Assembly: GCA_051362555.1 (NCBI GenBank)
Contig: CM120644.1
Location: forward strand, 6,084,954-6,148,953
Length of the DNA stretch: 64,000 bases
Direction of reading: 5' to 3'
Source of the DNA: Lingula anatina
Taxonomy: Eukaryota; Animalia; Brachiopoda
In this document: positions 1-64,000 of the stretch, piece after piece
Layout of the letters: each line of letters begins with the position of its first letter
How positions within the stretch are numbered: position 1 is the first letter of the stretch
Made by a program: the position numbers and the translations under genes
Notes under the pieces: generated by a model
Told to the model about the DNA's origin: nothing
Databases searched by the model: none
Seen by the model: the letters and a program-made list of their open reading frames with translations, nothing else

Positions 1-670
1 ACGGCCATATGCCGGCAAAAGTTCTGTGGGCTGGAAAACCCTTTTAACTCATCGGCCCACATGTCCGACGGACTAAAGTCGGTTTCTTTAACAGACACCT
101 CGCCTCATATTTGAATTTATCGTAAAGCTCTAAGTACGCACTATTCGCAAGTAAAACTTTAACTTGCGCCATACTGGCGCGTTTTGTAATAAAGGTCTAC
201 GTACATTATGATGTCGCTTGAAGTGTGCGTAGCGATGGTGTGAGGGCTGACATGTGACCCGTTTCACAAAAAAATGTATCGAAACTGAAACAACTACAGG
301 TCAATGAAAAACGTACTGCTCAAGACTCTGAAAACAGGCCGCTCAAACTGCTTACGACTGGCCACGCGTGGACCTCTGAGAACACCTAACTACACGTGCT
401 GGGTAAACAAGTATGGCTTCCGTCGGACTGCATGTTGAGTAAACGATAAGTGAAAAGGAGAAATATTCATTTGCTTTTTAGATGGGTGCTCTTAACTAAT
501 TTTAACGGATATTTTAAGTCATATTGCGCCTTTAGCGGTCAAAATGAGGGACAACATCATTTTCCATGCGGAAAATCCGCAATGGCACAGTCAGGGTGCA
601 AAACTGTCCATTACAGTATATTCATCTAAACTTTAGTCTTAGATATTGAATAAAAATTCTTTTCAGACTC

Positions 671-822
671 TGGCCCGTAGCCAGGGATGGTTCAGGGGTT
701 TCGAAAGAACCGCCTCTTATGCTGACAAAAGGTCCACTCTTGGTAAAATTTGATCTAGGTACATGGCGTTTTTATGGAAAAAGACCCTCCCCCCCCTTTT
801 AAAATTGCTGGCTACGGGCCTG
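671..822. mobile_element. Short MITE
   Basis: TIR GGCCCGTAGCCAG / CTGGCTACGGGCC. Confidence 0.75.
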
Positions 823-3800
823 CTATGAGAGCAATAGCTTTATTTTACAATAAAAATGGGATTTGTCTACCTTTTCCATGTAGTGCAATTATTTGGCATA
901 GTGCAATTATCAATTCTGAAGATTTTTCCATTAAGTACTGTACAATTTTTCAGACAGTATGTTTATTTTGGAAGATTTTTCCACACACTACAATTATTTA
1001 GGACTTCAGATGTAGCATTAAGCCTTTTTTTCATTGATTTTAATCATATAAAAAATATTGAAATACAATGAATTTTCTTTAAATAATTCACGGCACACAT
1101 TTTTAAAAAATAGCACACTTTTTTTGACCAAGTGGGCCAAAATGGCCCGACCAGATTTTGACCCAGGACAATCCCTGCTAACAGACAAGCATTTTTCCAA
1201 GAGTGAAAATCTAAAAAACGTTACAAAAGTTGGAAGCTCCACTTCACTATGACTTATGTTTTAATTTAAGTCAAAAATTGGAATAAAATTTACAAAGGAT
1301 ACATGATCTTGTGTTAAAAGATTAGAAATTAAGATAGGCAACCCAGATGTAAAAAGGATAAAACTTAAATGCCAGAAAGCAACCAAAATGAAAGACGTTT
1401 AAACTTAAACCTTTAAACATCCTATTACATCTGGCCTGAAAATTAAAAAGCAACGATTTAAAATGCCAGACAATAATATTCATCAAAAATGAAGTGAAAA
1501 TATACAGCTTGATTATTTTGTTGTGGGCCGGTAAAAAAAGGTGTGGGCTGACAAAATTTAATTTGCTCCAGCCCACATGTCTGGTAAGTTTTCAATCTCT
1601 TTCGCAATCACTGTATGTCTGACTCCAGATTTTGACATATCCAAGAATATTGCTGTTTGAGAAATCCGTTTCAATACGACATCTTTATTTTTAACTATGG
1701 CTATGTAAAACATTGGCTTTTAAATGTATACTGACAGTCAATAAAATCATAGCATTTATTTATCAAATAATATTTTAAGTTCCTTTGGCACATTAAGAAA
1801 ATGACAGTTTTCATGTGAAATATGACACATTATTCAGTCACACATTTCACTCTTTTATGACCAAAAGAGAGTTGAAATCGATTCTCATTAAAAAAAGGAC
1901 AAGAAAGTTTTCTGATGCACTTTCACTGTCTGTCACCATATATTAAAGAATAATCCATAGTATAACATGAACAAGAGCTGAGAAAAAAATCGAGTATGCA
2001 GGCAAGAAAAAGTTACCATTATAATAAACTATGCAGGCAAGGAAAAGTTACCATTATTAGAAACAGGTTGAAATACTATTGTGATTAAGTTCAACCCAAT
2101 ATTGCATTTACACTTTAAAATAAATTAATTGCACCAATAGTATTCTATGGGTCAGATGTATGAGGCTTCAAACTGTGTGAACAGGTGCTGATATTATTTA
2201 AGGAAAATTTAAGGTGTAAAATCAAGCACTTCCAAATTAGCTATCTTAGGTGATGGCATCAGATAACCCATGGTTTGCAGCTAAGAGTAGAAAAAAAATT
2301 AATAATAATAATAATAAATAAATAAAATTTAAAAAATAATAAAATAAAAAAAATGAAATAAACAGAGGAGAAAATAACAAACTATAAAATGCTTTTAAAG
2401 ATAGATGAGGCATGATGTATTACATGGAAAACAAGTAAAAACATTTTTATATAGTTTTGAAAGTGCGTGGTATAATTAAGGCACAGGAAATAATTTATTT
2501 TTTGGATTTCTTGAACATTAGACTGAAATATTACCATGTTCAAGAGTGTATTAAACAATTGCAAAATATCTCTAAACTGAAATCATTGTATTTTCTAAAT
2601 GTTTCAGCTGAAGATGCTTTATGTATTTATATCTGATTTCTCTAAATTAAACTGTTCTTATCATATACTGATGATTGATCAAAGTAGACAAGAAAACATT
2701 CCATAGAAATATAAAAATTTTATATGCAGGTCAAGAGTAAAATTCATTTGCTATTATTGTTATTATGTATGCAGTAACAGCTGTTATTGCTACTATAACT
2801 GATACATATTTGGAACTTTGTAATTTTGATAAAAGCCTTGAAATACTGAAATAAATATATTCTTTAACAATGTACCTTTTGAAGTTTCCTTTTGCATATT
2901 TATAGCTGCTGTATGTCAACAAAATGCTGGATGCAGCTTTTCCAGGGATTGCTCCACTAATTGTGAGATTTCAGTCACCTGAAGTAGTAAATTTACAAAA
3001 GCACTGTCAACAAATTATTTTTGTATTTGTATCATGTTTCATTATTAATGTAAATGCATAATATCTAACGAAAAGGAATGTACTGTACCAATTTCCATGT
3101 AACTATAAAATGTTTCATCATATAAAAATGTTCTCAAACAAAAAAAAAATATTCAGAAAGATGGTTATTTTTATTTATTGCAACATACTAGGGTGGTGCT
3201 ACTGGTTGCGTGGTGCTCTGTACGGCGAGTTGCAGCATACTGAATCTCTCTTCAAAATCATCCTATAAACAGAAAATTTACTTAAAATTTTGGAAAAAAT
3301 AACTTACAACAATTACAAAATTTTAATGATAATGAATGTGAGTAGGATTTAACTTAATGAGGTGATTTAATATCGGTAGAAAAAATTATTGGGTCGCCTT
3401 TTCCTTGGCAGGAAAATTGCTAGCAGCCTTGTATTTAGTTGTAAACAAAAGCATTAAATAGCAAATTCCCTAGTTAAGGGACAGAATTTTATTCCGACTT
3501 TTTTCAAGTATGATGTGCAGTCAAACTACAGTTCACGGCTAGTACGGACTAATATTCCGTTGCTGTACAGATATATCATTACTTGATCACGACAGGGAAA
3601 GTAAAACTCTGCCGGCTGTCCACGTGCTTTGTGTGAGATCGCTCGATTATCGTCGATTTTATCCACATGCTGCAATCCAGCTTCGTTTAATCAAGCTAAG
3701 AGACAGACTTACCTCCAATAATGTCAACTTCGAGGCCATTATTAATCAAATTGAACCAAAAATCTGTCAAAATGACGCTCAATTGTCTTAGCACGCCTGC

Positions 3801-4216
3801 TCCCCATTCACATGTAGTGCAACAGAAGTTGACCGGAAGTAAAACTACCCAACTCTCGCCCAACTCTCGTGGTCACAAGCTCATAACACAGAGGGCAATA
3901 CAAATCTCGCGGGAGTTGGCATTCCATTTTCTCTACTTCTATGTAAAAACGAACAAGAATATTCTTCATACCGAGAATCACACAAGGGCATTATCATACA
4001 GGGTTCTGGGGTCACTATTGATCTGTTTTGTCAATCTGGAACATTGTCCCTATATGTGGAAGACAAGTTATTGTACAAAATCTCTTTAATGGTGACCTAT
4101 TATAATGTCTTTTATGTGTGTCTGTTGTTCTTTGGTCGTGTTATTATCCATAACTGCACTGAGGTTTATCATCTTTTGTTTTTGAGCCACCATTTAAGGG
4201 ACGTACCCACTACCAA

Positions 4217-5413
4217 GTGTCTCAAGGCCACACATTGTTTTTGCACCAGTTATTCGCATACATACAAGAGATAAATAGTTACAAGTTGCTGACACCTTAT
4301 GTTCCTCCCGCAGTCCACACACTCAGACCAGCTTCTATGTCATGGTCTGAGGGGATTCGAAAAATCCTTTTCACATTTGGCCTTGGAGATGTGTGGCTTA
4401 GCCAATCACCTCCAAAAAACTTCACCACAATTTTCAAACAAAGACAAACTGACCACTTTACCCAAATATGCAATAGCAAACTTCAAGCCAGCAGTAAATT
4501 GTCTCTCTTCCGTATACTTAACCAAAAGTGTGAAAGGGCAACTTATGTTGATAAAATAACAAATTATGACACCTTGTCAACCCTTGCTAAACTACGTCTT
4601 AGTGACCATAAACTCCACATCGAAACTGGGCGGCACACCAGGCCAAAAACTGAAAGGTGCGACAGAATCTGTCGCCTGTGCACCCAAGGGGTAATTGAAG
4701 ATGAATACCTTTTTATATTCCAATGCCCAATGTACAAAGCAGACCGAGTCACCTTTTTTAGTAAAACCTCAATCCTAAAAGCTGATATAAGGTCACCAGA
4801 CAGTCAATTATGCCATGTATTTAACAGTGCCAACAAAGATACTTTAGTGTCCCTCTCCAACTTTATAATCAAATCATTCAAGAAAAGAAGTGAATTGGTT
4901 GCTCTGCTTGGTAACTCTTAGCATATCCCTTAAAATGTCAGTGTATGGTCCCACTGTTGTGAGAAGTGACTCGGCAGTGGGACTGAACATGGCACAATAT
5001 TTATATCTGTGTAACTTATTTACTTATCTGTCTTATGTAATTGTCATTAATAGTAATTATCTATGCCATCAAACTGGCCTTAAACAGCCATGTAAACAGC
5101 TATGTAACTGTGGTTTTAAGTTTAAACATATCACATATCCTTTTGTGTAACATGTTTATAGTATGTTTATGGTAAATTTATAATCACACCAAGGTTTATC
5201 TCATTGCTTAGATAGAATATTTTATGAGTAATTTTACTAGTACGTATGTTCATTATATAAAGATTATTTTTTCCTTCACAAATGGTTAGGCAACATAATA
5301 CCAACTAGAGAAATGGTAATGCACTAACTGTATTGTATCGTCATTAGTATATCATATTGTACAATGTCATGACAATCTATGTACCAGTACAGAAATAAAT
5401 TGAATTGAATTGA
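4217..5413 (+). mobile_element. 5'-truncated non-LTR retrotransposon (RTE-X-like C-terminus, 3' UTR and tail)
   Basis: ORF motifs LAKLRLSDHKLHIETGRH and RICRLC..IEDE..FQCPMY; ends in AATAAA followed by a (TTGAA)n tail at about 5395-5413. Confidence 0.8.
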
Positions 5414-6498
5414 AATAAAATATATTCTGTTTTTCCACAAAAACGGCAGTTATAGCTATTATTATGATATCTGGCCTCCATTGATGGCTATGCTCTGTTA
5501 TAATCTCTTAAGAGATTTTAACAAAAAAAAAAAACAAACTTTTTAGAAAAAGACCAGGGGCTAACTTTGAATGTAAAAATGGATTCATTAACTATTGGTA
5601 AGTATGGGAAAATTGTTGTATACTCCAGGAAAATTCATTTTTGGCCAAAATGAAGAGTTATTATCCCTTTAAACAATCAACATAAATAAGACCAACCTCG
5701 TACACTGCCTTACACCTCGACGTCTTACGTGCTCAGTTATAGATAATACATGGGATAATACAGGTAGATAATACATTGACAATGCGCGATATTGACGTCT
5801 TTCCATCGGAAACCGAGTGTCTAACATGTGATTTAAATATGGCGGTCGCTGCAAAAAAAAAAGGAGGAAGTGACAAGTCTTACAATTGCAGAACCGGCTG
5901 CTGGAAAGGGCTGACAATGGAGACAAATGCCATTTAACTACCACTAAAATGCGCACGTAGTGGGTTGAAAACGCTCGAGCCATTTCCGAAAAACGCCGAG
6001 CGTAAAACTGAACACAAAACGAAAAAAGAACAAACAAAAATGCGCCATTAAAATTTCGTTTTGGTGAGTGACGTAAACCTCACAAGTTGAGCTTGATGGA
6101 CATTTTTATGGAACAACTGCGAATATAATTACTGCTGTCATTTTATTTTTGTCTTAGACCATGAATCTGTCAATGGAATCCATTGCACATCCGGCCCTCT
6201 GCGTTGAATACAAGTGCACAAAATTATTCAGCGGTCCTGGTAAAGGGTAGGTAGGGGTGGTGTAGTTACATAACCCTAGACATTGGAAATGGGCGTATGC
6301 TCACATGGGTCTATAATTTAATTCTGTCCACGTCAGTGATCAGGTTTTCCGCGGCAAAACATCAAGAAGCGGTTCTTTGCATCTCGTGAGAAACTGTAAT
6401 ATATATAATTATAACACGGAACAACTGCAAATATGATTTCTGCTGCTCATTTTATTTTTGTTTGAGACTGATTAACATTATTCCATTCACTATGGGGC

Positions 6499-9400
6499 CT
6501 ATCTTCCCAACAAGTCGCTGATCTTCCCCGACAGGTCCACCTGTAAATTAATGTATGTTTACACTAATATGACAATGTAGAGTTATAGGCGAACATGATG
6601 GTTTTAATTACACGTCTGATGATACTGGTATGACAATGCCGAGTTAAAGATGAGCACTAACGCATTATGGATAAAATCTCCTCACAACGGTTGCATTGTT
6701 CATAACAAATCTTTACTTATAATATACTGAGGGATCAGGGTTTCTTTTTACGGACATTGTTGAAGCCTAGGTTACATTTGCCATGCAATGGCAGTGCGTT
6801 GCACGTATAGCGTCCGGTAATCCCTTTTCGTTTGGCGTCTGTGTGGAGGGGGGCGGTGACCGTGCGATCTCGTTCCCAGCGGGCAAATCAACATTGAATC
6901 AATGTTGAATCAACGTTGATGGTCAACGTTGAAACTATGTTGATATGACGTTGACTATGAAAGTTGACTCAACGTTGAACCATCAAGGTTGAATCAACCT
7001 TGAGGTATCAATGTTGAATCAACGTTGACGGTCAACGTTGAAACTATGTTGATATTACGTTGACTATGAAAGTTGACTCAACGTTGAACTATCAAGGTTG
7101 AATCAACCTTGAGGTATCAATGTTGAATCAACGTTGACGGTCAACGTTGAAACTATGTTGATATTACGTTGACTATGAAAGTTGAATCAACATTGAACCA
7201 TCAAGGTTGAATCAACCTTGAGGTATCAATGTTGAATCAACGTTGACGGTCAATGTTGAAACTATGTTGATATAACGTTGACTATGAAAGTTGAATCAAT
7301 GTTGAACCATCAAGGTTGAATCAACTTTGAGGTATCAATGTTGAATCAACGTTGACAGTCAACATTGAAACTATGTTGATATGATGTTGACTATGAAAGT
7401 TGAATCAACGTTGAACCATCAAGGTTGAATCAACCTTGAGGTATCAATGTTGAATCAACATTGATACCTCAATGTTGAATCAATGTTGAAATAAAGCTGA
7501 ATTTGAAAATTGAATTAACATTGACATATCAATTAGGCTATCAGGATATTTGATTGAAATTTGCCTGATGGCTGAAGGTGTTCTCCAAGATATCAAGCAT
7601 TTCTTGAAATAAAAAGACTCAGATCTGAAAAGGGGGGGGATTAGGAAAATTACCTACAAAAAAAGGTAATTTCGGAAGAAAAGGGGGGGTCCAGACCCCG
7701 GGACCGGCCCCTGTATCCACCTATTGGTCGTCCAATTTTTTTTAAACTTTCCAGTTTGATGCTCAGTGTTACGGACCAAAACAGCCCGAACAAAAAAAAA
7801 ACACAAACAACAACTAATTTAACTATGAATATAATATACTACAAACAATGAACATACACTACATACACTAACTACATGTAATACTATCATGTTGCATAAA
7901 CTTTAACATTTGTCAAATACAGTTAAATTCTAACAGATTCGTAGACAGTTAAGTTTTGAAGACGCAATGTCACAGTTTTACGAGTCCTTTTCTGTTGAAC
8001 GTTCCTCCTGATAGTGTGGGGTTTTGAAGACGCAATGTCACCGTTTTCCATGTCCTTATCTGTTGAACGATCCTCCTGATAGTGTGGCCTCACAAAGTAC
8101 TGTTAATAAAGTACAGTTTTTGTACTGTAAAAGTGTTGCACACTGTCCACACTCACGTGTTGCATCAGTTCATGTTATCCGGAGTCTCGCACTTAATAAC
8201 AGTCCCGCACTTCATTTACATTATACAAGTATGCAGGCACATACGGTAATTACTCATAAAAATTAAACAACAAATTAGCTTTACTAAAATAATTATAACG
8301 TCACATCAGGTAGTTAAAATTTTAAGAATACTAAAACAAAGGGTCACCAGTTCTCACAGCTAACTTAAATTTCCAGAAAAACAGGCATTTTTGGCTTTTT
8401 CAAGCTTTTTCTTCAACCTTGAGTAAAATTTTGTCAATTTGCCATAAAGTAAGGCTGGTGACCCTTATGTTTTTTTCTTTTTCTTAAAGATAACCTGAAC
8501 ATCAAATCTGGAAAGTTTTAAAAAAAACTGACGACCGCTTTTTTCACAAAATTAATTTTAATGAAAAAGGGGTAAAACAAGCGTTTTTTATGTCTCCTCC
8601 ATCCCAGTGCATCACAAAGTTGCATATTCCCGTTCATAGCAAAAGAGAATGCAACAAAAACTATCGGGTGTTCGTGATTTGGCCAAACAAGGCCGCTTTT
8701 ATTAAATAAACTCACTATCCTAATAATTTTAACAATAATAACAATGTGGCAAATTGTTGCCTGCATTAAATGTTATGGCCTTAGGGATAAAAATTAAATA
8801 TAAAATATGCCTAATAGTCGGCAGATGTACTACGTACAGTGTACATGTACAGCTACTCCCTGCTTGAACTTGTACATAATCTTTCGCTGATATAATATGC
8901 TGTAAACGTGTTGTAACGGTTCGAAATATCGATGAACTGCTGGAAAGGTCTCATCGAAGGAAAAGCCGATGAAATTTTCTGAACTGAAGGTTTAAGTTGA
9001 AAGTCGGAGATAACTTGTAGCTTCAACGTATCGTGCGCGACAACAGAATGAGCGCAAAATGGGTCAGGCAGTGACGTCCCCTGGTATAAGTAGCAACATG
9101 TGCCTCAATTGGGACCACCCCTCCAGGTAGAATTGAGCATGTGCAGAATGCGCATGTGCGTAAATAAGCTCTGGAGATTGTTATCGCCATAAAATATCGT
9201 TTGACTACGCCAAACTTTCCTATGAGGGGTAATTACAACTATGCATACCTCTCTAGTGAGATAATCATTTAAAACTATTATCCAGGTTATGATTAAGGTT
9301 AAAAGTTAAGGTTGACCCAATGTTGAGATCCAATTGATATGTCAACATTGACAAAGGGTTTACAAACACAGGTTGATTCAATGTTGAAATCCTGTTGATC

Positions 9401-12334
9401 TATGAACATTGAAAACTGATTGACAAAGAAAGGTAAAATCAATGTTGAGACCCTGTTGATCTATCAACATTGACAATTGGTTGACAAGAAAAGGTTGATT
9501 CAATGTTGAAATCCTGTTGATCTATCAACATTGAAAATTGATTGACAAAGAAAGGTTAAATCAATGTTGAGACCCTGTTGATCTATCAACATTGACAATT
9601 GTTTGACAAGAAAAGGTTGATTCAATGTTGAGATCTTGTTGATCTATCAATATTGATGGATCAACATCATCTCAACCTATCCTCAATGTTGAATCAACGT
9701 TGAGTGCCCGCTGGGTTCAAGGTATTGCGGTTTCACGGCTCCCTAAATCTTTTGACAAAGTTTTTAAGTGCCATATCCATAAACCGATGCAATATCGTAG
9801 GTGACATTGAACAGTTCAAATACGGGCATTACTCGGTGGACTTGAAGTGATGGTTATGATTGCTTAACCCGTTGTTGGTATCATTCGCTACCTCTTTGGT
9901 GGTTTTATAAGGCATGGCAATAGCGAAAATGATAAAATCTGAGTATATTTCACTTGTATGAATTTGAGGTCCTGCGTTCCCTTATTCTGACCACTTTGAT
10001 GTCAAAAACACGGAGGCGGGGGGGGGGGGGGGGGGGGGGGGGTAACCGACCTTATCAGTCTTCAAGGAAGTTGCACGGAGGGAGTTCGGCATCTACACTA
10101 GGTGCCTTGGCAAATGTCATCTAGGCTTTAGCCGATCTCGATTGCAAATTAAGATTTTTACAGGTTATTATGTTTAAGTGTTAAAACATCTCACATGTCA
10201 GTGTAAAACCTCATAACGTTATCTCATTGAAATGCAGTGTGTTTCAGATATAAAATAGGGTTCTTACCACATTTGGATTGATTGTCTGGAATGTTTCCAA
10301 GTGTGTTCAATAGAAATGCAAACATATAAGTTAGAAGGAAAAAGATTAAATAATAATCATTTGATCATGTAAAACCGACTGTCACCAAGCCATGAATAAT
10401 TATGTTAAATGCTTACATTTATAGTTAAGGACTAGCACATTAAAAAGAGTATCTCCTGTGGTCTTATTAAAAAAGAGAGAAATCATTTATTGCAACTTAA
10501 CCATTATGCTTCTTATTTGAAAATATAGTTTCTTACCGGAATCGGATCAAGACAAAGAATCTGGAATGTTTTTGAAATAAAATTAATGTTTGGTGAAAAA
10601 CAAATATTCTTGTTTGCCCTAAATGTGCATGCATATTCATTATAACTTAACACATTGATTTACAAAAATCACAATCAAAAATGTTTGTATTATGATCTAA
10701 AAAACAAAACAAATATGGTTAAACCTATTTGATCTAGGAATATGTTATTAGTTACGTTAAACCTTAAACAAATAGACTAGTTTCACCATTACACGGCATA
10801 TATGCACATGCCCACAGTTGTAAAAATTAAAAAATAAAATATATACATATATATATATATATTTTTCAAACTTACCGGATATAGTAAACATTCAAGCTGA
10901 AGGGGAAAAGGCCACGTTGTATATATATATATATAACTTTTAATTTTTGTGGTTTCATTGCATCTATATTGAACTATTTTCTCTTACAAATTTGTACTAG
11001 TAAAAAAAATTGAGGATAAAATAAGTGTCAACCATTTGAAATATCATATGAGTATCATAATAATAATTACAAATATTGACAATTATAATTTCTCTTTATG
11101 TAAACTCCTTAGCCAATCCCGAGTGCAAATCTATTTTTTACAGATAAGAATGATTCAGAGTTTAAGCCCCTGACACTTCAGTAAAATACCTAAAATATCA
11201 TCTCTTTGAAATGCAATTTGTTTCAGTTACGAAAATACGCGTTCTTACCTTATTTGGCCATGGCTTGGTTGTCTGAAATGTTCCAAGTGTTTTGGATACA
11301 TATAGTAATTCATACGTTTAAGTTAGAAGACAAAAAGATTTTACTAAAAATTTCTTTAATCATGTAAACCGAATATCATCAAACTATCATAAAAATGTGC
11401 ACATTTAGATACAAGTTCTAAAGGCCAACTTCATTTAATATCCCAGTGTTATCCCGTGCGAATTAACATAAAGAAAATCATACTCCGGCCTGTTATTTAT
11501 TGCAATAGTTATCAGTATACCTCTTATTCTGAAATATAGCTTCTTACCGGCAGTGGCCAATCACATGGAATCTGGAATGTTTTTCATTTAAAATCAATGC
11601 TTTGGAGAAAACAAATATTCTTTTTTACCCTAAATGTACATACAGATTGGCAAAAATCATAATAAAAAAGCTCAAAATGAATATGGTTAAAATCATTTGA
11701 TCTAGGAATATGTTATCAGTAATGAAAATAAGGTCTGAGTAAGAATCAAAACGAATATGGTTAAGAGTATTTGATCTGGGAATATATTATCGATTTATTT
11801 TTATCAATAATGTTAAACCCGAACAACAGACTTTAGTTTTCACCACTATACGGTATATGCACATGCCCTCAGTAAGGGTTTTCTATTCGGCTGTATCATA
11901 TTGCAAAAGCAGAGAAGAGCATCTATTTAAAAAAAAACTTACCCATGGGTATCTTGAACATGGAAGCTGAAAAGGGGAAAAGGCGAAGTTATATTTATTT
12001 ATATATTTGATGTTTTTTCTTGCTGCGGTGTTATTTTCTTCGATAGATTTATTCTGTCAATAAAACTTGAGGAACACGTGCTAAAGCTTTAAAACATCTT
12101 ATGAATATAGATATAGAAATAAAAAAAAGATTACTGCTATTTAAATCAATTCCTTTGCCGCTTTCGAGTGCAAATGTAGTTTTTTATAGATGACTTTGTT
12201 TCAGTGTTCGAGCACCTGTATAGCACCTCAAATGTTATCCCTCTGAAAAGCAGTTTGCTTCAGATATGAAAATATAGGTTCTTACCTCATTTGGGACGAT
12301 TGTCTGGATTATTAAAGTTTCCGTGTGTTTTGAA

Positions 12335-12365
<31 letters not shown>

Positions 12366-12957
12366 TTAGAACAAAAAAGGTTAAAGTAATTATTTGATCA
12401 TTTAAACCGATTCTCAACAAGCCATATAAATATGTTAAATCCACGCATTTATAGTAAACGGTTAGTACATTCTAAAAACAAACGTGCTACAAAAATTTTA
12501 AAAAGAGAGAAATTGTTTGTTGCAAATTTATCATTCTGCTTCGGATTAGAAAATATAGTTTCTTACCGAAAATGGAATACAGGACCCCTGGAATGTTTTA
12601 AAAATGAAGTTAATTCGTTGGGGAAAAGAAAATATTCTTCTTTACCTCGAATGTACATACATATACATTATAAGTTTTCAGGCAGATTGACAAAATGTTT
12701 TATTAAAAAAGAATGATGGTCTCATAAGCAAAACGAATATGGTTAGACTATTTGATCGAGGGATATGTCAAAAGTAACGTTAAGCCTTAAGCAAACAGAT
12801 AATAGTTTTAACCAATAAACTTTATTTATACTTGTCCTCAATAAGGCTTTTCTTACCATGCATGACTCGGTTATCCTTTATTGCAAAAATAGTGAAGGGA
12901 ATCTATTATTTCTTAAACTTACCCCTAAGCATGGCGACGGCTGAAGGAAAAAGGCAA

Positions 12958-13035
<78 letters not shown>

Positions 13036-15607
13036 GAAGAAAAACGATTAAAAAACAATCATATGATTATGCAAACCGATTATCGCCAAGTCACAATTAA
13101 AAACTTTGTTAAATGCATACATTTATAGTAAACAATTAGTAAACACTTTAAAAATGAATGAATAAAAAAAACAATATGTATGCCGACCAATAATACACAA
13201 AAAACATAGGGAGCATTCAGATAGACACATCGTGTTTGTTGGATCGGTCCAATTCTGTGGGGCTCTCACTAACTGCAATCGACTACACTAAATGACACGT
13301 CTCCTTGGGTAGTTAAGGAGCAACTAATTTTCTTGTCAGCTCTGCTGAACTACCCTCCAGCTGCTCTTGGGAGGCGTGTCAGACAATAAACCTAATTCTA
13401 CTGATTGCACTTAGCGAAAATCCCCGCATGGTTACACCTATCCGATGACGTGACAGACCCTACGCTGTGTCTCTCTGAATGGGGTCACATAGTTCCTTAC
13501 ATCTACAGGTAGGATAGCCCGTTCGTCAGTGCCGCGAAGTACGGAAAGGAGGCGGGAACCTGAAATCAAATAATTGTAGAAAACTATTACTATTTTACAA
13601 CAAATATATGTGATGTAGATGTCAGTGTTTCGATGAACAAGTATTCAACTCTCACAATATGTTGAAAATATCGGCCATGGTTACTATTATAAAAAAAATA
13701 ATAACTACAGTATTTATTTGTTTCTTGACGAGAATAGAAGAGTCTCGTTAATGATAGTTACTCAAGAGTCTAAGCAATAAATAAATAGATCGAAAATTAA
13801 AACAGTAACCAACAACTTATCTTGCAAACTCAAACAAACTGTTACTGTTTTCGAACCCAAACATTTACAGAAATCATATACATCACATAAATTACATGTA
13901 TTTGAGTTTCAGCAGTGTATTTCACACACGCTTTTCACAAGCGTAATTATGTTCACACGTCTTCTACGTTGACACCCTTTCCAATTTTTTATAAAATGAA
14001 TTTCTTTTCATTGTTTTAGATTGTATTTGCGGTGCAATTTTAGCTGGGGACGTAACTCTCAAGAGCTGATTGCCACTATACCATAGTGAACATACGTTAT
14101 TAACGTAAGGTTGTGAATATAAAATATAAAATTGTGAATGCCATGTTGTTAAATGCATACAATGTAGGATTGCAAAGTCATTCCAAGTGCATGGATCGCT
14201 TATTGTTGAACTTATCTGAGGACAATAATAACTTTTAAAACATAAAATTATAGACAAATGGCCTCGCCTTCGCCGCCACCTTTCTAACATCGGTAGCCAG
14301 CCATCTTGACACAGTTTGTAAAAAGAGCGAATCACGGCACGAGGGTCCTGCGATATCTGGAAGTCGAGTTAATGGAATAAATGGTGTATCTGGATAACCT
14401 CCACTTATGCGCAGGTTTTGATCTTTGGCCTTTTACCAAAAGTGTGTCAGAGTCAAGTGATTTCTAGACCAGCAAACACGACACGTTCGGATCACGTGGC
14501 TAACACGTTGCTACCACATTATAACGTCATAGCAACGTGCCAGCCACGTGATCCGAACGTGACGTACTTGCTGTTCAGGAACGGATATTAAATGTTGGTA
14601 AATCTTGAGGAAAATGCCGTTTACCCCGGGATAATTCGTTTAGTATGGTTTTTGGCTCAAGAAATTCTCCTTTATGCACCATTAACTGTGAAATGCTTCT
14701 ATTCATACTCTAAAACAAAATTCAAAGGAAAGGTGCACATGGTATGTCGTGAGGCCTGGCTTAGAGATGCGCTTATCTGCAAAGTAAAGCGGGTAGGATA
14801 GGCCTTAAAGTCATGTCGGTATAGCCTTCTGGTATCAGCCTAACCTCTGATAACAGGTCAATTTTCAGATTTGCAATTCTCATCGACGTTTATGGCAGTT
14901 TTTTAAGAGAATAGCCGGAGGGGATGGACAAAAAATATACAGAACGATAAAACATAACATTATATGAAGTGTGTAGTTGCATGATATAAAAAAAAAGAAA
15001 TTGTTCCCTAACAATTTTGCCCCTTATTTTCTGGCACTTTTCTGGCGTTTATATAATCATGGATTAGTTATTTATTCATTTCCAGGATTATATAAACGTG
15101 GCAAAATAATACATAGTCAGACATCGCAATTGTAGTAATCAAAACTGCTTAATTCCCCAAAACTGTAAATAATGAAATTCAAACAAAGTTTTTTTGCGCA
15201 AGAATTCAAAATTATAATACAACGGAACTGGAAACTTTGTGCTTTTTGAAAGATTGAACAAAATGGTCGTCACCACAACGATTTAAGTAAGGGAAGGATG
15301 TTTTTATTTTCTTTTCCTATTATTTGCATACTATGACTATTTAACTTTCTTACCTCAGAATTTCTTGTTAAAACCAACCATATTAAGTCCAAACATTTTT
15401 TCAAATCCAAAACGAAAGCAAAACAGTACAGATTTAAAAAAAATCACAAAGGGTCAATTAAGCACATATGTTAGCATACTGCCTTGGTTACTTTTTACTT
15501 ACTTCTGGTAAAGGAAAAAAAAGAAAAAACTCACCGCGTGTTTCCTTGGCCCCGTTCGCTATGTCACAAACAAAGCACACAACGACGCACAGCAAGAACG
15601 CTCTCAT
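6499..15607 (-). CDS. Micro-exon gene A: secreted Cys/Pro-rich prepropeptide, 12 exons, 121 aa
   Basis: Exons (all GT-AG): 15607-15535 MRAFLLCVVVCFVCDIANGAKETR; 13559-13501 GSRLLSVLRGTDERAILPVD; 12940-12923 PSPCLG; 12587-12567 GSCIPFS; 12303-12286 TIVPNE; 11966-11943 LPCSRYPW; 11571-11548 IPCDWPLP; 11272-11249 TTKPWPNK; 10896-10876 LECLLYP; 10560-10537 ILCLDPIP; 10285-10268 TINPNV; 6540-6499 VDLSGKISDLLGR*. Phases join without a stop; hydrophobic N-terminus; AATAAA on the minus strand at 6451-6456. The last exon is the least certain (3.7 kb intron). Confidence 0.8.
6890..7490. repeat. Five tandem 109-bp units (left subterminal array)
   Basis: GAAACTATGT recurs at 6931, 7040, 7149, 7258 and 7367. 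Confidence 0.92.
9370..9660. repeat. About 61-bp tandem units (right subterminal array)
   Basis: GTTGATCTAT recurs five times at roughly 60-61 bp spacing. Confidence 0.85.
10180..12960. repeat. Three diverged tandem units of about 1 kb, each carrying three micro-exons of gene A
   Basis: Shared landmarks AATATAG(T/C)TTCTTACC (10522, 11533, 12552 approx.), AATATGGTTA..ATTTGATC, and CTGAAG/AAAAGGC repeat at about 1 kb period. Confidence 0.88.
12962..13032. repeat. (TA)n(TG)n microsatellite
   Basis: Direct reading. Confidence 0.95.
14469..14573. mobile_element. Small hairpin MITE in intron 1 of gene A
   Basis: CACGTTCGGATCACGTGGCT...AGCCACGTGATCCGAACGTG inverted repeat with CCAGCA-like ends. 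Confidence 0.7.
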
Positions 15608-16050
15608 CCTGCTGCAGGCTCTTCCTCAAAAGTATGAACGTCAGAACTGCAACGAGCACCTGGGAGCCCAGAGTTGATTTAAATAGTCACATAAAATACA
15701 TGCCCACGCAATATAAACGGGAAGACCGACCCCTCGTCACACGTACGTGTACGTGCCATTATGCAGGTTTGCCCGAAAACTGGTTTAAAGGAACTTAAAC
15801 ATCTGGGCGCGTTTATCTAAGGAGATGCGACAATGCAGAGCAATAATAACGTAAAAAACCATACTGTGTTGCACACTGGAAAAGTTCTGATAGCTATACA
15901 GCTATATGATAAGCAAAATAGAAAACTGAGCCACGAAAAATACGAGTATTTTATTAGTAGACGGAAATACAAAAGGTGATCTTATAAGTTTTAGACCCTT
16001 TGTAATGAATAAGGTACCATCTCTACACCTTCGTGTAATATTTCATCTTA

Positions 16051-16352
16051 AGGCCTAGTCACAATGTAGGCGATCTGTCGGGGATAAGTTTTGGCCGGGG
16101 GTCGTCGTAGAAAATAAAGAATCCTTGAACAATCCTAGCAATAATCCTAATAAAAGTGAAGCAGTCACATTGTCTGAGATTTTTTCAAGGATTTTGACCC
16201 GGTTTTGTCGAAAAATCGTGGGATTAGCCTCCGATCGCCTCCGATTGCATCGGAGGCGATCGGAGACGATTTCTGAGAGCGTCTTTTCTTGTAATTTTTT
16301 CCCCCTGGGTATATGTGGGGGAAAAGGAGGGTTTTCTGACCTCGGTCATCTG

Positions 16353-16399
<47 letters not shown>

Positions 16400-16879
16400 A
16401 TTATTATATATATACACGGCGATTTACTACGATTCCACCGTACGATTCGTCGGAGACGATCACATAAAGCGTACGAATCGTCGCAGGGCGCCTCCGATTC
16501 AGTCGGAGGGCGCCGGAGACTACTCGCAGACATTGAATCTCAACCTGATTTTCCAATCCCACACAGAATCTTGCGACTAGTCTCAGATTATTCGGAGGAC
16601 GCCTCCGATTAATCGAAGGGCATCGTAGGTCATCGGAGATTGTGTCTGGGATGCCCAAAATGGGTGAAAAATCTTGCGAGCAATCTTAAAATTTTAAGTT
16701 CAAAGTTGGGGACCGCGACGGGTGTGGCGATGTCTAAAAAATCTGCAACAACCCGCAGGCGTCCGGAGAGCGCCTCCGACGGGTGCAAAATCGTGAGATC
16801 TGTCTCAAGATTTTGTTCAAATTTCCCGGGTTTTACTCATCCCCGACGCATCGCAACTGATTTGTGACTGCATGGGCCT
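16051..16879. mobile_element. PIF/Harbinger-type MITE upstream of micro-exon gene A
   Basis: Imperfect TIR AGGCCTAGTCACAA / TTGTGACTGCATGGGCCT flanked by TTA; CpG-rich interior with repeated TCGGAG/CTCCGA motifs and a (TA)n tract. Confidence 0.68.
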
Positions 16880-17640
16880 TTAATATTCAGGTTAACAGTC
16901 CGAGCCGCTGTTATTGTTTTGTTTTGCTGAGTGCTGGGGGTACCTTTGTTTTGGTACAAATATGCATGTTCCTTTCAAAGATCAGCAACGTCGATTTATT
17001 TCGACAAAGTTAATTGAATTTTTGTTGTTTATGCATGTACGTTCACCTATAAGTGGCAAATCGTTTCTTACTTCATACATGTATTTTCTGGAGAGATATA
17101 TTAAAAAAGACTGTTCCGTTTTAAATTCAGCATCATTGGGTTATTTCATTTGCCTTGTATATATTTGACACAATTGACCCAAAAGTGGCAAACCTATCTT
17201 AAGTTAAGTTAAGGAGTTATTAGCCGTTAATTACAAAGTTTCATAAAAAATATGGCGTTATTTTCCTTTATCGACGCCAAAATGTGTGAACTAGACTTTT
17301 ACGAAGAATTGCTTGCAAGGTTTTAGAGCACTAATTTGAGAAACCGGGTTTTTTTCAATTTTTACCCCAAACTCGCAATTATGACGTCACCCATATGATG
17401 GCATGCGTATATATATATATTTTTAATTTAGTAACTGAACATTGAATGTATGCACGGCAGAAAATATGGAGTTTTTTGGCAAACGCTTATATTATCTTTA
17501 AGTCGGTCACTGTAAATGATGCAAAATTGGATGTTTTTTCAATAAATATTGGATGTTGCTGTATTATTTCAAGATAGAACAGTGGAAGGGCTCTTTCCCA
17601 TATTTATGTCAATGTATTAAGCTCCGCTAGCGTTTCGTGA

Positions 17641-17713
17641 GGTTCAATAGTGTAGTGACCATCACGCTCGTCTCACACGCGAGAGGTCCTGGGTTCGAAC
17701 CCCAGTTGAACCA
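17641..17713 (+). tRNA. tRNA-Val(CAC) or tRNA-Val-derived copy
   Basis: Acceptor stem GGTTCAA/TTGAACC, anticodon arm CTCGT-CTCACAC-GCGAG, T arm CTGGG-TTCGAAC-CCCAG, T-run terminator just downstream; D-loop lacks the invariant GG. Confidence 0.75.
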
Positions 17714-18959
17714 GCTATATGTTTTTTTTACATGAAGTTTTAGGACAGGTCTGAATGTTCAGGAAATAACACAAAGAAAGTGTGCATAGATATTTTCGTC
17801 TAAATGAGCCTCGACTTATTTTAACCTTTTAAAAAGGTAGAATTGTTAAAGGCCGGACCTACTCTACATTTCTCGCGAGGCCAGCAGTATGGCGCGTGAA
17901 AATGTATCTACTACTGTACGTGCGGCGGGCTTTTCTAACTGCCTTCACAAAAGCATGTATAAAGTTTTAGCCACAATATTTAGAGAAAAAAGAAATTGCA
18001 CCAGTACTGTAAATGTTAACAGTCGCGTTTAAGGTCAGGGCGAAAGAATCTTACAGAGCAATTTTTTCTCATGCTGTGTGCTTTTAATTTCAGAAAAAAT
18101 GAAAATTTCACAAAATGCATATCGCCATTTTCTGTTTTCAATAATAATTGTTGCAAGTCAGTTTACGTTGATCATATCAAATATGTTTTTTTTTTCTTTT
18201 TTTTTTTGTGCTATCGAATTAATATATCAGTACAGTATTACCATGCATCCAGCACAACAGTTCTCTAAACCCGTTACACTTGGAACGGTGAGGTGACTTA
18301 CGTGTACACTCGTTCAATTTCTTTAAATAAATCCATATCAAATTAAATTTGTTCAGTTGGCATTGGCAGATTCATAGTGATAAAATCAACCTCTCGTTTT
18401 TCCTGAAGCCTTATAACAACATATAAAAATGGTACCGGTTAATAAAGGAACTCTGCATGCCTTTGAAAACCCCTCAGATTCAAATCTATATCCTTGAAAG
18501 TTTATTATATTTCCCAATTTATACCTTAACGACGATAAAAGACCCCTTAAATTATGTGAAATAAACGTTTATCTGAAGCGTACCTAGTGTCGCTACTGTC
18601 TTTTCAGCTTTTATAGCAGGTCGCAACGTCTGTATTACAGTGATACAGGACCGTGATACAAACATCACCCCTTTTTCCTGTCTGAAAATGAGGCCATGAA
18701 GATGAAAATCGCGAAGGCTATGTCTTTCTACTGGACTGGCCAGTCATTTAAAAACTAAATCAATGAAATTAAACGTGGAATAAGACACCAAATACAAAGG
18801 CAGGGACGGGTTGAGGCTGAGTCGTAATTGGTATAAAATTTCCCTTTAACACTGGAAAATTCATCATTGCGGATAAATTCCACGGAGAGTTCCTTTACAG
18901 ATAATTTCGCCAGATATACTTTGCAAAATGGATGGCTCGCGTGTATGCTATCCTCATAG

Positions 18960-21900
18960 CTAAACCAGTGCCTTTTCGCACACATAGCCCCCCACGTTGC
19001 CATTGCAGCTGTAATCATCAAACTCGTAGTCAACAAAATCCCGCCTTCCAATCCAGAGGACCATGCAAGGACCGTTCCCGTCAGGCTGATAGTCTCCGGG
19101 CACGCCCGCCGCCTTCGTCCAGCCATCATAAGCCACTTGTTGCCCTGTAGGTACCCAGAAAAACTGGAGCTTGCGGGCCTCCCTAGAGTTCACTGGCGCC
19201 CCAGTGCGTGTAGTGACGGGGTTAATCGAAAGACGCCGACCCCCCACGTACCATCCAATGAACCTGTTTGGTGGGGTGATGGCTGGAATGAAATTAAAGT
19301 ATTTATTTAGAAGAATGGATTTTATCCAGGGTGAATTTTTGAAAGGTTTAATAACAAAATAAGTTACACCCAAATGCCGATATAAAATCAAATTTAAAAA
19401 AAGATCACATCTGATACATTGACAAATTCATGGTTTTGCTAAATTGGGAAGCAATGTTCAAAATTATTTTCTGTGGCTTTCCACGTTCAAAACTGTAGGC
19501 GCAGACCTGGGTAATTTTACTATTTAGGACCCTGTTTTGGGAAATGCCTTAAGCAGGCAACACAAAACAGGGATGCGTGCCCGCTGTGACCCCCAGATCG
19601 GCCATTGCCCAGGGCTCCGTATCTCGAAAGGTTCGCTATGTTGCTCACGTGCGCAAGCGTCCCGATTCCATAACCGATTCTATTTCGAGATACGGGGCCA
19701 TGGAATCGAGACACTTTAGCACGTGCGCAAGCGTCTCGATTCCATGGCCCCGTATCTCGAAATAGAATCGGTTATGGAATGGAGACACTTGCGCACATGC
19801 GCAACATTGCGAACCTTTCGAGATACGGAGCCCAAATCCATTATACCCCGTTCACACTACGCTCAGTTATCCGGATAAATTGCGAATTAGGTCACAATTC
19901 GAATAAATGCAGTAGTGTGAACGCAAGAGGATTTTTGTAATGCGCATTTTCAAAATCCTGCAAGCGAGGTGGATTTCTAAGCGCGATCCGGATAACTTAC
20001 CGGAATCGACACCTTTACAGATCTTACTGCGCATGTGTGCAGATAAGTGCGGATATCTATAAACGCTTGTTTATTACTTTAGCGATTGCACCAAACGTAT
20101 TTGGAGGTCACCACTCACTACAACATGAGGAAACAAACTTATTTTGCCACCTTGTACTTCTCAAGAATGCTGGAATGTCTTTTGAGTTGCATTTGTCGTC
20201 ACAAATTTTTGTTGGTATTTTAAGATTTCCTGTGCGGCGCATGCGCGAGTGTTCAAAACAGGAAGTTAAACCTGAAATTTTCAACATGGGATTCGGATTC
20301 GCTTAGCGAGTGTGAACGCAATACCGAATCGGATTCCTTATGAAAAATCCGAATTATAGAAATGCGCATTTTGGCAACTGTAGTGTGAATGGGGTATTAG
20401 TTACATAAGTTAATGATGAAATGAAGACAAAAAATTTATTCGCATTTTAGTTTCGGAACGAGCTCTTATTGTTTTGAGAATTTTGTTCTTTGTCGAGGAG
20501 AGGAGTTTGCCAGTCATATACAGTAAAAATATTTATTTACTTACGTCTTAGGTTAGTCTTGATAAACTCGTGCTCTTCGCTGGTCTCTATGGAAACGAGG
20601 TCAGCGGACGCATTTTGGCAAATTGCCCTGGACAACGCCCAAGATGGCGACCTCCCGGACACGGTAATAAACGAATAACAGGAGTTACCGAAAACACCAA
20701 ACCCAGGTGGGCAACCTAAGCAAGAAAACGATAAGTGGATTCTAGCATAAGTGTTTCATTTTGGAACAAAACGTACATCTCCAGTCTTAATTATCAGTCA
20801 AAATATATCTGTAATAAATGTATGCTTAAACCATTTCGTGGAAATATTTTTGTTTGGCAAATACTAACTTCGTCCTCTACGGGTATCATAAAAGATCCCA
20901 TCGTAATGGTATACAGCAATAAATAGATGAAAAAAACACCTTGTAAAATGTCACGATGTCCGTTAGAAGCCTCTATAGTTTGGCAAAATTCCAATATGAG
21001 GCAAGAAACATTGTTAAGACACAAAATGCACTTTCGACCATTAGAGCAGAATTTTTGGAACTTCATACTTTTCTCTTTATCGCCAAGGTTTACAGCATCC
21101 AAAACCGTTGAATAAATCGCCATCTAGAATCCCATATCGCGGTCTAAATGCCCATTTTTATAGGCACGATTTAAGTTAACCAGTAAATATCTTAATTTCA
21201 CCAGATGCAGGCTTTCATTTGGTATAGATGTGTGAAAATAGATACTCACAAGATTGAGAATTGGTGCAGGATCGGGTCTGGGTCCCCGCCCCCTGGCATC
21301 CGGGCCCATTATTACACTGTCTTTCTCTTGTGGCAACCCCTGTCCCGCAAGTCTTTGAGCAGGCACTCCAATCCCCCCACGGGCCCCAAAACGGCCTGGG
21401 TCTGCAGTCAGCTGGGTTCCATACGCGCAGGACGCACGGGTTTGAGGAGTCCGGATACGCGGCGGATTCTCCGTACTTTTCTGGCACCTTTGTGCCGGGT
21501 GCGCATGCGTGGAACGTGGGTCGAAGATAACTGGTGCCGTGATATTCACATTGGTAGAATGCGCACGCGTTGCTGTCGTCACGGAGATACTGGTTGCTGA
21601 TGCGGTTTGGGTCGCATTGTCCGACTGAAATAAAGATTCCCCACTGTCAAAATTGAGGCAAGTTTTTGTGCATTAAAATAACAAATTAGCTTTCAGCTAT
21701 TTTCAAAATATATATTCCCTTTTCTTTTGGAAACCATAGCTAAAAGTCTACAAACATAAACGAATCTGGAAGTTGGCTCTTTTTATATTCCGAATACTAT
21801 ATACGGATTGAGTACTTAATTATGAATGTGAGAGACAGGGAGAGAGAGAGAATGAGAGAGATGAAACGTCGAAGAAAAACTTTGAAATACAAAAAAAAAA

Positions 21901-21999
21901 AAAAAAAAAATTCAAAGAGACAGAGAGAGTCTTACCTGGATCAGACAAAATACGACAAAATAGGCCAATCAATACGGTAAATGCGAAGATCGCTGTCAT
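18960..21999 (-). CDS. Secreted multidomain lectin: signal peptide + chitin-binding type-2-like Cys domain + TSP1 + C-type lectin (QPD), 4 exons, about 310 aa
   Basis: Exons 21999-21936 ([21 protein letters not shown]), 21624-21250 ([22 protein letters not shown], then [25 protein letters not shown]), 20715-20545 ([34 protein letters not shown]), 19282-18960 ([24 protein letters not shown]). All introns phase 1 GT-AG, frame open. Confidence 0.88.
19612..19833. mobile_element. Palindromic MITE in lectin intron 3
   Basis: GGGCTCCGTATCTCGAAAGGTTCGC...GCGAACCTTTCGAGATACGGAGCCC, near-complete fold-back. Confidence 0.85.
19844..20396. mobile_element. PIF/Harbinger-type MITE in lectin intron 3
   Basis: TIR TACCCCGTTCACACTAC / GTAGTGTGAATGGGGTA with TTA TSD. 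Confidence 0.8.
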
Positions 22000-22039
22000 C
22001 TCAACGGTGCAATCGAATACAGATATTCTCTCAACGTTC

Positions 22040-22046
22040 TTTTATA
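22040..22046 (-). promoter_or_regulatory. Candidate TATA box of the lectin gene
   Basis: TATAAAA on the minus strand about 40 nt upstream of the ATG at 21999. Confidence 0.4.
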
Positions 22047-23497
22047 CGCTTCCCATCACATCCAAATGGCTTTTGATGGTAAATCAATAAAACAATCAAA
22101 CCATAAAATATACGAAAACACCTTCATTCGATCACTTGAGAACTGTTTACAAGCCACTTCGTCCATCTATATTTTCTAAAGTGACGTAAAATGGGCTTGT
22201 CTCAAAAAGAGGAGAAAGAAATAAAATCTATTTTCAGCTATACCGGTACGTGACACTCTTGGACCTGATGTCGTGTACGGGAAAGTCCATGTAATACAGT
22301 TCCTGGTTCCCATTGATTTGTACAAGACCCACTTACGTTCAAGATAGCCCTAACCTGTATGAATTTGGAGAGCGTTACACAGACTCCCAGTTTCGTCATA
22401 TAAGACATATCATTCAATTTTTTTAAATCCTATTGATTAAATTTCAAGCAGGGTCAGTTTCATATAAGATCTTTTGTCGGAGCGAAAGACCCTGCTTTAA
22501 ACATGTACATTGTAGACTTAACATTTGACCCAAGATGTATCAGTAGTTGTCGCTTTATGTGTCACGAAGTGTCAGTTTTATAATAAGAAAGCAATTGTTT
22601 TAGACCGATACTCACAAGTTATCTGTTACAAGTGTAGAGAACATGAACACTTTTATCGTGAACTCTAAGTAATGGGGATAGAAAGATTATAGTCAAAGCG
22701 TTAAGACCAACGTTGAGTGTTAAGTTTTTTTCTCTTTAACTGGCTCATCGTCTCTGTAAAGCTGACAATTGGAGTAAGCTAGGAAGCTTTCCTTCCACCC
22801 CCCCCCCCCCCACCCCCCAACAAGCTAGAGGGCCTCTTGACTCGATTTGGTGACATCGCGTTACCCCATACCTTGTTGTTTATCTCTAGTTAATGGCTTT
22901 ATGACAGAAATAGTTAAACAATAAGCTAAACTACTCTACTAGTCATAGCAGCTATCTAAACAACTTCCGGTTGCCAACGTTGATCAATCAGAAATAGATA
23001 CTACCTGTAAGTTAAAATATCGACACTCACGATCGCTGTGCGTAACTGCTATTTTGGTTGCTTATTTACTACTTATTTCAGTCACAACTATTAGAGTTTA
23101 TGGCGTTGTTGTTTTCTTCGTTTGTTTTAAAGCTCCAGGTTGCGAGCGTTTTAAAACTGTGCCAAGGGTGTTGGCAATTGGAGGGGGCGATGGATTATTT
23201 TGGTAATATTAATTAATGATATTTATCTTTAATAAAAAAGGCAAAAAAAAATTTTTCTTACCCGGTGAAATTAGGATTTTCCTGAGGACATAAAACTGTA
23301 TTTTCAGAAGTTATTATTTTTTTCTTCTTATTTTATTTGTTTATTTTTTAATTCTTTTAATTAATTAATAAATTTATTTATTTATATTTTTTATTTATTT
23401 ATTTTTTTTTTTTGCATTGCTTCCTTTGGCAAATATGAAATTGTAGACAGAAGGGATTTTACTGTGATTTTAATATGTAGGACACATGAATGAAGTA

Positions 23498-23498
<1 letters not shown>

Positions 23499-23565
<67 letters not shown>
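23499..23565. repeat. (TTA)n microsatellite upstream of gene B
   Basis: Direct reading. Confidence 0.95.
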
Positions 23566-23934
23566 GCTATTTTCTCTTTACATAAACTTTATACAATGAC
23601 TGCTGAGTACCGCTGAAACTAAAAGAAGGCATATGGTTGACTCCTCCCCTCCACCCCCCCCACCCCCACCCCCCCATTCTTCCCGTGTATTAGCTCACGT
23701 ATTAGAAGAGACTTGGCCTTTAGACTTTATCAGCTGGGCGTCATGTAAGGTTAGAAACAAGGACGTGAGTGATCTAAAACTGTGGCATAAATAAATTCAA
23801 GGCCAGATAACGTGCTCTTCATCGAGTTTAAGTGTAAAGTCGTGCCAAGCAATAATTCGTGATAAGGAAGAAATTAAGTTTTTTATTAAGGAAATTCAAA
23901 TTTACGGATAGGACTTTTACGCTTCACCTTACTT

Positions 23935-24425
23935 ATGAATATCAAAATAACTTGGATTTTCATCATTTTGCTGGTTTATGCATCAGCGGTGTTTGTTGGG
24001 AGCAATGTGATCCGTGAACGGAAACCTTCAACTTGTGAGTGCAATTTTTTTAAAGAATAAGTAACAAATACCCCTGTTTCAATATACAAGTGATAAGCTC
24101 TTACTTCAGGTGGGCTTTATTGATAATCCATCAAACTGAGCTGGGCAGTTAGCCTTATAAACATTATTTTTGTTATAAATATTTGATCCAAAAACTATAG
24201 TCTCGCGGGGAGATTTCATTTGGTTTTGACGGCTTAATAAATGGAAAAAACTGATCACCGTGTTACTGTATGTTATTGAAACCCCAATGAGTCACACTGT
24301 AGACGTTAGCAGGGAAATTCTGTCTGATCCAAGATTGCCGGTTGCATATTTATATATATACATAAAATAATAAACGAGGTCAACCTTATCACACACACTC
24401 ACACACATACACACACACACACACT

Positions 24426-24456
<31 letters not shown>

Positions 24457-25754
24457 TAGGAATGTATAAGACTGAGAAATGGACAACCCCCAAACTAAAG
24501 AGGCACGTGAACCACTGTGACCCCCATTTGGTCATTGTGGACATATCCAAATATTGGCTGCTGAAATCTCAGATAACACTCGAACCAAATGTCTAATTTC
24601 AGTGCTCACCCTTGGGCAAAAGCAATGGAAGATTCGATTTATGCATTTATTCCAGCTTCGAAATAAACGCGAGGTAAGCGATTTTTCGTTTTTGTTGTTT
24701 ACGTTTATACATACGTATGTTTGCTTGTGTCAATGTACATTCTTTTATCATTTAAAAATCCATTACAAATATCCCGGTAGCAATTATTGAATTAAATCGC
24801 ATTAAGGTTATTGTTTCGTCTTTTCAAAATAAGAATACCATTTTAATTTGAAATAACTGCCACCCAATTACGATTGTAACAGGTTGGCAATTGAAGGTTG
24901 TTTTCCTTTTTCAGACGAGTCCAAATCTATGGACGTTCCCCCCAAAGGTAAGTACACCTTAGCTCATTTGAAAGAAGCGCCTTATAAGACAATGTTTGGA
25001 CAACAATGTGATAACTTCCTCCGCCAAAAAGTTGTACTTTGTCAGTTTGTCCGTAAGCAACGTTATGCATTATCATAAGAGTAGCAATCCCAACAGTTGG
25101 TGAGTTGGATTCCAACCTGAAACCTTTGTGAGAAACTTCAAAACAGAAGCTCGTACATAACAATGGACTTAGAAACAGTCACTAATAGGAAGTCCATCGG
25201 AACCTGAAAATTGTTTAAGTACGTGGAAATTGGATTTAGAAAAATAAGTAAATTTTAGTCCTTTGCATGATGATTTTATGGCATGAGAGGGCATGTAGAG
25301 TGGGTTAAATGTATGAAAGGATTTCTGATAACTTTATTTATTCATTTTGTATTGATTTATTTTTATTTATCAGTATTCAATTCAATTCATTTCTGTACTG
25401 GTGCATGATTAATCATGACCTTTTGCAATATAATATAATAACAGCAAGACAATTGGTGCATTACCATTCTCTTTATTCACCTTCTTTGCATTCACCTTCT
25501 ATTCTTTGCAGATCACAATTCGAACTTTTCCACCGATTCCAAAGGTACAATGTAGGTTGTAGACGTTGTGGAAGATGCTTAAAGCCAATGTGGTTCTATA
25601 ACATCATGATACATGGCGATAAAAAATCTTAAATCAAAGTATAAAATATAGAATGCCATACTGTACGTCACAGAATGGTTGATCAGTTTCCCATTTATAT
25701 TTCCAGGTGACCATAAAGCCATGGACCATACGTTCTATAGTAAGTTGTGCTGTG

Positions 25755-25800
<46 letters not shown>

Positions 25801-28293
25801 TTGTTGTTGGTGGTGGTGGTGGTGGTGGTGGTGGTGTTTTTTTTTTTCCTTTTTTGATTCAATAATTTGATGAGGTAAAATCCTCGAGTCCTTGCAACCA
25901 TTCGTATGTGAACTGGTAAAAACGTGCAGAACACCGGTAGCTTTCGCATGTAGATCCATATGCTGAGCATTCCATGCATTTATAATCACACAAGAGCATT
26001 TAAGTTATGTAACATTTGTGAAATGGACAACATTTTTTATTTATTTCAGAAACCCATAAAACCCTGGACGGTGCCACCAAAAGTAAGTTATACCGCAAAA
26101 AAAGTCGCACGTTAAACGACCACTCGTACCTTGTGATTCAGTTTGTCATTTTGATAAACACTTTTGTACAGTCACATATATTGTCATCTTTAAATTTTCA
26201 GTTGTAGTTTGCAGAAACAAAATCGTCATTCATCACTGTTTTTTAAGTGGAGCTATTGTCGTGTACGTTTCGCAAAACTTTTCGCATTTTAAGAGCTTAA
26301 TTTCTTTCTTACCATTAGGTGACCTTTACTTTTCCACCTGAGGTAAGACATTATACATATAAAAGTATGTACACTAATAATATATCATATATTTCTTGAA
26401 AAAAAACGTAACGATACTTATTTATTATTAACAATAATGAATACTGGTTGCTGATGTCCCGAATATGAATAGATGAATGTTCTATATTATATATAACAGT
26501 ATACGATTGCTCACGATGTGACAAAGGTATATTGCCCTTAATACATGTATGTTACAACGTACAGTGTATATGAACGTGTATCAAAATTAGCTATCACGTT
26601 CAATATGTCTGTATGTATGTTCAGTGCATGCAGGAATATTGCCCAGTTTACTTGCATGCACTTTTGTTTCCATCTAATTATAGCATAAATAAATGAACTG
26701 CATATAAGATATATGAATAGGACTCTTTGCAACATGAGAGGGGGTGGATGTCTTTGGTAAACCGCCGGATGAGAGTGACTAGGGCAGAAGAAATTATCGC
26801 AAGGACTGGCGCAATTTGTGTTTTCTTATAGCCAATACTTATCCTTTACAACTCTAATGGACAAGAAAGATTAAGATGGTTAATAACATCAGGACACGTG
26901 GTAATAAAAAACTCTTACATGAAGTATAAAATACAGAATACCAAACGGTCACAGAACGGTTGATGAAACATGGTGATGGACCAGTTTCCTATTTATGTTT
27001 CTAGGTGACCATCAAGCCATGGACCATTCGTTCCATTGTGAGTTTTTTTTAAATATATATCTGATAATTCCGTGTGTGTGTGTTTGTGTCTGATTTAACT
27101 GGATAACTTTTGTTGGGTTACCACATTCTTATAAGAACATAATCAGTTAGATACTTGGTGCATATATTAATTCAGATATGTATCTTAACTCAATACAACC
27201 ATATTTTAATTAACTATAGAAAACATTGTGCTATTGGCTTGTACTATTACTATTTTTCTTGTCGTTGTTGTTTGTTGATGTTGTTTTGGTTCTTGTTCCT
27301 ACTGCTGTTGATTTCTACTCCTTTTCCGTTTTCTCAATAAATTAATGAGGCAAAAAACATTCCTCCTCGCTTGTGTATGCGAACATTCTTGTGTATGGAC
27401 TGGTAAAATCATGCAGAGTATGCATCGATAGCTTTCACATTTAAGTCTATATGCTTGGCATTCCATCCAGTTAATCACACATGGAAGTTTAAGAAATGTA
27501 ATTTTTGTGAAATGGACAACATTTCTTTATTTCAGAAACCTATTAAACCCTGGACGGTGCCACCAAAAGTAAGTCATACAGCAAAGAAAAACACACTTTA
27601 AACGAGCACTCGTTTCCAGTGATTCAATTTGATTCAATTTTTGGTAAACCGTTTTTTTTCAGTCACACATCTTATCATGTTTAAATTTGTATAAAGTTGT
27701 AGTTGTATAAACAAAATCGCAATTCATCAGTCTGGCATTTTAAAAACTTAATTTCTCTTTTACCATTAGGTGACCTTTACATTTCCACCTAAGGTAAGAC
27801 ATTATACATATAAATGTCTGTACACTAGCTGATATATTTCATGACAAAAAAAAACGTACCGATACTTATATATTTTTAACAATAATGAATACTGTTGCCG
27901 TGACAGGTGCCTTTAGAGACAGTCTATTATATTTGTGTCTTTATATTTGTGAACAATGGACACATTTGTATACTTTGTACATAAAACTACGCAGAAGTGG
28001 AGAAGCACCAGAAGTGTCGTTTATTTACTTTTGATAGTTTACTTCTAGAGAACAATCGGACTGCTTCCAACTGTAAGTAAATTCATCTTAAAAGAATACA
28101 TTTGGACCAGATTGTTTCAAATTCATATACTTAAACAAATACAATGTAAACGTTGTAATCACACCAATGCTTGTCATATTGAAATTTCAGGTAAATCTAA
28201 TCCAATCTAGATACCGATTCTGTTTGCATTCATTTACTCCCTTCTCTCCCATTGTCTATGAGATAGCTTTTGTAAACCGTTTTATAACGTGTG

Positions 28294-28324
<31 letters not shown>

Positions 28325-28475
28325 AAACAATGCCAATGCAGTGATGAACTGATGCGTGCCAATCCGGTACATTTATCCCATTAACTCATCAAACATTTGA
28401 TTTTCATTATTCTTACAGATCGTTCTGCCAACAGCCGCACCTTTACCAACATTCCCTCCGGATTTGATTGGTTAA
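23935..28475 (+). CDS. Micro-exon gene B: secreted Pro/Thr/Lys/Trp-rich cationic prepropeptide, 11 exons, 154 aa
   Basis: Exons (GT-AG): 23935-24034 MNIKITWIFIILLVYASAVFVGSNVIRERKPST; 24603-24673 LLTLGQKQWKIRFMHLFQLRNKRE; 24915-24947 TSPNLWTFPPK; 25707-25739 VTIKPWTIRSI; 26050-26082 KPIKPWTVPPK; 26319-26342 VTFTFPPE; 27005-27037 VTIKPWTIRSI; 27536-27568 KPIKPWTVPPK; 27770-27793 VTFTFPPK; 28049-28072 RTIGLLPT; 28419-28475 IVLPTAAPLPTFPPDLIG*. Signal peptide, RNKR furin-type site, AATAAA at 28588-28593. The exon-2 acceptor is ambiguous (in-frame alternative at 24573). Confidence 0.82.
25640..27900. repeat. Two tandem units (about 25640-26450 and 26920-27900), each carrying three micro-exons of gene B
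   Basis: Shared AAGTATAAAATA.AGAAT.CCA, TTTGTGAAATGGACAACATTT, GGTAAGACATTATACAT and AACAATAATGAATACTG. Confidence 0.9.
25757..25836. repeat. Compound (AAT)n(TTG)n(GGT)n microsatellite in a gene B intron
   Basis: Direct reading. Confidence 0.95.
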
Positions 28476-30272
28476 ATGGAGAGCGTGGCGGTTTTATACT
28501 TGTGGCCAATCAAACTGAATAGCAATTCCCAGTATCCCTAGTTCGAAAGAAAATATTACTTTATATTTCAAGGAGTGAAAAAAAAAGAATAAAGTGACAG
28601 ATATTGCATGTCTCCATTCAGTTAAGATGCCTCAATGGGCACTCTCTGTTTGGTGAAACATTTGTTTTTAAGTGTTTGCATTATTGTAAAACATTGATAT
28701 TGTGTTAATATATAACAAAATATAAAACATGTGGACATTTTACTACAGATCGTTGCACACCTTTAGTCCTATGTACACTTGTTTACAAACGATCACATGA
28801 CAGCTCTTAGGTGGAAATATTTCCATACTTTTGTAAGGTGGAATATTTCCATAATTTTGTAAAGTGGAAATATTTCAATACTTCACATATCTCGTTATAC
28901 CAGAGAGGCCAAGTAATATTTAAAAATTGAAAGTAAAGTAGATGGGCGAAAGCATAAGTAATGTCGAGATTAGGATATAAAAAGACTGGTGGTATGAAAA
29001 CTAGGAGGGACGAAGGCAGTGGGAATAAAGCTGATTGGAAATCTACGAATCATGCCGTTTATTTCTACTCTTTAGTCAAACAGATTATGGAACGTTGCAC
29101 CTTCCTTCGACAATTATCATATTTTGAACGAGGACAATTTTAATATAAGAGGTAGGCAAAGAGGATGAAATGATTGTTTGTTATCTGAATCGTTTCGTTT
29201 GAAACACTGTTTTGAGGAATGGAAAGGAGAATCTCCAAAACTAAGGAGGGGTGTGTTTCACACTGTGTTCCCCTTCTAGGGCTCATCCCCAATGAAGGCA
29301 TCCTTCCACGTAGATTAATATAACTACGCTGGAACTGTTGCTGAATGCACTCAGTCTAATAAATTACCCCTGGCGTTGAGCAGAATACAAAAACACTGGT
29401 GATTATAGAATGTCGTTGATATATATATATATATATGGTGCGCATTCACTTACTACAGTTAATGAAGAGGTGATGCAGGATGAGAGGGGACCTTAGAATT
29501 TAAAGGGGGGTATGTTGCCATCTCCCCGGCCCTTGTTGAGGTACCGCTGCTTAGTCCAGATAACTCACGTATTAAGCGCACATATGTTTGTTGTTTGGAC
29601 TTATTCAGCTGATGATCTTATGATAACGTCGGGAAAGAACAATAACGTAACTGATCTGAAACTGTTTTACATAAATCAGTCAAGGGCCAGAAAACGTGCA
29701 TTTCATTCAGTTGTCTTCATGAGTACGTTCTGATATTAAGAGTATACAAGGCGTTTAACTTTTAGAACTTTGTAATTTCGATTAAAGTCAAATAAGCAAA
29801 AGCAATTTTTGGCTATTAAAAGCATGGCATTTCATTAGACCGTTAATTCGGTTAATGACAATTACGTTGATTTGGTAAGAAGGGTGATACCGAATCACAG
29901 CTTTCAATGACGATATAAGAAAGAAAGAAAGAAAGAAAGAAAAAAAGAAACGACAGAAATGTCATTTGAAATGACAGCATCTGTAATGACGATGCATAAC
30001 CAACAATGCTGTAAATCTTCAAACTGGTTAATGTATAATAAAACAAGCATTAATTTGCTGCCCCTATTTTCTGGCCACTTGCAGCTAAATTTATATCTAA
30101 TATGTTGTGCATATTATCACTGTTGATATGATAGTTTCTTTACACATTATACATAATCATTGTCACCTCTTGGGGTCAGATACCGTGTACCACATTATAA
30201 AGGAGACTGGGCGCGCTATATACCTCACATGCCATTGTTCACTATTGACTTCCAATACCATGATGTGACAAT

Positions 30273-31171
30273 ATGGCCGAGACATTGGCAGCGGACTTCA
30301 CGGATAACATTTTGACATGTAGTATCTGTCTGGCAGAGTATAAGGACCCTCGAATGTTGCCATGCTACCATACATTTTGCCTTGTTTGTGTATCTAGTCA
30401 CGCAAAAAGAACCATTACTACAAAGAAGACATTCCAGTGCCCTGTTTGCCGAGAAGATGTTCAGTTTCCAGCAGGTGGACTTTCTAAATTCAAAAAGAAT
30501 TTTGCCTTTTCCAAGGCCAAAGACATAATAAACTAGCACCAAATACGAGGACATCCTTGAACTCCACCATGCCTCCTTGCAAAGTGCCTGTGACTTTGCT
30601 CAACAACTTGTGGCAGATGTGTCAAAGTGTACTCCACCAAAGGTAAACCGGTGACAACCATGGGTCAGGGTCAACTGGAAAAGCCAAGTTGTATCACAAT
30701 GAATAGACAAGGTAATGTGATGATTTTTGATGTGGAAAAATAATCCATCCTCACATTCCACGCAGGCAGTGGGTATCTCCTGAACACTATTCGACTCACT
30801 ATGTGTAAATGCCCCACTTCCATCACAGTGAACAGTGCTAAAGATAACATTGTGATATCAGACTTATGGAACTGTGTTCACGTGCTCTCACCTACTGGTG
30901 ATCAGCTATACAAATATGGTACAGAAAGCAGTGGTGTTGGCCAGCTGAGTTTTCCTAGTGGAGTGTGCACAGACAGCTATGGCCACATCTTCATTGCTGA
31001 TGGTCGTAACAATAGGATTGTAGCACTGAGTCCGCAAGGACAATTTATCAAATACATTGCCACTGAGGATGATGTGTTGAAATATCCATGGCTTTAACAA
31101 TAAATCCATCTGGCCTGCTGGTGGTGGCAGAGAGAAGGGGTATAGATAAGACATTACTGTACTTACAATAG
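30273..31171 (+). pseudogene. TRIM-NHL pseudogene (copy 1), internally deleted
   Basis: RING ORF stops at 30534-30536; two large deletions remove the B-box/coiled coil and the first NHL region; further stop and frameshift in the NHL part. Confidence 0.88.
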
Positions 31172-33519
31172 ATACACTTCACACATAAAATTTTCAAACG
31201 CCCTACTTCTTCAATATTAATTATTTTCAGACTTGCCAATTTCAACAATATAGTCCTTAACACAAAGCCAAACGATTTTTGTATGTTTTTTAACGTTTTC
31301 AGTATTTAAAAATCTTTTTGAGGGGTTTGGTTTGTGACAATCCATCAATTTATTTGTTATGATTACTCTGTGTTACATTTCTGGCACTGAATCATGCGGT
31401 TTTTCAAAGAAGCATGATGTCTTCGTGAGGAAAAGACATGTTTTGTTCCGGTTTTGTGACTTATGATTAATAAGAACCACAAGTTATTTTGTACAAGTTA
31501 AGCATGTGTGCCTTCTCCTCGAATTGCTTTTTTTCCTTCACACTATCGGAGAATCGTGTTTTACTGGGAGTAAACAGGTTTTGTTCACATTGAATGAGCT
31601 CCACCCTCGTTGTTAAATGTATAACAGGCATTCAAGCAAACACGAGTTTGTATTTTATTTTTTGAGGAATTTTTCGATCAAATGCATCAGTATGAAGCAG
31701 ACCTTATATCCACGCGCAGGCAGAACAATTTTAACAGTAACAATTGTAATAAGTATATATGTTTTGTGAAGTAGACGTCGTGGAAGATATGGGATGTACC
31801 CTGAAATTCAGGGGTCACTGCCAATTGGCGTCTGTTAATCATCAGTATGTGCTTTTGCCGTTCTAATGATAGATAACTAAAAAAGGGGACATACAATGTA
31901 TATCACGTACTTGCACGCACACATTGTAATCAAGTATGATATTAAACTCATCAATTACAATCAAAATTCGTCTAACAAGACAAAAACCCACACGAGGTTT
32001 TGTGAATCGTCTGATTCAGGATGTTTTGTAGGAACTGGAGCAATTGACGGGTGCTTTTATTTATAAAAACAGCCGTTTGCCAGACGACACGCGCCCACGT
32101 GACAACCACAGGAGACCCTGGTTTGCATAAAGGCCACATGAAGTGCGTGTAATTGTGTCACAAGCACGTTATTGAAATTATTCCGGTTTAAAAGCAGAAC
32201 TGAGTAGGTCAGTGAATAAGTTCAGGTATTGATATTAACATTTTAGTCTTTAAATTTAGGCTACACTTTTTTATTTTTATGGATGACATCCTCTAGGGAC
32301 CACGAAATCCGTGCGAGAGGGCGACGAACAAACAGTTAAGGTGAAAATGAATGCTTTTAGATGGACATATGCAACCCATATGCAATGAGGTTCACAATAA
32401 ATATTAACTTCTATATGGCATCTTTTCTTTACTTTTTGCCAATATTTCAACAGCAGTCTGCTGTCCTCTTCAAAGGGGAGAAGTTACCAGAAGTATATTG
32501 AGGTGAGGCTGTGTAGTTTAACCTATACAGGTGTTATGAATCACCCTGGCCTCAGTCCTCAGGGAAAATGCAATATAAAAAATTACTATATGAAGTAATT
32601 TACTAGAACTGTCCTCTTTTTACCAATATTTCCAGACTTTTGTAAGGGACGCGGTTGCGCCCCTTAGGATGTCGCACCCCACTTAAGATGTCGCGCACCT
32701 TTTTCGGTATCTAGTTAATATCCAGTTAATATCTACGCACTATTTCAAAATTAAAATTAAAGTATATAGACGATATCACCGGTATAAATAATGTCGAGAT
32801 TTGGATAAAAAATGGGCAGGTGTTGTGAAAACTAGGAATAACGTAGGCAGTGCGAACAAAGCTGCTTGGAAATCCACGAATCTTGTTTTTTGTTAGTAAT
32901 GGCCGACAGCTGTTAAAGAATTTCACAGCTTCCTTGGACAAATATAGCATTTTAACGTGGTCAATTGTAATACAAGTATAAGAGGTACAGTGTAGAGAGA
33001 TAAAATGAAATGAGTACTTGGCACCTGTCTCGTTTAGCTTGAAACAATGTATTTGGAGAGGGGAAAGGGAAATATTTGAAATTAAGAAGGGCGTATGTTT
33101 GACACCGTGCCCCCCCACCCCACGCCACCCTACATTGTAGTAGTTAAGCTCACACAATAAAATGGCACAAAGTTGTTTCTTCACAATACATACCACGGGG
33201 CTGATATTTAAAAAAAGAATTGCAGGGACCGATACAATGAATGAGACGGTGTGACTGCCACGTGCAGAAGATGGGCAGGAAATCAGCCAACTACTCACAA
33301 AAAAACACTGACCCATGTCCCTGTCAATACACACGCAACCACAAACCATTCACGTAAATGAAAATGATTGGACGGTGATCGCAATTAGGCAGTAAACGCG
33401 GGGATAGTCCATTCTTTAATATCACCCCATGCGCGGTGATATCAGCGTGTTCTAGTCAAAGGTAGGGGGTTTAGGTGGGGAACATGCCCGATTTCCCTTT
33501 GTAACCTGTATGTATGACA

Positions 33520-33630
33520 AGTAATGCACTGTTACCCCCTCGCCGATATACAGGTACCCGATAGCATTGCCTCGCTGGCGTTCGACATACTATCGTGTAT
33601 ATCGGGCTCGTGGACAGTGCATTATTTACT
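33520..33630. mobile_element. Small hairpin element; two tandem copies also at about 50770-50960
   Basis: TAATGCACTGT...ACAGTGCATTA termini with internal inverted CGATATACA/TGTATATCG. Confidence 0.6.
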
Positions 33631-34716
33631 ATCTGTCAGCTGATGATCACGTCAGGTCAGAACAAGGTTGTGACTGATTTAAAACTGTGTCACAAATATT
33701 AGTCAAGGACCAGATAACGTGTCATTTACTCACGATACTCAGAGTACATTTGATATTAAGCATTTGTTCAATCTTAAGTAGTTTGTTATTTTTGTGAAAA
33801 AAAACACAAGAACTTATTTGGGTAAAAATATCATTTGTCCAGTAGACACATTTTATATAATTTTCTTGGTCCGTTAATTACATTTGCTCTGATTTCGTGA
33901 GGTTCACGTTCTGCTGTCACTTTGACTGGTTTCTGAATATGAAATATTGTAGGCTCATTCCCATTGAGAACACACTTCCAAGATCCCTTCCGCCGTTGAG
34001 AAGAATACTGAAACGCTGGTGATTATTCAGTTACGTTGGAAATCAGAGTTCTCTAAGATACGCCAAGGCTTGATTGCGATTTCAATCCACTCAGAAATTA
34101 AAATTCTCGACAAGGCCGATATAAAAACATGCCTGGAAATCAATCTTGTCCACAGACATACATGCTGTTTACTGACCACTGCTTTCTCCCTATAGCTCAA
34201 GTATCAGAAGGACATACATGTCACGTTTTTACTAAATCAACCGATGATCGGATGATAACGTAGGGAAAGACCAATAACGTAACTGATCTGAGGCTGTGCC
34301 ACATGAATCAGCTAGGGCCAGATACATGTAACAACATACACTTCATTCAGTCGTAACCATGCGTACGTTCAAATATTAAGATTATACAATGCGTTCAACT
34401 TTTAGTATTTTGTAATCTCGATTAAAGTCAAATAACCAAAAGCGATTTTTGGCTATCAAAATCTTTTAAGACATTTCATTGGAAATGTTAAAATGTTAAT
34501 TGTTAAAACATTTCATTGGACCATTTATTCGGTTAATTGCAATTATGTTGATTTAGAGAGAGATTTAGAGTGGGTGATTCTGTGGAATCAAATATTTCAA
34601 CGACGATATAAGAAATAAATAAATAAACAAATAAACAGTAGAAATCCATCTGACATGACAGAATCTTTGACGATGATGCTTAACATAGCAATGCTGTAAA
34701 TTTTCAAACTAATTAA

Positions 34717-35339
34717 AGTCATAATAACTCTTCGTTTTGGACAAAAATACGATTTTCCTGGAAAAAACGGCAATTTTCCCGTACTTACCAATGGTCAACG
34801 ACCCCATTCCTGCATTCAAAGTTAATCCAGGTTTTTTTTCCTAAACGTACGGTTTTTTGTTAAAATCTCTTAAGAGATTTTAACTGACGGAGCCCTCTCG
34901 TATCGAGCGATAGTTTCTAGTGACCTACTTAAAACCGCGGGAAAAGCAGACAACACTATATAACAATATTATAAGATTCATAAGATATATTCGTCTTTTT
35001 TGCTCAAAATGCATTTATATCTACAATGTGTGCAATTCTGGGCTTTTCGTTATCCGACGCACTGTAAAAAACTCGCAACTTACGTCTGAGGGTTTCCCGC
35101 CATGTTATTTTGGTCTCGAATGAACGCGAGAATCCGCGTGACACCATTACGTCATTAGCAACGGATGCACTTGTCGACCGCGAAGAAAGCATCGAAAGCC
35201 CAAGTGACAAGCACAGATTTTAGTTTTACTACAATAACAGTCGTTTTATTGGGAAAATGCAACAGAATATATTTCCAGGCGTTGTTTACAATGTATTTCT
35301 TGCGGAATTTTGAATCTCAAAGGAAGAGTTATTATTGCT
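34717..35339. mobile_element. TTAA-targeting non-autonomous DNA transposon (Kolobok-like)
   Basis: TIR AG..ATAATAACTCTTC / GAAGAGTTATTAT..CT, TTAA TSD; empty site GGTTAATGTAT in paralogous units at about 30028 and 52708. A related end lies at about 5600-5668. Confidence 0.8.
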
Positions 35340-35396
35340 TTAATGTATAATAAAACAAAGAGCAATTCGCTGCCCCTACTTTCTATTTTTATTTAA

Positions 35397-36138
35397 GGCC
35401 ACACTTTTTTATTTTTATGGGTGACATCCTCTTGGGACCCCGAAATCGGTGCGAGAGGGCGAAAAAAACGTCAAAAAAAATCTGCTTAAGTAAAGGAATG
35501 CTGTCAGTACACAGCTGGAAACATAAATTTACCACAGAAACACGTATCAAACTAACAATATTAAAGCATTATAAACACTTCACAGAAATGTTAAAAGTAA
35601 TATTAATACTGCCAAATCTATTAAAGGTTATTTCAGTCGATGTCATTTTGTCTACTTCGACTCACACGAAGCAGCCAAACTATCGGGTGGCCTGTCCGAC
35701 CTAAGCTTCAGCCCACCAAATACCCCGACGTCCTTGTCGACCCTTGTTTCGCTACAAAAAAAAACTGGTATGTGCTGCTTTGGACAGAATGTCACTGAAA
35801 TTTTCCGGGCGATAATCGCTGGCCGCCAGCCTTTCGTATAATTGTAAAAAGGTGATATCTCCATGCCCAATATCAATGGCATACCAATCAAAAACAACTG
35901 CCCCCGTTCTCTTTATGACTTTAATTGTTGTGTAGTTTGAAAGTAATCCTAGAGATGAACTTGACGGCAAAGCGGCCATATTTCCAAGTTGAGATAATAT
36001 GCATGCGCAGAAAGCGATTTTCCGGCAAATTCAATAATGACGTTTGCGACAACCGACTTCGTTGGGGTTTTTTTCGGAGAATTGACGAAAATCGGTGTGC
36101 GCGCAGGATGTCATCCATAAAAATAAAAAAGTGTGGCC
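35397..36138. mobile_element. Non-autonomous DNA transposon (Kolobok-like) upstream of the intact TRIM gene
   Basis: About 35-bp TIR GGCCACACTTTTTTATTTTTATGG.TGACATCCT; absent from the paralogous promoter regions; truncated ends of the same family at about 32260 and 46388. Confidence 0.8.
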
Positions 36139-36323
36139 TAATATAGTGTGCATGTTATCACTGTTGACACGATAGTTTATCTATACATTATACATGGCCA
36201 TTGCCACCTTTTGAGGTCAGTTACCGCGTATCACACTACAAAGGGGACTGGGTGTGCTATATAGCTCACATGTGATTGTTCCACTATTGACTAAAAGACT
36301 TTCCAATGCCATGATGTGACAAT

Positions 36324-38144
36324 ATGGCAGAGGCATTGGCAGCGGCTTTCACGGATAACATTTTGACATGTAGTATCTGTCTGGAAGAGTATGAAGACCC
36401 CCGAGTGCTGCCTTGCTACCATACATTTTGCCTTGCTTGTATATCTGACCATGCCAAGGGAACTCTCACTGCAAGCAGGACATTTTCGTGCCCTGTTTGC
36501 CGAGAAGATGTCCAGTTTCCAGCCGGTGGGCTTTCTCAGTTAAAAAGGAATTTTGTCTTTTGCAAGGCCAAAGACATAATAAACCAGCAAACGGAAACAG
36601 GGTCGTCAAATAATGCACAGACTAATGTGGAAGCAGTGACACAAGCCGTTGAAAAATTGACCAACGGCTGTGAGAAACATCCTGGCAATGAACTGAAATA
36701 CTACTGTGAAGATGATGATACAGTTGTTTGTGGTGACTGTGCATTGACTGATCATTACAGGCATGGTATTTTACCTGTAGGAACAGTTGCGGATATCAAC
36801 AGGAGAAAAATCAAAACTGCCCTTGTTAACACTGTGGCAAAAGTTAACGTATTCAAAGAAGCCGCCAGAGAAGCAGCCAATGGATTTGAGGACCCCGGTA
36901 TCATGATTGCCACTATCAACAGCGTTGAAAGACAAGCCCATCATGTATGTAGATTAATTAATGCGAGGAGAGACTCATTGATATCAGACGTTAAGTTTGC
37001 CTATGATGCCAGAAATGAGCAATATAAGGCAATAAAGGACACCCTCGAACTTCACATTGCCTCCTTGCAGAGTTCCTGTGACTTTGCCCAACAACTTGTC
37101 GCAAACGGCACTGACTCTGATATCATGACACATGCAAAGTCTCTCACAGATAAACTGACAACAATGGAAAGCATACCAGTACCAACATCAGACACACCTG
37201 CAGAGATATCTTATATTCCTGGTGAAATACCTACTTCTAGACTGGAAGCCATGCTAGGACAGGTGACAGTACATTCAAAACCCCCGTTAGCCGGACGGGG
37301 AACAAATCTAAAATCATCACCGAATGTGCCTATTTTCTTAGAGAAGGCAGAATGTGTATGTTCTTTTACTGCCAAACTTAAACAGGATAAGAGAGAAGAT
37401 TTTATGTGTTGGAATTTAACCATAGATGGGCAATTTGTATATGTTGCATGTGTCATAGATATTGAAAACCTCGAAACAAATGTGCGAGTGTTCACACATG
37501 CAGGTCAGTTCTGGCGTCAAATAAGGTTAAACAAAGCAATTGATGTGGCTGTGTCACAGACTGGTAAAATGTATGTGACGTCAGAAGGCAACAAACGAGT
37601 CAGAGTGTACACCACCAATGGCATATATATAAAATCCATGGGTCAGGGTCAGCTGGAAAATCCAGGTTGTATCACACTGGACAGACAAGGCCATGTTGTG
37701 GTTTATGACGTGGACCAAAAATCTATATTTACATTCCATGCAGACACTGGAAGGCCCCTGAATACAGTTCCACTCACTTTGCCTAAATGTCCTTGTTACA
37801 TCACAGTGAATAGCGTGAATGATAACATTGTGATATCGGACTTGGACAACTGTGTCCATGTGCTGTCACCTACTGGTGATCATCTGCAGCAGAATAACGG
37901 TAGTGGTGATGGTCAGTTGAATGGATCGTCGGGGTTATGCACAGACAGCTATGGTCATATCTTCATTGCTGATGGTCGTAACAATAGGATTGTAGCAATG
38001 AGTCCACAAGGGCAGTTCATCAAGTATGTTGCCACTGAAGATGATGGATTGGTAGGGCCAAGGGGATTAGCTATCAACCCTGCTGGTCTGCTGGTGGTGG
38101 CAGGGATGGGGGGTAAAGTTAAGACATTCAAGTACTTGCAATAG
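36324..38144 (+). CDS. Intact intronless TRIM-NHL protein (RING, B-box, coiled coil, NHL repeats; TRIM2/3-like), 606 aa
   Basis: RING CSIC..PCYHTFCLAC..CPVC; B-box CEKH..YYCEDD..VCGDC..H; coiled coil; NHL repeats (GHIFIADGRNNRI, PRGLAINPAG). Confidence 0.93.
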   Translation: MAEALAAAFTDNILTCSICLEEYEDPRVLPCYHTFCLACISDHAKGTLTASRTFSCPVCREDVQFPAGGLSQLKRNFVFCKAKDIINQQTETGSSNNAQTNVEAVTQAVEKLTNGCEKHPGNELKYYCEDDDTVVCGDCALTDHYRHGILPVGTVADINRRKIKTALVNTVAKVNVFKEAAREAANGFEDPGIMIATINSVERQAHHVCRLINARRDSLISDVKFAYDARNEQYKAIKDTLELHIASLQSSCDFAQQLVANGTDSDIMTHAKSLTDKLTTMESIPVPTSDTPAEISYIPGEIPTSRLEAMLGQVTVHSKPPLAGRGTNLKSSPNVPIFLEKAECVCSFTAKLKQDKREDFMCWNLTIDGQFVYVACVIDIENLETNVRVFTHAGQFWRQIRLNKAIDVAVSQTGKMYVTSEGNKRVRVYTTNGIYIKSMGQGQLENPGCITLDRQGHVVVYDVDQKSIFTFHADTGRPLNTVPLTLPKCPCYITVNSVNDNIVISDLDNCVHVLSPTGDHLQQNNGSGDGQLNGSSGLCTDSYGHIFIADGRNNRIVAMSPQGQFIKYVATEDDGLVGPRGLAINPAGLLVVAGMGGKVKTFKYLQ

Positions 38145-39169
38145 ATACACTTCACACAATATACTAAGTACACTGACGGTGATGATATGCAGTATAGAAC
38201 AAGAATTTAGACCGCTGGTGGTAGCAGAGCCAAAGAATAATTAATTTCAGGTATTTTAGAATTAACAATTATAACATTGTTCACCTAATGTGCACTAATA
38301 CAATAATACTGTGTGAGAGATTTTATAAGAATCACCTGAAATTATTGTAAAAGACATGTAGCAGCTAATATATTCAATAGATTACATTATCAAATGCAAT
38401 GCTCTGCCAAAGATGCTATGACCTTTTCAATATTCTTCAATCTGTATGTCTCTTATAAAGGCCCATTCAAAAATTATAGACATGTGTTGTGTATCCTATT
38501 AATGTCATCACAGCTTGTTTGTATATATAATTGATATAATGTCATTATTAATCAAGCAGGAAAAAGAAAAACAATTGACTGAAATCATGTATCACTATTA
38601 TTTGTTTTGGTTCTCTGAATCACCCTTTCATAAGTAATGAAAATAATTAAGTTTAAAGTTTTAATTAACTAATATTGGATATTGTAAAACAATCAAATGC
38701 AAGTTCAAATTTCCACCCTGCTCGAGGTAATAATCTCCTCTCCAAACAAAGAAAATCAAATATAAAATCATTTCCGTCGAATTTTACATGGTAAATGTAC
38801 AACTAAAATGTCATACTTATGTTTTCAAAGAAAAAAAGGTATTATATTGCTATTTAGCTGATTATAATAAAGATTATAATTATTATTGAATGTCTGCGTT
38901 TGTGAGTTACCCCAGTTTGATCATAATACATCCTTCCTCTTATCATTATCATGTTTATTTTTATCCTTTTTCTTCTTTTTATCATTAACTTACATGCAGT
39001 GCGTACAAAGTCACATGTTTAATAGTACATGAACACAGATATCCCCTGTACCATGAGCACCAACTACCGCAAGAGCGAGATTTCATTGCGAAAATATCAC
39101 ATAGCCGTATTTCAGCTCTCATATGTAACTTCCTACATGTACTTTGTCCTCTGAGAGAAGGAACGCCAT

Positions 39170-40742
39170 TTTTTACTTCGTACCTATTGCTTCAAGCACA
39201 GCACTGCTGTTGGTGGCACAGCAGATGACTCTGAAGTTGTCGACTTTGACGTCACAATTACATAGCAAACCAAAAGGCGTCTCTTTGAAAATGCTCACGG
39301 CATTTTCTTTGATTTGCTTCTGGGCCCTAGAATCCGGGCATTCATAATCGTAGTATAAGGTCCGAACGAGGTTGCCATCTGAATTCTGATATCCTGTAAC
39401 AGTAAAGAGTACTTTGAAGATATACCCTAATGTATTACAAATACATTATTTGAATTTAAAACCAGCACGTACGAGTTCAGTCGGGCACTTGAGTGGTGGG
39501 AGCCCACATCCCTCTCCCTCCACACACGTAGTAATTTGGCACGGTTCTCATGCCGGCTGGCAAGTCGAATTCTTACGGGTTTTGGCACTGGAGTGTGCAG
39601 AACATTCCGAATCCAAAAGTGTCACAGCTGAGAGCTCCGTTGATAGATGTGGAGATCAGGGCACTTGTGGGCTGTAATGAGCACGTTTCCAAAGTTAGTT
39701 CATTTGATCAATGGTATTACCACGTGACTAATATAAGATCTATATGAAATATGACATAATCTTCGGGGATGTGAGGTCCGAGAAAAGATAAAACTGACAA
39801 ATGATGTCATCATCAATCATAAGACTGGCCGATAACGTACGTCATCACCAAGCATAACACTGACCGATTATAATGTATCAAGTAGAGTGCCCCTAGTGGT
39901 ATATGCTAAAACCTACACTCTACCAGTATATTATATAATGATCTCGAAGTTGAAAACATTACTTCGTTTCTGCATAAGACAAATTATGTTTCCGTAAGCA
40001 GTTGACGAAAGAGCAACTTTCGCGGTTTCCAGCTTCATCTCTGACGTCGTAGACTACCTTGTACCGTCCCCAGAAGAACTTCCCTGGACTAAAATTGCTG
40101 ATCACCGTCACAGGTTTGCCACTGTTGTCCGTTACCGTTGGCTGGACCCAGGACACGTGGACCTCTCTGTCCGTAGACACCACTGACACGGACGTCATAC
40201 CGGCTGGTAAGTCGAAATCGTACGGGTTCTGGCAGTGAAGAGTACAGAACACTACGAACCCAGAAGTGTAACAGCTTGCAGCTCCGTTGATAGGTGTGTG
40301 GAGATCAGGGCACATGTGGGCTGGAATGAGCAGGTTTCCACAATTATTTCATTGAACAATGCTTTTATCACATAAATGATATGAGATCTATATGAAATAT
40401 GATCTTGAAGTTGAAACATTAATTCGTTTCTGCATAAGACAAATTATGTTTTCGTAAGCAGTTGACATAAACACGGCGATTACTCACGTCCTACGTTAAG
40501 CGTGAAAGAGCAACTTGCGCTGTTTCCAGCTTCATCTCTGGCGTCGTAACTACCTTGTACCGTCCCCAGAAGAACTTTCCTGGACTAAAATTGCTGGCCA
40601 CCGTAACGGGTTTGCCACTGTTGTCCGTTACCGTTGGCTCGACCCAGGACACGTGGACCTCTCTGTCTGGAGACACCACTGGGTCAACTTTGGGGCAGGT
40701 TATGGTCGGTGGTTGGACATCTACATGGGGAGTAACAAGCAC
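39170..40742 (-). pseudogene. HYR + sushi/CCP (SVEP1/hyalin-like) gene remnant with duplicated exons
   Basis: HYR motif PPTITCP..VSWVEPTVTDNSG..F..GRYKVVYD.RDEAGN..CSF present twice (about 40490-40720 and 40000-40190); sushi-like CPDL..INGA.SC..FCTL.CQ twice; terminal exon YYDYECPDSRAQKQIK..LCNC; frameshifts and an in-frame TAA. Confidence 0.75.
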
Positions 40743-41122
40743 AAGGGAAAACTATATATTACTTTAACATATGTCCATTGAAACCCTTTCCTGTGGATGG
40801 AATATGCCCGTGTTAACAATTATATTTAAGGCTTATGGTATGTGAAGGACTAAATGGACATGTAGGGCCTACTGTACATGTAAGCTAAATTCATAGGTCC
40901 TTGTTGTAAGCAAAGGTAGAGTCAATGTTTCCGGTTTGAAAATAAGAGTAACTGCAGAACACCAAAACTACTCTTACAAATATGCACGTGGTCCAATGTA
41001 TCATCCTTAGATTCGACACTTTCTATGTAGAATAATAACATTAAGAAGCATAACGTATGCTTTTTTTAATGCCATTGTTCCACTATTGACTGGATGTCTT
41101 TCCAATGCCATGATGTGACAAT

Positions 41123-42936
41123 ATGGCCAAGGCATTGGCAGCGGCCTTCACGGATAACATTTTAACATATAGCATCTGTCTGGAAGAGTATCAGGACCCC
41201 CGCTTGCTGCCATGCTACCATACATTTTGCCTTGCTTGCATATCTGACCATGCCAAGGGAACTCTCACTACAAAGAGGACATTTCAGTGCCCTGTTTGCC
41301 GAGAAGACGTCCAGTTTCCACCCGGTGGACTCTCTGAATTGAAAAAGAATTTTGCCTTTTGTAAGGCCAAGGACATAATAAACCAGCAACAAATAGAAAG
41401 AGAGGCACCAGAAAATGTACAGACTAATGTGGAAGCAGTGGCACAGGCCAATGCACAATTGACCATCGGTTGTGAGAAACATCCTGGTAATGAACTCAAA
41501 TACTACTGTGAAGATGATGATACCGTTGTTTGTGGTGACTGTGCATTAGCAGATCATTATAGGCATGGTATTTTACCTGTAGAAGAAGTTGCAAAAAGCA
41601 ATAGAGAAAAAATTGAAAATGCCCTTGTTAAAACGCTGGCAAAAGTTAACGTATTTAAAGAGGCAGTCGCCGAGGAAACAACCAATGAATGTGAGGACTC
41701 TCGTATCAGGACAGCCACTATCAACACCATTGAGAGACAAACGCAGCATATCTGTACATTAATTAATGAGAGGAAAGAGACACTGATATCAGAAGTTAAT
41801 TCTGCTTATGATCTTAGAATGACGCAAAGAGAGGTTAACAAGGACAACCTTGAACTCCACCATGCCTCCTTGCAAAGTGTCTGTGACTTTGCCCAACAAC
41901 TTGTCGCAAATGGCACCGACTCTGATATCATGGTTCATGCAAAGTCTCTCACAAATAAACTGATAACAATGGAAAACATACCAGTACCAACACCAGACAC
42001 AACTGCAGAGATTTCTTATAGTCCTGGTAAGACATCTACTGCTGGACTGGAAGCCATGTTAGGGCAGGTGAAAGTACAGTCAAACCCCCCATCAGCTAGG
42101 CAGGGAACACATCCAAAATCAAGACCCAGTCTTCCCGTTTTCTTAGAGAAGGCAGAATGTGTACATTCCTTCACTGCTAAACTGAAATATGAAATGGAAA
42201 ATGTTATCATATGGGGGGTAGCCACAGATGAGCAATATATATATATGCTAGGGGTTATAGAAATGACAAAATAATAGTATTCACACATGCAGGTCACTTC
42301 ATGTCTGACATAAAATTAAAGAAACCTTTTGATGTAGCTGTGTCACAAACTGGTCGCATGTATATAACATCAATAGGTGACAGATGTGTCAAAGTGTACT
42401 CCACCAAAGGTAAACCGGTGACAACCATGGGAAAGGGTCAACTGGAAAAGCCAAGTTGTATCACAATGAATAGATAAGGTAATGTGATGATTTTTGATGT
42501 GGAAAAAGAATCCATCCTCACATTCCACGCAGGCAGTGGGCATCTCCTGAACACTATTCGACTCACTATGTGTAAATCCCCCACTTTCATCACAGTGAAC
42601 AGGGCTAATGATAACATTGTGATATCAGACTTGGGCAACTGTGTACATGTGCTGTCACCTACTGGTGATCAGCTGTACCAGTATGGCACAGAGGGCAGCG
42701 GTGTTGGCCAGAGTTTACCAGGTGGAGTGTGCACAGACAGCTATGGTGACATATTCATTGCTGATGGTCGTAACCATAGGATTGTAGCACTGAGTCCACA
42801 AGGACAGTTAATCAAATGCATTGCCACTGAGGATGATGGGTTGAAACACCCCATGGCATTAGCTATTAACCCTGCAGGCCTGCTGGTGGTGGCAGAGAGA
42901 AGGGGTATAGTTAAGACATTCCTGTACTTACAATAG
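41123..42936 (+). pseudogene. TRIM-NHL copy 3, disrupted (383-aa RING/B-box/coiled-coil ORF)
   Basis: First RING Cys changed to Tyr (TYSIC); frameshift near the (AT)n at about 42240; in-frame TAA at 42475-42477; remainder homologous to the NHL C-terminus. Confidence 0.87.
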
Positions 42937-43186
42937 ATACACTTCACACAAAATACTAAGTACACTGACAATGACGGTATGCCGTTTAGAACAAGAATCA
43001 AGACTGTTGGTGGTAGCAGAGTCAAACAATAATTAATTTCAGGTATTTTAGAATTTACAATTATAAGAATAATTAATTTCGGGTATTATGTTGAAATATT
43101 ATTATAGTACTGTGTGATAAATTGTAAATAACAAAATTAAATAAGAATCACCTGGAACTATTTTAAAAGACATGTAGCAGATAATT

Positions 43187-44035
43187 TACGAAATTTGCAA
43201 ATTTGGCAAAACACTTCATCTACCACAAGCAATAGACCAGTTGGCTGACTGGGTCAAACAAAACAAGATGAAACTTAATGTAGGGAAGACTAAGTCGATG
43301 GACATAGATTTTACCAAGAACTGTAATCTTACAATACCAACATTGGAAATAGATGGTGAACGTGTAGAAAAGGTCAAAAAGTTTAAGTTACTTGGTGTTA
43401 TTTTAACCCCAAACCTCAAGTGGGCTGAACACATCCAAATCATGTATGCTAAGGCATGTTTAAAGCTCTTTTATCTCAGACAGCTAAAGAGGGCAAAACT
43501 GGACATACAAGATTTATTAACTATCTACCAGACTGTAATAAGATCAGTTTTAGAATATGCCTGTCCAGTATGGGGACCAGGTCTGACTGCTGAGCAATCT
43601 GATTGTCTAGAGTCAGTTCAAAGTCAGTCAAAAGAGAGCCTTAAGGATTATTTGCCCTGGTCTCAGTTATGATGATGCCTTAAAAGTTTGTAACATTAAC
43701 ACCCTAGACAAACGTAGACATTTGCTATCAGAGGTTTTATACAAAATTAAAAAATTGTGAAAAGTTGGGACATTTATTGCCTGAAAGAAACACCCGCTCT
43801 TTACGAAACAACACCAAATTTTTACAACCAAAAGTGAAGACGGAACGTTTAAAAAAGTCCTCTATTAATTACTGCCTTTTAAACTTGAAGTAATTTATGG
43901 AAGCCTTTTTAATTTGTAGTATTTTAAGAATAATTTATTGTTTTATAATTTAAAGTTTATTGTCAATTTTCTTTTAAACATTATTGTACAACTTCAACCT
44001 TAGGGTTGCAATTTTATCTAATAAATTATTATATT
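43187..44035 (+). mobile_element. 5'-truncated CR1/L2-group LINE fragment
   Basis: MKLNVGKTKSM..KFKLLGV..LKWAEHI..IRSVLEYACPVW (RT thumb region); ends with AATAAA and a short TTA tail; absent behind TRIM copy 2. Confidence 0.8.
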
Positions 44036-46468
44036 ACCTGAAAAAAATTATTCTAATATCACATTTATCAAATACGGTGCTTGCCAAAGACACCATGATC
44101 TTTTCAATATTGTTCGAAGTATATGAAGTATTAAAATGGCACATTCAAATTAATAGCCATGTGAATGAATTATAATAACGTTATTACAGCTTGTTTGTGA
44201 TATCATGTAATCTCATTACTTATCAAGCAGGAAAAACAAAAACAATGGTCTGAAATCATTTATCACTTTTATTTATTTTGGTTGTCTCAATCACACATTT
44301 CATTAGATATAGAAATAATTTATATTGAAGTTTCAATGAACTAAAGCAGCGGAACATTATTGTTGATACCCTCGTGTAGACAAGTCAAAATACACATATA
44401 TGTTCGTGTACAGTTACTTTGTGTATTTTGTTTTAATTTGGACTGCAACTGATGGTCACACACATGTAGATGTAGATGTAGATGTCACCCTCCCCAAACT
44501 GAGAATAATGGATCCGTTGGTGAAAGATTCTAAGATTTTTATACTTGTATTGCAAAATAATTCATGTTGACTATATGCAAAGAATCGATCTATTTGACAG
44601 AGAGGTGGACTCCTCACATAAATATCATTCATCTTTGTCAATGTTGGCAGACATTTATTCAAGCTGCAAGCGTAGCAGTGAGCAGGGATGCTCTCTCTGC
44701 CTACACCCTAATTTTTTTAACCAATTTCAGCTAAACCGTACATTTCTGTGGAATTTTTCTCCGAAAAAACACCCCCCCCCCTCACTACAACATGATGCGG
44801 TATGTTGTCAAGACGCAAAACGATTCCTTCCAGTCTAGAGGTCTTCTATTATAATAGTAAGCTATAACTGTGTTACATGTAGCAGCAAGATCCTTAGATG
44901 TGATTGTGTTAGTTGCATTCAACTCACTATGGTCCTGAGCTTAATAAGAAGGTAATTCTCGGCCGTGTCTAACTTCAGCTGGTAGACTGTATCAAACTGG
45001 TGTGTGTCTGCACAGTTACCACACCCCCTGCCGCCCTGCCTTTCCATTGCCCGCTACCCCGCCCTGTCAACTGGAACTGGAAAAATTATCATATTTGTGG
45101 GCGTGTCCCCATACTGGATGATTGAATCATATCATACGTAAAGTAACAACCTTTAACCATCTAATTTATCATTAGGGATTCAAAAATCTGTCTTCTAGTT
45201 TCGACCAGCTTTTTACGTTATTCCTTATTTTAATGTGTGTCCTTTTATCAGCTTACTGCAGCTTTTACCACAAGGCAGTACGGTAATTACATGAAATTTT
45301 CAAATACCCTACTTCATCAATATTAATTATTTTCAGACTTGCCACTTTCAACAATGTAGTCCTTAACACAAACCCAAACGATTTTTGTATGTTTTTTAAC
45401 GTTTTCAGTATTTAAATATCTTTCTTAGGGGTTGGGGACAATCTATCAATTTATTTGTTATGATTGCTCTATGTTTCATTTCTGGCACTGAATCATGCGG
45501 TTTTTCAAAGAAGCATGATGTCTTCGTGAGGAAAAGACATGTTTTGTTCCGGTTTTGTGACTTACCGTGTATGATTAATAACAACCACAAGTTGTTTTGT
45601 AAAAGTTAGGCATGTGTGCCTGCTCCTCGTATTGCTTTTTTTCCTTCACACTATCGGAGAATCGTGTTTTACTGGCAGTAAACAGGTTTTGTTCACATTG
45701 ACTGAGCTTCACCCTCGTTTTTAAATGTATAACAGGCATTGAAGCAAACACGAGTTTGTATTTTATTTTTTGAGGACTTCTTCGATCAAATGTATCAGTA
45801 TGAAGTAGACCTTATATCCACGCGCAGGCACAACAATTTTAACAGTAACAATGGTAATAAGTATATATGTTTTGTGAAGTAGACGTCGTGAAAGATATTG
45901 GGTGTACCCTGAAATTCAGGGGTCACTGCTAACTGGCGTCTATTTTAATAGAAAAATTAAAATCATCAGTATGTGCTTTTGTCGTTCTTATGATAGATAA
46001 CTTATAAAAGGGAACATACAATGTATACGTGTTATCACGTACTTGCACTCACACATTGTAATCAAGTATGATATTAAACTCATCCATTACAATCAAAATT
46101 CGTCTAAAAAGACAAAAAACACACGAGCTTTGTGAATCGTCTGATTCAGGATGTTTTGTAGGAACTGGAGTGCTACGGGGGCTTTTATTTGTAAAAGTCA
46201 GCTGTTTGCCAGACTACATGCATCCACATGACAGGCACATGAGACCCTGGTCTACGTAAAGGACACATGCAGTGCGTGTCATTGTGTCACAAGCATGTTA
46301 TTGAAATTATTCCGGTTTAAAAGCAGAAATAAGTAGGTCAGTGAATAAGTTCAGGTATTGATATTTAAATTTTAGTCTTTAAATTAAGGCCACAATTTTT
46401 TATTTTTATGGATGACATCCTCTAGGGACCACGAATTCCGTGCGAGAGGGCAAAAAACAAACAGTTAA

Positions 46469-47623
46469 GGTAGTAATTAACAGGGGTAGCTATCTTCTAA
46501 ACCGCCCAAGATATACCAACATGTTACATATCAATAGAAAGCTTATTTCAACAGCTTTTCATTTCATATCCTTATTTTATTATGTACTCGTTACGTAATG
46601 AGATATAATGCTTAGTATGTGTGCTCAACATGATCTTTACACCTTAAAAACTAGAAGTCCCCTACAAATGGACATGTGTAGACAGCTTGACTCGTGAGCC
46701 ATCACTGGGATCAACAAGAATGCGCCTCAAATTAGCGATATGTGTTAAATTAGCAGAGATATCAAAATAAACCTGTTTTCCAGTTCAAGGAGACCCCCTA
46801 GCCTAACTAAAGCACACGTAAGTTAAGTTGTTATGAAATCCCAGACACACATTTTCAGACAAACATTAGATCTAACGAATGAATGCCAGCTTTCATCGGT
46901 TGAGAGTTCTAATTAATTTTGACACTGGTCTAAATTGTTCTCTTGAAGCCATAAACTGAAGCGGAGAATTCAGCCTTTTAGTGCTCCCCGGAGATTCCAA
47001 GATTATATAATCAGTGAGCTGCATTGGCAAGCTGAGAAATTTAGTTATTTATACTGGTTCAGTCCTCTACACACTGCCTATGTAACTGTCCCTATGTCTT
47101 TCATCCATTTTCAACATTATTATTGAACATTTTCAACCGGAAGCCCCCTCCATGCATTGACAGCAGCCACCATGTTAGTCGTGACGTCAGCCTTCTTCAC
47201 CACGTGACACCTAGGGGGAGTGCCTTTGCCCATATACGTCTCATCTATATGTCTGCTTTTTAGAGCTTTAGTAGATCGTCAGAATTAAGTTCACTGATAA
47301 ATTAAAAATGAAAAGTATTGTTTGGCAATTGAAAGCGGACGTTACTCACAGAATGTGAAAGGCTTAGCAGCAATCTAGTACGGGAAATATACAGCTGCAC
47401 AGTGGAGGTGCCAATCAAACACATATATGGACAAGTGGGACCTACTTTAAAACTCAGACATGCTACCACATGGGTAAATCAGCAATTAGGCTAAAATTAC
47501 GGGTTTATTTGTAAACTTCCATTATTTTAAGATAGGCTGATATGTAGTTGATATTTCATCTATCTAATACTGACAAATTCAGAAAAACACCCACATTTTG
47601 GCCATTTACTGTTAATTGCATCC
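46469..47623. mobile_element. TTAA-targeting non-autonomous DNA transposon (Kolobok-like)
   Basis: GGTAGTAATTAACAG...CTGTTAATTGCATCC, TTAA TSD; empty site CAGTTAAGGTGAAAATG at about 32333. Confidence 0.82.
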
Positions 47624-48526
47624 TTAAGGTGAAAATGAATGCTTTTGGATGGACATATGCAACACAGCAGCAATGAGGTTCACAATAAATTTTAACCTCT
47701 ATATGGCCTCCTTTCTTTATTAAGAGCTTGTTAAGTTTGGGAAATAGAATCCCTTTTTGCCAATATTTCAACAGCAGTCTGCTGTCCTCTTCAAAGGGGA
47801 GAAGTTACTAGAAGTAGATTGAGGTGAGGGTGTGTAGTTTAACCAATACAGGTGTTATGAATCATCCTGGTCTCAGTACTCAGGAAAAATGCAATATAAA
47901 AATTACTATATGAAGTAATTTACTAGTACTGTCCTCTTTTTAATAATATTCCAGACTTTTGTAAGGGACGCGGTGGCGCCCCTTAGGATGTCGCACCCCA
48001 CTTAAGATGTCTCGCACCTTTTTTTTGGTATCTAGTTACGATATCTAGTTAATATCTACTTAATATCTAGGCAATATTTCAAAATTAAAATTAAAGTAAA
48101 TAGGCGATATCACCGGTATAAATAATGTCGAGATTTGGATAAAAAATGAGCAGGTGTTGTGAAAACTAGGAATAACCTAGGCAGTGCGAATAAAGCTGCT
48201 TGGAAATCCACGAATCTTGTTTTTTGTTTTTAATGGCCGACAGCTGTTAAAGAACTTTACAGCTTCCTTGGACAAATATAGCATTTTAACGTGGTCAATT
48301 GTAATACAAGTATAAGAGGTACAGTGTAGAGAGATAAAATGAAATGAGAATTTGGCACCTGTCTCGTTTAGCTTGAAACAATGTATTTGGAGAGGGGAAA
48401 GGGAAAAATTTGAAATTAAGAAGGGCGTATGTATGACACCGTACCCCCACCCCACGCCACCCCACATTATAGTAGTTAAGCTCACACGATGAAATGACAC
48501 AAATTTGTTCTTTGACAATACATACC

Positions 48527-49077
48527 CAGGCCTACCCAACTACCAGACTCGGCACCTAAGGATCCTGAATTAACCGGTATATCGGACCACGCTACCCGTT
48601 TTCAAGGTGTGTGTCAGATCGCATTTCGGAGTATCATACCCCAGAACGAATTTTGTAGCACGACTGCGGGCTCATCCACGCTCGGCTGAACAACCTTAAA
48701 CTGTACTCTTACTTTAGAGTATTCTATTTTATTGTCTCTATGGGGATATATGGGGACTTTACGACATTCGGTTTGAATGTTTTAACCACTTTTGATAGGG
48801 CTTTTTTGCATTGTATTAGATTAATGTGGCAGTCTAAGGTTCATCTAGGTGGCTTTCAAAATTATGCACCCAGTTTTAAAATCATATAGCGATTTTACGA
48901 CAATCGTTTACTATCCAATCAAGGTGACAGCCGAGCATGCCAGGGCTCATCCTGTCGGTGTTCTGGCTGATACTCCGAAATGCGATCTAACACACACCTT
49001 GAAAACGGGTAGTGTGGTCCGATATACCGGTTAATTCAGGATCCTTAGGTGCCGAGTCTGGTAGTTGGGTAGGCCTT
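48527..49077. mobile_element. MITE with about 110-bp near-perfect TIRs
   Basis: AGGCCTACCCAACTACCAGACTCGGCACC... inverted at the right end; ATACC duplicated on both sides; empty site at about 33190. Confidence 0.88.
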
Positions 49078-49099
49078 ATACCACTGGGCTGATATCTAA

Positions 49100-50130
49100 A
49101 CTTAGACCACGGTGGAAGTGTAGAACAAAAGACTCAGACGTGGTGTAACTCGCATAACCGCACGTCTCGCATGAATGCGTTATAACCCGCTAAAACACAC
49201 ACATACTACTCATCGAAGCACAGAACCATAAACACACCTGAAAGTAAGTTAATTAGGGACTGAGCGTTTATCACCACATATGAAAAAAGAACAAAAAACA
49301 AGCTGCATTATATTTCAAAAGTGATCTTTTTGCCGTTTTAAATATTATTACAACTTTTTCAATTACAGAAGGTATTTCAATTGTTAAAATTTTGTCGTCC
49401 TTTTCCGTATTTTGCTTCACTGGAGGTGCCGATAAAGAGCTTGCAGGCTGGGTTGAAGATGAAGTTACTGAAGCGCACGATGCTTTTGAAATTCAAAATA
49501 TAGTTGTTTCACGAATATTGCATATTTATTTGAAATGTCTTAACAATATTGAAGCCGGGTGCTGCTGCGACTTAAAAGATAACGAATGATAAGAAAATTA
49601 AACACACCTGGCGGATAGGAACTGCCATCTTGGCGCTTAATTTCCGTTATGAATCTAACCAATAGTCCAAAATCTCTAGATTTCCCCCCTCAAGGGTTGG
49701 AATATAGGTCAGTGAGGGTCGGCCATAGTGACAGTTCTAAAATCACGCCACGTGCGCCAGTCCTTAAAGACATTACATGCCCAGGTCGTATTTTTCTGTG
49801 TGTTTGCTGGAATTCTGTCTGCAACCATTTTTTCAAATTCAGCGGAATGTACTGGCTCTTCGAACCGCTTTGATTCTGCATCGATATCCACCTTATAACG
49901 ATTGGGTTGGTAATAAATCTAGCTGAGAGAGGGTGACGTCCTCCTCCGCTCCAAACATGATGAATAGTGTGGTAATGAAGATAGCGGGGTAGTTGCGTGA
50001 ACTGTTGTTGAAGTTAATGGACCGTGGTCTAATTAAGATAGACCCCTCGTCAGCGAGGGTTATGTGGCATACACGAGTGCGTAGCACTCGTGTATGCCAC
50101 ATAACCCTCGCTGACTCGGGGTCTATCTAT
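49100..50130 (-). mobile_element. Internally deleted Crypton-like (DUF3504-type) element
   Basis: Residual peptide RIPANTQKNTTWACNVFKDW resembles the N-terminal region of Crypton/ZMYM-QRICH1-type proteins; about 100-bp hairpin at 50033-50130; segment absent from the paralog at about 33205. Confidence 0.6.
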
Positions 50131-50760
50131 TACAAAAGAATTGCTTGGACCGATACAATGAATGAGACGGCGTGACTGCCACTTGCGGAAGATGGGCAGG
50201 AAATCAGCCAACTACTCACAGAAAACCACTGACCCATGTCCCTGTTAATACACACGCAACCACAAACCATTCACGCAAATAAAAAAGTTTGGACGGTGAC
50301 CGCAATTAGGCAGTAAACGCGGGGAAAGTCCATTCTTTAATATCACCCCATGCGCGGTGATATCAGCGTGTTCTATTCAAAGTTAGGGGGTTTAGGTGCG
50401 GAACATGCCCGATTTCCCTTTGAAACTTGTATGTATGACAAATACATACCACGGGGCTGATATCTAAACAAAAGGATTGCAGGGACCGATATAATGAATG
50501 AGACGGAGTGACTGCCACGTGCGAAAGATGGGCAGGAAATCAGCCAACTACTCGCAGAAAAACACTGACCCATGTCCCTGTCAATACACACGCAACCACA
50601 AACCATTCAAGTAAATGAAAATGATTGGACGGTGACCGCAATTAGTCAGTATACGCGGGTAAAGTCCATTCTTTGATATCACCCCATGCGCGGTGATATC
50701 AGCGTGTTCTATTCAAAGTTAGGGGGTTTGGGTGGGGAACACGCACGATTTCCCTTTGTA
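50131..50760. repeat. Local direct duplication of about 320 bp
   Basis: GAATGAGACGG.GTGACTGCCAC...CGATTTCCCTTTG occurs twice here but once in the paralog at 33240-33500. Confidence 0.8.
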
Positions 50761-51147
50761 TGTATGACAAATAATGCACTGTTACCCCCTCGCTGGCGCT
50801 CGGCATGCTATCTTGATATCGGGCTCGTGGACAGTGCATTATTTACTACATAATGCACTGTTACACCCTCGCCGATATACAGGTACACGATAGCATTGCC
50901 TCTCTGGCGTTCGACATACTATCGTGTATATCGGGCTCGTGGACAGTGCATTATTTATTATCTGTCAGCTGATGATCACGTCAGGTCAGAACAAGGTTGT
51001 GACTGATTTAAAACTGTGTCACAAATATTAGTCAAGGACCAGATTACGTGCACTTTGCTCAAGTGTATTCAAGAGTACAGTTTGATATCAAGCATTTGTT
51101 CAATCTTAAGTAGTTTGTTATTTTAGTGAAAAAAATACAAGAACTTA

Positions 51148-51899
51148 CCCAGCAGGCATAGTTGCGTTGGATCAACGTTGAAAACAGGTTGATACGTTGA
51201 ATTGCTATGCCGTTGATCTACCTAAATTCAACGTAAAACCAACGTTGATCCAGTCACGTCGAAACACCGTCATAATGTGACGTTGACTCAACCTTGTATT
51301 TTGGTCATTGACACAACCTTGAAGACATTGATTATATTTTAAAATATTAATTGTTGAAAACGTGATACTTTGTTTATCAATACTGTAACTAACTTTATAA
51401 AAATAATCAAAAAAATTGTTAAAAGTAAAAGTGACAGTTGTTTTGTGTCTTTAGTGAACTAGTGAATTTTCTTAACTTGTTATTCAGAAATACATTCCAA
51501 TAAACTGAACTCCTTGCAAGGTCAGCTAACACTAGGATAAATAAGTTGCTGTAAATGTGATGGAGTGAATTTATAAAGTTAACATTTCTTGGTAACCTGT
51601 TATACATAGACAGGTTGAGGTGACTGTGACTTTGTTATATATATATATATATATATAAACCTTGGAAATTTTAACTTAAAGGCCACACTTTTATACCCTA
51701 CCCTCAGGTCATTTCAATGTCTTTTCATGCAAGAATGTTGTCTTATAACTGGGGTTGATACAATGTTGTTATCTGACGTTGATACAACGTTGTTGTCTGA
51801 GGTTGAGTCAACTTTCAAATCCAATGTTTATCCAACGTCTTATCAACGTTATGGTTCAACGTTGTTTCAATGTTAAAACAACATATTTTGCCCGCTGGG
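51148..51899. mobile_element. Non-autonomous CCCAG-ended (CMC/EnSpm-like) element
   Basis: CCCAGCAGGCA...TGCCCGCTGGG, TA TSD; empty site GAACTTATTTGGGTAAAAA in the paralogous unit at about 33810. Confidence 0.88.
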
Positions 51900-52960
51900 T
51901 ATTTGGGTAAAAAATATCATTTGTCTAGTAGACACATTTTATAAAATTTTCTTGGCCCGTTAATTACATTTGCTCTGATTTCGTGAGGTTCAAGAGTCAC
52001 GTCCTGCTGTCACTTTGACTGGTTTCTGAATATAAAATCTTTCAGGCTCATTCCCATTGAGAACACACTTCCAAGAGATTAATCTTACTCCGCCGAGACT
52101 GAATGCAATCAGCTTAGTCGATTCCTTCTGCCGTTGAGAAGAATACTGGTGATCATTCAGTCACTTTGGAAACCAGATTTCTTTAAAATTCGCCAAGGTG
52201 AGATTGCGATTTCAATTTCCACTCAGATATTAAAATTCTCGCCAAGGCCGATTTAATAACATGCCTGGATTTCAATCTTGCCCTTACACATGTATGCTGT
52301 TAAATTACCACTGCATTGTCCAGATAGCTCACGTATTAGGAGGACATATTTTTGCCCTTTGGACTTAATCAACTGATGATCTGATGATAACGTCGAGAAA
52401 GAACAATAATGTAACTGATCTGTGCTACATAAATCAGTCAAGGGCCAGATAACGTGCAAATCATTTAGTTGTCTACATGAGTACGTTCCGATATTATGAT
52501 TATACAAGGGGTTCAACTTTTAGTATTTTGTAGTTTCAATTAAGTCAATTAACAAAAAGAGATTTTTTGGCACTTAAAAGCATGACATTTCATTGGACCC
52601 TTAATTCGGTTAATTACAATGTGTTGATTTAGTGAGAGAGGTGATACCGTGGAATCAAACCTTTAACATGACAATATAATACAACAATGCTGTAAATTTT
52701 CAAGCTGGTTAATGTATCATAAAACAAGTTATCGCTGCCCCCATTTACTAGCCACATGCACATCAGTTATATCTAATATATTGTGCATGTTATCACTATT
52801 GGCATGATACAGTTTTTCTATACATCATTCATAGACATTGTCACCTCCCAAGTTCAGATATCATGGGCTAGACTATAAAGGACACTGCGTCTGCTATTTA
52901 CCTCATATTCCATTGCTCAACTATTGACTAAATGTCTTTCCGGTGCAATGATATGACAAT

Positions 52961-54749
52961 ATGGCCGAAGCATTGGCAGCGGCTTTCACGGATAACATTT
53001 TGACATGTAGTATTTGTCTGGACGTGTATCAGGACCCCCGTGTGCTGCCTTGTGAACATACATTTTGCCTTGATTGTATATCTGACCACGCAAAAAGAAC
53101 TAAAAAAAGAACTAAAAAAAGGAAATTTCAGTGCCCTGTTTGCCGAGAAGATGCCCAGTTTCCAGTTGGGGGACTTTCTCAATTAAAAAAGAATTTTGCC
53201 TTTTGCAAGGCCAAAGACATAATAAACCAGCAACAAAGAGAAAGAGGAGTATCAGAAAATGTGCAGACTAATGTAGAAGCAGTGACACAGGCCGTTGCAC
53301 AATTGACCAACGGTTGTGAGAAACATCCTGATAATGAACTGAAATACTACTGTGAAGATGATGATACCGTTGTTTGTGGTGACTGTGCATTAGCAGATCA
53401 TTATAGGCATGGTATTTTACCTGTAGGAACAGTTGCAAAAAGCTATAGAGAAAAAATTGGAAATGCCATTGTTAAAACGCTGGCAAAAGCTAACGTATTC
53501 AAAGAGGCAGTTGCCAGGAAAGCAATCATAGAATTTGAGGACTCTCGTATCAGGACAGCCACTATCAACACCATTGAGAGACAAGCCCACCATATTTGTA
53601 CATTAATTAATGAGAGGAAAGAAACACTGATATCAGAAGTGAATTCTGATTATGATATTAGAAAAAAGCAGAACGAGGCAAACAAGGACATCCTTGAACT
53701 CCACCATGCCTCCTTGCAAAGTGCCTGTGGCTTTGCCCAACAACTTGTTGCAAATGGCACCGACTCTGATATCATGGCGCATGCAAAGTCTCTCACAAAT
53801 AACCTGACAACAATGGAAAACATACCAGTACCAACACCAGACACAACTGCAGAGATATCTTATAGTCCTGGTGAGATATCTACTGCTGGACTGGAAGCCA
53901 TGTTAGGACAGGTGACAGTACAGACAATACCACCATCAGCACCAAATCGTTTTCTAAGAGAAGGCAGAATGCGTACATTCTGTCACTGCTAAAATGAAAT
54001 ATGATAAGGAAAATGTTGTCACATGGGGGCTAGCTAGAGATGAGCAAAATATATATGCTACGGGTTATACAAATGATAAAACAAACGTATTCACACACGC
54101 AGGTCAGTTCATGTTTGATATAAAATTAAAGAAACTTTTTGATGCGGCTGTGTCACAGACTGGTAAACTGTATATAACATCAGTGGGTGACAGATGTGTC
54201 AAAGTGTACTCCACCAAAGGTAAACAGGTGACAACCATAGGTCAGGGTCAACTGGAGCAGCCAAGTTGCATCACACTGAATAGATAAGGTCAAGTGATGG
54301 TTTTTGATGTGAAAAAAGAATCCATCCTCACATTCCACGCAGGCAGTGGACATCTCCTGAACATTATTCGACTTACTATGTGTGAATAACCCACTTTCGT
54401 CACAGTGAGCAGGGCTAATGATAACATTGTGATATCAGACTTGGGCAACTGTGTACACATGCTGTCACCTACTGGTGATCAGCTGTACAAGTATGGTACA
54501 GAAGGCAGTGGTGTTGGCCAGCTGAGTGGTCCTAGTGGAGTGTGCACAGACAGCTATGGGAACATCTTCATAGCTGATGGTCGTAATAATAGGGTTGTAG
54601 CACTCAGTCCGCAAGGACAATTTATCAAATACATTGCCACTGAGGATGATGGGTTGAAATATCCCATAGCATTAACTATTAACCCTGCTGGTCTGCTGGT
54701 GGTGGCAGAGAGATGGGGTATAGTTAAGACATTCCTGTACTTACAATAG
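52961..54749 (+). pseudogene. TRIM-NHL copy 4, disrupted (343-aa RING/B-box/coiled-coil ORF)
   Basis: RING and B-box intact; deletion/frameshift near 53945; TAA at 54285-54287 and another stop near 54388; C-terminal NHL ORF 54405-54749. Confidence 0.87.
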
Positions 54750-54998
54750 ATACAATTCACACAAAATACTAAGTACACTGACAATGATGGTATGCCGTTT
54801 AGAACAAGAATCAAGACTGTTGGTGGTAGCAGAGTCAAAGAATAATTTATTTAAGGTATTTTGGAATTTACAAATCTAAGAATAATTAATTTCAGGTATT
54901 ATGTTGAAATATTATTATAGTACTGTGTGATAAATTGTAAATAACAAAATTAAATAAGAATCACCTGGAACTATTTTAAAAGACATGTAGCAGATAGT

Positions 54999-55850
54999 TT
55001 ACGAAATTTGCAAATTTGGCAAAACACCGCATCTACCACAAGCAAAAGACCAATTGGCTGACTGGGTCAAGCAAAAAATATAACTTAATGTAAGGAAGAC
55101 TATGTCGATGGACATAAATTTTACCAAGAACTGTAATCTTACAATACCAACATTGGAAATAGATGGTGAACGTGTAGAAAAGGTCAAAAAGTTTAAGCTA
55201 CTTGGTGTTATTTTAACCCCAGACCTCAAGTGGGCTGAACACATCCAAATCATGTATGCTAAGGCATGTTTAAAGCTATTTTATCTCAGACAGCTAAAGA
55301 GGGCAAAACTGGACCTACAAGATTTATTAACTATCTACCAGTCTGTAATATGATCAGTTTTAGAATATGCCTGTCCAGTATGGGGACCAGGTCTGACTGC
55401 TGAGCAATCTGAATGTCTAGAGTCAGTTCAAAGTCAGTCAAAAGAGAGCCTTAAGGATTATTTGCCCTGGTCTCAGTTATGATGATGCCTTAAAAGTTTG
55501 TAACATTGACACCCTAGACAAACGTAGACATTTGCTGTATCAGAGGTTTTATAGAAAATTTAAAAATTGTGAAAAGTTGGGACATTTATTGCCTGAAAGA
55601 AACACCCGCCCTTTACGAAACAACACCAAATTCTTACAACCAAAAGTGAAGACGGAAGGTATTAAAAATTCCTTTATTAATTACTGCCTTTTTAACTTGT
55701 AGTAATTTATGGATGCCTTTTTAATTTGTAGTATTTTAAGAATAATTTATTGTTTTATAATTTAAAGTTTATTGTCAATTTTCTTTTAAACATTCTTGTA
55801 CAACTTCAACCTTAGGGTTGCAATTTTATCTAATAAATTATTATATTACC
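54999..55850 (+). mobile_element. Duplicated copy of the same LINE fragment
   Basis: Near-identical to 43187-44035 with the same flanks; additional stops. Confidence 0.8.
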
Positions 55851-58671
55851 TGAAAAAATTTATTCTAAATATTACCTTTATCAAATACAGTGCTTGCCAA
55901 AGACACCATGGTCTTTTCAATATTGTCCGAAGTATATGAAGTATTAAAATGGCACATTCAAATTAATAGCCAAATGATCACCTAACAGCTGTTAATTGTT
56001 AGAAATAGTGCTTTTTATTACGTATACCGTGTCTAACATGATTAATGGTTTAAAAAATACAAAATAGTGGTGAAAATATACATAGTTTATACCATTTAGT
56101 AAAATTTATAAGAGGTACCCCCTCAAATCGACTGTTTCACTGTGACTTCTAAAGATGTAAAGAAATGACTATAAAATTGAAAAGACGCCATCAAATGTCA
56201 CCAAATTCACACACAATTAGCATTAGGGCGTGCTCATTAAAGATCACGTGCCTAACAGCGTGTGCGTGTACCGCGTACTGCAATTATTTCCTGTAGACGG
56301 CGCGACAGCTGTGAGGTGATCATTTGTAAATAAAAGTGCATGGAAATGGGGGTGGGACAACCTTTTTGACCAATGCTGTATATCATTATTAATCAAGCAG
56401 GAAAAACAAAAAACGATTGTCTGAAATCGTTTATCACTGTTATTTATTTTGGTTGTCTCAATCACCTTTTCATTAGTTATAAAAATAATTTAAATTGTTT
56501 AGATGAACTAAGGCAGCGGAGGCAATATTGTTGAAACCTCGTGTAGACAAGTCAAAATACACACAAATGTAAATGTGCAGTTACTTTGTGTAATTTTGTT
56601 TAAATTTGGGCTGCAACTGATGGTGACGTTTTGTATAATGGGTGCCATTTTCATATCATGGAACCTGATTATAGACAATTTGTTACAAAATTCATATGTG
56701 TCCTCGGTAATAAAAAACAGTCTGACAACGAAACAGTTAGTCATGTTATGTATTGTACATTTATATAATAGGGTCAAATACATGTAGATGTTACCCTGTG
56801 CAATCTGGATATAATGAATCCGTTGGTGAAAGCTACTAAGACTTTTATACTTGTATTGCAAATTTATCCATATAAGATAAAAGCCAATTATAAAAACCGA
56901 AAATCATTATCCTTTTGGAGCAAGTTTGATAATTTTCAGAGTAAAACTAATACAATAGATCAATTAAGAATTAGGTTTTGAGATCAGATTAAAATGCACC
57001 TCTGCACTAGGATAAAAGCTGTTGAAAAAGCGTTCACTGCCTTTAAAGGTTAAGAGTCTACAAGTGATGATGCAGGATGAGAGTCTTCCATGGTGTAAGC
57101 AGTTTTTTTTTATTGACCATATGCAAAGAATCGAATTATTTAACAGAGCGATGGACTCCTCACATAAATGTCATTCATCTTTGTCAATGTTGGCAGACCT
57201 TTATTTAAGCTGCAAGCATAGCAGTGAGCAAAGAATTCTCTCTCTGCCTACACCCTTCACTTTTTTGGCCATTTTCAGCAAAATCGTATAATCTTGTGGA
57301 ATTTTTATCCGAAATAAATGCCCTCTATTACTACAACCTGATGTGGTCTGTTGTGAAGACGCAAAACGATTCCTTCCAGTCTAAAGACCTTCTATTATAA
57401 AAGTTAGCTATGATTGTGTTACATGTAGCTGCAAGGCCCTAGGATGGGATTGTAATGTGTTAGTTGCATTCTACTCACTTTGGTCCTCTAAGCTCAATAA
57501 GAAGGTAGTTGTCCATTATGTCTAACTTGAGCTGGTAGACAGGATTAGACTGGTGTGTGTCTGGATAGTTACCACACCCCCCTGCCGACCTGCCTTTCCA
57601 CTGTCCTGTCAACTGGAACATGGAATAAATTACCTTCATTGTGGATGTGACCATACCGCATAATTGAAAAACATCATACGTAGAGTAACAACGTTTAATC
57701 ATCTTATTTAAATGTATTATGACAGATTCACATGGGATTGAAATAGACCTAAATTTTCTGTCTTCTAGTTTCAACAAACTTTCCACTTTAGCCCTTATTT
57801 TAATGTGAGTTCTCTTATCAGCTTACTGCAGCTTTTACCACAAGGCAGTACGGTAATTACATTAAATTTTCAAAAGCCCTACTTTTTCAAGATTAATCAT
57901 TTTCAGACTTGCAAATTACAACAACGTAGTCCTTAATACAAAGCCAAACGATTTGTTAATTTTTTTTCTAACCGTTTTAAGTATTTAAATATATTTTTGG
58001 GGGGATATGGATGGGAACAATCAATTTATGTGCGAATTTTTTTGTTATGAATACGGTATGTTACATATCCGGCACTGAATCAAGCGGTTTTTCAAAGAAG
58101 TATGATGTTTTCGTGAGCAGAAACATGGTTTGTTGCGGTTTGGTGATTTATGAATAATAACAACCACAAGGTATACTGTAGAAGTTCGACATGTGACATG
58201 CTAAGTGCGAGTAATTGTGTCGCTACTGTAGTAATTGAAATTTTATTCCGGTTTAAGTGCAGAAAACTTGATTAAATCCAGGCATGAGAAGTGAGCAAGT
58301 CAGTGAATAGGCTCAGTTATTAATATCAACCCTTTTTGTCTTAGAATTAAAACCATTTTAAACATGAATTAAAAATTTGTATATTTATAATTTTTTGATG
58401 TCATGAAAAACGTTTTGTCTATGTTATGTTTAAGAGAGAAAACTTACAATGAAACGGTGTTCGGCCCCATACTTTCTAATAACCCTGTTATATCATTGCT
58501 CAAGTTAGGTTTTAAACTCCTCCGTATCCGCATTGCTTTTTATTGTTAAACAGTATTGCACGACAAAGAGCGCCATTGATTACAACTCTCATTTCACAAT
58601 GCATGCAGGACGTTTGCTGAACGTGTTGATACTGGCTGCGTTTGCCGTACTGGTAAGCATCTATCTCATTT

Positions 58672-58716
<45 letters not shown>
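58672..58716. repeat. (CT)n microsatellite
   Basis: Direct reading. Confidence 0.95.
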
Positions 58717-58719
<3 letters not shown>

Positions 58720-59602
58720 GGGGAGAAAGCATCCACTGAACAAAATACATTAATAGATTTGATATAAAAAAAGGGAAAATAAAACTTTTCTTACAACGAA
58801 CGCAATTTGAACAGCAGGACAATAGTGCTGAGGTTTCAGTTTCGTTGTAATTTTATAAAGTACCGGTAGATATTTTCGGAATATGGTCCACTATTATCAA
58901 GTCTTGACAATTGCTATTATTCATGTCTGTAATACTACCACCGACGTAGAATCCAACTTTATTTCTATAATTAACAGCTGACTTATACAATTTAATGTTT
59001 TCATATGACTTCCTTTTTATTATTTCAGGAGACCTGTGGATATACAGGCAAGTTTATCTTGGAATTTCAGATCGTTGCAAAAAGGTCATTTAAGTGTTTT
59101 AACTTTTGATAAGTACATTCAACCGTTTTAACGGATGAATTTAAAATTAGTTCGAATAAGTTAGTTTAAACAGACGAACGGAATGCACCTCAATAGTTCA
59201 GCTACGTGGGTTAAATAACATACCTATATATATTCTTGTTAACACATTGGTTTCATACAAAACGCATTATAAAGAAGCCACGCATGATAGCGTTTAGTTT
59301 TAAATCTATTTATTTATTTAACAATATTTTTCTTAGCACTTTGATACAAATTAAATTCTCTCATCTCTCTCATAGAAATTAGATTACATTAAGGTTAGGA
59401 GCGTATATTTGCTACCCTTCCTTTCCCTATAGACTTCGTTCGGCAAATCTGCAACAGTAGGCATTTGGTTTTAATAATGTAATATTCGTAGGGCAAAAAT
59501 TGTTTGATTTTTGTTTGATTTGGGTTGTTTCACTTCTGTGTCCTGCCCCTGGATACTCAATTACTGCACTTTGTGGAGGGAGAAGGGAGTATGAGTGTGT
59601 GT

Positions 59603-59633
<31 letters not shown>

Positions 59634-61639
59634 GTGCAGAACCTCTGAAGCTGTTCATATTTTCGGACTCGCATTTGGTCTTCGTGTATAAAGATATGCA
59701 CGCGTGCAAATATGTGTTAACCATAGTTTTCCTGTTTTCACAGATACATTGGCATTGTTTCATAACAAACATCTATTATATTTGCATATGAACATGTGAC
59801 AACGTCATTCCCGCATAGTGAGGGATTGGTCATAAGAAAACCGCATGGAGCTGAAAACTTAACCATTTAGCACTTTTTCCAATCAACGAAGACATTGGTC
59901 GGTCGCTATGCTCTGCACCCTGAAGTTCACTAGTAAATAAAACTACTCTGTCAATAAACAAATATCGCCATTCATTATTGTTAAATCAGCAGTATACCAG
60001 CTGACGGTTCTTTGTTTATTCAAATATAGCATTCATTTCTGTAAAAGATTAGGTCAATCTAGCATATTGACTTTAAGGGACCATTCCCACATATATTTGT
60101 ATCGATCTATCTCCCTGGGGAGTATCACTAAATTGCTATCAAACTAACCGGCTTAAACGTATGTCACGCTTAGTAAAACTGTGAGGGGGCAATTATCTTT
60201 ACCCCTAGCTGATTCGGTAGGCGTGACAGACATTTAAACCTCTTGAGCTGATAGCAACTTAGCGTGAACCCCCAGGGAGTTAGGTCGATCCAGATGGATT
60301 GATCTAAATATGGGAACCCAGTCTAAGTGTTTGTGAACCACACAATATATCAATTAAGGTATTTGGTCATTATACCTCTTTCTCATTCATAAATAGTTAA
60401 GGCGCTGATGTTAACACACTCTATTGTCGACCGTAGTAGCCCAACATGTAGGCTTGAATTTACTATTTGTATACCCGCTTATTGAAACAAACTTCAGTGC
60501 AAGAGCACTGTAACATATAGGAAGAGATGCAACAAAAACTCAAACTATACAAGATATGATTTTCAAAAACAAAAAAAAAATGATGTAATAAAAAATCTAA
60601 ATACACATAAAAATATATAGGGCTTTAAAAATGTAAAAAAAAAACAATTGAAAAGGCATTGTAGCCATAGTTACCCCAAAAAAGATGTAAACAAATAAAC
60701 AAACAATCCGCCCGTCAATCCACGCGCGGGTGGTAACCGTCCGTTGATTTCTTACTTTTATCTCTCATTGTGGCTTCAAATTACAGAAATCCTCGGCAAT
60801 GCTCAATGAAGTCCACAAAATTGACCTTCCGCCTGTCGTCACATTACATTGTGCCTTCATATTTCAGAGATACTCTGTCAACCACTACAAAAACCTCAAA
60901 ATGGAGTTTTTTCTGTAAGGCAGTGTATGTCCCAGCCCTCGGTCAGAATGATATGCGCAGTAATATGCTATCCCGGTTACGTAGTACAAGGGCAGGCCAG
61001 TGTGGTCTGTAAAAATGATGGAACGTGGAGCGGTACACCTGGATATTGCAGAGGTAATGAACATCAAATTCCCCATTCTGCTCTCTTCTGGTGCTTTTAC
61101 ATTCAAATTGGGGCGACCTAATTAAGACTTGCAATAGCAAATTGAGTGATAACATTATCTAAGCATGGGGAGTCGTTCTTAATTCATTCAAGTAATCCAA
61201 ACCATATAGTTTTTTTTTTTCTTTTTTTTTACTGGCCAGATGTACACACATTATTTGTTTTGTTGAGGGATAAAAAATCCTGACGTAATATTAAAGTCAG
61301 CAATCACTACCGAGTACCGTTGAATTAAAATCTTCAAAATAATTTCTTTTCAATTGATCGACGCCATTCTAATACATATTTCACCAGTCGTTATTATCAA
61401 TTATATTATACAGATAACCAAAGTCCCATCATTAGACACGAAACAAGTAACATAATTGTCAACGCTGCTTTGGACAGTAATCAAGCGGTTGTAAATTGGG
61501 AACAAGACAAGCCAAGAGTAATAGACAACTCCAGAAAGGTGCCAAGTGTGAGACTTTATATAGGCGGACGAGAAATAAAAGGTAATAGCCAATAACGCAA
61601 CTGGACCTTTATGACATTGTTCCCGCCATACCGACGGGT

Positions 61640-63400
61640 TGATTCTTGAAAGCTTTATTTGTTGTTATGTTTCTTGCAATTACTCAATTTAAAGTTAAAA
61701 ATATTACAAATTGTTATAAATTGCTCCATTTTTTTAATGCTAACTGAATCCATTGTAAAGACCGAAATTACTTTAGTTTTTTTCAATATGTTCAATAAAC
61801 AATTGATCTACCAGGGAAGTGATTTATTTATATTCTCTAAACTTTCCCTTATCTTTTTTTAGGATTTCACTTAGATATATCTTTTTTTAAAGTTGTCTAT
61901 CTGGGACCTCTGTAAATCGTTTTAGGTATGCTGCTGTTTGTTTAAGTACACTTTGTTTAAGTGTACTAAGTGGAAGTCTGCCAAATTCCGCTTTGGCTGC
62001 TATGTTACTGCTGTTATGTTGAATTCCCAGTAGTGATTTGCAGAATTTGTTGTGGACATGTTCAAAAGGGAATGTGTTCATAGATTTGATAGAGTTAAGG
62101 TTTTTAGCAATGAGAGTAGGTCCCCAAATTTCATAGCCATATAGAAGGATGGGTTTGATTAATGTATAGAACAGTTTCAGTTTAAGGCGAATAAGACTTC
62201 TTGCCGTGGAGGATAATGTTTGATTAATCATGAAGTTAGCTTTCATTGCTTTGCCTTTAACGTCATTGAGTGCACTTTTGAATGATCCACTAGACTTCAG
62301 TTTGTTTCCCAAGTATGTGTATTCATTGGTGACTTCCAAGATCTCACTATTTATATTGAAGTTGATTTTGGGGGTTTTTGCCAGACTTGTTAAATACCAT
62401 AATTTTAGTTTTCTTTGGTTAACTGAAAGTTTCCACTTTTTACAATATCTACCCAGGTTGTCAAGTCCTGTTTGTAATCCTTCTGCTGATTTGGATAAAA
62501 TTACTAAGTCATCTGCGTATAGTAGGTGACTGATGCTGATGTCATTCAGTGTGACTGGGTGACAGGATTCTGTAAAAATATCCTTGATATCATCTATATA
62601 GATATTAAAGAGCATGGGACTTAGACCATCACCCTGCTTGATGCCTTTTTCGGGTTTAAAGTGGTCTGTGAATCCTTGGCCTATTTTTACACTTAGTGTA
62701 GTGGTTTGATACATATGTTTAATTGTTCGATAAAAGTTACCACCTATGTTCTGTTTGAGAATTTTATATAGCATTCCTTCTATCCATACACTATCAAATG
62801 CAAACGAAAGTCAACAAAGCATGTAAATAATGTTGAGTTTTTACTTAGATAACGATTGACCAGACTGTTAAGGATGAATATATTGTCTGTTGTTCTGTGT
62901 TTTGGGCGGAAGCCTGCTTGTTCGTCACTAAGTAATTTTGTTTCTTCTATAAAAGATAGTAACCTGCAGTTTAATAGAGATGTAAATAGTTTTTTAAGAC
63001 GGCTACTTACACAGACCCCCCCCCCCCCCCCCCCCCCCGTAGTTATCTGGAGACATGGGGTCACCTGATTTGAAAATAGGTTTAAGTAGGCCTTGGTTCC
63101 ATTGCTTTGGGAATATACCACTGTTTAGTATTAGGTTAAATAGTTTAGCAAGTGACTTAGCTATGTAGGGACTGGATGATTTTATAATTTTATTCGATAT
63201 TGTATCAATTCCACATGATTTTCTATTTTTCAACTTTATGGTGCCTGTTTTTATCACTTTGATTGTAAATGGATAGTCAAGTTGTTTGTTGTGGATCTCA
63301 TCTATGTTCATTTCTAGACGGTGAAGTTTTTCTATGAGAGTTCTGTCATTATTTTTGGTGTTGTTCTTTCCAAGAATGTTGGTCGCTCATATTGAATCTG
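61640..63400 (-). mobile_element. Degenerate non-LTR retrotransposon reverse transcriptase fragment (RTE-X-like)
   Basis: QAGFRPKHRTTDNIF, FVDF, GIKQGDGLSPMLFNIYIDD, LLYADDLV, YTYLG, KAEFGRLP; frameshifted, poly-C tract at about 63016-63038. Confidence 0.88.
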
Positions 63401-64000
63401 TTAGTCTGCAGATCAACTTGTTATAAAGGCCCTCAAAGAACAATCTGCCACTTGCACTGAAACCATGCAGAAACAGATGACTGTTCTTAAAACATCAACA
63501 TAGTGCCTTTCTTGGGTTCTCCAAAAGAGGTAGAGAAAAAATATCTTTTTTTTTTTCGAGATTACGTTAAAAGCAAAATCACTGTCTTTATAGGTGGGGG
63601 CTATGAACATACTTTCAAGATAGGTTTAACCACGGTGAAATACGTGTTTACAGATGACAGCGGTAATAGCGCCGATTTCTTCTTCAGAGTGGAAGTCCGA
63701 GGTACGTATGAAATAAGGTTCTATATTCGTTCTTTCTGTGGACACTGAGAGTTGTTTAAACAATTATAAGCACATCGTTTTACCAGAGGGGTCATGTCGA
63801 TTATCCCCCCAACCGATAAGTCCCCACACCGATACTCTCGTGCACCGTTACTCCCCCCGCACCGCTTCTCCCTCCTTGTAAAATTTTGCATTATGCGCAT
63901 CGATACGATCCAACACGGACATATTCCCGGATCGAGACATTTCATATAAAATTACCGTTATACGCGCACCCTACACCGGTATTTCACCGGATATTTGCTT

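What the first reader, a model, noticed from the sequence alone, without database searches (positions are those of the whole stretch)
6499..15607. Hidden micro-exon gene A: a secreted peptide assembled from nine 18-24 nt phase-0 exons
Seen: a signal-peptide exon, a 59-nt phase 1-to-0 exon, then nine micro-exons of 18, 21 or 24 nt, each with a pyrimidine-rich CAG acceptor and a GTAAG donor, joining into a stop-free 121-aa chain ending ISDLLGR*. Established: runs of symmetric micro-exons behind a signal peptide define schistosome micro-exon genes (MEGs), which diversify secreted proteins by exon skipping; C-terminal Gly-Arg is an amidation signal. Inference: this is an unannotated MEG-like secreted effector (defence peptide, toxin or matrix protein) in a non-schistosome-looking genome. 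ORF finders miss it entirely.
Basis: partly seen in the sequence, partly recalled or inferred. Interest (0 to 1): 0.92.

Follow-up and report, generated by a model that had tools for sequence, protein, structure and literature searches.

The report
Brachiopod micro-exon secreted peptide gene
In the genome of a Lingula lamp shell, twelve exons, nine of them only 18-24 bases long and formed by triplicating a three-exon block, join without a stop into a predicted small secreted peptide that likely serves as a fast-changing binding or defence molecule in surface secretions, a gene design described mainly from parasitic flatworms; no transcript of it has been seen yet.

Summary
The exon chain is there as described: 12 exons, 366 nt, 121 aa, no internal stop. 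The host is a Lingula brachiopod. The nine micro-exons are three tandem copies of a ~1 kb three-exon unit. Across the copies all splice sites are intact, every exon length change is a multiple of three and both cysteines are kept, while exons differ more than introns. A sister gene 8 kb away has the same 12-exon plan and matches RefSeq XP_013402169.1 at 151 of 165 residues without a gap, which validates the modelling approach. Gene A itself has no transcript or protein support: four RNA runs gave no reads on exons 1-2, with no positive control, and two exon-1 searches found no relative. It meets a published structural definition of a micro-exon gene (PMC7653826), but is not a schistosome MEG family member, and exon skipping is untested. 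Only three of nine acceptors have long pyrimidine tracts. Function is inferred. The scan noted similar designs before in cephalopod and Trichoplax DNA (unchecked).

The parts
15678..15685 (-). TATA-like box, starting 78 nt upstream of the ATG
   Evidence: seen in the sequence; function inferred
15535..15607 (-). Exon 1, coding part: predicted signal peptide (cleavage probably near residue 20), ends in phase 1, GTGAG donor
   Evidence: hydropathy 2.3-3.6 in 9-residue windows starting at residues 1-9; SignalP not available
15503..15534 (-). 32-nt extension to an alternative GTAAGT donor at 15502; open in frame, would end exon 1 in phase 0
   Evidence: use not tested
13501..13559 (-). Exon 2, 59 nt, phase 1 to 0, possible short pro-region
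12923..12940 (-). Micro-exon a1 (18 nt, one Cys)
12567..12587 (-). Micro-exon b1 (21 nt, one Cys)
12286..12303 (-). Micro-exon c1 (18 nt, Cys-free linker)
11943..11966 (-). Micro-exon a2 (24 nt, one Cys)
11548..11571 (-). Micro-exon b2 (24 nt, one Cys)
11249..11272 (-). Micro-exon c2 (24 nt, Cys-free linker with a Lys-Pro-Trp motif also found in gene B)
10876..10896 (-). Micro-exon a3 (21 nt, one Cys)
10537..10560 (-). Micro-exon b3 (24 nt, one Cys)
10268..10285 (-). Micro-exon c3 (18 nt, Cys-free linker)
13032..13154 (-). Remnant of a fourth unit: a b-c intron piece with no exon left
   Evidence: 74-77% match to 10330-10446 and 12366-12478; sequence
6875..9715 (.). 2.84-kb transposon-like insert in intron 11 with 11-bp terminal inverted repeats and internal 109-bp and 61/122-bp arrays; without it the intron is about 0.89 kb
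6499..6540 (-). Last exon, coding part: 13 residues ending Gly-Arg, then TAG
6451..6456 (-). AATAAA polyadenylation signal
   Evidence: seen in the sequence
23935..28475 (+). Sister gene B: 12 exons (100, 71, then nine of 33 or 24 nt, then 57), 165 aa, Pro/Thr/Lys/Trp-rich, furin-type site, ends in Gly
   Evidence: 151 of 165 residues identical, no gap, to P0121 = XP_013402169.1; 7 synonymous against 1 non-synonymous change between its two repeat units

Best explanation
This is a 12-exon reading frame in a Lingula brachiopod whose nine micro-exons arose by tandem triplication of a three-exon block, and it likely encodes a secreted, proline-rich peptide with three predicted disulfide loops that would act as a fast-evolving binding or defence molecule in a surface secretion. 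Shown in the sequence: the exon chain, the triplication, intact splice sites and frame, one Cys in each a and b exon giving spacings C-x4-C, C-x7-C and C-x6-C, and exons more diverged than introns. Inferred: the signal peptide is removed near residue 20; each a+b pair closes a small loop on a Pro-rich linker; the terminal Gly-Arg is trimmed by carboxypeptidase E and amidated by PAM (established pathway, recalled); the loops were diversified by selection on what they bind. The gene grows by copying exon-plus-intron blocks, and phase-0 symmetry is what lets such copies survive. Exon skipping is possible (every subset stays in frame) but is untested and not needed for this reading.
For: Frame and splice sites kept under heavy divergence: the 24 columns of CAG and GTAAG are invariant in all three units while 445 of 824 ungapped columns are invariant overall (rough p 4e-7). 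At least four exon length changes, all multiples of three, against 24 of 65 pairwise gaps in the unit alignment. Exon identity 105 of 177 against 731 of 1036 in flanking intron. Per unit pair, exon p-distance 0.42, 0.47, 0.33 against intron 0.30, 0.26, 0.24, window-resampling P 0.094, 0.003, 0.093. The excess lies in the Cys-bearing types a (49% identity) and b (55%), not c (76%). TATA-like box, hydrophobic N-terminus and AATAAA in place. Sister gene B with the same plan matches a RefSeq model residue for residue in length and also ends in Gly. A PHM-like amidating enzyme is listed among Lingula shell proteins (PMC4595640 Supplementary Table 25).
Against: No read on exon 1 or 2 in 4 of 9 listed RNA runs, each read to 6-25%, at 90% likeness and without a positive control; gene B differs from RefSeq L. 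anatina at 14 of 165 residues, so the runs may come from a diverged population. No protein relative from the exon-1 frame (no candidate; 4 hits, all repeat proteins judged spurious), whereas gene B was found at once. pN is about equal to pS between units (0.42/0.43, 0.48/0.44, 0.33/0.35), so the codon test shows no positive selection; only one of three pairwise exon-intron tests is below 0.05, the three pairs are not independent, and gapped intron alignment inflates intron identity. The mature peptide is not cationic (pI 6.4), unlike typical antimicrobial peptides. No experiment or homologue speaks to function.
Confidence: 0.5

Rival explanations
1. Same gene, but a structural or adhesive component of a cuticle, pedicle mucus, setae or periostracum. 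The repeats grew by exon duplication and drift in sequence because only Pro, Cys and length matter.
For: Neighbours are secreted matrix-type genes: gene B is Pro/Thr/Lys/Trp-rich with pI 11.2 and carries the automatic RefSeq name 'adhesive plaque matrix protein'; a signal-peptide gene with a TSP1 domain lies between them. pN about equal to pS fits relaxed constraint. Trp- and Thr-modified mussel adhesive Pvfp-1 exists (PMC4275877 passages); that its repeat shares a Lys-Pro-Trp core is recalled, the primary paper was not held.
Against: Gene B's units are nearly identical in protein (7 synonymous, 1 non-synonymous) while gene A's are not. None of the 14 homology-free shell proteins of PMC4595640 Supplementary Table 26 fits gene A or B in length, pI and composition. 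Gene B's accession is absent from the one supplement held for PMC13425148, which holds 1126 XP_0134 identifiers. These lists cover shell only.
Confidence: 0.28
2. A once functional gene that is now silent or decaying: splice sites and frame record past selection.
For: No reads in four runs; no annotated orthologue although its neighbour has one; pN about pS; weak pyrimidine tracts at six acceptors; a 2.84-kb insert in the last intron; an exon-less remnant of a fourth unit.
Against: No stop, frame break or damaged splice site in 12 exons; promoter-like and poly(A) signals intact; small gland-specific micro-exon genes are often missed by aligners and annotation (PMC7653826 passage).
Confidence: 0.12
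3. A neuropeptide or hormone precursor releasing an amidated C-terminal peptide.
For: Signal peptide and terminal Gly-Arg.
Against: No dibasic site anywhere in the chain; units are not repeated bioactive motifs; two gene-A motifs had 0 hits in the supplement of the brachiopod neuropeptide survey PMC8557429, and the two passages shown for the C-terminal motif (4 hits) were unrelated nematode and bee precursors.
Confidence: 0.05
4. Chance splice-like sites multiplied by a tandem duplication of non-coding DNA.
For: Only three independent exon types; region picked after the fact.
Against: Splice sites, frame and cysteines kept while the rest diverged 25-45%; a phase-matching signal exon and adapter exon upstream; the same plan is real next door.
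Confidence: 0.03

Closest known systems
Micro-exon genes (MEGs) of schistosomes and tapeworms (PMC4350168 and PMC7653826: passages read; PMC10526429: first fifth read; DeMarco et al. 2010 not held)
   Same: Signal peptide, a run of short symmetric exons between longer flanking exons, a small secreted product, missed by gene finders, fast sequence change, two such genes within 50 kb.
   Different: Free-living brachiopod host; micro-exons are visible tandem copies of one three-exon unit and make up 192 of 363 coding nt; introns short (251-371 nt); exon skipping not shown; no sequence relation found. PMC4350168 calls MEGs apparently restricted to platyhelminths.
Lingula anatina XP_013402169.1 ('adhesive plaque matrix protein', automatic name), the orthologue of gene B
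   Same: Same exon plan (phase-1 signal exon, 1-to-0 exon, nine micro-exons, terminal exon ending Asp-Leu-x-Gly), Pro-rich, internal three-exon duplication, 8 kb away head to head.
   Different: No DNA similarity found between A's micro-exon region and B apart from microsatellites. B is basic, Cys-free, has a furin-type site and conserved repeats; A is neutral, has six Cys and diverged repeats.
Vertebrate SCPP and casein genes, and other secreted repeat proteins built from short phase-0 exons (recalled; one search returned no primary paper)
   Same: Signal exon followed by short symmetric exons that multiply by duplication; Pro-rich product.
   Different: Intron 1 here is phase 1; no phosphoserine clusters; no homology claimed.

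Membership tests
MEG, operational definition (PMC7653826) | At least seven exons | tested here: met
   12 exons in the model
MEG, operational definition (PMC7653826) | [quoted passage not shown] | tested here: met
   9 of 12
MEG, operational definition (PMC7653826) | [quoted passage not shown] | tested here: met
   run of nine
Schistosome MEG families (PMC4350168) | Signal peptide | tested here: met
   hydrophobic N-terminus by hydropathy only; SignalP not available
Schistosome MEG families (PMC4350168) | Most of the coding region in very small symmetric exons | tested here: met
   192 of 363 coding nt, 53%, marginal
Schistosome MEG families (PMC4350168) | Isoform pool by exon skipping | tested here: inconclusive
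Schistosome MEG families (PMC4350168) | Raised dN/dS | tested here: inconclusive
   pN about pS between internal units; exons more diverged than introns; no orthologue at hand
Schistosome MEG families (PMC4350168) | Sequence membership of a MEG family | tested here: inconclusive
   only the exon-1 frame could be searched; no MEG or other true relative hit; the spliced protein was not searched
Schistosome MEG families (PMC4350168) | Platyhelminth host | tested here: not met
   the 41 best hits of a TRIM gene in the window are all Lingula anatina; gene B matches L. anatina
Neuropeptide precursors | Peptides flanked by dibasic cleavage sites | tested here: not met
   no KR, RR, KK or RK in the exon translations
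Lingula shell matrix proteins | Listed in a shell proteome | tested here: inconclusive
SCPP/casein-type genes (recalled) | All coding introns in phase 0 | tested here: not met
   intron 1 is phase 1

The most novel reading that the evidence does not exclude
A free-living brachiopod has convergently evolved a MEG-type diversity generator in which the two cysteines of each loop lie on separate exons, so skipping joins an a exon of one unit to a b exon of a later unit and yields up to six different disulfide loops, plus shorter forms, from one gene: a splicing-built repertoire of small cyclic binding peptides for surface defence.
Probability: 0.2. Interest if true: 0.8.

Novelty: new variant of a known kind. 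Interest (0 to 1): 0.55.

Why it matters
MEG-type genes have been described as a flatworm-parasite trait tied to host immunity. A pair in a free-living brachiopod suggests the design arises whenever a secreted peptide gene copies phase-0 exon blocks. Here the birth of the array is still readable in the introns, and the two neighbours took different paths: B kept its repeats, A changed them. That makes the origin of MEGs (duplication first, skipping later or never) directly testable. It also flags a class of secreted peptides that annotation misses in marine invertebrates. If skipping is absent it is a tidy but ordinary lineage-specific secreted peptide gene.

Tried and rejected
No whole genome is held for this window, so copy number and paralogues were not checked. 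The look-up of sequencing runs on exon 1: no RNA holder listed; nine raw-read runs were offered by species label. Lay of four runs on 13040-15800: 15-44 reads each, nearly all partial 90-95% matches to intronic repeats, none on exons 1-2. A second lay over the micro-exons and gene B gave no result, so five runs and the micro-exon junctions stay untested. Exon-1 frame against 5.8 billion proteins (80-2000 aa only): no candidate; against 1.84 billion representatives: 4 hits, rejected as repeat proteins with summed scores. Pfam: nothing for exon 1. ESM Atlas for gene B's orthologue: best feature score 0.80 (apidaecin-like), within the chance range; model pTM 0.14. Exact look-up of three window TRIM proteins: absent. 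A strong donor at 15353 with a 10-nt candidate exon was rejected: it breaks the frame after exon 1 and reads a stop after the longer exon 1 (by inspection). A splice-matrix scan of 5800-15800 found no further symmetric micro-exon of like score; my first scans for GTRAG donors had missed one exon of gene B, so a weak extra exon in A is not excluded. Papers: 'Lingula' with 'microexon' 0 papers; none of the 25 listed of 5,574 in a looser search held 'micro-exon genes'; 19 listed named no brachiopod case in title or abstract start. Subscription papers and bioRxiv supplements are not searchable here. Earlier scan notes: none for this genome, for relatives, or for gene B's protein.
Full report
Observation. 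The region holds 9 CAG-(12-36 nt)-GTAAG pairs against 0.18 on average and at most 2 in 2000 Markov shuffles; all 9 are multiples of three, against 2 of the 8 other such pairs on that strand. A TATA-like box precedes exon 1 and AATAAA follows the stop by 42 nt. Only the three type-a acceptors have long pyrimidine tracts. Two points of the model stay open: a second strong donor 32 nt behind exon 1 would end it in phase 0, and the last exon lies behind a 3727-nt intron, of which 2841 nt are a transposon-like insert.

Origin of the array. The nine exons are three copies of a unit of about 1 kb with three exons (a, b, c); homologous introns are 68-79% identical and a fragment of a fourth copy lies upstream. 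This weakens the chance argument (three independent exon types) but gives a better test. In all three copies the CAG and GTAAG columns are invariant while 445 of 824 ungapped columns are invariant overall (rough p 4e-7), exon lengths changed at least four times and always by 3 or 6 nt against 24 of 65 pairwise gaps in the alignment, and each a and b exon kept one cysteine. That is the mark of selection on splicing and frame.

Rate of change. Exons match at 105 of 177 positions, flanking introns at 731 of 1036. By unit pair the exon p-distance is 0.42, 0.47 and 0.33 against 0.30, 0.26 and 0.24 in introns, with resampling P of 0.094, 0.003 and 0.093; types a and b (49% and 55% identity) carry the excess, type c (76%) does not. 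Against this, pN is about equal to pS, the sample is about 60 nt per pair, the pairs are not independent and gapped alignment favours introns. I read this as suggestive of diversifying selection on the Cys-bearing exons, not as proof.

Host and neighbours. The 41 best hits of a TRIM gene in the window are Lingula anatina proteins, the best at 82%. On the plus strand, 8 kb from exon 1, gene B has the same plan: signal exon in phase 1, a 1-to-0 exon, nine micro-exons of 33 or 24 nt and a terminal exon ending in Gly. Its exon-1 frame found one protein, P0121 = XP_013402169.1. Eleven of its twelve exons had come from my scans; the twelfth, with a GTACAA donor, I found only after seeing the RefSeq protein. 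The chain is 165 residues and matches at 151 of 165 without a gap. Its two repeat units differ by 7 synonymous and 1 non-synonymous change. The RefSeq entry is an automatic model and I did not see its transcript support, but it shows that such chains are annotated as genes in Lingula. Between A and B lies a signal-peptide gene with a TSP1 domain. No DNA homology between A's micro-exon region and B was found.

Expression and relatives of gene A. Four of nine listed RNA runs were laid on exons 1-2 at 90% likeness; no read covered either exon, and nearly all laid reads were partial matches to intronic repeats. Each run was read to 6-25%, tissues are unknown, there was no positive control, and the window differs from RefSeq L. 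anatina by 8% in gene B's protein, so this is weak evidence. A second lay gave no result. The exon-1 frame found no relative; the spliced protein could not be searched.

How it most likely works. Shown: exon chain, triplication, cysteine spacings C-x4-C, C-x7-C and C-x6-C, 23% Pro in the micro-exon part, no transmembrane stretch, pI near 6.3, no dibasic site. Inferred: secretion, three small disulfide loops on Pro-rich linkers, trimming and amidation of the Gly-Arg end (pathway recalled; a PHM-like protein is listed in PMC4595640 Supplementary Table 25), and a role as a fast-changing binding or defence peptide in a surface secretion (0.5). A structural or adhesive role is the main rival (0.28): the neighbours are matrix-like, but neither gene fits the 14 homology-free shell proteins of that paper and gene B's accession is absent from the supplement of PMC13425148. 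A silent gene (0.12), a neuropeptide precursor (0.05) and chance (0.03) follow. Because the two cysteines of a loop sit on different exons, skipping one exon would leave a free cysteine, while skipping from an a exon to a later b exon would build a hybrid loop; this is a prediction only.

Comparison. Gene A meets all three criteria of the operational MEG definition in PMC7653826 (methods passage) and works like a MEG in layout. It is not filed as a schistosome MEG: the host criterion fails, and skipping, raised dN/dS and sequence kinship are untested or inconclusive (PMC4350168 passages; PMC10526429 first part). DeMarco et al. 2010 was not held. No paper holding both 'Lingula' and 'microexon' was found; subscription papers were not searchable. 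Short symmetric exon arrays in other secreted proteins (caseins, SCPPs) are recalled, and earlier notes of this scan report similar designs in a cephalopod and Trichoplax (unchecked), so the design outside flatworms is probably recurrent.

Verdict. Observation confirmed; interpretation partly supported. A probably real, apparently unannotated secreted-peptide gene with MEG-type architecture in a brachiopod: a new variant of a known kind, interest 0.55. The combinatorial-loop reading has probability 0.2 and would rate 0.8.

Noticed in passing
window 23935-28475 (+): Gene B, a second 12-exon micro-exon gene; orthologue of XP_013402169.1; basic Pro/Thr/Lys/Trp repeats under purifying selection, furin-type site, C-terminal Gly. 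Exon 2 also has an internal CAG that would give an 18-nt exon.
   Followed up: yes
window 22002-18960 (-): Signal-peptide exon ending at 21936, a 378-nt exon (21627-21250) with a Cys-rich part resembling a chitin-binding module (no Pfam hit) plus a TSP1 domain, and a terminal exon near 19290-18960 with a C-type-lectin-like Cys pattern (no Pfam hit). That the three form one gene is inferred.
   Followed up: partly
window 6875-9715: Transposon-like insert with 11-bp terminal inverted repeats, flanked by TT, holding 109-bp and 61/122-bp tandem arrays near its two ends.
   Followed up: partly
window 15534-15502 (-): Between the two exon-1 donors lies a pyrimidine tract, CAG and 2 nt: it reads either as an in-frame 32-nt extension or as a 2-nt exon behind a 30-nt intron; both end in phase 0 and would bypass exon 2.
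   Followed up: partly
window 6480-6400 and 6175-6100 (-): The poly(A)-signal region of gene A appears twice, about 300 nt apart; the second copy follows a short AG-led open frame that could be a relic or alternative last exon.
   Followed up: no
window 30200-54750 (+): Cluster of four single-exon RING-B-box-NHL (TRIM2/3-like) genes: one intact (36324-38144), the others split by stops or frameshifts; part of a large Lingula expansion.
   Followed up: partly
window 39959-40348 (-) and 57475-57822 (-): A HYR-domain fragment between TRIM copies and a calpain domain III fragment.
   Followed up: no
window 4163-4921, 43178-43672, 61887-63386: Fragments that look like LINE reverse-transcriptase open reading frames (by eye; the first had no Pfam hit).
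   Followed up: no

What the first reader, a model, noticed from the sequence alone, without database searches (positions are those of the whole stretch)
6499..28475. Genes A and B share one architecture: a possible undescribed micro-exon peptide family
Seen in both: exon 1 is a signal peptide ending in phase 1; exon 2 is a pro-region converting phase 1 to 0 with an Arg near its end (TDER, RNKR); then only phase-0 micro-exons expanded as three-exon modules; a shared T-x-K-P-W motif (TTKPWP versus TIKPWT, both with AAGCCATGG); last exon ending DLLGR* or DLIG*. They are divergently oriented about 8.3 kb apart. Inference: ancient paralogues of a modular system in which peptide repertoire is built by duplicating exon-intron cassettes and possibly by combinatorial skipping.
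Basis: partly seen in the sequence, partly recalled or inferred. Interest (0 to 1): 0.88.

Follow-up and report, generated by a model that had tools for sequence, protein, structure and literature searches.

The report
Two micro-exon secreted genes, brachiopod
A lamp-shell (Lingula) genome holds two neighbouring genes, each with nine tiny in-frame exons that multiplied by copying three-exon blocks; they likely make small secreted proline-rich proteins for surface defence, may share a distant ancestor, and nothing yet shows that the exons are mixed and matched.

Summary
The exon models hold. Gene B (12 exons, 165 aa) matches Lingula anatina RefSeq XP_013402169.1 at 151 of 165 residues without gaps. 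Gene A (12 exons, 121 aa) has no database record and no RNA reads in 4 runs, but its triplicated cassette kept 9 of 9 CAG/GTAAG sites, the frame and all six cysteines while introns drifted 21-26%, so it is very likely real. Cassette duplication is shown in each gene separately; a remnant of a fourth A cassette survives. Paralogy is weak: no shared DNA, N-termini unrelated (p=0.23), T-x-K-P-W within chance (p=0.09); only the D-L-[LI]-G end is unusual (p about 0.005), and A's last exon is unconfirmed. A third gene (TSP1 plus C-type lectin) sits between them. No family member turned up among 1.84 billion representatives. No skipping evidence: one RefSeq isoform, all exons included. The products differ: B cationic, cysteine-free, repeats under purifying selection; A acidic, three variable disulfide loops. 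Best reading: a schistosome-MEG-like layout in a free-living brachiopod, likely making secreted defence or mucus proteins.

The parts
15535..15607 (-). Gene A exon 1 (coding part): predicted signal peptide, ends in phase 1
   Evidence: hydropathy up to 2.9; TATA-like element 78 nt upstream
13501..13559 (-). Gene A exon 2: putative pro-region, phase 1 to 0, single Arg six residues from the end
13032..13154 (-). Remnant of a fourth gene A cassette (intron piece that precedes c-type exons), its exon lost next to a (CA)n(TA)n run
   Evidence: blastn 77% over 124 nt, E 2e-19, to 10446-10330; flank z 11.5
12286..12940 (-). Gene A module 1: exons 12940-12923, 12587-12567, 12303-12286 (18, 21, 18 nt); one Cys in each of the first two
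11249..11966 (-). Gene A module 2: exons 11966-11943, 11571-11548, 11272-11249 (24, 24, 24 nt); holds the T-x-K-P-W motif
10268..10896 (-). Gene A module 3: exons 10896-10876, 10560-10537, 10285-10268 (21, 24, 18 nt)
6499..6540 (-). Gene A predicted last exon, ends Gly-Arg-stop (amidation-type end); AATAAA 43 nt behind the stop; not RNA-tested
18960..21999 (-). Intervening gene C (exons 21999-21936, 21624-21250, 20715-20545, 19282-18960; 310 aa): signal peptide, Cys-rich domain, TSP1, C-type lectin
   Evidence: P0001 and P0003, Lingula anatina RefSeq XP_013402167.1 and XP_013402677.1; Pfam TSP_1 and Lectin_C
23935..24034 (+). Gene B exon 1 (coding part): predicted signal peptide, phase 1
   Evidence: found P0002
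24603..24673 (+). Gene B exon 2: putative pro-region ending in an R-x-K-R convertase-type site, phase 1 to 0
   Evidence: collinear with P0002
24915..25544 (+). Gene B exons 3 and 4 (24915-24947, 25512-25544; 33 nt each), resembling the module exons but without detectable intron homology
25707..26342 (+). Gene B module 1: exons 25707-25739, 26050-26082, 26319-26342 (33, 33, 24 nt)
27005..27793 (+). Gene B module 2: exons 27005-27037, 27536-27568, 27770-27793 (33, 33, 24 nt)
28049..28072 (+). Gene B exon 11 (24 nt, phase 0)
28419..28475 (+). Gene B last exon, ends Gly-stop (amidation-type end); AATAAA 113 nt behind the stop
   Evidence: matches the end of P0002

Best explanation
A and B are two Lingula genes whose phase-0 micro-exons multiplied by tandem copying of three-exon blocks, and they likely each make one small secreted, convertase-trimmed, C-terminally amidated proline-rich protein that would act in defence at a body surface or in mucus. 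Shown: exon layout, cassette duplication inside each gene, a lost cassette in A, purifying selection on B's repeats, conservation of frame, splice sites and cysteines in A. Inferred: secretion, cleavage after the exon-2 Arg, amidation at the final Gly, and function. B would be a 12-kDa unstructured polycation (pI about 11, 24% Pro, 17% Thr, 5 Trp) that binds anionic microbial or mucus surfaces through repeated K-P-W-T units. A would be a 9-kDa acidic chain carrying three Cys-Cys loops of 4, 7 and 6 residues, each closed across an exon junction, whose contents change freely. Phase 0 mainly lets the gene gain or lose whole cassettes over evolution; all exons are probably included in the main mRNA. 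A common ancestor of A and B is about an even bet and is not needed for this reading.
For: Models open and canonical. B equals RefSeq P0002 in length with 14 of 165 differences. Homologous introns between modules. B modules: pN 0.015 against pS 0.32, Fisher p=0.00015. A modules: 9 of 9 CAG and GTAAG kept, six Cys kept, exon lengths differ only by multiples of 3, whereas 13 of 83 intron gaps are multiples of 3; pN 0.33-0.40 about equal to pS 0.35-0.43. Charge and composition. Mature B without predicted structure, pLDDT under 50 over most of residues 57-161 (single sequence, weak). Gly or Gly-Arg ends lead to amidation in molluscan and other marine defence peptides (PMC5577615; PMC10608444). Best Atlas neighbour is an apidaecin cluster at 0.80, a lead only. 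B is absent from a list of 54 Lingula shell proteins. B differs from its RefSeq counterpart more (14 of 165) than C does from the copy on the same scaffold (10 of 310, counted).
Against: No functional, tissue or proteomic data at all. No reads on A's exons in 4 of 4 runs laid, though C, a RefSeq gene, was also silent there, so the tissues may be wrong. No protein record for A. pN about equal to pS in A fits relaxed constraint as well as diversification. B has about 4% Arg in the mature part, unlike myticalins (over 10%), and at 108 residues is longer than they are. The K-P-W-T unit also occurs in a mussel adhesive protein. No SignalP or cleavage predictor was available.
Confidence: 0.45

Rival explanations
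1. B (and perhaps A) is a structural or adhesive mucus protein, working like green-mussel foot protein 1: Lys and Trp in Pro-rich repeats give wet adhesion or cohesion, for example in burrow mucus or the pedicle end.
For: Four K-P-W-T units in B; Pvfp-1 has the same four residues in its repeats (PMC6508894) and uses hydroxytryptophan in place of DOPA (PMC4275877). Strong purifying selection on repeats. RefSeq names B 'adhesive plaque matrix protein', an automatic label.
Against: No mussel protein among the 5 hits at E up to 0.001. B lacks the W-x-x-W spacing of the Pvfp-1 repeats and has no Tyr in the window's mature part. An amidation-type end and a pro-region are more typical of bioactive peptides (general knowledge). 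A has no such repeats.
Confidence: 0.25
2. One reading: A and B are paralogues of a wider family that makes a repertoire of isoforms by skipping phase-0 exons (512 in-frame combinations each), as schistosome MEGs do.
For: All nine internal exons of both genes are frame-neutral. Same phase pattern, neighbours, and a shared C-terminal motif rarely met by chance (2 of 400 strict, 7 of 400 loose shuffles). Several A acceptors score low in a crude model, as skipped exons might. Automatic annotation misses such genes (A has no record), so relatives could be hidden.
Against: One RefSeq isoform with every exon; no second signal-peptide relative among 3 candidates; no relative among 1.84 billion representatives; no other micro-exon cluster in the 64-kb window. 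Half of A's 512 combinations would leave an odd cysteine. Donors are near consensus at 17 of 18 micro-exons.
Confidence: 0.12
3. A and B are unrelated; the shared layout is convergence on the usual rules for secreted repeat proteins (phase-1 signal exon, symmetric exons, Gly for amidation), and their functions differ. This rival concerns ancestry and is compatible with the best explanation.
For: No DNA similarity (best blastn E 0.15); 1 of 121 A-B flank pairs above z 4, maximum 4.6, against 10-32 for true module pairs; N-termini p=0.23; T-x-K-P-W p=0.094; opposite charge and Cys content; an unrelated gene between them.
Against: The D-L-[LI] before the Gly is not explained by amidation alone (p about 0.002-0.005, chosen after the fact); global alignment p=0.017; two rare layouts within 22 kb.
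Confidence: 0.45
4. Gene A is a recently silenced gene or pseudogene.
For: No reads on its exons in 4 runs, no protein record, pN about equal to pS, satellites in the last intron.
Against: No stop or frameshift, 72 of 72 splice-site bases and six Cys codons kept across three copies that are 21-26% apart in introns; C is equally silent in those runs.
Confidence: 0.1

Closest known systems
Micro-exon genes (MEGs) of schistosomes (PMC4350168, passages; bioRxiv 10.1101/2023.06.21.545858, passages)
   Same: Signal peptide followed by a run of very small symmetric exons (52% of A's and 54% of B's coding sequence); missed by automatic annotation; Pro-rich, fast-changing secreted products.
   Different: Free-living brachiopod, whereas MEGs were said to appear restricted to flatworms; no sequence hit to MEG proteins; micro-exons here arose by three-exon cassette copying; alternative splicing, central to MEGs, is not shown.
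Myticalins, Pro-rich cationic peptides of Mytilus (PMC5577615, passages)
   Same: Secreted, Pro-rich, pI over 11 (B), convertase site, Gly or Gly-Arg amidation end.
   Different: Myticalin genes have three exons with the mature peptide (23-42 aa, over 10% Arg) in one exon and an anionic C-terminal extension; B has 12 exons, an N-terminal pro-region, a 108-residue Lys-rich product; A is acidic with six Cys.
Pvfp-1, foot protein 1 of Perna viridis (PMC6508894, passages; PMC4275877, passages)
   Same: K-P-W-T within Pro-rich repeats, little or no Tyr.
   Different: No significant sequence hit; no W-x-x-W in B; gene structure not compared.
Insect defence peptides expanded by exon duplication (nasonins, nahymenoptaecin-2; PMC2853521, passages) and apidaecin precursors (Atlas lead)
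   Same: Repeat number raised by exon duplication; nasonin repeats also lack processing signals between units.
   Different: There one exon codes one whole domain; here each unit is split over three micro-exons. Apidaecin units are released by internal cleavage sites (recalled), which A and B lack.
Caseins (PMC6726744, passages)
   Same: Secreted proteins from highly fragmented genes with frequent exon skipping.
   Different: Vertebrate family, no sequence relation; signal exon and phosphorylation clusters differ (recalled); B is not in the Lingula shell proteome list.

Membership tests
Schistosome-type MEG | N-terminal signal peptide | tested here: met
   Hydrophobic N-termini, Kyte-Doolittle 2.5-2.9, helix in model; no SignalP available
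Schistosome-type MEG | Most coding sequence in very small symmetric exons | tested here: met
   192 of 366 nt (A) and 270 of 498 nt (B) in phase-0 exons of 18-33 nt
Schistosome-type MEG | Pool of isoforms by alternative splicing | tested here: inconclusive
Schistosome-type MEG | Sequence relation to a MEG family; flatworm host | tested here: not met
   5 hits for B: itself and 4 unrelated long proteins; host is a brachiopod; full-length A could not be searched
Myticalins | Mature peptide with pI over 11, Pro-rich | tested here: met
   B residues 57-164 pI 11.2, Pro 24%; not met by A (pI 4.3)
Myticalins | Three-exon gene, Lys-Arg site followed by anionic C-terminal extension, over 10% Arg | tested here: not met
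   12 exons, no anionic extension, about 4% Arg against PMC5577615
Mussel foot protein 1 (Pvfp-1 type) | Tandem Trp/Lys/Pro repeats with W-x-x-W and detectable homology | tested here: not met
   K-P-W-T shared but no W-x-x-W in B and no hit
Mussel foot protein 1 (Pvfp-1 type) | Hydroxylated or mannosylated Trp, presence in adhesive | not testable with these tools
   Needs proteomics
One A+B paralogue family | Significant similarity between A and B | tested here: inconclusive
   Whole p=0.036, mature p=0.19, global p=0.017; N-termini p=0.23, motif p=0.094; C-terminal motif p about 0.005
One A+B paralogue family | Further members or intermediates | tested here: inconclusive
   None in protein collections or the window; genome not held

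The most novel reading that the evidence does not exclude
Lingula has an unannotated family of MEG-type secreted defence genes, the first in a free-living lophotrochozoan, in which three-exon cassettes are born and lost and phase-0 exons are skipped, so that variable disulfide loops (A) and cationic Trp-Pro repeats (B) are assembled combinatorially on one shared precursor with a D-L-x-amide end.
Probability: 0.12. Interest if true: 0.75.

Novelty: new variant of a known kind. Interest (0 to 1): 0.45.

Why it matters
A layout tied in the literature read here to parasitic flatworms appears twice within 22 kb in a free-living brachiopod, and one of the two genes has no database record, which suggests that annotation misses such genes in lophotrochozoans. 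Gene A gives a clean case of a disulfide loop whose two cysteines lie in different micro-exons and whose contents vary between cassettes. If skipping and further members were shown, it would be a splice-based diversification system in an invertebrate without adaptive immunity; if not, it is two orphan secreted proteins with a well-documented cassette history.

Tried and rejected
Genome-wide scan: no genome held. Run search: no RNA holder listed; 9 raw RNA runs offered by species label. Reads laid on 9900-22300 in 4 of the 9 runs, 6-25% of each read: depth 0 over A exons 4-11, at most 0.05 in the exon 1 bin, none of 11 listed joints fits an A or C intron; reads lie on repeats. A's exon 1 frame found no candidate of 80 aa or more; shorter records were not searched. 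Full-length A could not be sent to the profile, Atlas or fold tools because no record of it exists. Pfam: nothing useful for B. PDB sequences: only signal-peptide matches, E 0.19 or worse. Atlas: top 0.80 whole protein, no usable hit for the mature part, all TM under 0.4. Metagenome scan: 81 pattern matches, 0 confirmed. The 4 non-self HMMER hits are long unrelated proteins with no K-P-W, dropped as repeat or chance matches. Positive selection in A: exons differ more than introns (Fisher p 0.03-0.04) but pS is as high as pN, so I do not claim it. Shell-matrix role: accession absent from the 54-row list. Alternative A donors at 15503, 15354 and 12857 considered; not needed for the frame and untested. 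Resemblance of A's loops to Bowman-Birk loops or contryphans is recalled, untested and not used.
Full report
Organism and setting. The window is animal DNA (GC about 36%). Proteins encoded in it match Lingula anatina RefSeq records at 91-100%, so it comes from L. anatina or a very close Lingula.

The observation. Both genes can be built as described. Gene A (minus strand, 15607 to 6499) has 12 coding exons and 121 residues; gene B (plus strand, 23935 to 28475) has 12 exons and 165 residues. Every junction is AG..GT, exon 1 ends in phase 1, exon 2 goes from 1 to 0, and exons 3-11 are phase 0. A strict micro-exon scan finds 31 candidates in the window against a mean of 11.6 in 30 shuffles, and they cluster only in A and B. 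The start codons are 8,328 bp apart, but a third gene lies between them on the minus strand: four exons, 310 residues, with TSP1 and C-type lectin domains.

Is B real? Yes. A search with its first exon returned 1 protein among 3 candidates, XP_013402169.1, also 165 residues long and differing at 14 positions without a gap. Its cluster has one member and no isoform label. The two full modules (exons 5-7 and 8-10) differ at 7 synonymous and 1 non-synonymous codon: pN 0.015, pS 0.32, p=0.00015.

Is A real? Very likely, but only by sequence. No protein of 80 residues or more shares three words with its first exon. In 4 of the 9 RNA runs offered, read to 6-25%, depth was zero over exons 4-11 and at most 0.05 in the exon 1 bin; the reads near exons 2 and 3 carry differences at intron positions and look like repeats; no listed joint fits A. 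Gene C, which RefSeq annotates, was almost as silent, so these samples say little. The positive evidence is the triplicated cassette: its introns are 21-26% apart, yet all 9 exons keep CAG and GTAAG, all six Cys codons are kept, there is no stop, and exon lengths differ only by multiples of three, whereas 13 of 83 intron gaps do. Between cassettes pN (0.33-0.40) is close to pS (0.35-0.43), so apart from Cys, some Pro and the frame the residues change freely; I do not claim positive selection. The last exon is the weak point: it follows a 3.7-kb intron with two satellite arrays, and its acceptor ranks 16 of 228 in a crude score, although it has AATAAA 43 nt behind the stop.

Cassette history. 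Intron homology links module to module within A (z up to 28) and within B (z up to 32). A 123-nt piece at 13154-13032 is homologous to the intron that precedes the third exon of each A module, and it ends at a (CA)n(TA)n run that leads straight into the first module. This is the remnant of a fourth cassette; loss by slippage or unequal exchange at the microsatellite is my inference.

Are A and B paralogues? Protein alignment gives 20.8 bits; shuffle p is 0.036 for the whole chains, 0.19 for the mature parts and 0.017 for a global alignment. Signal and pro-regions, usually the best-kept part of variable peptide families (PMC5577615), do not align (p=0.23). The T-x-K-P-W match has p=0.094, and only 1 of A's 3 homologous exons has it; modules 2 and 3 have the closest introns, which would make the motif a later gain in module 2 (weak). 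Of 121 A-B flank pairs one exceeds z 4. The one unusual feature is the end: a phase-0 exon finishing D-L-[LI]-G-[RK]?-stop arises in 2 of 400 shuffles of the 4.8 kb behind A's exon 11 (7 of 400 for a looser motif), and in real sequence the strict motif occurs only at A and B among 26 blocks. It was picked after the fact and the Gly may be convergent. I put common ancestry at about one half.

Family and skipping. phmmer of B against 1.84 billion representatives gave 5 hits: B itself and four long unrelated proteins. Pfam, PDB, the ESM Atlas and a metagenome scan added nothing firm. Full-length A could not be searched. Each gene allows 512 in-frame exon combinations, but half of A's would leave an unpaired cysteine, the only public B product holds every exon, and no RNA test reached B. 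Modules are not separated by dibasic sites; the one internal Lys-Arg in the window's B (exon 10/11 junction) is absent from the RefSeq allele. So each gene more likely makes one repeat protein than a set of peptides.

Likely function. After signal and pro-region removal (inferred), B is 108 residues, pI 11.2, net charge about +12, 24% Pro, 17% Thr, five Trp, no Cys, and has no predicted fold. A is about 81 residues, pI 4.3, with three Cys pairs enclosing 4, 7 and 6 residues. Both end in Gly or Gly-Arg, the signal for amidation in marine defence peptides. I favour surface defence (0.45): small size, processing sites, amidation, fast change. An adhesive or mucus role is the main rival (0.25): B shares K-P-W-T with the mussel protein Pvfp-1. 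A shell role is less likely: B is not among 54 listed shell proteins.

Known systems. The layout works like schistosome MEGs, which PMC4350168 describes as signal peptide plus very small symmetric exons with alternative splicing and as apparently restricted to flatworms. Two layout features are met, splicing variety is untested, and homology is not met, so these are not filed as MEGs. Myticalins and Pvfp-1 fail their membership tests. An earlier AI note of this scan reports a MEG-like layout in a fungus (unchecked), which lowers the surprise of finding one outside flatworms.

Literature seen. Passages only: PMC4350168, bioRxiv 10.1101/2023.06.21.545858 (47), PMC5577615, PMC2853521, PMC4275877, PMC6508894, PMC7971044, PMC10608444, PMC6726744, PMC4595640 (67, supplement searched in 38), PMC13425148 (41, supplement searched in 37, part 1 of 132 read in 42). 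Supplement search only: PMC13121700 (66, 0 hits in 3 files). Not held: PMC2749108, PMC2909574, PMC3482130. Not found in print by these searches: 'Lingula anatina' with 'micro-exon', 0 papers; B's accessions, 0 papers; 'microexon' in 0 of 15 listed of 489 papers; 'Lingula anatina' with 'antimicrobial peptide', 20 of 22 listed, none on these genes by title. Subscription papers, including a Lingula immune-gene survey that I recall but could not read, and expression tables not held as text may bear on the function and on novelty.

Verdict. Real and tidy gene anatomy, one gene unannotated, cassette duplication shown; family status and skipping unproven. New variant of a known kind; interest 0.45.

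Noticed in passing
The window is closer to P0003, yet no B record from that contig was found: uncollapsed haplotype, missed annotation or presence/absence variation. Its N-terminal Cys-rich domain has no Pfam hit.
   Followed up: partly
window 30273, 36324, 41123, 52961 (+): Four tandem single-exon TRIM-NHL (RING, B-box, NHL) copies; only 36315-38144 is one open frame, the others are broken into several frames.
   Followed up: partly
window 6898-7524 and 9308-9656: Two satellite arrays (109 bp x 5.7, 61 bp x 5.7) rich in TCAACGTTGA-like palindromes inside A's last intron.
   Followed up: no
window 19612-19833 and 14462-14581: Perfectly abutting inverted repeats (111-nt and 60-nt arms), MITE-like; RNA reads from other copies pile up there.
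   Followed up: no
window 17641-17713 (+): tRNA-Val(CAC) between A and C.
   Followed up: no
window 6468-6418 and 6159-6110 (-): A 51-nt piece of A's putative 3' UTR, including the AATAAA, is duplicated 309 nt further on (88%).
   Followed up: no
window 11943-11571 junction (-): The exon 6/7 junction of A creates one W-x-x-C, the C-mannosylation consensus quoted in the abstract of PMC8433626 (listing only).
   Followed up: no
window 4163-4921, 43178-43672, 61887-63386: Fragments that look like non-LTR retrotransposon reverse transcriptase (by eye); HYR exon at 39959-40348 and Sushi exon at 60825-61121.
   Followed up: no

Follow-up and report, generated by a model that had tools for sequence, protein, structure and literature searches.

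The DNA analyzed here, referred to as the window, is a 64,000-nt stretch of the Lingula anatina genome, and all coordinates are positions within it. Its principal feature, gene A, lies on the minus strand and comprises three modules of very short predicted exons, termed A, B and C, downstream of a predicted signal-peptide exon (Table 1). A second micro-exon gene, gene B, lies 8 kb from gene A. Between the two, at about 18960–22040 on the minus strand, is a further gene with a signal-like exon near 21940–22040, an exon carrying a Cys-rich stretch and a TSP1 domain (PF00090, E 5e-10), and a last piece near 18960–19130 that looks lectin-like by eye and has no Pfam match. On the plus strand, a TRIM (RING/B-box/NHL)-like sequence without introns is present in four tandem copies, at 30225–31100, 36324–38144, 41114–42936 and 52952–54749; one copy is intact (606 aa) and three are broken by stops or frame changes. 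The 41 best matches of the TRIM-type ORF at 36324–38141 are all from Lingula anatina (top 82%), which marks the host as a lingulid brachiopod, and the copies belong to a Lingula-specific expansion. HYR- and Sushi-domain exons occur among them (39962–40767, minus; 60825–61664 and 63491–63748, plus), with PF02494 and PF00084 matches for two of the three regions. Broken ORFs resembling, by eye, reverse-transcriptase remnants of non-LTR retroelements are found at 4163–4921, 43178–43672, 55084–55702 and 61887–63386.

Table 1. Predicted features of genes A and B, with positions in the window.
Feature	Position	Strand	Description
TATA-like box TATTTAAA	15678–15685	minus	ATG follows after about 70 nt; putative function
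Exon 1, coding part	15535–15607	minus	ATG at 15607; predicted signal peptide; 24 codons + 1 nt
Candidate 2-nt phase bridge	15503–15504	minus	strong acceptor + 2 nt + GTAAGT; top-scoring candidate
Candidate 10-nt bridging exon	15354–15363	minus	AAG acceptor, strong GTAAGA donor; phase 1 to 2
Candidate 28-nt bridging exon	13656–13683	minus	weak donor
B–C intron remnant	13032–13154	minus	upstream of A1; identity to the B–C introns 74–77% (modules 1 and 3)
Three tandem ~1 kb modules	about 12008–12988, 10927–12009, 10128–10938	minus	from blastn; exons and introns duplicated together
Micro-exon A1	12923–12940	minus	18 nt; PSPCLG; Cys at codon 4
Micro-exon B1	12567–12587	minus	21 nt; GSCIPFS; Cys at codon 3
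Micro-exon C1	12286–12303	minus	18 nt; TIVPNE; no Cys
Micro-exon A2	11943–11966	minus	24 nt; LPCSRYPW; Cys at codon 3
Micro-exon B2	11548–11571	minus	24 nt; IPCDWPLP; Cys at codon 3
Micro-exon C2	11249–11272	minus	24 nt; TTKPWPNK; no Cys
Micro-exon A3	10876–10896	minus	21 nt; LECLLYP; Cys at codon 3
Micro-exon B3	10537–10560	minus	24 nt; ILCLDPIP; Cys at codon 3
Micro-exon C3	10268–10285	minus	18 nt; TINPNV; no Cys
Candidate last exon	9888–9938	minus	16 codons + stop; one Cys (would be the seventh); weak acceptor
Gene B	23935–28475	plus	12 coding exons, nine of them internal, 24–33 nt long and phase 0; no Cys

An earlier note on this DNA had described each module as an A exon with one Cys, a B exon with one Cys and a Cys-free C exon, joined to give the loops C-LGGS-C, C-SRYPWIP-C and C-LLYPIL-C. 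All nine pieces are present in this arrangement, and the loops read exactly so in the joined frame 0, with spacings of C-x4-C, C-x7-C and C-x6-C. The length of every piece is a multiple of three, and all nine are preceded by CAG and followed by GTAAG; the introns between the predicted micro-exons measure 251–371 nt. When the pieces are concatenated in order, frame 0 is the sole stop-free frame and encodes 64 residues, 15 of them Pro and six Cys, and phase 0 was assigned on that basis, stops appearing in the joined pieces when phases 1 and 2 were tried. The note's assertion that all exons are phase 0 thus carries over as a property deduced from the open frame, in which any subset of the exons can be joined. 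A 19-nt candidate exon at 12857–12875 was rejected, being open only with A1 skipped and having no donor in modules 2 and 3.

Several counts bear on whether such an array could arise by chance. The window contains 39 instances of the pattern CAG + 12–33 nt + GTAAG (both strands counted); nine of them are gene A exons and five are gene B exons, every one a multiple of three in length, compared with 10 of the remaining 25. Across the three modules of gene A, the core splice columns are invariant in 24 of 24 cases (p about 2e-6), against a three-way invariance of 57.7% (392/679) for intron columns. Pairwise exon gaps between modules are all multiples of three (8/8, the pairs not being independent), as are 14 of 57 intron gaps. 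Among 20,000 shuffles, a stop-free frame arose in 4.1% and at least six Cys in 1.05%. The GC content of the exons is 46%, versus 29% for the whole span. The invariant splice sites, the exon gaps and the pattern counts together indicate that the gene A exons have been kept by selection, at least until recently, and the identification of gene A as a real micro-exon array, with its exons predicted from DNA, is well supported.

What has been kept is narrowly defined. The frame, the splice sites, the Cys residues, and the T and P-N of the C exons are constant across modules, and overall module-to-module identity is 61.5% in exons (107/174) and 69.5% in introns (1462/2103, pooled). Between modules, pN is 0.34–0.37 and pS is 0.32–0.38, from 16–21 codon pairs per comparison. 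This near-equality on few codons lends no support to positive selection, and it fits relaxed constraint as well. Taken alone, Cys retention has a probability of about 0.11 under intron-like drift and is not significant.

The two ends of gene A are less sharply defined. Exon 1 lies 2.6 kb upstream of A1, and its signal peptide was judged by hydropathy only, which reaches 3.6 in the leader core. Its donor, GTGAGT, is phase 1, and an alternative donor, GTAAGT after 15503, is phase 0; with the first donor, a bridge to the phase 0 of A1 is therefore required. Three candidate routes are open and arrive at A1 in phase 0: the first exon may be read through to the donor at 15503, a 30-nt intron may be followed by a 2-nt exon, or the 10-nt and 28-nt exons may be used in succession. 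The 30-nt intron is probably too short for splicing, and read-through may occur instead. At the other end, the candidate last exon sits at about the usual C-to-A spacing; in alignments with the A exons, 34–380 of 500 shuffles reach the observed score, and homology is not significant. Neither AATAAA nor ATTAAA occurs in the 1.5 kb downstream of C3.

Repeats surround these ends. Related satellite-like arrays at 6886–7524, 9308–9715 and 51749–51806 are built of 109-nt and 61-nt units rich in TCAACATTGA, and two of the three have a common CCCAGCGGGCA end; they probably represent a mobile element bearing tandem repeats, and one of them lies immediately downstream of gene A. Inverted repeats with arms of 53–111 nt, probably MITE-type insertions, are present at 14462–14581, 16219–16528 and 19612–19833. 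The repeat at 14462–14581 falls within the upstream intron of gene A, where it attracted RNA reads from other loci.

Gene B provides an independent view of micro-exon architecture at this locus. It encodes a signal exon, an RNKR cleavage-like site and Pro/Trp/Lys-rich repeats, with one unit per 24–33 nt exon, and holds a duplicated three-exon block. A search with the signal exon returned a single protein, XP_013402169.1 of Lingula anatina, and 151 of 165 residues are identical without gaps, with GT–AG at all 11 introns; the exon layout reported here comes from mapping this protein onto the window. Since the fit has no gaps, an independent annotation evidently arrived at the same splicing for such an array, and a micro-exon layout is thereby credible in the surroundings of gene A. 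Within the 71-nt exon 2 of gene B, an inner acceptor would give an 18-nt phase-0 exon (24656–24673). XP_013402169.1, named 'adhesive plaque matrix protein' by its source, resembles gene A in its phase-1 signal exon, its duplicated phase-0 micro-exons and its richness in Pro, and exon C2 of gene A is similar by eye to its TIKPW repeat. Unlike gene A, it has no Cys, is cationic, possesses a dibasic cleavage site and is encoded on the opposite strand, and blastn reveals no DNA similarity between the two genes.

The modules of gene A retain traces of how they arose. Identities between modules by blastn are 70.9% over 673 nt and 65.4% over 1397 nt. The B–C intron remnant upstream of A1 (matches with E 1e-18 and 5e-12) abuts the A1 acceptor, with a (TG)n(TA)n run at the junction, and appears to be the trace of a further module, lost or partial. 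Alignments of donor flanks between B and C exons were compared with shuffled sequences, of which 0 of 300 reach the score for B1/C1 and 5 of 300 that for B3/C3; the B2/C2 alignment is not significant (53/300), and no significant homology was detected between the A and B units. The donor flanks common to B and C suggest that single exon units were duplicated first and the A-B-C block afterwards. Gene A may accordingly be pictured as having grown when a small unit of exon plus intron, and next the entire A-B-C block, was duplicated in tandem, with selection holding the splice sites, the frame and probably the Cys residues while other residues would drift at about the rate of silent sites or introns. 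Loop variety would then come mainly from divergence among three hard-wired copies.

We consider it most probable, at roughly 0.6, that the nine in-frame pieces of 18–24 nt in three modules constitute a micro-exon gene whose main product is a secreted Pro-rich peptide of roughly 100–120 residues, with six Cys predicted to lie in three short A–B disulfide loops, and to which skipping would add little. The peptide would consist of a signal leader followed by three short loops that differ through drift between copies. Local A–B pairing is suggested by the Cys spacing and by the even, paired layout. The layout, the fast change and the neighbouring TSP1, HYR, Sushi and TRIM sequences point, at about even odds, to a surface or mucus secretion serving defence or binding, with a structural or adhesive role as the next candidate.

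The earlier note went further, proposing that skipping could pair half-loops from different modules to create new loops. Part of this proposal survives, in that every subset of exons is in frame; the hybrids that it named, A1+B2, A1+B3 and A2+B3, keep the loop length of the parent. Because the third codon encodes Cys in B1, B2, B3, A2 and A3, five of the six exons with a Cys, the A exon alone determines loop length. Specifically, A1+B2 and A1+B3 joins preserve C-x4-C with two loop residues changed, and the A2+B3 join preserves C-x7-C with one changed, and hybrid joins also alter residues past the second Cys. A–A and B–B joins yield spacings equal to those of A–B joins.

Routine joining of A and B exons across modules, yielding a pool of disulfide-looped variants, therefore has to be weighed against how little each hybrid loop would differ (just one or two residues) and against the exons that would be lost. 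The three joins drop three or six exons, A2 or A3 among them, and these have the strongest acceptors, with 13–14 pyrimidines out of 15 compared with 5–9 for B and 7–8 for C (acceptors were scored with a simple in-house matrix of generic rather than species-trained weights). Insofar as the acceptors of B and C are weak, skipping, if any, would most likely remove B or C exons. The acceptor of every B exon ends in the same 12 nt, AAAACATTCCAG, which are rich in A, and its pyrimidine tract is poor; the C exons carry a related end, and this common end may act as a conserved signal in the splicing of the micro-exons. In addition, 256 of the 512 in-order subsets of the nine exons contain an odd number of Cys and would leave one free, no junction reads were present in four RNA runs searched without a positive control, and the RefSeq cluster of the gene B match has one member and no isoform label, which is weak evidence. 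Routine mixing is favoured by the symmetry of all nine exons, by the skip variants that do occur in schistosome micro-exon genes (PMC4015677) and, speculatively, by (TA)n runs in several introns that could pair and loop exons out. On balance we regard it as unlikely. Equally doubtful is its broadest form, in which skippable x-x-C exons with one Cys each would be spliced A–B, A–A and B–B to build up a repertoire of peptides constrained by disulfide loops and serving recognition or defence, within a cluster of MEG-type secreted-peptide genes that evolved independently in this free-living brachiopod. Skip isoforms, if shown, would make the one-cysteine-per-exon design a new way of varying disulfide-constrained peptides.

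The A and B Cys of each module lie 4–7 residues apart, which is compatible with the small disulfide loop that had been proposed for every module; the register of pairing is not fixed by the sequence. In a different register, each B Cys would bond to the next A Cys across the linker (C-x12-C, C-x15-C), or chains would be cross-linked in a structural or adhesive secretion. The single x-x-C design common to A and B exons and the Pro content (15/64) would suit such a product, the B–C intron remnant above A1 means that the array need not have begun with an A exon, and the candidate last exon would supply a seventh Cys. However, the intact array runs from an A exon to a C exon and so contains three complete A–B pairs, and the candidate last exon combines a weak acceptor with no significant homology to the A exons. 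Such a register is accordingly improbable, and local A–B loops are retained as the preferred arrangement.

Four of nine same-label raw-read RNA runs were compared with the gene A region at positions 9700–15720, using 1262–1766 million letters per run (6–25% of each) and no positive control on neighbouring genes. Read depth was nil over 9700–13116 and 15328–15720, which include all micro-exons and exon 1; the 15–44 reads per run all fell in intron bins and nearly all were only partial fits. Exons of 18–24 nt may escape read placement altogether and, given the absent positive control and the unspecified tissues, zero exon reads neither prove nor exclude expression. With exon 1 as query, no protein of 80–2000 residues had three 5-mers in common, phmmer gave four matches, all to unrelated repeat-like ORFs, and exon 1 alone matched no Pfam family. 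Genes of this type are thus easily overlooked by annotation, no gene A protein record having been found by the exon-1 search. A recently dead or rarely expressed gene, its exons real relics at a locus that no longer yields protein, would account for the lack of reads and of an exon 1 homolog, the awkward exon 1 bridge, the absent polyadenylation motifs and the repeats inserted downstream and into the upstream intron, yet it is quite improbable in view of 18 of 18 splice sites and the frame remaining intact while introns diverge by 30%.

Known systems allow the predicted secreted micro-exon product to be placed in context. Apidaecin-type precursors of proline-rich, secreted defence peptides likewise combine a signal peptide with Pro-rich repeats, and the nearest Atlas cluster of gene B by features is apidaecin-like (0.80, below threshold, a value reached by a third of shuffled proteins). 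This likeness is a lead only, and gene A departs from the type in its near-neutral charge, its Cys and its absence of dibasic sites between repeats. Atlas structure matches for gene B all had TM below 0.4 with a poor model, and were disregarded. The Lingula genome paper (PMC4595640) reports, in its shell-protein section, novel alanine-rich shell proteins that are unlike the gene A type, and the searchable text of its supplement makes no mention of 'adhesive plaque' or 'proline-rich'.

The closest comparison is with the micro-exon genes (MEGs) of flatworms, of which a general description is also given in PMC10526429. An operational definition calls for at least seven exons, of which at least half measure under 70 nt and have a length divisible by three (10.1101/2020.04.08.031872), and gene A falls within it, with nine consecutive micro-exons among about 11–13 predicted coding exons. 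In schistosome MEGs, symmetric exons of 6–36 bp make up about 75–80% of the coding region (PMC5825161, PMC4015677); the share in gene A is 192 of at least 265 nt (exon 1 contributing 73 nt), at most 72%, or about 60% with the candidate last exon. Schistosome-type MEGs have a signal peptide and a secreted product (PMC4350168), and membership in the functional sense entails variants produced by exon skipping (PMC4015677, PMC5825161). As is predicted for gene A, those of Schistosoma, Echinococcus and Hymenolepis place short symmetric exons after a signal leader (PMC4350168, PMC5825161, 10.1101/2020.04.08.031872). Gene A is also like flatworm MEGs in that its residues change fast, its exons have been duplicated and a gene of the same layout lies nearby; its product, as theirs, is small, probably secreted and free of known domains. 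The likeness is one of layout, and the exons of gene A are predicted from DNA.

Gene A differs from flatworm MEGs in its host, a free-living brachiopod, and in the regular A-B-C periodicity of one Cys per exon. MEG architecture has been read as a device of parasitic flatworms against host immunity. MEGs are said to 'appear to be restricted to platyhelminths' in PMC4350168, and searches of the open-access literature brought up neither micro-exon genes in brachiopods or Lingula nor Cys pairs divided over micro-exons. What is new in gene A is therefore the brachiopod host and the one-Cys-per-exon design, the MEG layout itself being already known. That a free-living brachiopod has two neighbouring genes with such a layout, one of them matching a RefSeq protein, suggests that ordinary tandem exon duplication also yields it. 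Overall, our verdict is that gene A is a MEG-like gene built through exon duplication in a free-living animal. With brachiopod genes of this kind, one can test whether MEGs exist for the sake of skipping or whether skipping is a side effect.

What the first reader, a model, noticed from the sequence alone, without database searches (positions are those of the whole stretch)
10180..12960. Gene A exons appear to diverge faster than their flanking introns
Seen: intron sequence around homologous exons is readily alignable across the three modules, while exon peptides differ strongly (GSCIPFS / IPCDWPLP / ILCLDPIP; PSPCLG / LPCSRYPW / LECLLYP), length changes are only multiples of 3 and the Cys is kept. 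Established: exon-focused hypervariability with fixed Cys is typical of positively selected toxin and immune peptides. Inference: diversifying selection on the loops. Splice-signal constraint could inflate flank conservation.
Basis: partly seen in the sequence, partly recalled or inferred. Interest (0 to 1): 0.7.

Follow-up and report, generated by a model that had tools for sequence, protein, structure and literature searches.

The report
Brachiopod microexon peptide gene, weakly constrained
A lamp-shell (Lingula) gene with nine tiny predicted in-frame exons likely encodes a secreted peptide with three cysteine-closed loops; those exons have changed about as fast as the surrounding introns, not clearly faster, so selection for variety is possible but not shown.

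Summary
The peptides and modules are real. Gene A (minus strand, Lingula) has a signal exon, a pro exon and nine phase-0 microexons of 18-24 nt in three duplicated a-b-c modules. Pooled exon identity is 108/168 = 64% against 68% in deep intron (block-null P 0.25); a neutral sequence of exon composition would give about 66%. The a+b exons give 59% (P 0.13), and 52% without Cys and the donor G (P 0.04-0.13). pN is about pS (about 0.35), and the mean omega against the intron rate is about 1. A site-class signal for positive selection is not significant against an intron pseudo-codon null (P 0.10-0.22). The best hint is 4 in-frame length changes against 0.6 expected. Neighbouring Gene B has the same architecture, matches a RefSeq protein exon for exon, and its duplicated microexons are strongly conserved (1 amino-acid change, 91% against 78% in introns). 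Gene A is therefore unusually unconstrained, but 'faster than introns' is unproven. The more interesting result is a MEG-like microexon gene pair in a brachiopod, with signs that module content varies between copies.

The parts
15535..15607 (-). Gene A exon 1: ATG, predicted signal peptide (hydrophobic core, A-N-G cleavage pattern, judged by eye), ends phase 1
   Evidence: a related copy in runs X1 and X2 keeps this exon (6 other letters in 102 in X2) while 290 letters of the intron beside it are replaced
13501..13559 (-). Gene A exon 2: predicted pro-region, 59 nt, phase 1 to phase 0
13032..13154 (-). Remnant of a b-c intron, joined through a (TG)n(TA)n tract (12962-13033) to the a1 acceptor; likely trace of a lost upstream module
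   Evidence: 77% identical to 10330-10446, E 1e-18; alignment; tracts
12923..12940 (-). microexon a1 (18 nt, PSPCLG)
12567..12587 (-). microexon b1 (21 nt, GSCIPFS)
11943..11966 (-). microexon a2 (24 nt, LPCSRYPW)
11548..11571 (-). microexon b2 (24 nt, IPCDWPLP)
   Evidence: (corrects an off-by-one)
10876..10896 (-). microexon a3 (21 nt, LECLLYP)
10537..10560 (-). microexon b3 (24 nt, ILCLDPIP)
6499..6540 (-). Candidate last coding exon of Gene A (phase 0, 13 codons ending Gly-Arg-stop, AATAAA about 40 nt on); unverified
   Evidence: no RNA was laid here
6228..6275 (-). Second candidate last exon (Pro/Thr-rich, 15 codons) in a tandem copy of the same 3' unit; unverified
   Evidence: the two 3' flanks align above 500 of 500 shuffles
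23935..28475 (+). Gene B, used as control: signal exon, pro exon, nine phase-0 microexons of 24-33 nt (one d-e-f module duplicated) and a last exon
   Evidence: 151 of 165 residues identical to Lingula anatina XP_013402169.1 without a gap

Best explanation
Gene A is a Lingula gene of nine predicted phase-0 microexons in three duplicated modules that likely encodes a secreted proline-rich peptide with one predicted Cys-Cys loop per module, and selection likely preserves splice sites, frame and the Cys while most other codons change at about the neutral rate. Shown: exon anatomy, module homology, near-equal exon and intron divergence, strongly conserved donors, in-frame length changes. Inferred: splicing (by analogy with Gene B, whose microexons match a RefSeq protein), secretion and pro-region processing, disulfide loops with 4, 7 and 6 residues between the Cys, and gain or loss of whole modules without frameshift. 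Most likely role (inferred): an extracellular binding peptide of mucus, cuticle or surface defence, in which loop shape matters more than loop sequence.
For: Nine of nine units are CAG..GTAAG, 3n and stop-free; the b/c flank pattern occurs 5 times in the window, all in this gene, with 0 matches in 100 shuffles. Donors: 23 of 24 columns invariant against 56% in deep intron, P 2e-5. Exons 0.643 against a neutral expectation of 0.63-0.66 for their 46% GC. pN about pS; omega 1.0 against intron rate; classic dN/dS 0.79-1.0. Invariant amino-acid columns 6 of 17, against 3.4-4.0 under neutrality, P 0.10-0.20. Gene B shows what constraint looks like at this locus: exons 82/90 against introns 394/504.
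Against: Non-Cys a+b codons are only 47/91 to 51/96 identical (0.52-0.53; P 0.044-0.15 depending on alignment and composition correction). MAFFT underestimates intron identity in simulation, which makes these P values somewhat conservative. Four in-frame length changes against 0.6 expected at the intron rate (P 0.003). The two-class codon model gives LRT 5.0-6.9, which is significant against a parametric neutral null (P 0.01-0.04) and rises to 7.8-11.4 with other hand alignments. No transcript or annotated protein of Gene A was found, and the last exon is not fixed.
Confidence: 0.5

Rival explanations
1. Diversifying selection acts on the residues inside and beside the Cys loops: a minority of codons evolve several times faster than introns while anchors are fixed, giving an average near 1.
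For: The best two-class fit has about 30-35% of codons at omega 7-10. Codon pairs with three differences: 6 of 56 (11%) against 5-6% in intron triplets. Excess of in-frame length changes. Non-Cys a+b identity 0.52. The signal exon is conserved in a related copy while its intron is replaced.
Against: Intron pseudo-codons reach the same LRT in 10% and 22% of 600 draws; 16% of 21-column intron windows are at or below 0.57 identity. Synonymous sites in a+b are as diverged as non-synonymous ones (pS 0.43-0.53 against pN 0.36-0.43, on 9-12 sites). Only 22 codon columns, aligned by hand. Pro-codon repeats could favour 3n slippage (inference).
Confidence: 0.35
2. This copy is a silent or decaying member of a birth-and-death family; the neutral-looking average mixes earlier constraint with later drift.
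For: Repeat insertions in the first two introns (deep multi-copy coverage at 13.2-13.4 and 14.2-14.6 kb); a lost-module remnant; no piece longer than 46 bases at 95% or more, and no near-identical copy, among the listed pieces of 3 of 3 other DNA runs laid; last exon uncertain.
Against: All nine splice-site pairs intact and donors nearly invariant; no frameshift, where about 2 frameshifting indels were expected (P of none 0.12) and no stop (P 0.30-0.35), both weak alone.
Confidence: 0.1
3. Ectopic gene conversion among the tandem modules has homogenised introns and was purged in exons, so the modules are not a clean clock.
For: Intron identity is patchy (21-column windows 0.46-0.84 between the 5th and 95th percentile); a contig of run X15 matches different window modules in different pieces.
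Against: No long near-identical tract between modules; the best module matches are 65-77%.
Confidence: 0.05

Closest known systems
Schistosome micro-exon genes (MEGs; passages of PMC5825161, and PMC4350168)
   Same: Signal peptide followed by short symmetric exons (6-36 bp in MEGs; 18-24 bp here); exon duplication; mature-region dN/dS near 1 (1.10-1.14 for the top three MEGs).
   Different: MEGs are described as about 80% microexon and apparently restricted to flatworms; Gene A is about 52% and lies in a free-living brachiopod. Exon skipping is untested here. No sequence homology is claimed.
Aphid bicycle genes (passages of bioRxiv 10.1101/2020.10.28.359562; abstract of PMC9168663)
   Same: Secreted, many microexons, fixed Cys in a highly divergent background, clustered paralogues.
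   Different: Bicycle genes carry paired CYC motifs, are about 200 aa and have population-level proof of positive selection; Gene A has single Cys per exon and no such proof.
Sponge proline-rich macrocyclic peptide precursors (passages of PMC10945851)
   Same: Signal peptide plus tandem Pro-rich variable cores flanked by similar introns, with AT/AC repeats proposed as recombination sites.
   Different: Those have conserved protease recognition sequences between cores; Gene A's c exons vary and carry no dibasic site, and cyclisation is untested.
Mytilus MgCRP-I / multi-MgCRP-I (passages of PMC4558851)
   Same: Lophotrochozoan pre-pro-peptide with Cys modules and a variable mature region.
   Different: Six Cys per module, all modules in one exon, positive selection shown (P about 1e-8); here two Cys per module on separate microexons.
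Lingula anatina XP_013402169.1, labelled 'adhesive plaque matrix protein'
   Same: It is the counterpart of neighbouring Gene B and has the same exon-phase plan as Gene A.
   Different: No Cys loops and strongly conserved repeats. No DNA homology of A and B was detected (3' flanks P 0.07-0.15). The label is the source's name, not a tested function; no Pfam family hit.

Membership tests
Micro-exon genes (MEG-type) | Short symmetric exons of 6-36 bp | tested here: met
   nine phase-0 exons of 18-24 nt
Micro-exon genes (MEG-type) | About 80% of the coding region in microexons | tested here: not met
   192 of 366 nt = 52% with the candidate last exon; Gene B 54%
Micro-exon genes (MEG-type) | Signal peptide | tested here: inconclusive
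   fits by inspection of exon 1; no predictor was available
Micro-exon genes (MEG-type) | Isoform variation by exon skipping | not testable with these tools
   the two RNA runs laid gave no reads on the modules
Micro-exon genes (MEG-type) | Homology to a schistosome MEG family | not tested
   only unspliced single-exon stretches of Gene A were searched
Positively selected Cys-framework peptides (conotoxin / MgCRP-I type) | Conserved signal exon with variable mature region | tested here: inconclusive
   signal exon conserved in a related copy; that copy's mature exons were not seen
Positively selected Cys-framework peptides (conotoxin / MgCRP-I type) | Fixed Cys | tested here: met
   6 of 6 a/b exons; neutral P 0.03-0.04
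Positively selected Cys-framework peptides (conotoxin / MgCRP-I type) | dN/dS above 1, or exons faster than introns | tested here: inconclusive
   mean omega about 1; site-class P 0.10-0.22 against the intron null
Aphid bicycle genes | Paired CYC motifs | tested here: not met
   single Cys per a/b exon, no CYC
Sponge PRMP precursors | Conserved recognition sequence between cores | tested here: not met
   c exons share T, P, N only and have no dibasic site

The most novel reading that the evidence does not exclude
Brachiopods have independently evolved a MEG-like diversity generator: a cluster of secreted-peptide genes assembled from phase-0 microexon modules, in which Gene A's Cys-closed loops are under diversifying selection and modules are gained, lost, reordered and skipped, giving a variable surface or defence repertoire in a free-living animal.
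Probability: 0.25. Interest if true: 0.68.

Novelty: new variant of a known kind. Interest (0 to 1): 0.42.

Why it matters
Exons that outrun introns are a known mark of toxins and effectors, so even if confirmed that claim alone would be a new example of a known pattern. What adds value is the setting. Microexon-built secreted proteins are described mainly from parasites and plant-feeding insects; two full-text searches (Lingula + microexon, brachiopod + micro-exon) found no paper in the held library, which lacks most subscription journals. The locus also offers a built-in contrast, one gene with conserved repeats and one with free-running repeats at similar intron divergence, which makes the selection question testable with population data.

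Tried and rejected
No whole genome is held for this window, so paralogues could not be collected. No RNA holder was listed. Two RNA runs laid on 9700-15800 (about 6% and 25% of each read) gave almost only repeat-derived reads, next to nothing on exon 1 and none on the modules; reads made of 18-24 nt exons may not be placeable, and the tissue or population may differ, so this says nothing firm about expression. Runs X1 and X2 match the modules with 0 other letters in the listed pieces, so they gave no alleles and may be the source material. Exon-level differences in the X15 contig were only partly listed (40 of 61 rows), so no orthologue dN/dS could be computed. A protein search with exon 1 plus flanks found no candidate among proteins of 80-2000 aa (weak evidence). 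Pfam on exon 1 and the Atlas on exon 2 plus intron read-through (best 0.75) gave nothing usable. The 1.84-billion-protein search never ran (queue full, five tries). A flank pattern had 0 matches in metagenome contigs. A Cys-containing frame at about 9890-9940 was rejected as last exon because that stretch matches several multi-copy contigs. The significance from the gap-tolerant pairwise alignment was discounted after simulation. A-B homology was not detected. No structure was predicted. Earlier scan notes: nothing by place, sequence or the first word search. The original MEG paper (PMC2909574) is not held. No supplementary files were read; Lingula shell-proteome tables could list Gene A or B.

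Full report
Setting. The window is animal DNA of about 36% GC. A TRIM-NHL frame at 36324-38141 has Lingula anatina proteins as its best 41 listed hits, the top one 82% identical, so the organism is a Lingula brachiopod. No whole genome is held.

Anatomy. On the minus strand, exon 1 (15607-15535) starts with ATG and reads as a signal peptide by inspection; exon 2 (13559-13501) takes the frame from phase 1 to phase 0. Nine units follow, each between CAG and GTAAG, each 18, 21 or 24 nt and free of stops. They form three modules of about 1 kb, a-b-c, which align at 65-71%. The c exons (TIVPNE, TTKPWPNK, TINPNV) were missed. The b and c exons share flanks: the pattern CATTYCAG..GTAAGAA occurs 5 times in the window, all in this gene, and 0 times in 100 shuffles, so b and c are likely older duplicates of each other. 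The last exon is not fixed. Two candidates lie at 6540-6499 and 6275-6228, in tandem copies of one 3' unit.

Are these real exons? Donor positions +1..+8 are 70/72 identical between modules, 23 of 24 columns invariant against 56% in deep intron (P 2e-5). All 4 minimal length changes are in frame, against 6 of 27 intron indels (P 0.002). Independent support for the architecture comes from Gene B (plus strand, 23935-28475). I modelled it from splice signals alone; a later search returned L. anatina XP_013402169.1, which matches at 151 of 165 residues without a gap. For Gene A itself there is no transcript or database protein in hand, so its splicing remains inferred.

Do exons diverge faster than introns? 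I dropped 8 nt at each donor and 25 nt at each acceptor and compared about 600 ungapped deep-intron columns with hand-aligned exon codons. A gap-tolerant pairwise aligner gave introns 74-76% and exons 60-68%, with nominal P 0.021, 0.086 and 0.113 for all exons and 0.007, 0.030 and 0.062 for a+b. Three-way MAFFT gave introns 63-72% by pair and exons 63-67%. Pooled: exons 108/168 = 0.643 against 0.684 (block-null P 0.24-0.36 over three alignments); a+b 67/114 = 0.588 (P 0.13-0.22); c 41/54 = 0.759. The exons are 46% GC in an AT-biased background, which alone lowers the neutral expectation to 0.63-0.66. Simulation shows the pairwise aligner inflates intron identity by 3-6 points and MAFFT deflates it by 1-4.5 points, so the truth lies between, near 0.70-0.72 (inference). 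Removing the Cys codons and the donor-side G leaves a+b at 47/91 = 0.52, P 0.044-0.098, or 0.066-0.128 after the composition shift.

Selection. Nei-Gojobori proportions are pN 0.34-0.38 and pS 0.32-0.43; in a+b, pS (0.43-0.53) is no lower than pN (0.36-0.43). A codon model calibrated on the intron tree gives omega 1.0 for all exons and 1.0-1.3 for a+b, with intervals that include 1. A two-class model prefers about a third of codons at omega 7-10 (LRT 5.0-6.9). This passes a parametric neutral null (P 0.010, 0.037) but not a null of intron pseudo-codons that carries real rate patchiness (P 0.097, 0.222); three other hand alignments gave LRT 7.8-11.4 against null 95th percentiles of 9.1 and 18.2. 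Invariant amino-acid columns number 6 of 17, against 3.4-4.0 under neutrality (P 0.10-0.20); both Cys kept has P 0.03-0.04. In-frame length changes are in excess, 4 against 0.6 expected (P 0.003), though total indels (4 against 2.7) are not, intron indels may be undercounted and the test was chosen after looking.

Internal control. Gene B's duplicated d-e-f module has exons 82/90 = 91% identical with one amino-acid change, against 394/504 = 78% in its introns (P 0.002). Gene A's non-synonymous divergence is far higher (Fisher P about 1e-6; the B modules are somewhat younger). So Gene A's exons are clearly released from ordinary purifying selection; whether they are driven is open.

Related copies. 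Runs X1 and X2 hold the modules with 0 other letters in the listed pieces, and both also hold a second exon-1 copy that is nearly identical while 290 letters of the adjoining intron are replaced. Three other DNA runs with the same species label show no near-identical copy among their listed pieces. Run X15 has a 2649-nt contig with five pieces at about 78-90% identity and window-like spacing. In transcript order it reads: a b exon whose listed changes give the b2-type codons, a c donor, an a1-like exon, a b1-like exon, and a c3-like acceptor (my reading of tables 3 and 8, with 21 difference rows and 26 pieces not shown). That order does not exist in the window. In the window, a b-c intron remnant (13032-13154, 77% to 10330-10446) sits directly before a1 across a microsatellite, as expected if a module was deleted. 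Both suggest that module content varies between copies. L. anatina populations are reported as strongly diverged (section 6 of PMC13425148), so absence of near-identical copies may reflect divergence rather than gene loss.

Mechanism. Shown: symmetric microexons, tandem module duplication, conserved splice sites, near-neutral substitution. Inferred: a secreted pre-pro-peptide whose a and b Cys close loops of 4, 7 and 6 residues, spaced by T..PN linkers; because every exon is phase 0, modules can be gained, lost or skipped without frameshift. I give 0.5 to relaxed constraint around fixed anchors, 0.35 to diversifying selection on loop residues, 0.1 to a decaying copy and 0.05 to gene conversion as the main cause.

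Comparison. It works like schistosome MEGs (passages) and aphid bicycle genes (passages; abstract), but fails the 80% microexon criterion and lacks CYC motifs, so it is filed under neither. Sponge PRMP precursors (passages) and mussel MgCRP-I (passages) share parts of the design. Searches for Lingula + microexon and brachiopod + micro-exon returned 0 papers in the held library; other searches were seen as listings only. One unchecked scan note describes a microexon gene in a cartilaginous fish.

Verdict. Observation partly confirmed; the headline is unproven with three modules and 22 codon columns. The locus is a real, apparently undescribed microexon peptide gene pair in a brachiopod. Interest 0.42.

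Noticed in passing
window 23935-28475 (+): Gene B: microexon-built Pro/Thr/Trp/Lys-rich secreted protein with a KR site at the end of the pro exon and a C-terminal Gly; matches XP_013402169.1 at 151 of 165 residues; no Pfam family; Atlas best hits 0.80 or lower (leads only).
   Followed up: yes
window 21215-22000 (-): A third gene between A and B: a signal-peptide-like exon near 21935-22000 (by eye) and an exon with a TSP1 domain (Pfam PF00090, E 5e-10) preceded by a Cys-rich stretch.
   Followed up: partly
window 30270-55000 (+): Tandem cluster of at least four single-exon TRIM-NHL genes: one intact (36315-38144, 609 aa) and others broken by stops, frameshifts or a deletion (about 30270-31100, 41114-42936, 52952-54749).
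   Followed up: partly
window 6050-6640 (-): Tandem duplicated 3' unit with similar non-coding flanks but unlike candidate coding exons; possible alternative last exons of Gene A.
   Followed up: partly
window 17641-17713 (+): tRNA-Val (CAC) gene.
   Followed up: no
window 39959-40348 (-): Frame with a HYR domain (PF02494, E 2e-11).
   Followed up: no
window 6886-7524 and 9308-9656: Tandem arrays of 109-nt and 61/122-nt units rich in TCAACGTTGA-like palindromes, inside the presumed last intron of Gene A.
   Followed up: no
window 4163-4921 (+), 43178-43672 (+), 61887-63386 (-): Frames that look like LINE reverse-transcriptase fragments (by eye; not scanned).
   Followed up: no
window 3713-3763 and about 3190-3266 (-): Two exon-like stretches of a separate gene starting near 3740, downstream of Gene A.
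   Followed up: no
window 14462-14581 and 19612-19833: Long near-perfect hairpins (82% and 92% complementary arms); the first is multi-copy in genomic contigs, likely miniature transposons.
   Followed up: no

What the first reader, a model, noticed from the sequence alone, without database searches (positions are those of the whole stretch)
23935..28475. Hidden micro-exon gene B: signal peptide, RNKR furin site and a 98-aa Pro-rich cationic repeat peptide
Seen: eight phase-0 micro-exons of 24 or 33 nt encoding KPWT/FPP(K) motifs; by my count the region after RNKR has 23 Pro, 13 Lys+Arg versus 3 acidic residues, 5 Trp, no Cys, and ends in Gly. Established: R-X-K-R is a furin consensus, terminal Gly is the amide donor, and linear Pro-rich cationic peptides are a known antimicrobial class in invertebrates. 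Inference: a new Pro-rich antimicrobial-like precursor whose repeat units are each one exon; a Thr-glycosylated adhesive or matrix role is an alternative.
Basis: partly seen in the sequence, partly recalled or inferred. Interest (0 to 1): 0.9.

Follow-up and report, generated by a model that had tools for sequence, protein, structure and literature searches.

The report
Brachiopod micro-exon secreted proline-rich protein gene
DNA likely from a lamp shell (Lingula) holds a predicted twelve-exon gene in which nine tiny exons of 24 or 33 bases each spell one short repeat unit; the protein, whose near twin is already listed in a database under a borrowed name, is predicted to be secreted, trimmed and sugar-coated, and is more likely a sticky surface coat than an antibiotic peptide.

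Summary
It has 12 exons (498 nt, 165 aa) with nine phase-0 micro-exons, not eight. The spliced product matches Lingula anatina XP_013402169.1 ('adhesive plaque matrix protein') without gaps at 151 of 165 residues. Exons 5-7 were duplicated with their introns as exons 8-10 and differ by 7 synonymous changes and 1 non-synonymous change (p=1.5e-4). No other true relative was found among 1.84 billion representatives. No reads were laid on the junctions.

The signal peptide, furin-type RNKR site and terminal Gly are conserved. The 109-aa mature chain fits proline-rich antimicrobial peptides poorly: Lys outweighs Arg (11:4), and there is no Pro-Arg-Pro, no conserved site to release the units, no acidic propiece and no hypervariability. 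It has 12 of 21 Ser/Thr with Pro at +3 and four Lys-Pro-Trp-Thr motifs.

Best reading (45%): an O-glycosylated, Dopa-free Lys/Trp coating or matrix protein. Mucosal defence peptide: 30%. Function is untested, and neither shell-proteome list I saw contains it. A second micro-exon gene lies 8 kb upstream on the other strand.

The parts
23935..24034 (+). Exon 1 (100 nt coding, ends in phase 1): signal peptide (cleavage inferred after Ala18 or Ser23) and start of the basic propiece
   Evidence: matches P0001 residues 1-33 with 2 differences
24603..24673 (+). Exon 2 (71 nt, phase 1 to 0): rest of the propiece, convertase site and first mature residue
   Evidence: acceptor 24603 preferred over 24573 and 24656 because only it gives the gap-free match to P0001
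24659..24670 (+). RNKR, the only R-x-[K/R]-R furin-type site in the protein (residues 53-56)
   Evidence: identical in P0001
24915..24947 (+). Exon 3, 33-nt phase-0 micro-exon (Trp-Thr and Thr-x-Pro-Pro unit)
25512..25544 (+). Exon 4, 33-nt phase-0 micro-exon (Thr-x-Pro-Pro unit; weakest donor, GTACAA)
25707..25739 (+). Exon 5, 33-nt phase-0 micro-exon (KPWT unit), copy 1
26050..26082 (+). Exon 6, 33-nt phase-0 micro-exon (KPWT plus Pro-Pro-Lys unit), copy 1
26319..26342 (+). Exon 7, 24-nt phase-0 micro-exon (Thr-Phe-Pro-Pro unit), copy 1
27005..27037 (+). Exon 8, 33-nt micro-exon, duplicate of exon 5 (4 synonymous, 0 non-synonymous changes)
27536..27568 (+). Exon 9, 33-nt micro-exon, duplicate of exon 6 (2 synonymous, 0 non-synonymous)
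27770..27793 (+). Exon 10, 24-nt micro-exon, duplicate of exon 7 (1 synonymous, 1 non-synonymous)
28049..28072 (+).
   Evidence: 7 of 8 residues match P0001
28419..28475 (+). Exon 12, coding part: 18 residues ending in Gly (28470-28472) and TAA
28588..28593 (+). First AATAAA after the stop, candidate polyadenylation signal (a second at 29024)
   Evidence: use inferred
25598..26451 (+). First copy of the tandemly duplicated three-exon block (exons 5-7 with introns)
   Evidence: blastn 73-74% to the second copy
26883..27898 (+). Second copy of the duplicated block (exons 8-10 with introns)

Best explanation
This is a predicted 12-exon gene, likely of Lingula, whose product is predicted to be secreted, cut by a furin-type enzyme after RNKR and O-glycosylated on its Thr-x-Pro-Pro repeats, and which likely acts as one intact 12-kDa Dopa-free coating or matrix protein that would stick to itself and to surfaces through Lys-Trp and hydrophobic contacts. 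Shown here: exon layout and reading frame (sequence, duplicate-exon selection test, gap-free match to a database protein); growth by tandem duplication of exon-plus-intron blocks; conservation of every Pro, Lys, Trp and Phe of the mature chain; enrichment of Thr/Ser-x-x-Pro. Inferred: secretion, cleavage, amidation at the terminal Gly, O-GalNAc addition, an extended unfolded chain, and a site of action on an epithelial surface (mucus, cuticle, pedicle, setal follicle or periostracum) rather than in the mineralised shell.
For: 151 of 165 identity without gaps to XP_013402169.1. Duplicated exons: 7 synonymous and 1 non-synonymous change, pS 0.318, pN 0.015, Fisher p=1.5e-4; 7 of 8 changes at codon position 3; stops in both other frames. 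Mature chain kept in the relative: Pro 26/26, Lys 11/11, Trp 5/5, Phe 7/7, Arg 2/4. Pro at +3 follows 12 of 21 Ser/Thr (shuffle mean 4.9, p=1e-4) and [ST]xPP occurs 7 times (mean 1.2; reached by 0 of 10000 shuffles); that Pro at +3 favours GalNAc transfer is recalled, not read here. All 5 Trp are followed by Thr and 4 follow Lys-Pro. A Dopa-poor precedent exists: mussel pvfp-1 has extensive Thr O-glycosylation and modified Trp (PMC4275877 passages) and coheres by Trp-Lys cation-pi contacts (PMC12721214 passages). That its repeat holds the same KPWT stretch is recalled; the primary papers were not held. The head-to-head neighbour encodes a secreted TSP1 plus C-type lectin protein with a chitin-binding-like Cys pattern, domain types listed among Lingula shell matrix proteins (PMC13425148 section 8). 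The AlphaFold single-sequence model leaves residues 79-157 at pLDDT under 50 with no secondary structure (weak, no alignment).
Against: The accession is absent from the 2026 Lingula shell-proteome supplement (0 hits; control accession 12 hits). None of the 14 novel shell proteins in the 2015 table matches in length or composition. There is no Tyr for Dopa, no W-x-x-W/C site for C-mannosylation and no Cys or collagen segment for cross-linking. A cleaved propiece and a conserved terminal Gly look more like a bioactive peptide precursor than a glue protein. At about 38% Ile/Val/Phe/Leu/Trp the chain is more hydrophobic than a typical mucin (composition; comparison recalled). The only ESM Atlas family lead was apidaecin, not an adhesive (0.80). 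The database name is probably an automatic transfer and is not counted as evidence. There are no expression data at all.
Confidence: 0.45

Rival explanations
1. A mucosal host-defence polypeptide: the furin-released, amidated, cationic Pro/Thr/Trp-rich chain, or fragments cut from it after Lys by extracellular proteases, kills or traps microbes, as mussel myticalins do on gills.
For: Signal-pro-mature layout with terminal Gly conserved; net charge about +11.6, pI 11.2; Pro at 24% lies in the 14-49% range of proline-rich AMPs (PMC11678341 passage); myticalin D and E subfamilies are rich in Pro, Thr, Trp and Arg (PMC12294457 passages); drosocin and lebocin are Thr-O-glycosylated, so glycosylation does not exclude it; top Atlas hit apidaecin at 0.80; lectin and TRIM-NHL genes nearby.
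Against: No PRP or RP; Arg 4% and half not conserved; 109 aa against 17-47 aa for myticalins and 19-76 aa for the peptides seen; no conserved spacer or dibasic site between units, unlike multi-copy apidaecin precursors (the one internal KR is absent from P0001); propiece basic, not acidic; no hypervariable mature region and only one copy in the database. The Atlas score is at a level a third of shuffled proteins reach, and the mature part alone gave no usable hit.
Confidence: 0.3
2. A splice-diversified glycoprotein like schistosome MEGs or SmPoMucs: skipping of the nine symmetric exons (512 in-frame combinations) makes a pool of variants used in recognition or decoying.
For: All nine internal exons are symmetric, and exons 4, 5 and 8 have the weaker donors; the exon-plus-intron unit is tandemly duplicated as in SmPoMuc (PMC2576457 passages).
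Against: Only one full-length form is in the protein collection (cluster of 1, name without an isoform tag; 1 of 32 candidates); the repeats are under purifying selection, whereas MEGs show raised dN/dS (PMC4350168 passages).
Confidence: 0.08
3. Another secreted role: a gamete-coat, gut peritrophic-lining or signalling peptide, or the active part is the basic helical propiece (residues about 34-56) rather than the repeats.
For: The propiece is as conserved as the rest (3/39 changes), is basic and is modelled as a helix (residues 34-54). Lingula expresses chitin synthases in the gut (PMC4595640 passage).
Against: The hydrophobic moment of the propiece is modest (0.43-0.48); the selection signal was measured on the repeats; no direct evidence for any of these sites.
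Confidence: 0.15
4. Not a working gene: chance splice-like sites or a decayed copy.
Against: Intact 165-codon frame, 11 of 11 GT-AG introns, gap-free match to a diverged relative, synonymous excess p=1.5e-4, 10 candidates against at most 3 in 100 shuffles.
Confidence: 0.02

Closest known systems
Lingula anatina XP_013402169.1 / UniRef100_A0A1S3IX93, 'adhesive plaque matrix protein' (P0001)
   Same: 165 aa, 151 identical, no gaps; same signal, RNKR, repeat order and terminal Gly.
   Different: 14 substitutions, 6 of them in exons 3-5 (6/33 against 3/75 in exons 6-12, p=0.02). Orthologue or recent paralogue could not be decided. Neither accession appears in any held paper (0 hits).
Perna viridis foot protein pvfp-1 and mussel fp-1 coatings (review passages PMC4275877, PMC12721214, PMC9418609, PMC7971044; primary papers not held)
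   Same: Secreted, Dopa-poor, Lys/Trp/Pro/Thr tandem repeats; Thr O-glycosylation shown there and predicted here; a shared KPWT stretch (recalled, unchecked).
   Different: No W-x-x-W site, no collagen trimer segment, much shorter, cleaved basic propiece; no pvfp-1 hit, so likeness is compositional or convergent.
Myticalins and modiocalins; insect proline-rich AMPs (PMC5577615, PMC12294457, PMC11678341, passages)
   Same: Linear, Cys-free, cationic, Pro-rich, convertase-processed, often amidated; D and E subfamilies contain Thr and Trp.
   Different: Myticalins have three exons with the mature peptide in one exon, an acidic C-terminal propiece, 17-47 aa, are Arg-rich and form a hypervariable family restricted to Mytiloida. 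Here the propiece is N-terminal and basic, Lys dominates, the chain is 109 aa over eleven exons and a single record exists.
Schistosome micro-exon genes (MEGs) and SmPoMuc polymorphic mucins (bioRxiv 2023.06.21.545858, PMC4350168, PMC4413821, PMC2576457, passages)
   Same: Signal peptide, a run of short symmetric exons, no known domain; as in SmPoMuc, one exon gives one repeat and exon-plus-intron units are duplicated in tandem.
   Different: Free-living brachiopod; furin site; purifying rather than accelerated evolution; no evidence of skipping; no sequence likeness. PMC4350168 says MEGs appear restricted to platyhelminths.

Membership tests
Invertebrate proline-rich antimicrobial peptides | Pro 14-49%, cationic, linear | tested here: met
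   Pro 24%, charge +11.6, no Cys (range)
Invertebrate proline-rich antimicrobial peptides | Arg-rich, often with Pro-Arg-Pro motifs | tested here: not met
   Arg 4 of 109, 0 PRP, 0 RP; 2 of 4 Arg not kept in P0001
Invertebrate proline-rich antimicrobial peptides | Short mature peptide, or multi-copy precursor with conserved spacers that release each copy | tested here: not met
   109-aa chain; the only internal dibasic pair is absent from P0001
Invertebrate proline-rich antimicrobial peptides | Antimicrobial activity; ribosome or DnaK targeting | not testable with these tools
   needs an assay
Myticalins/modiocalins | Three exons, mature peptide within exon 2, acidic C-terminal extension after a dibasic site | tested here: not met
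   12 exons, N-terminal basic propiece, no C-terminal extension (definition)
Mussel fp-1 adhesive/coating proteins (Mefp-1 type) | Tyr/Dopa-rich decapeptide repeats | tested here: not met
   0 Tyr in the mature chain, 1 in P0001
pvfp-1 type (Dopa-poor, Trp-based) | Lys/Trp/Pro/Thr-rich tandem repeats | tested here: met
   4 KPWT, 5 of 5 Trp followed by Thr; the pvfp-1 repeat itself is recalled, not read
pvfp-1 type (Dopa-poor, Trp-based) | W-x-x-W/C site for Trp C-mannosylation; C-terminal collagen trimer segment | tested here: not met
   0 sites; no collagen family hit; features (abstract start of PMC8433626)
pvfp-1 type (Dopa-poor, Trp-based) | Thr O-glycosylation, hydroxy-Pro/Trp and cohesion of films | not testable with these tools
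   sequons enriched, modification not shown
Schistosome MEGs | Signal peptide plus many short symmetric internal exons, no known domain | tested here: met
   nine exons of 24/33 nt code 90 of 165 residues; best Pfam E 0.11
Schistosome MEGs | Variant pool made by exon skipping | tested here: inconclusive
   one form in the protein collection; no reads examined
Schistosome MEGs | Raised dN/dS; homology within flatworm MEG families | tested here: not met
   pN/pS 0.015/0.318 between duplicated exons; no flatworm hit
Lingula shell matrix proteins | Detected in shell extracts by mass spectrometry | tested here: not met
   absent from the 2026 supplement and from 2015 Table 26 and the part of Table 25 seen; glycosylated peptides or missing gene models could hide it

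The most novel reading that the evidence does not exclude
Lingula has independently evolved a small cluster of MEG-like micro-exon genes (gene B and the Cys/Pro-rich gene A) that encode a Dopa-free, furin-activated Lys/Trp/Thr-glycan underwater coat or glue. It is co-expressed from a shared promoter with a chitin-binding/TSP1/lectin linker (gene C) that ties it to chitin, and its repeat number is tuned by exon duplication and skipping. This would be a brachiopod adhesive chemistry convergent with green-mussel pvfp-1.
Probability: 0.12. Interest if true: 0.75.

Novelty: new variant of a known kind. Interest (0 to 1): 0.42.

Why it matters
If the coating reading holds, it gives a concrete candidate for a brachiopod surface or adhesive protein that works without Dopa, a second natural case beside pvfp-1, and small enough (12 kDa) to synthesise and test. 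If the defence reading holds, it would be a Lys-based proline-rich defence peptide, unlike the Arg-based ones, from a phylum for which the search listing showed no paper on such peptides. Either way it documents one-exon-per-repeat gene growth under purifying selection in a free-living lophotrochozoan, a design described mainly from parasitic flatworms. Interest is tempered: the protein already has a database record, the function is untested, and unchecked notes of this scan suggest secreted micro-exon genes recur in many eukaryotes.

Tried and rejected
No whole genome is held for the window, so paralogues elsewhere could not be counted. No read-level test of splicing or expression was obtained.

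Pfam on P0001: best E 0.11, on the signal stretch. PDB sequences: only antibody signal peptides, E 0.19 or worse. ESM Atlas: whole protein 0.80 to apidaecin (lead only); mature part no usable hit; structure rows TM 0.36 or less. HMMER over 1.84 billion representatives: 5 hits at E<=0.001, P0001 plus four long unrelated repeat proteins (bacterial Cna B, stick insect, snail, fungus; E 5e-5 to 4e-4), rejected as low-complexity matches. AlphaFold without alignment: mean pLDDT 52.7, pTM 0.21, too poor for a fold search, so none was run.

Alternative exon 2 acceptors (24573, 24656) rejected by the match to P0001. Homology of gene A to gene B: not supported (protein score 42 against shuffle mean 40, p=0.38; no blastn hit). 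Common origin of all nine micro-exons from one 33-nt unit: plausible but only partly shown (outside the three duplicate pairs, 16 of 33 pairs had p<0.05 and 7 had p<0.01 against codon shuffles, uncorrected). A galactose-type QPD motif in the gene C lectin: does not align with the canonical position, not used. Exact look-up of the window's TRIM-NHL protein: not in the collection, so orthologue versus paralogue stays open. The bacterial promoter scan is irrelevant to this eukaryote and gave chance-level counts. Earlier-findings look-ups by place, sequence and a first word set gave nothing. Composition was not compared numerically with published AMP sequences.
Full report
VERDICT. The gene is very likely real and slightly longer than reported. 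It is a Lingula-type orphan with a database twin. A glycosylated coating or matrix role (45%) fits somewhat better than an antimicrobial role (30%). Function, expression and splicing were not tested on reads or in the laboratory.

1. OBSERVATION. The region 23935-28475 assembles into 12 exons: 23935-24034, 24603-24673, nine micro-exons (24915-24947, 25512-25544, 25707-25739, 26050-26082, 26319-26342, 27005-27037, 27536-27568, 27770-27793, 28049-28072) and 28419-28475. That is 498 nt and 165 codons plus stop, with 11 of 11 introns GT-AG and 162-662 nt long. Six micro-exons are 33 nt and three are 24 nt, all phase 0. With a hand-set splice matrix the + strand of 24600-28000 gives 10 symmetric stop-free candidates, the - strand 0, and 100 dinucleotide shuffles a mean of 0.26 with a maximum of 3.

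2. INDEPENDENT SUPPORT. A search with exon 1 read through to its first stop (41 aa) found one protein among 3 candidates: P0001, Lingula anatina XP_013402169.1, named 'adhesive plaque matrix protein', 165 aa. It matches the spliced product without gaps at 151 of 165 residues, which fixes the exon 2 acceptor and revealed exon 11. The organism is therefore inferred to be Lingula or a close relative. Whether P0001 is the orthologue in another population or a recent paralogue is open. L. anatina populations are reported to differ strongly (genetic distance 0.0759; PMC13425148 section 6), so either is possible. I could not see whether that record rests on transcripts.

Exons 5-7 and 8-10 are a tandem duplicate including introns. 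Introns 5/8 and 6/9 are 80% and 83% alike over aligned columns. The 90 coding bases differ at 8 positions: 7 synonymous, 1 non-synonymous, 7 at third positions; pS 0.318, pN 0.015, Fisher p=1.5e-4; both other frames contain stops. This shows selection on this reading frame.

3. RANGE. P0001 retrieved only itself among 32 candidates of 90-289 aa and, over 1,835,955,588 representatives, itself plus four unrelated low-complexity proteins. Pfam, PDB and ESM Atlas gave no family. Neither accession occurs in the held papers, and no held paper has both 'Lingula' and 'microexon' (the hyphenated spelling was not searched with Lingula). Subscription papers are largely not held.

4. ANATOMY. The N-terminus is hydrophobic; cleavage after Ala18 or Ser23 is inferred from the recalled -3/-1 rule, with no predictor run. 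Residues 18-56 form a basic propiece (9 Lys+Arg, 1 acidic), modelled as a helix, ending in the only R-x-[K/R]-R site. The mature chain has 109 aa, 12.3 kDa, pI 11.2, charge about +11.6: Pro 26, Thr 18, Ile 14, Lys 11, Phe 7, Val 7, Leu 6, Trp 5, Arg 4, no Cys, no Tyr, no N-glycan site, and ends in Gly, which PAM would turn into an amide (mechanism as in PMC12294457). Each micro-exon gives one unit: most begin with a short beta-branched run and carry KPWT and/or Thr-x-Pro-Pro. Pro at +3 follows 12 of 21 Ser/Thr (shuffle mean 4.9, p=1e-4). In P0001 all Pro, Lys, Trp and Phe are kept but only 2 of 4 Arg. Divergence is 2/17 in the signal bin, 3/39 in the propiece bin and 9/109 in the mature chain, with 6 of the 9 in exons 3-5 (p=0.02).

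5. HOW IT MOST LIKELY WORKS. Inferred chain of events: secretion; cleavage after RNKR in the late secretory pathway; O-GalNAc on many Thr (enzyme preference recalled; the paper sought was not held); possible amidation; release of one extended chain, since no conserved internal convertase site exists. Such a chain would coat wet, anionic surfaces (chitin-glycosaminoglycan cuticle, mucus, sediment) by Lys charge and cohere by Lys-Trp/Phe cation-pi and hydrophobic contacts, as reported for Dopa-poor pvfp-1. The head-to-head neighbour, gene C (minus strand, 21999-18960, 310 aa: signal, six-Cys chitin-binding-like segment that Pfam did not call, TSP1 E 5e-10, C-type lectin E 2e-4), is an extracellular-matrix type protein. 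Adjacency is weak evidence. Against this reading: absence from both shell-proteome lists seen, no Dopa or C-mannosylation site, and a propiece plus terminal Gly that look like a peptide precursor. The defence rival keeps 30% because myticalin D and E are Pro/Thr/Trp-rich mucosal peptides and some insect peptides are Thr-glycosylated, but it fails on Arg/PRP content, length, unit release, propiece charge and hypervariability. The two roles are not exclusive.

6. COMPARISON. It works most like an fp-1/pvfp-1-type repeat coating protein and is built like a schistosome MEG or SmPoMuc gene. It fails at least one tested defining feature of each family and is not filed under any.

7. SURROUNDINGS. 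Gene A (minus strand, 15607 to about 9900) is a second predicted micro-exon gene: signal exon, a possible 2-nt exon, nine phase-0 exons of 18-24 nt in three related blocks of three, about 105 aa with 10 Cys and 18 Pro. It has no database candidate (weak) and no significant likeness to gene B (p=0.38).

8. PAPERS, AND WHAT I SAW. PMC13425148: abstract, sections 6 and 8, supplement part 1 of 132 and term searches of the whole supplement. PMC4595640: passages, supplement term searches and part 9 of 24 (Table 26 whole, Table 25 without its first rows). PMC4275877, PMC12294457, PMC5577615, bioRxiv 2023.06.21.545858, PMC7971044, PMC9418609, PMC12721214, PMC11678341, PMC12669706, PMC4413821, PMC4350168, PMC2576457: passages only. 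PMC8433626: start of abstract in a listing. PMC2749108 and PMC3482130 (primary pvfp-1 papers): not held, nothing seen. Unread supplement pages and figures, and the closed bioRxiv supplements, could bear on the shell-proteome and MEG claims.

9. SCORES. Real gene about 97%. Novelty: new variant of a known kind. Interest 0.42.

Noticed in passing
window 15607-9888, minus strand: Gene A, a second predicted micro-exon gene: exons 15607-15535, 15504-15503, 12940-12923, 12587-12567, 12303-12286, 11966-11943, 11571-11548, 11272-11249, 10896-10876, 10560-10537, 10285-10268 and an uncertain last exon (9938-9888). About 105 aa, signal peptide, 10 Cys, 18 Pro; three related three-exon blocks with alike intron flanks. 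No database candidate.
   Followed up: partly
window 15534-15503, minus strand: In gene A a strong acceptor and donor frame a possible 2-nt exon (15504-15503) only 30 nt behind the exon 1 donor. Splicing out the 30 nt and reading through them both keep the frame.
   Followed up: partly
window 21999-18960, minus strand: Gene C, four exons (21999-21936, 21624-21250, 20715-20545, 19282-18960), 310 aa: signal, six-Cys chitin-binding-like segment, TSP1, C-type lectin. Head to head with gene B, ATGs 1.9 kb apart.
   Followed up: partly
window 30000-55000, plus strand: Tandem cluster of TRIM-NHL genes (RING, B-box, NHL): one intact ORF at 36315-38144, frameshifted or truncated copies near 30200-31100, 41114-42936 and 52952-54749, within segmental duplicates 77-91% alike.
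   Followed up: partly
window 6886-7532 and 9308-9656: Tandem arrays (109-nt and 61/122-nt periods) built from a TCAACGTTGA-like palindromic word; related pieces at 51750-51900.
   Followed up: no
window 4163-4921, 43178-43672, 61887-63386: ORF fragments that look like non-LTR retrotransposon reverse-transcriptase remains (judged by eye).
   Followed up: no
window 39959-40348 and 57475-57822, minus strand: An HYR-domain fragment (E 2e-11) and a calpain domain III fragment (E 4e-5).
   Followed up: no
window 17627-17720: A stretch that looks by eye like a tRNA-derived element, with A- and B-box-like words; not scanned.
   Followed up: no
window 23730-23819: An 85-90 nt dispersed element just upstream of the gene B start, also at 33636 and 50965 (78-79% alike).
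   Followed up: no
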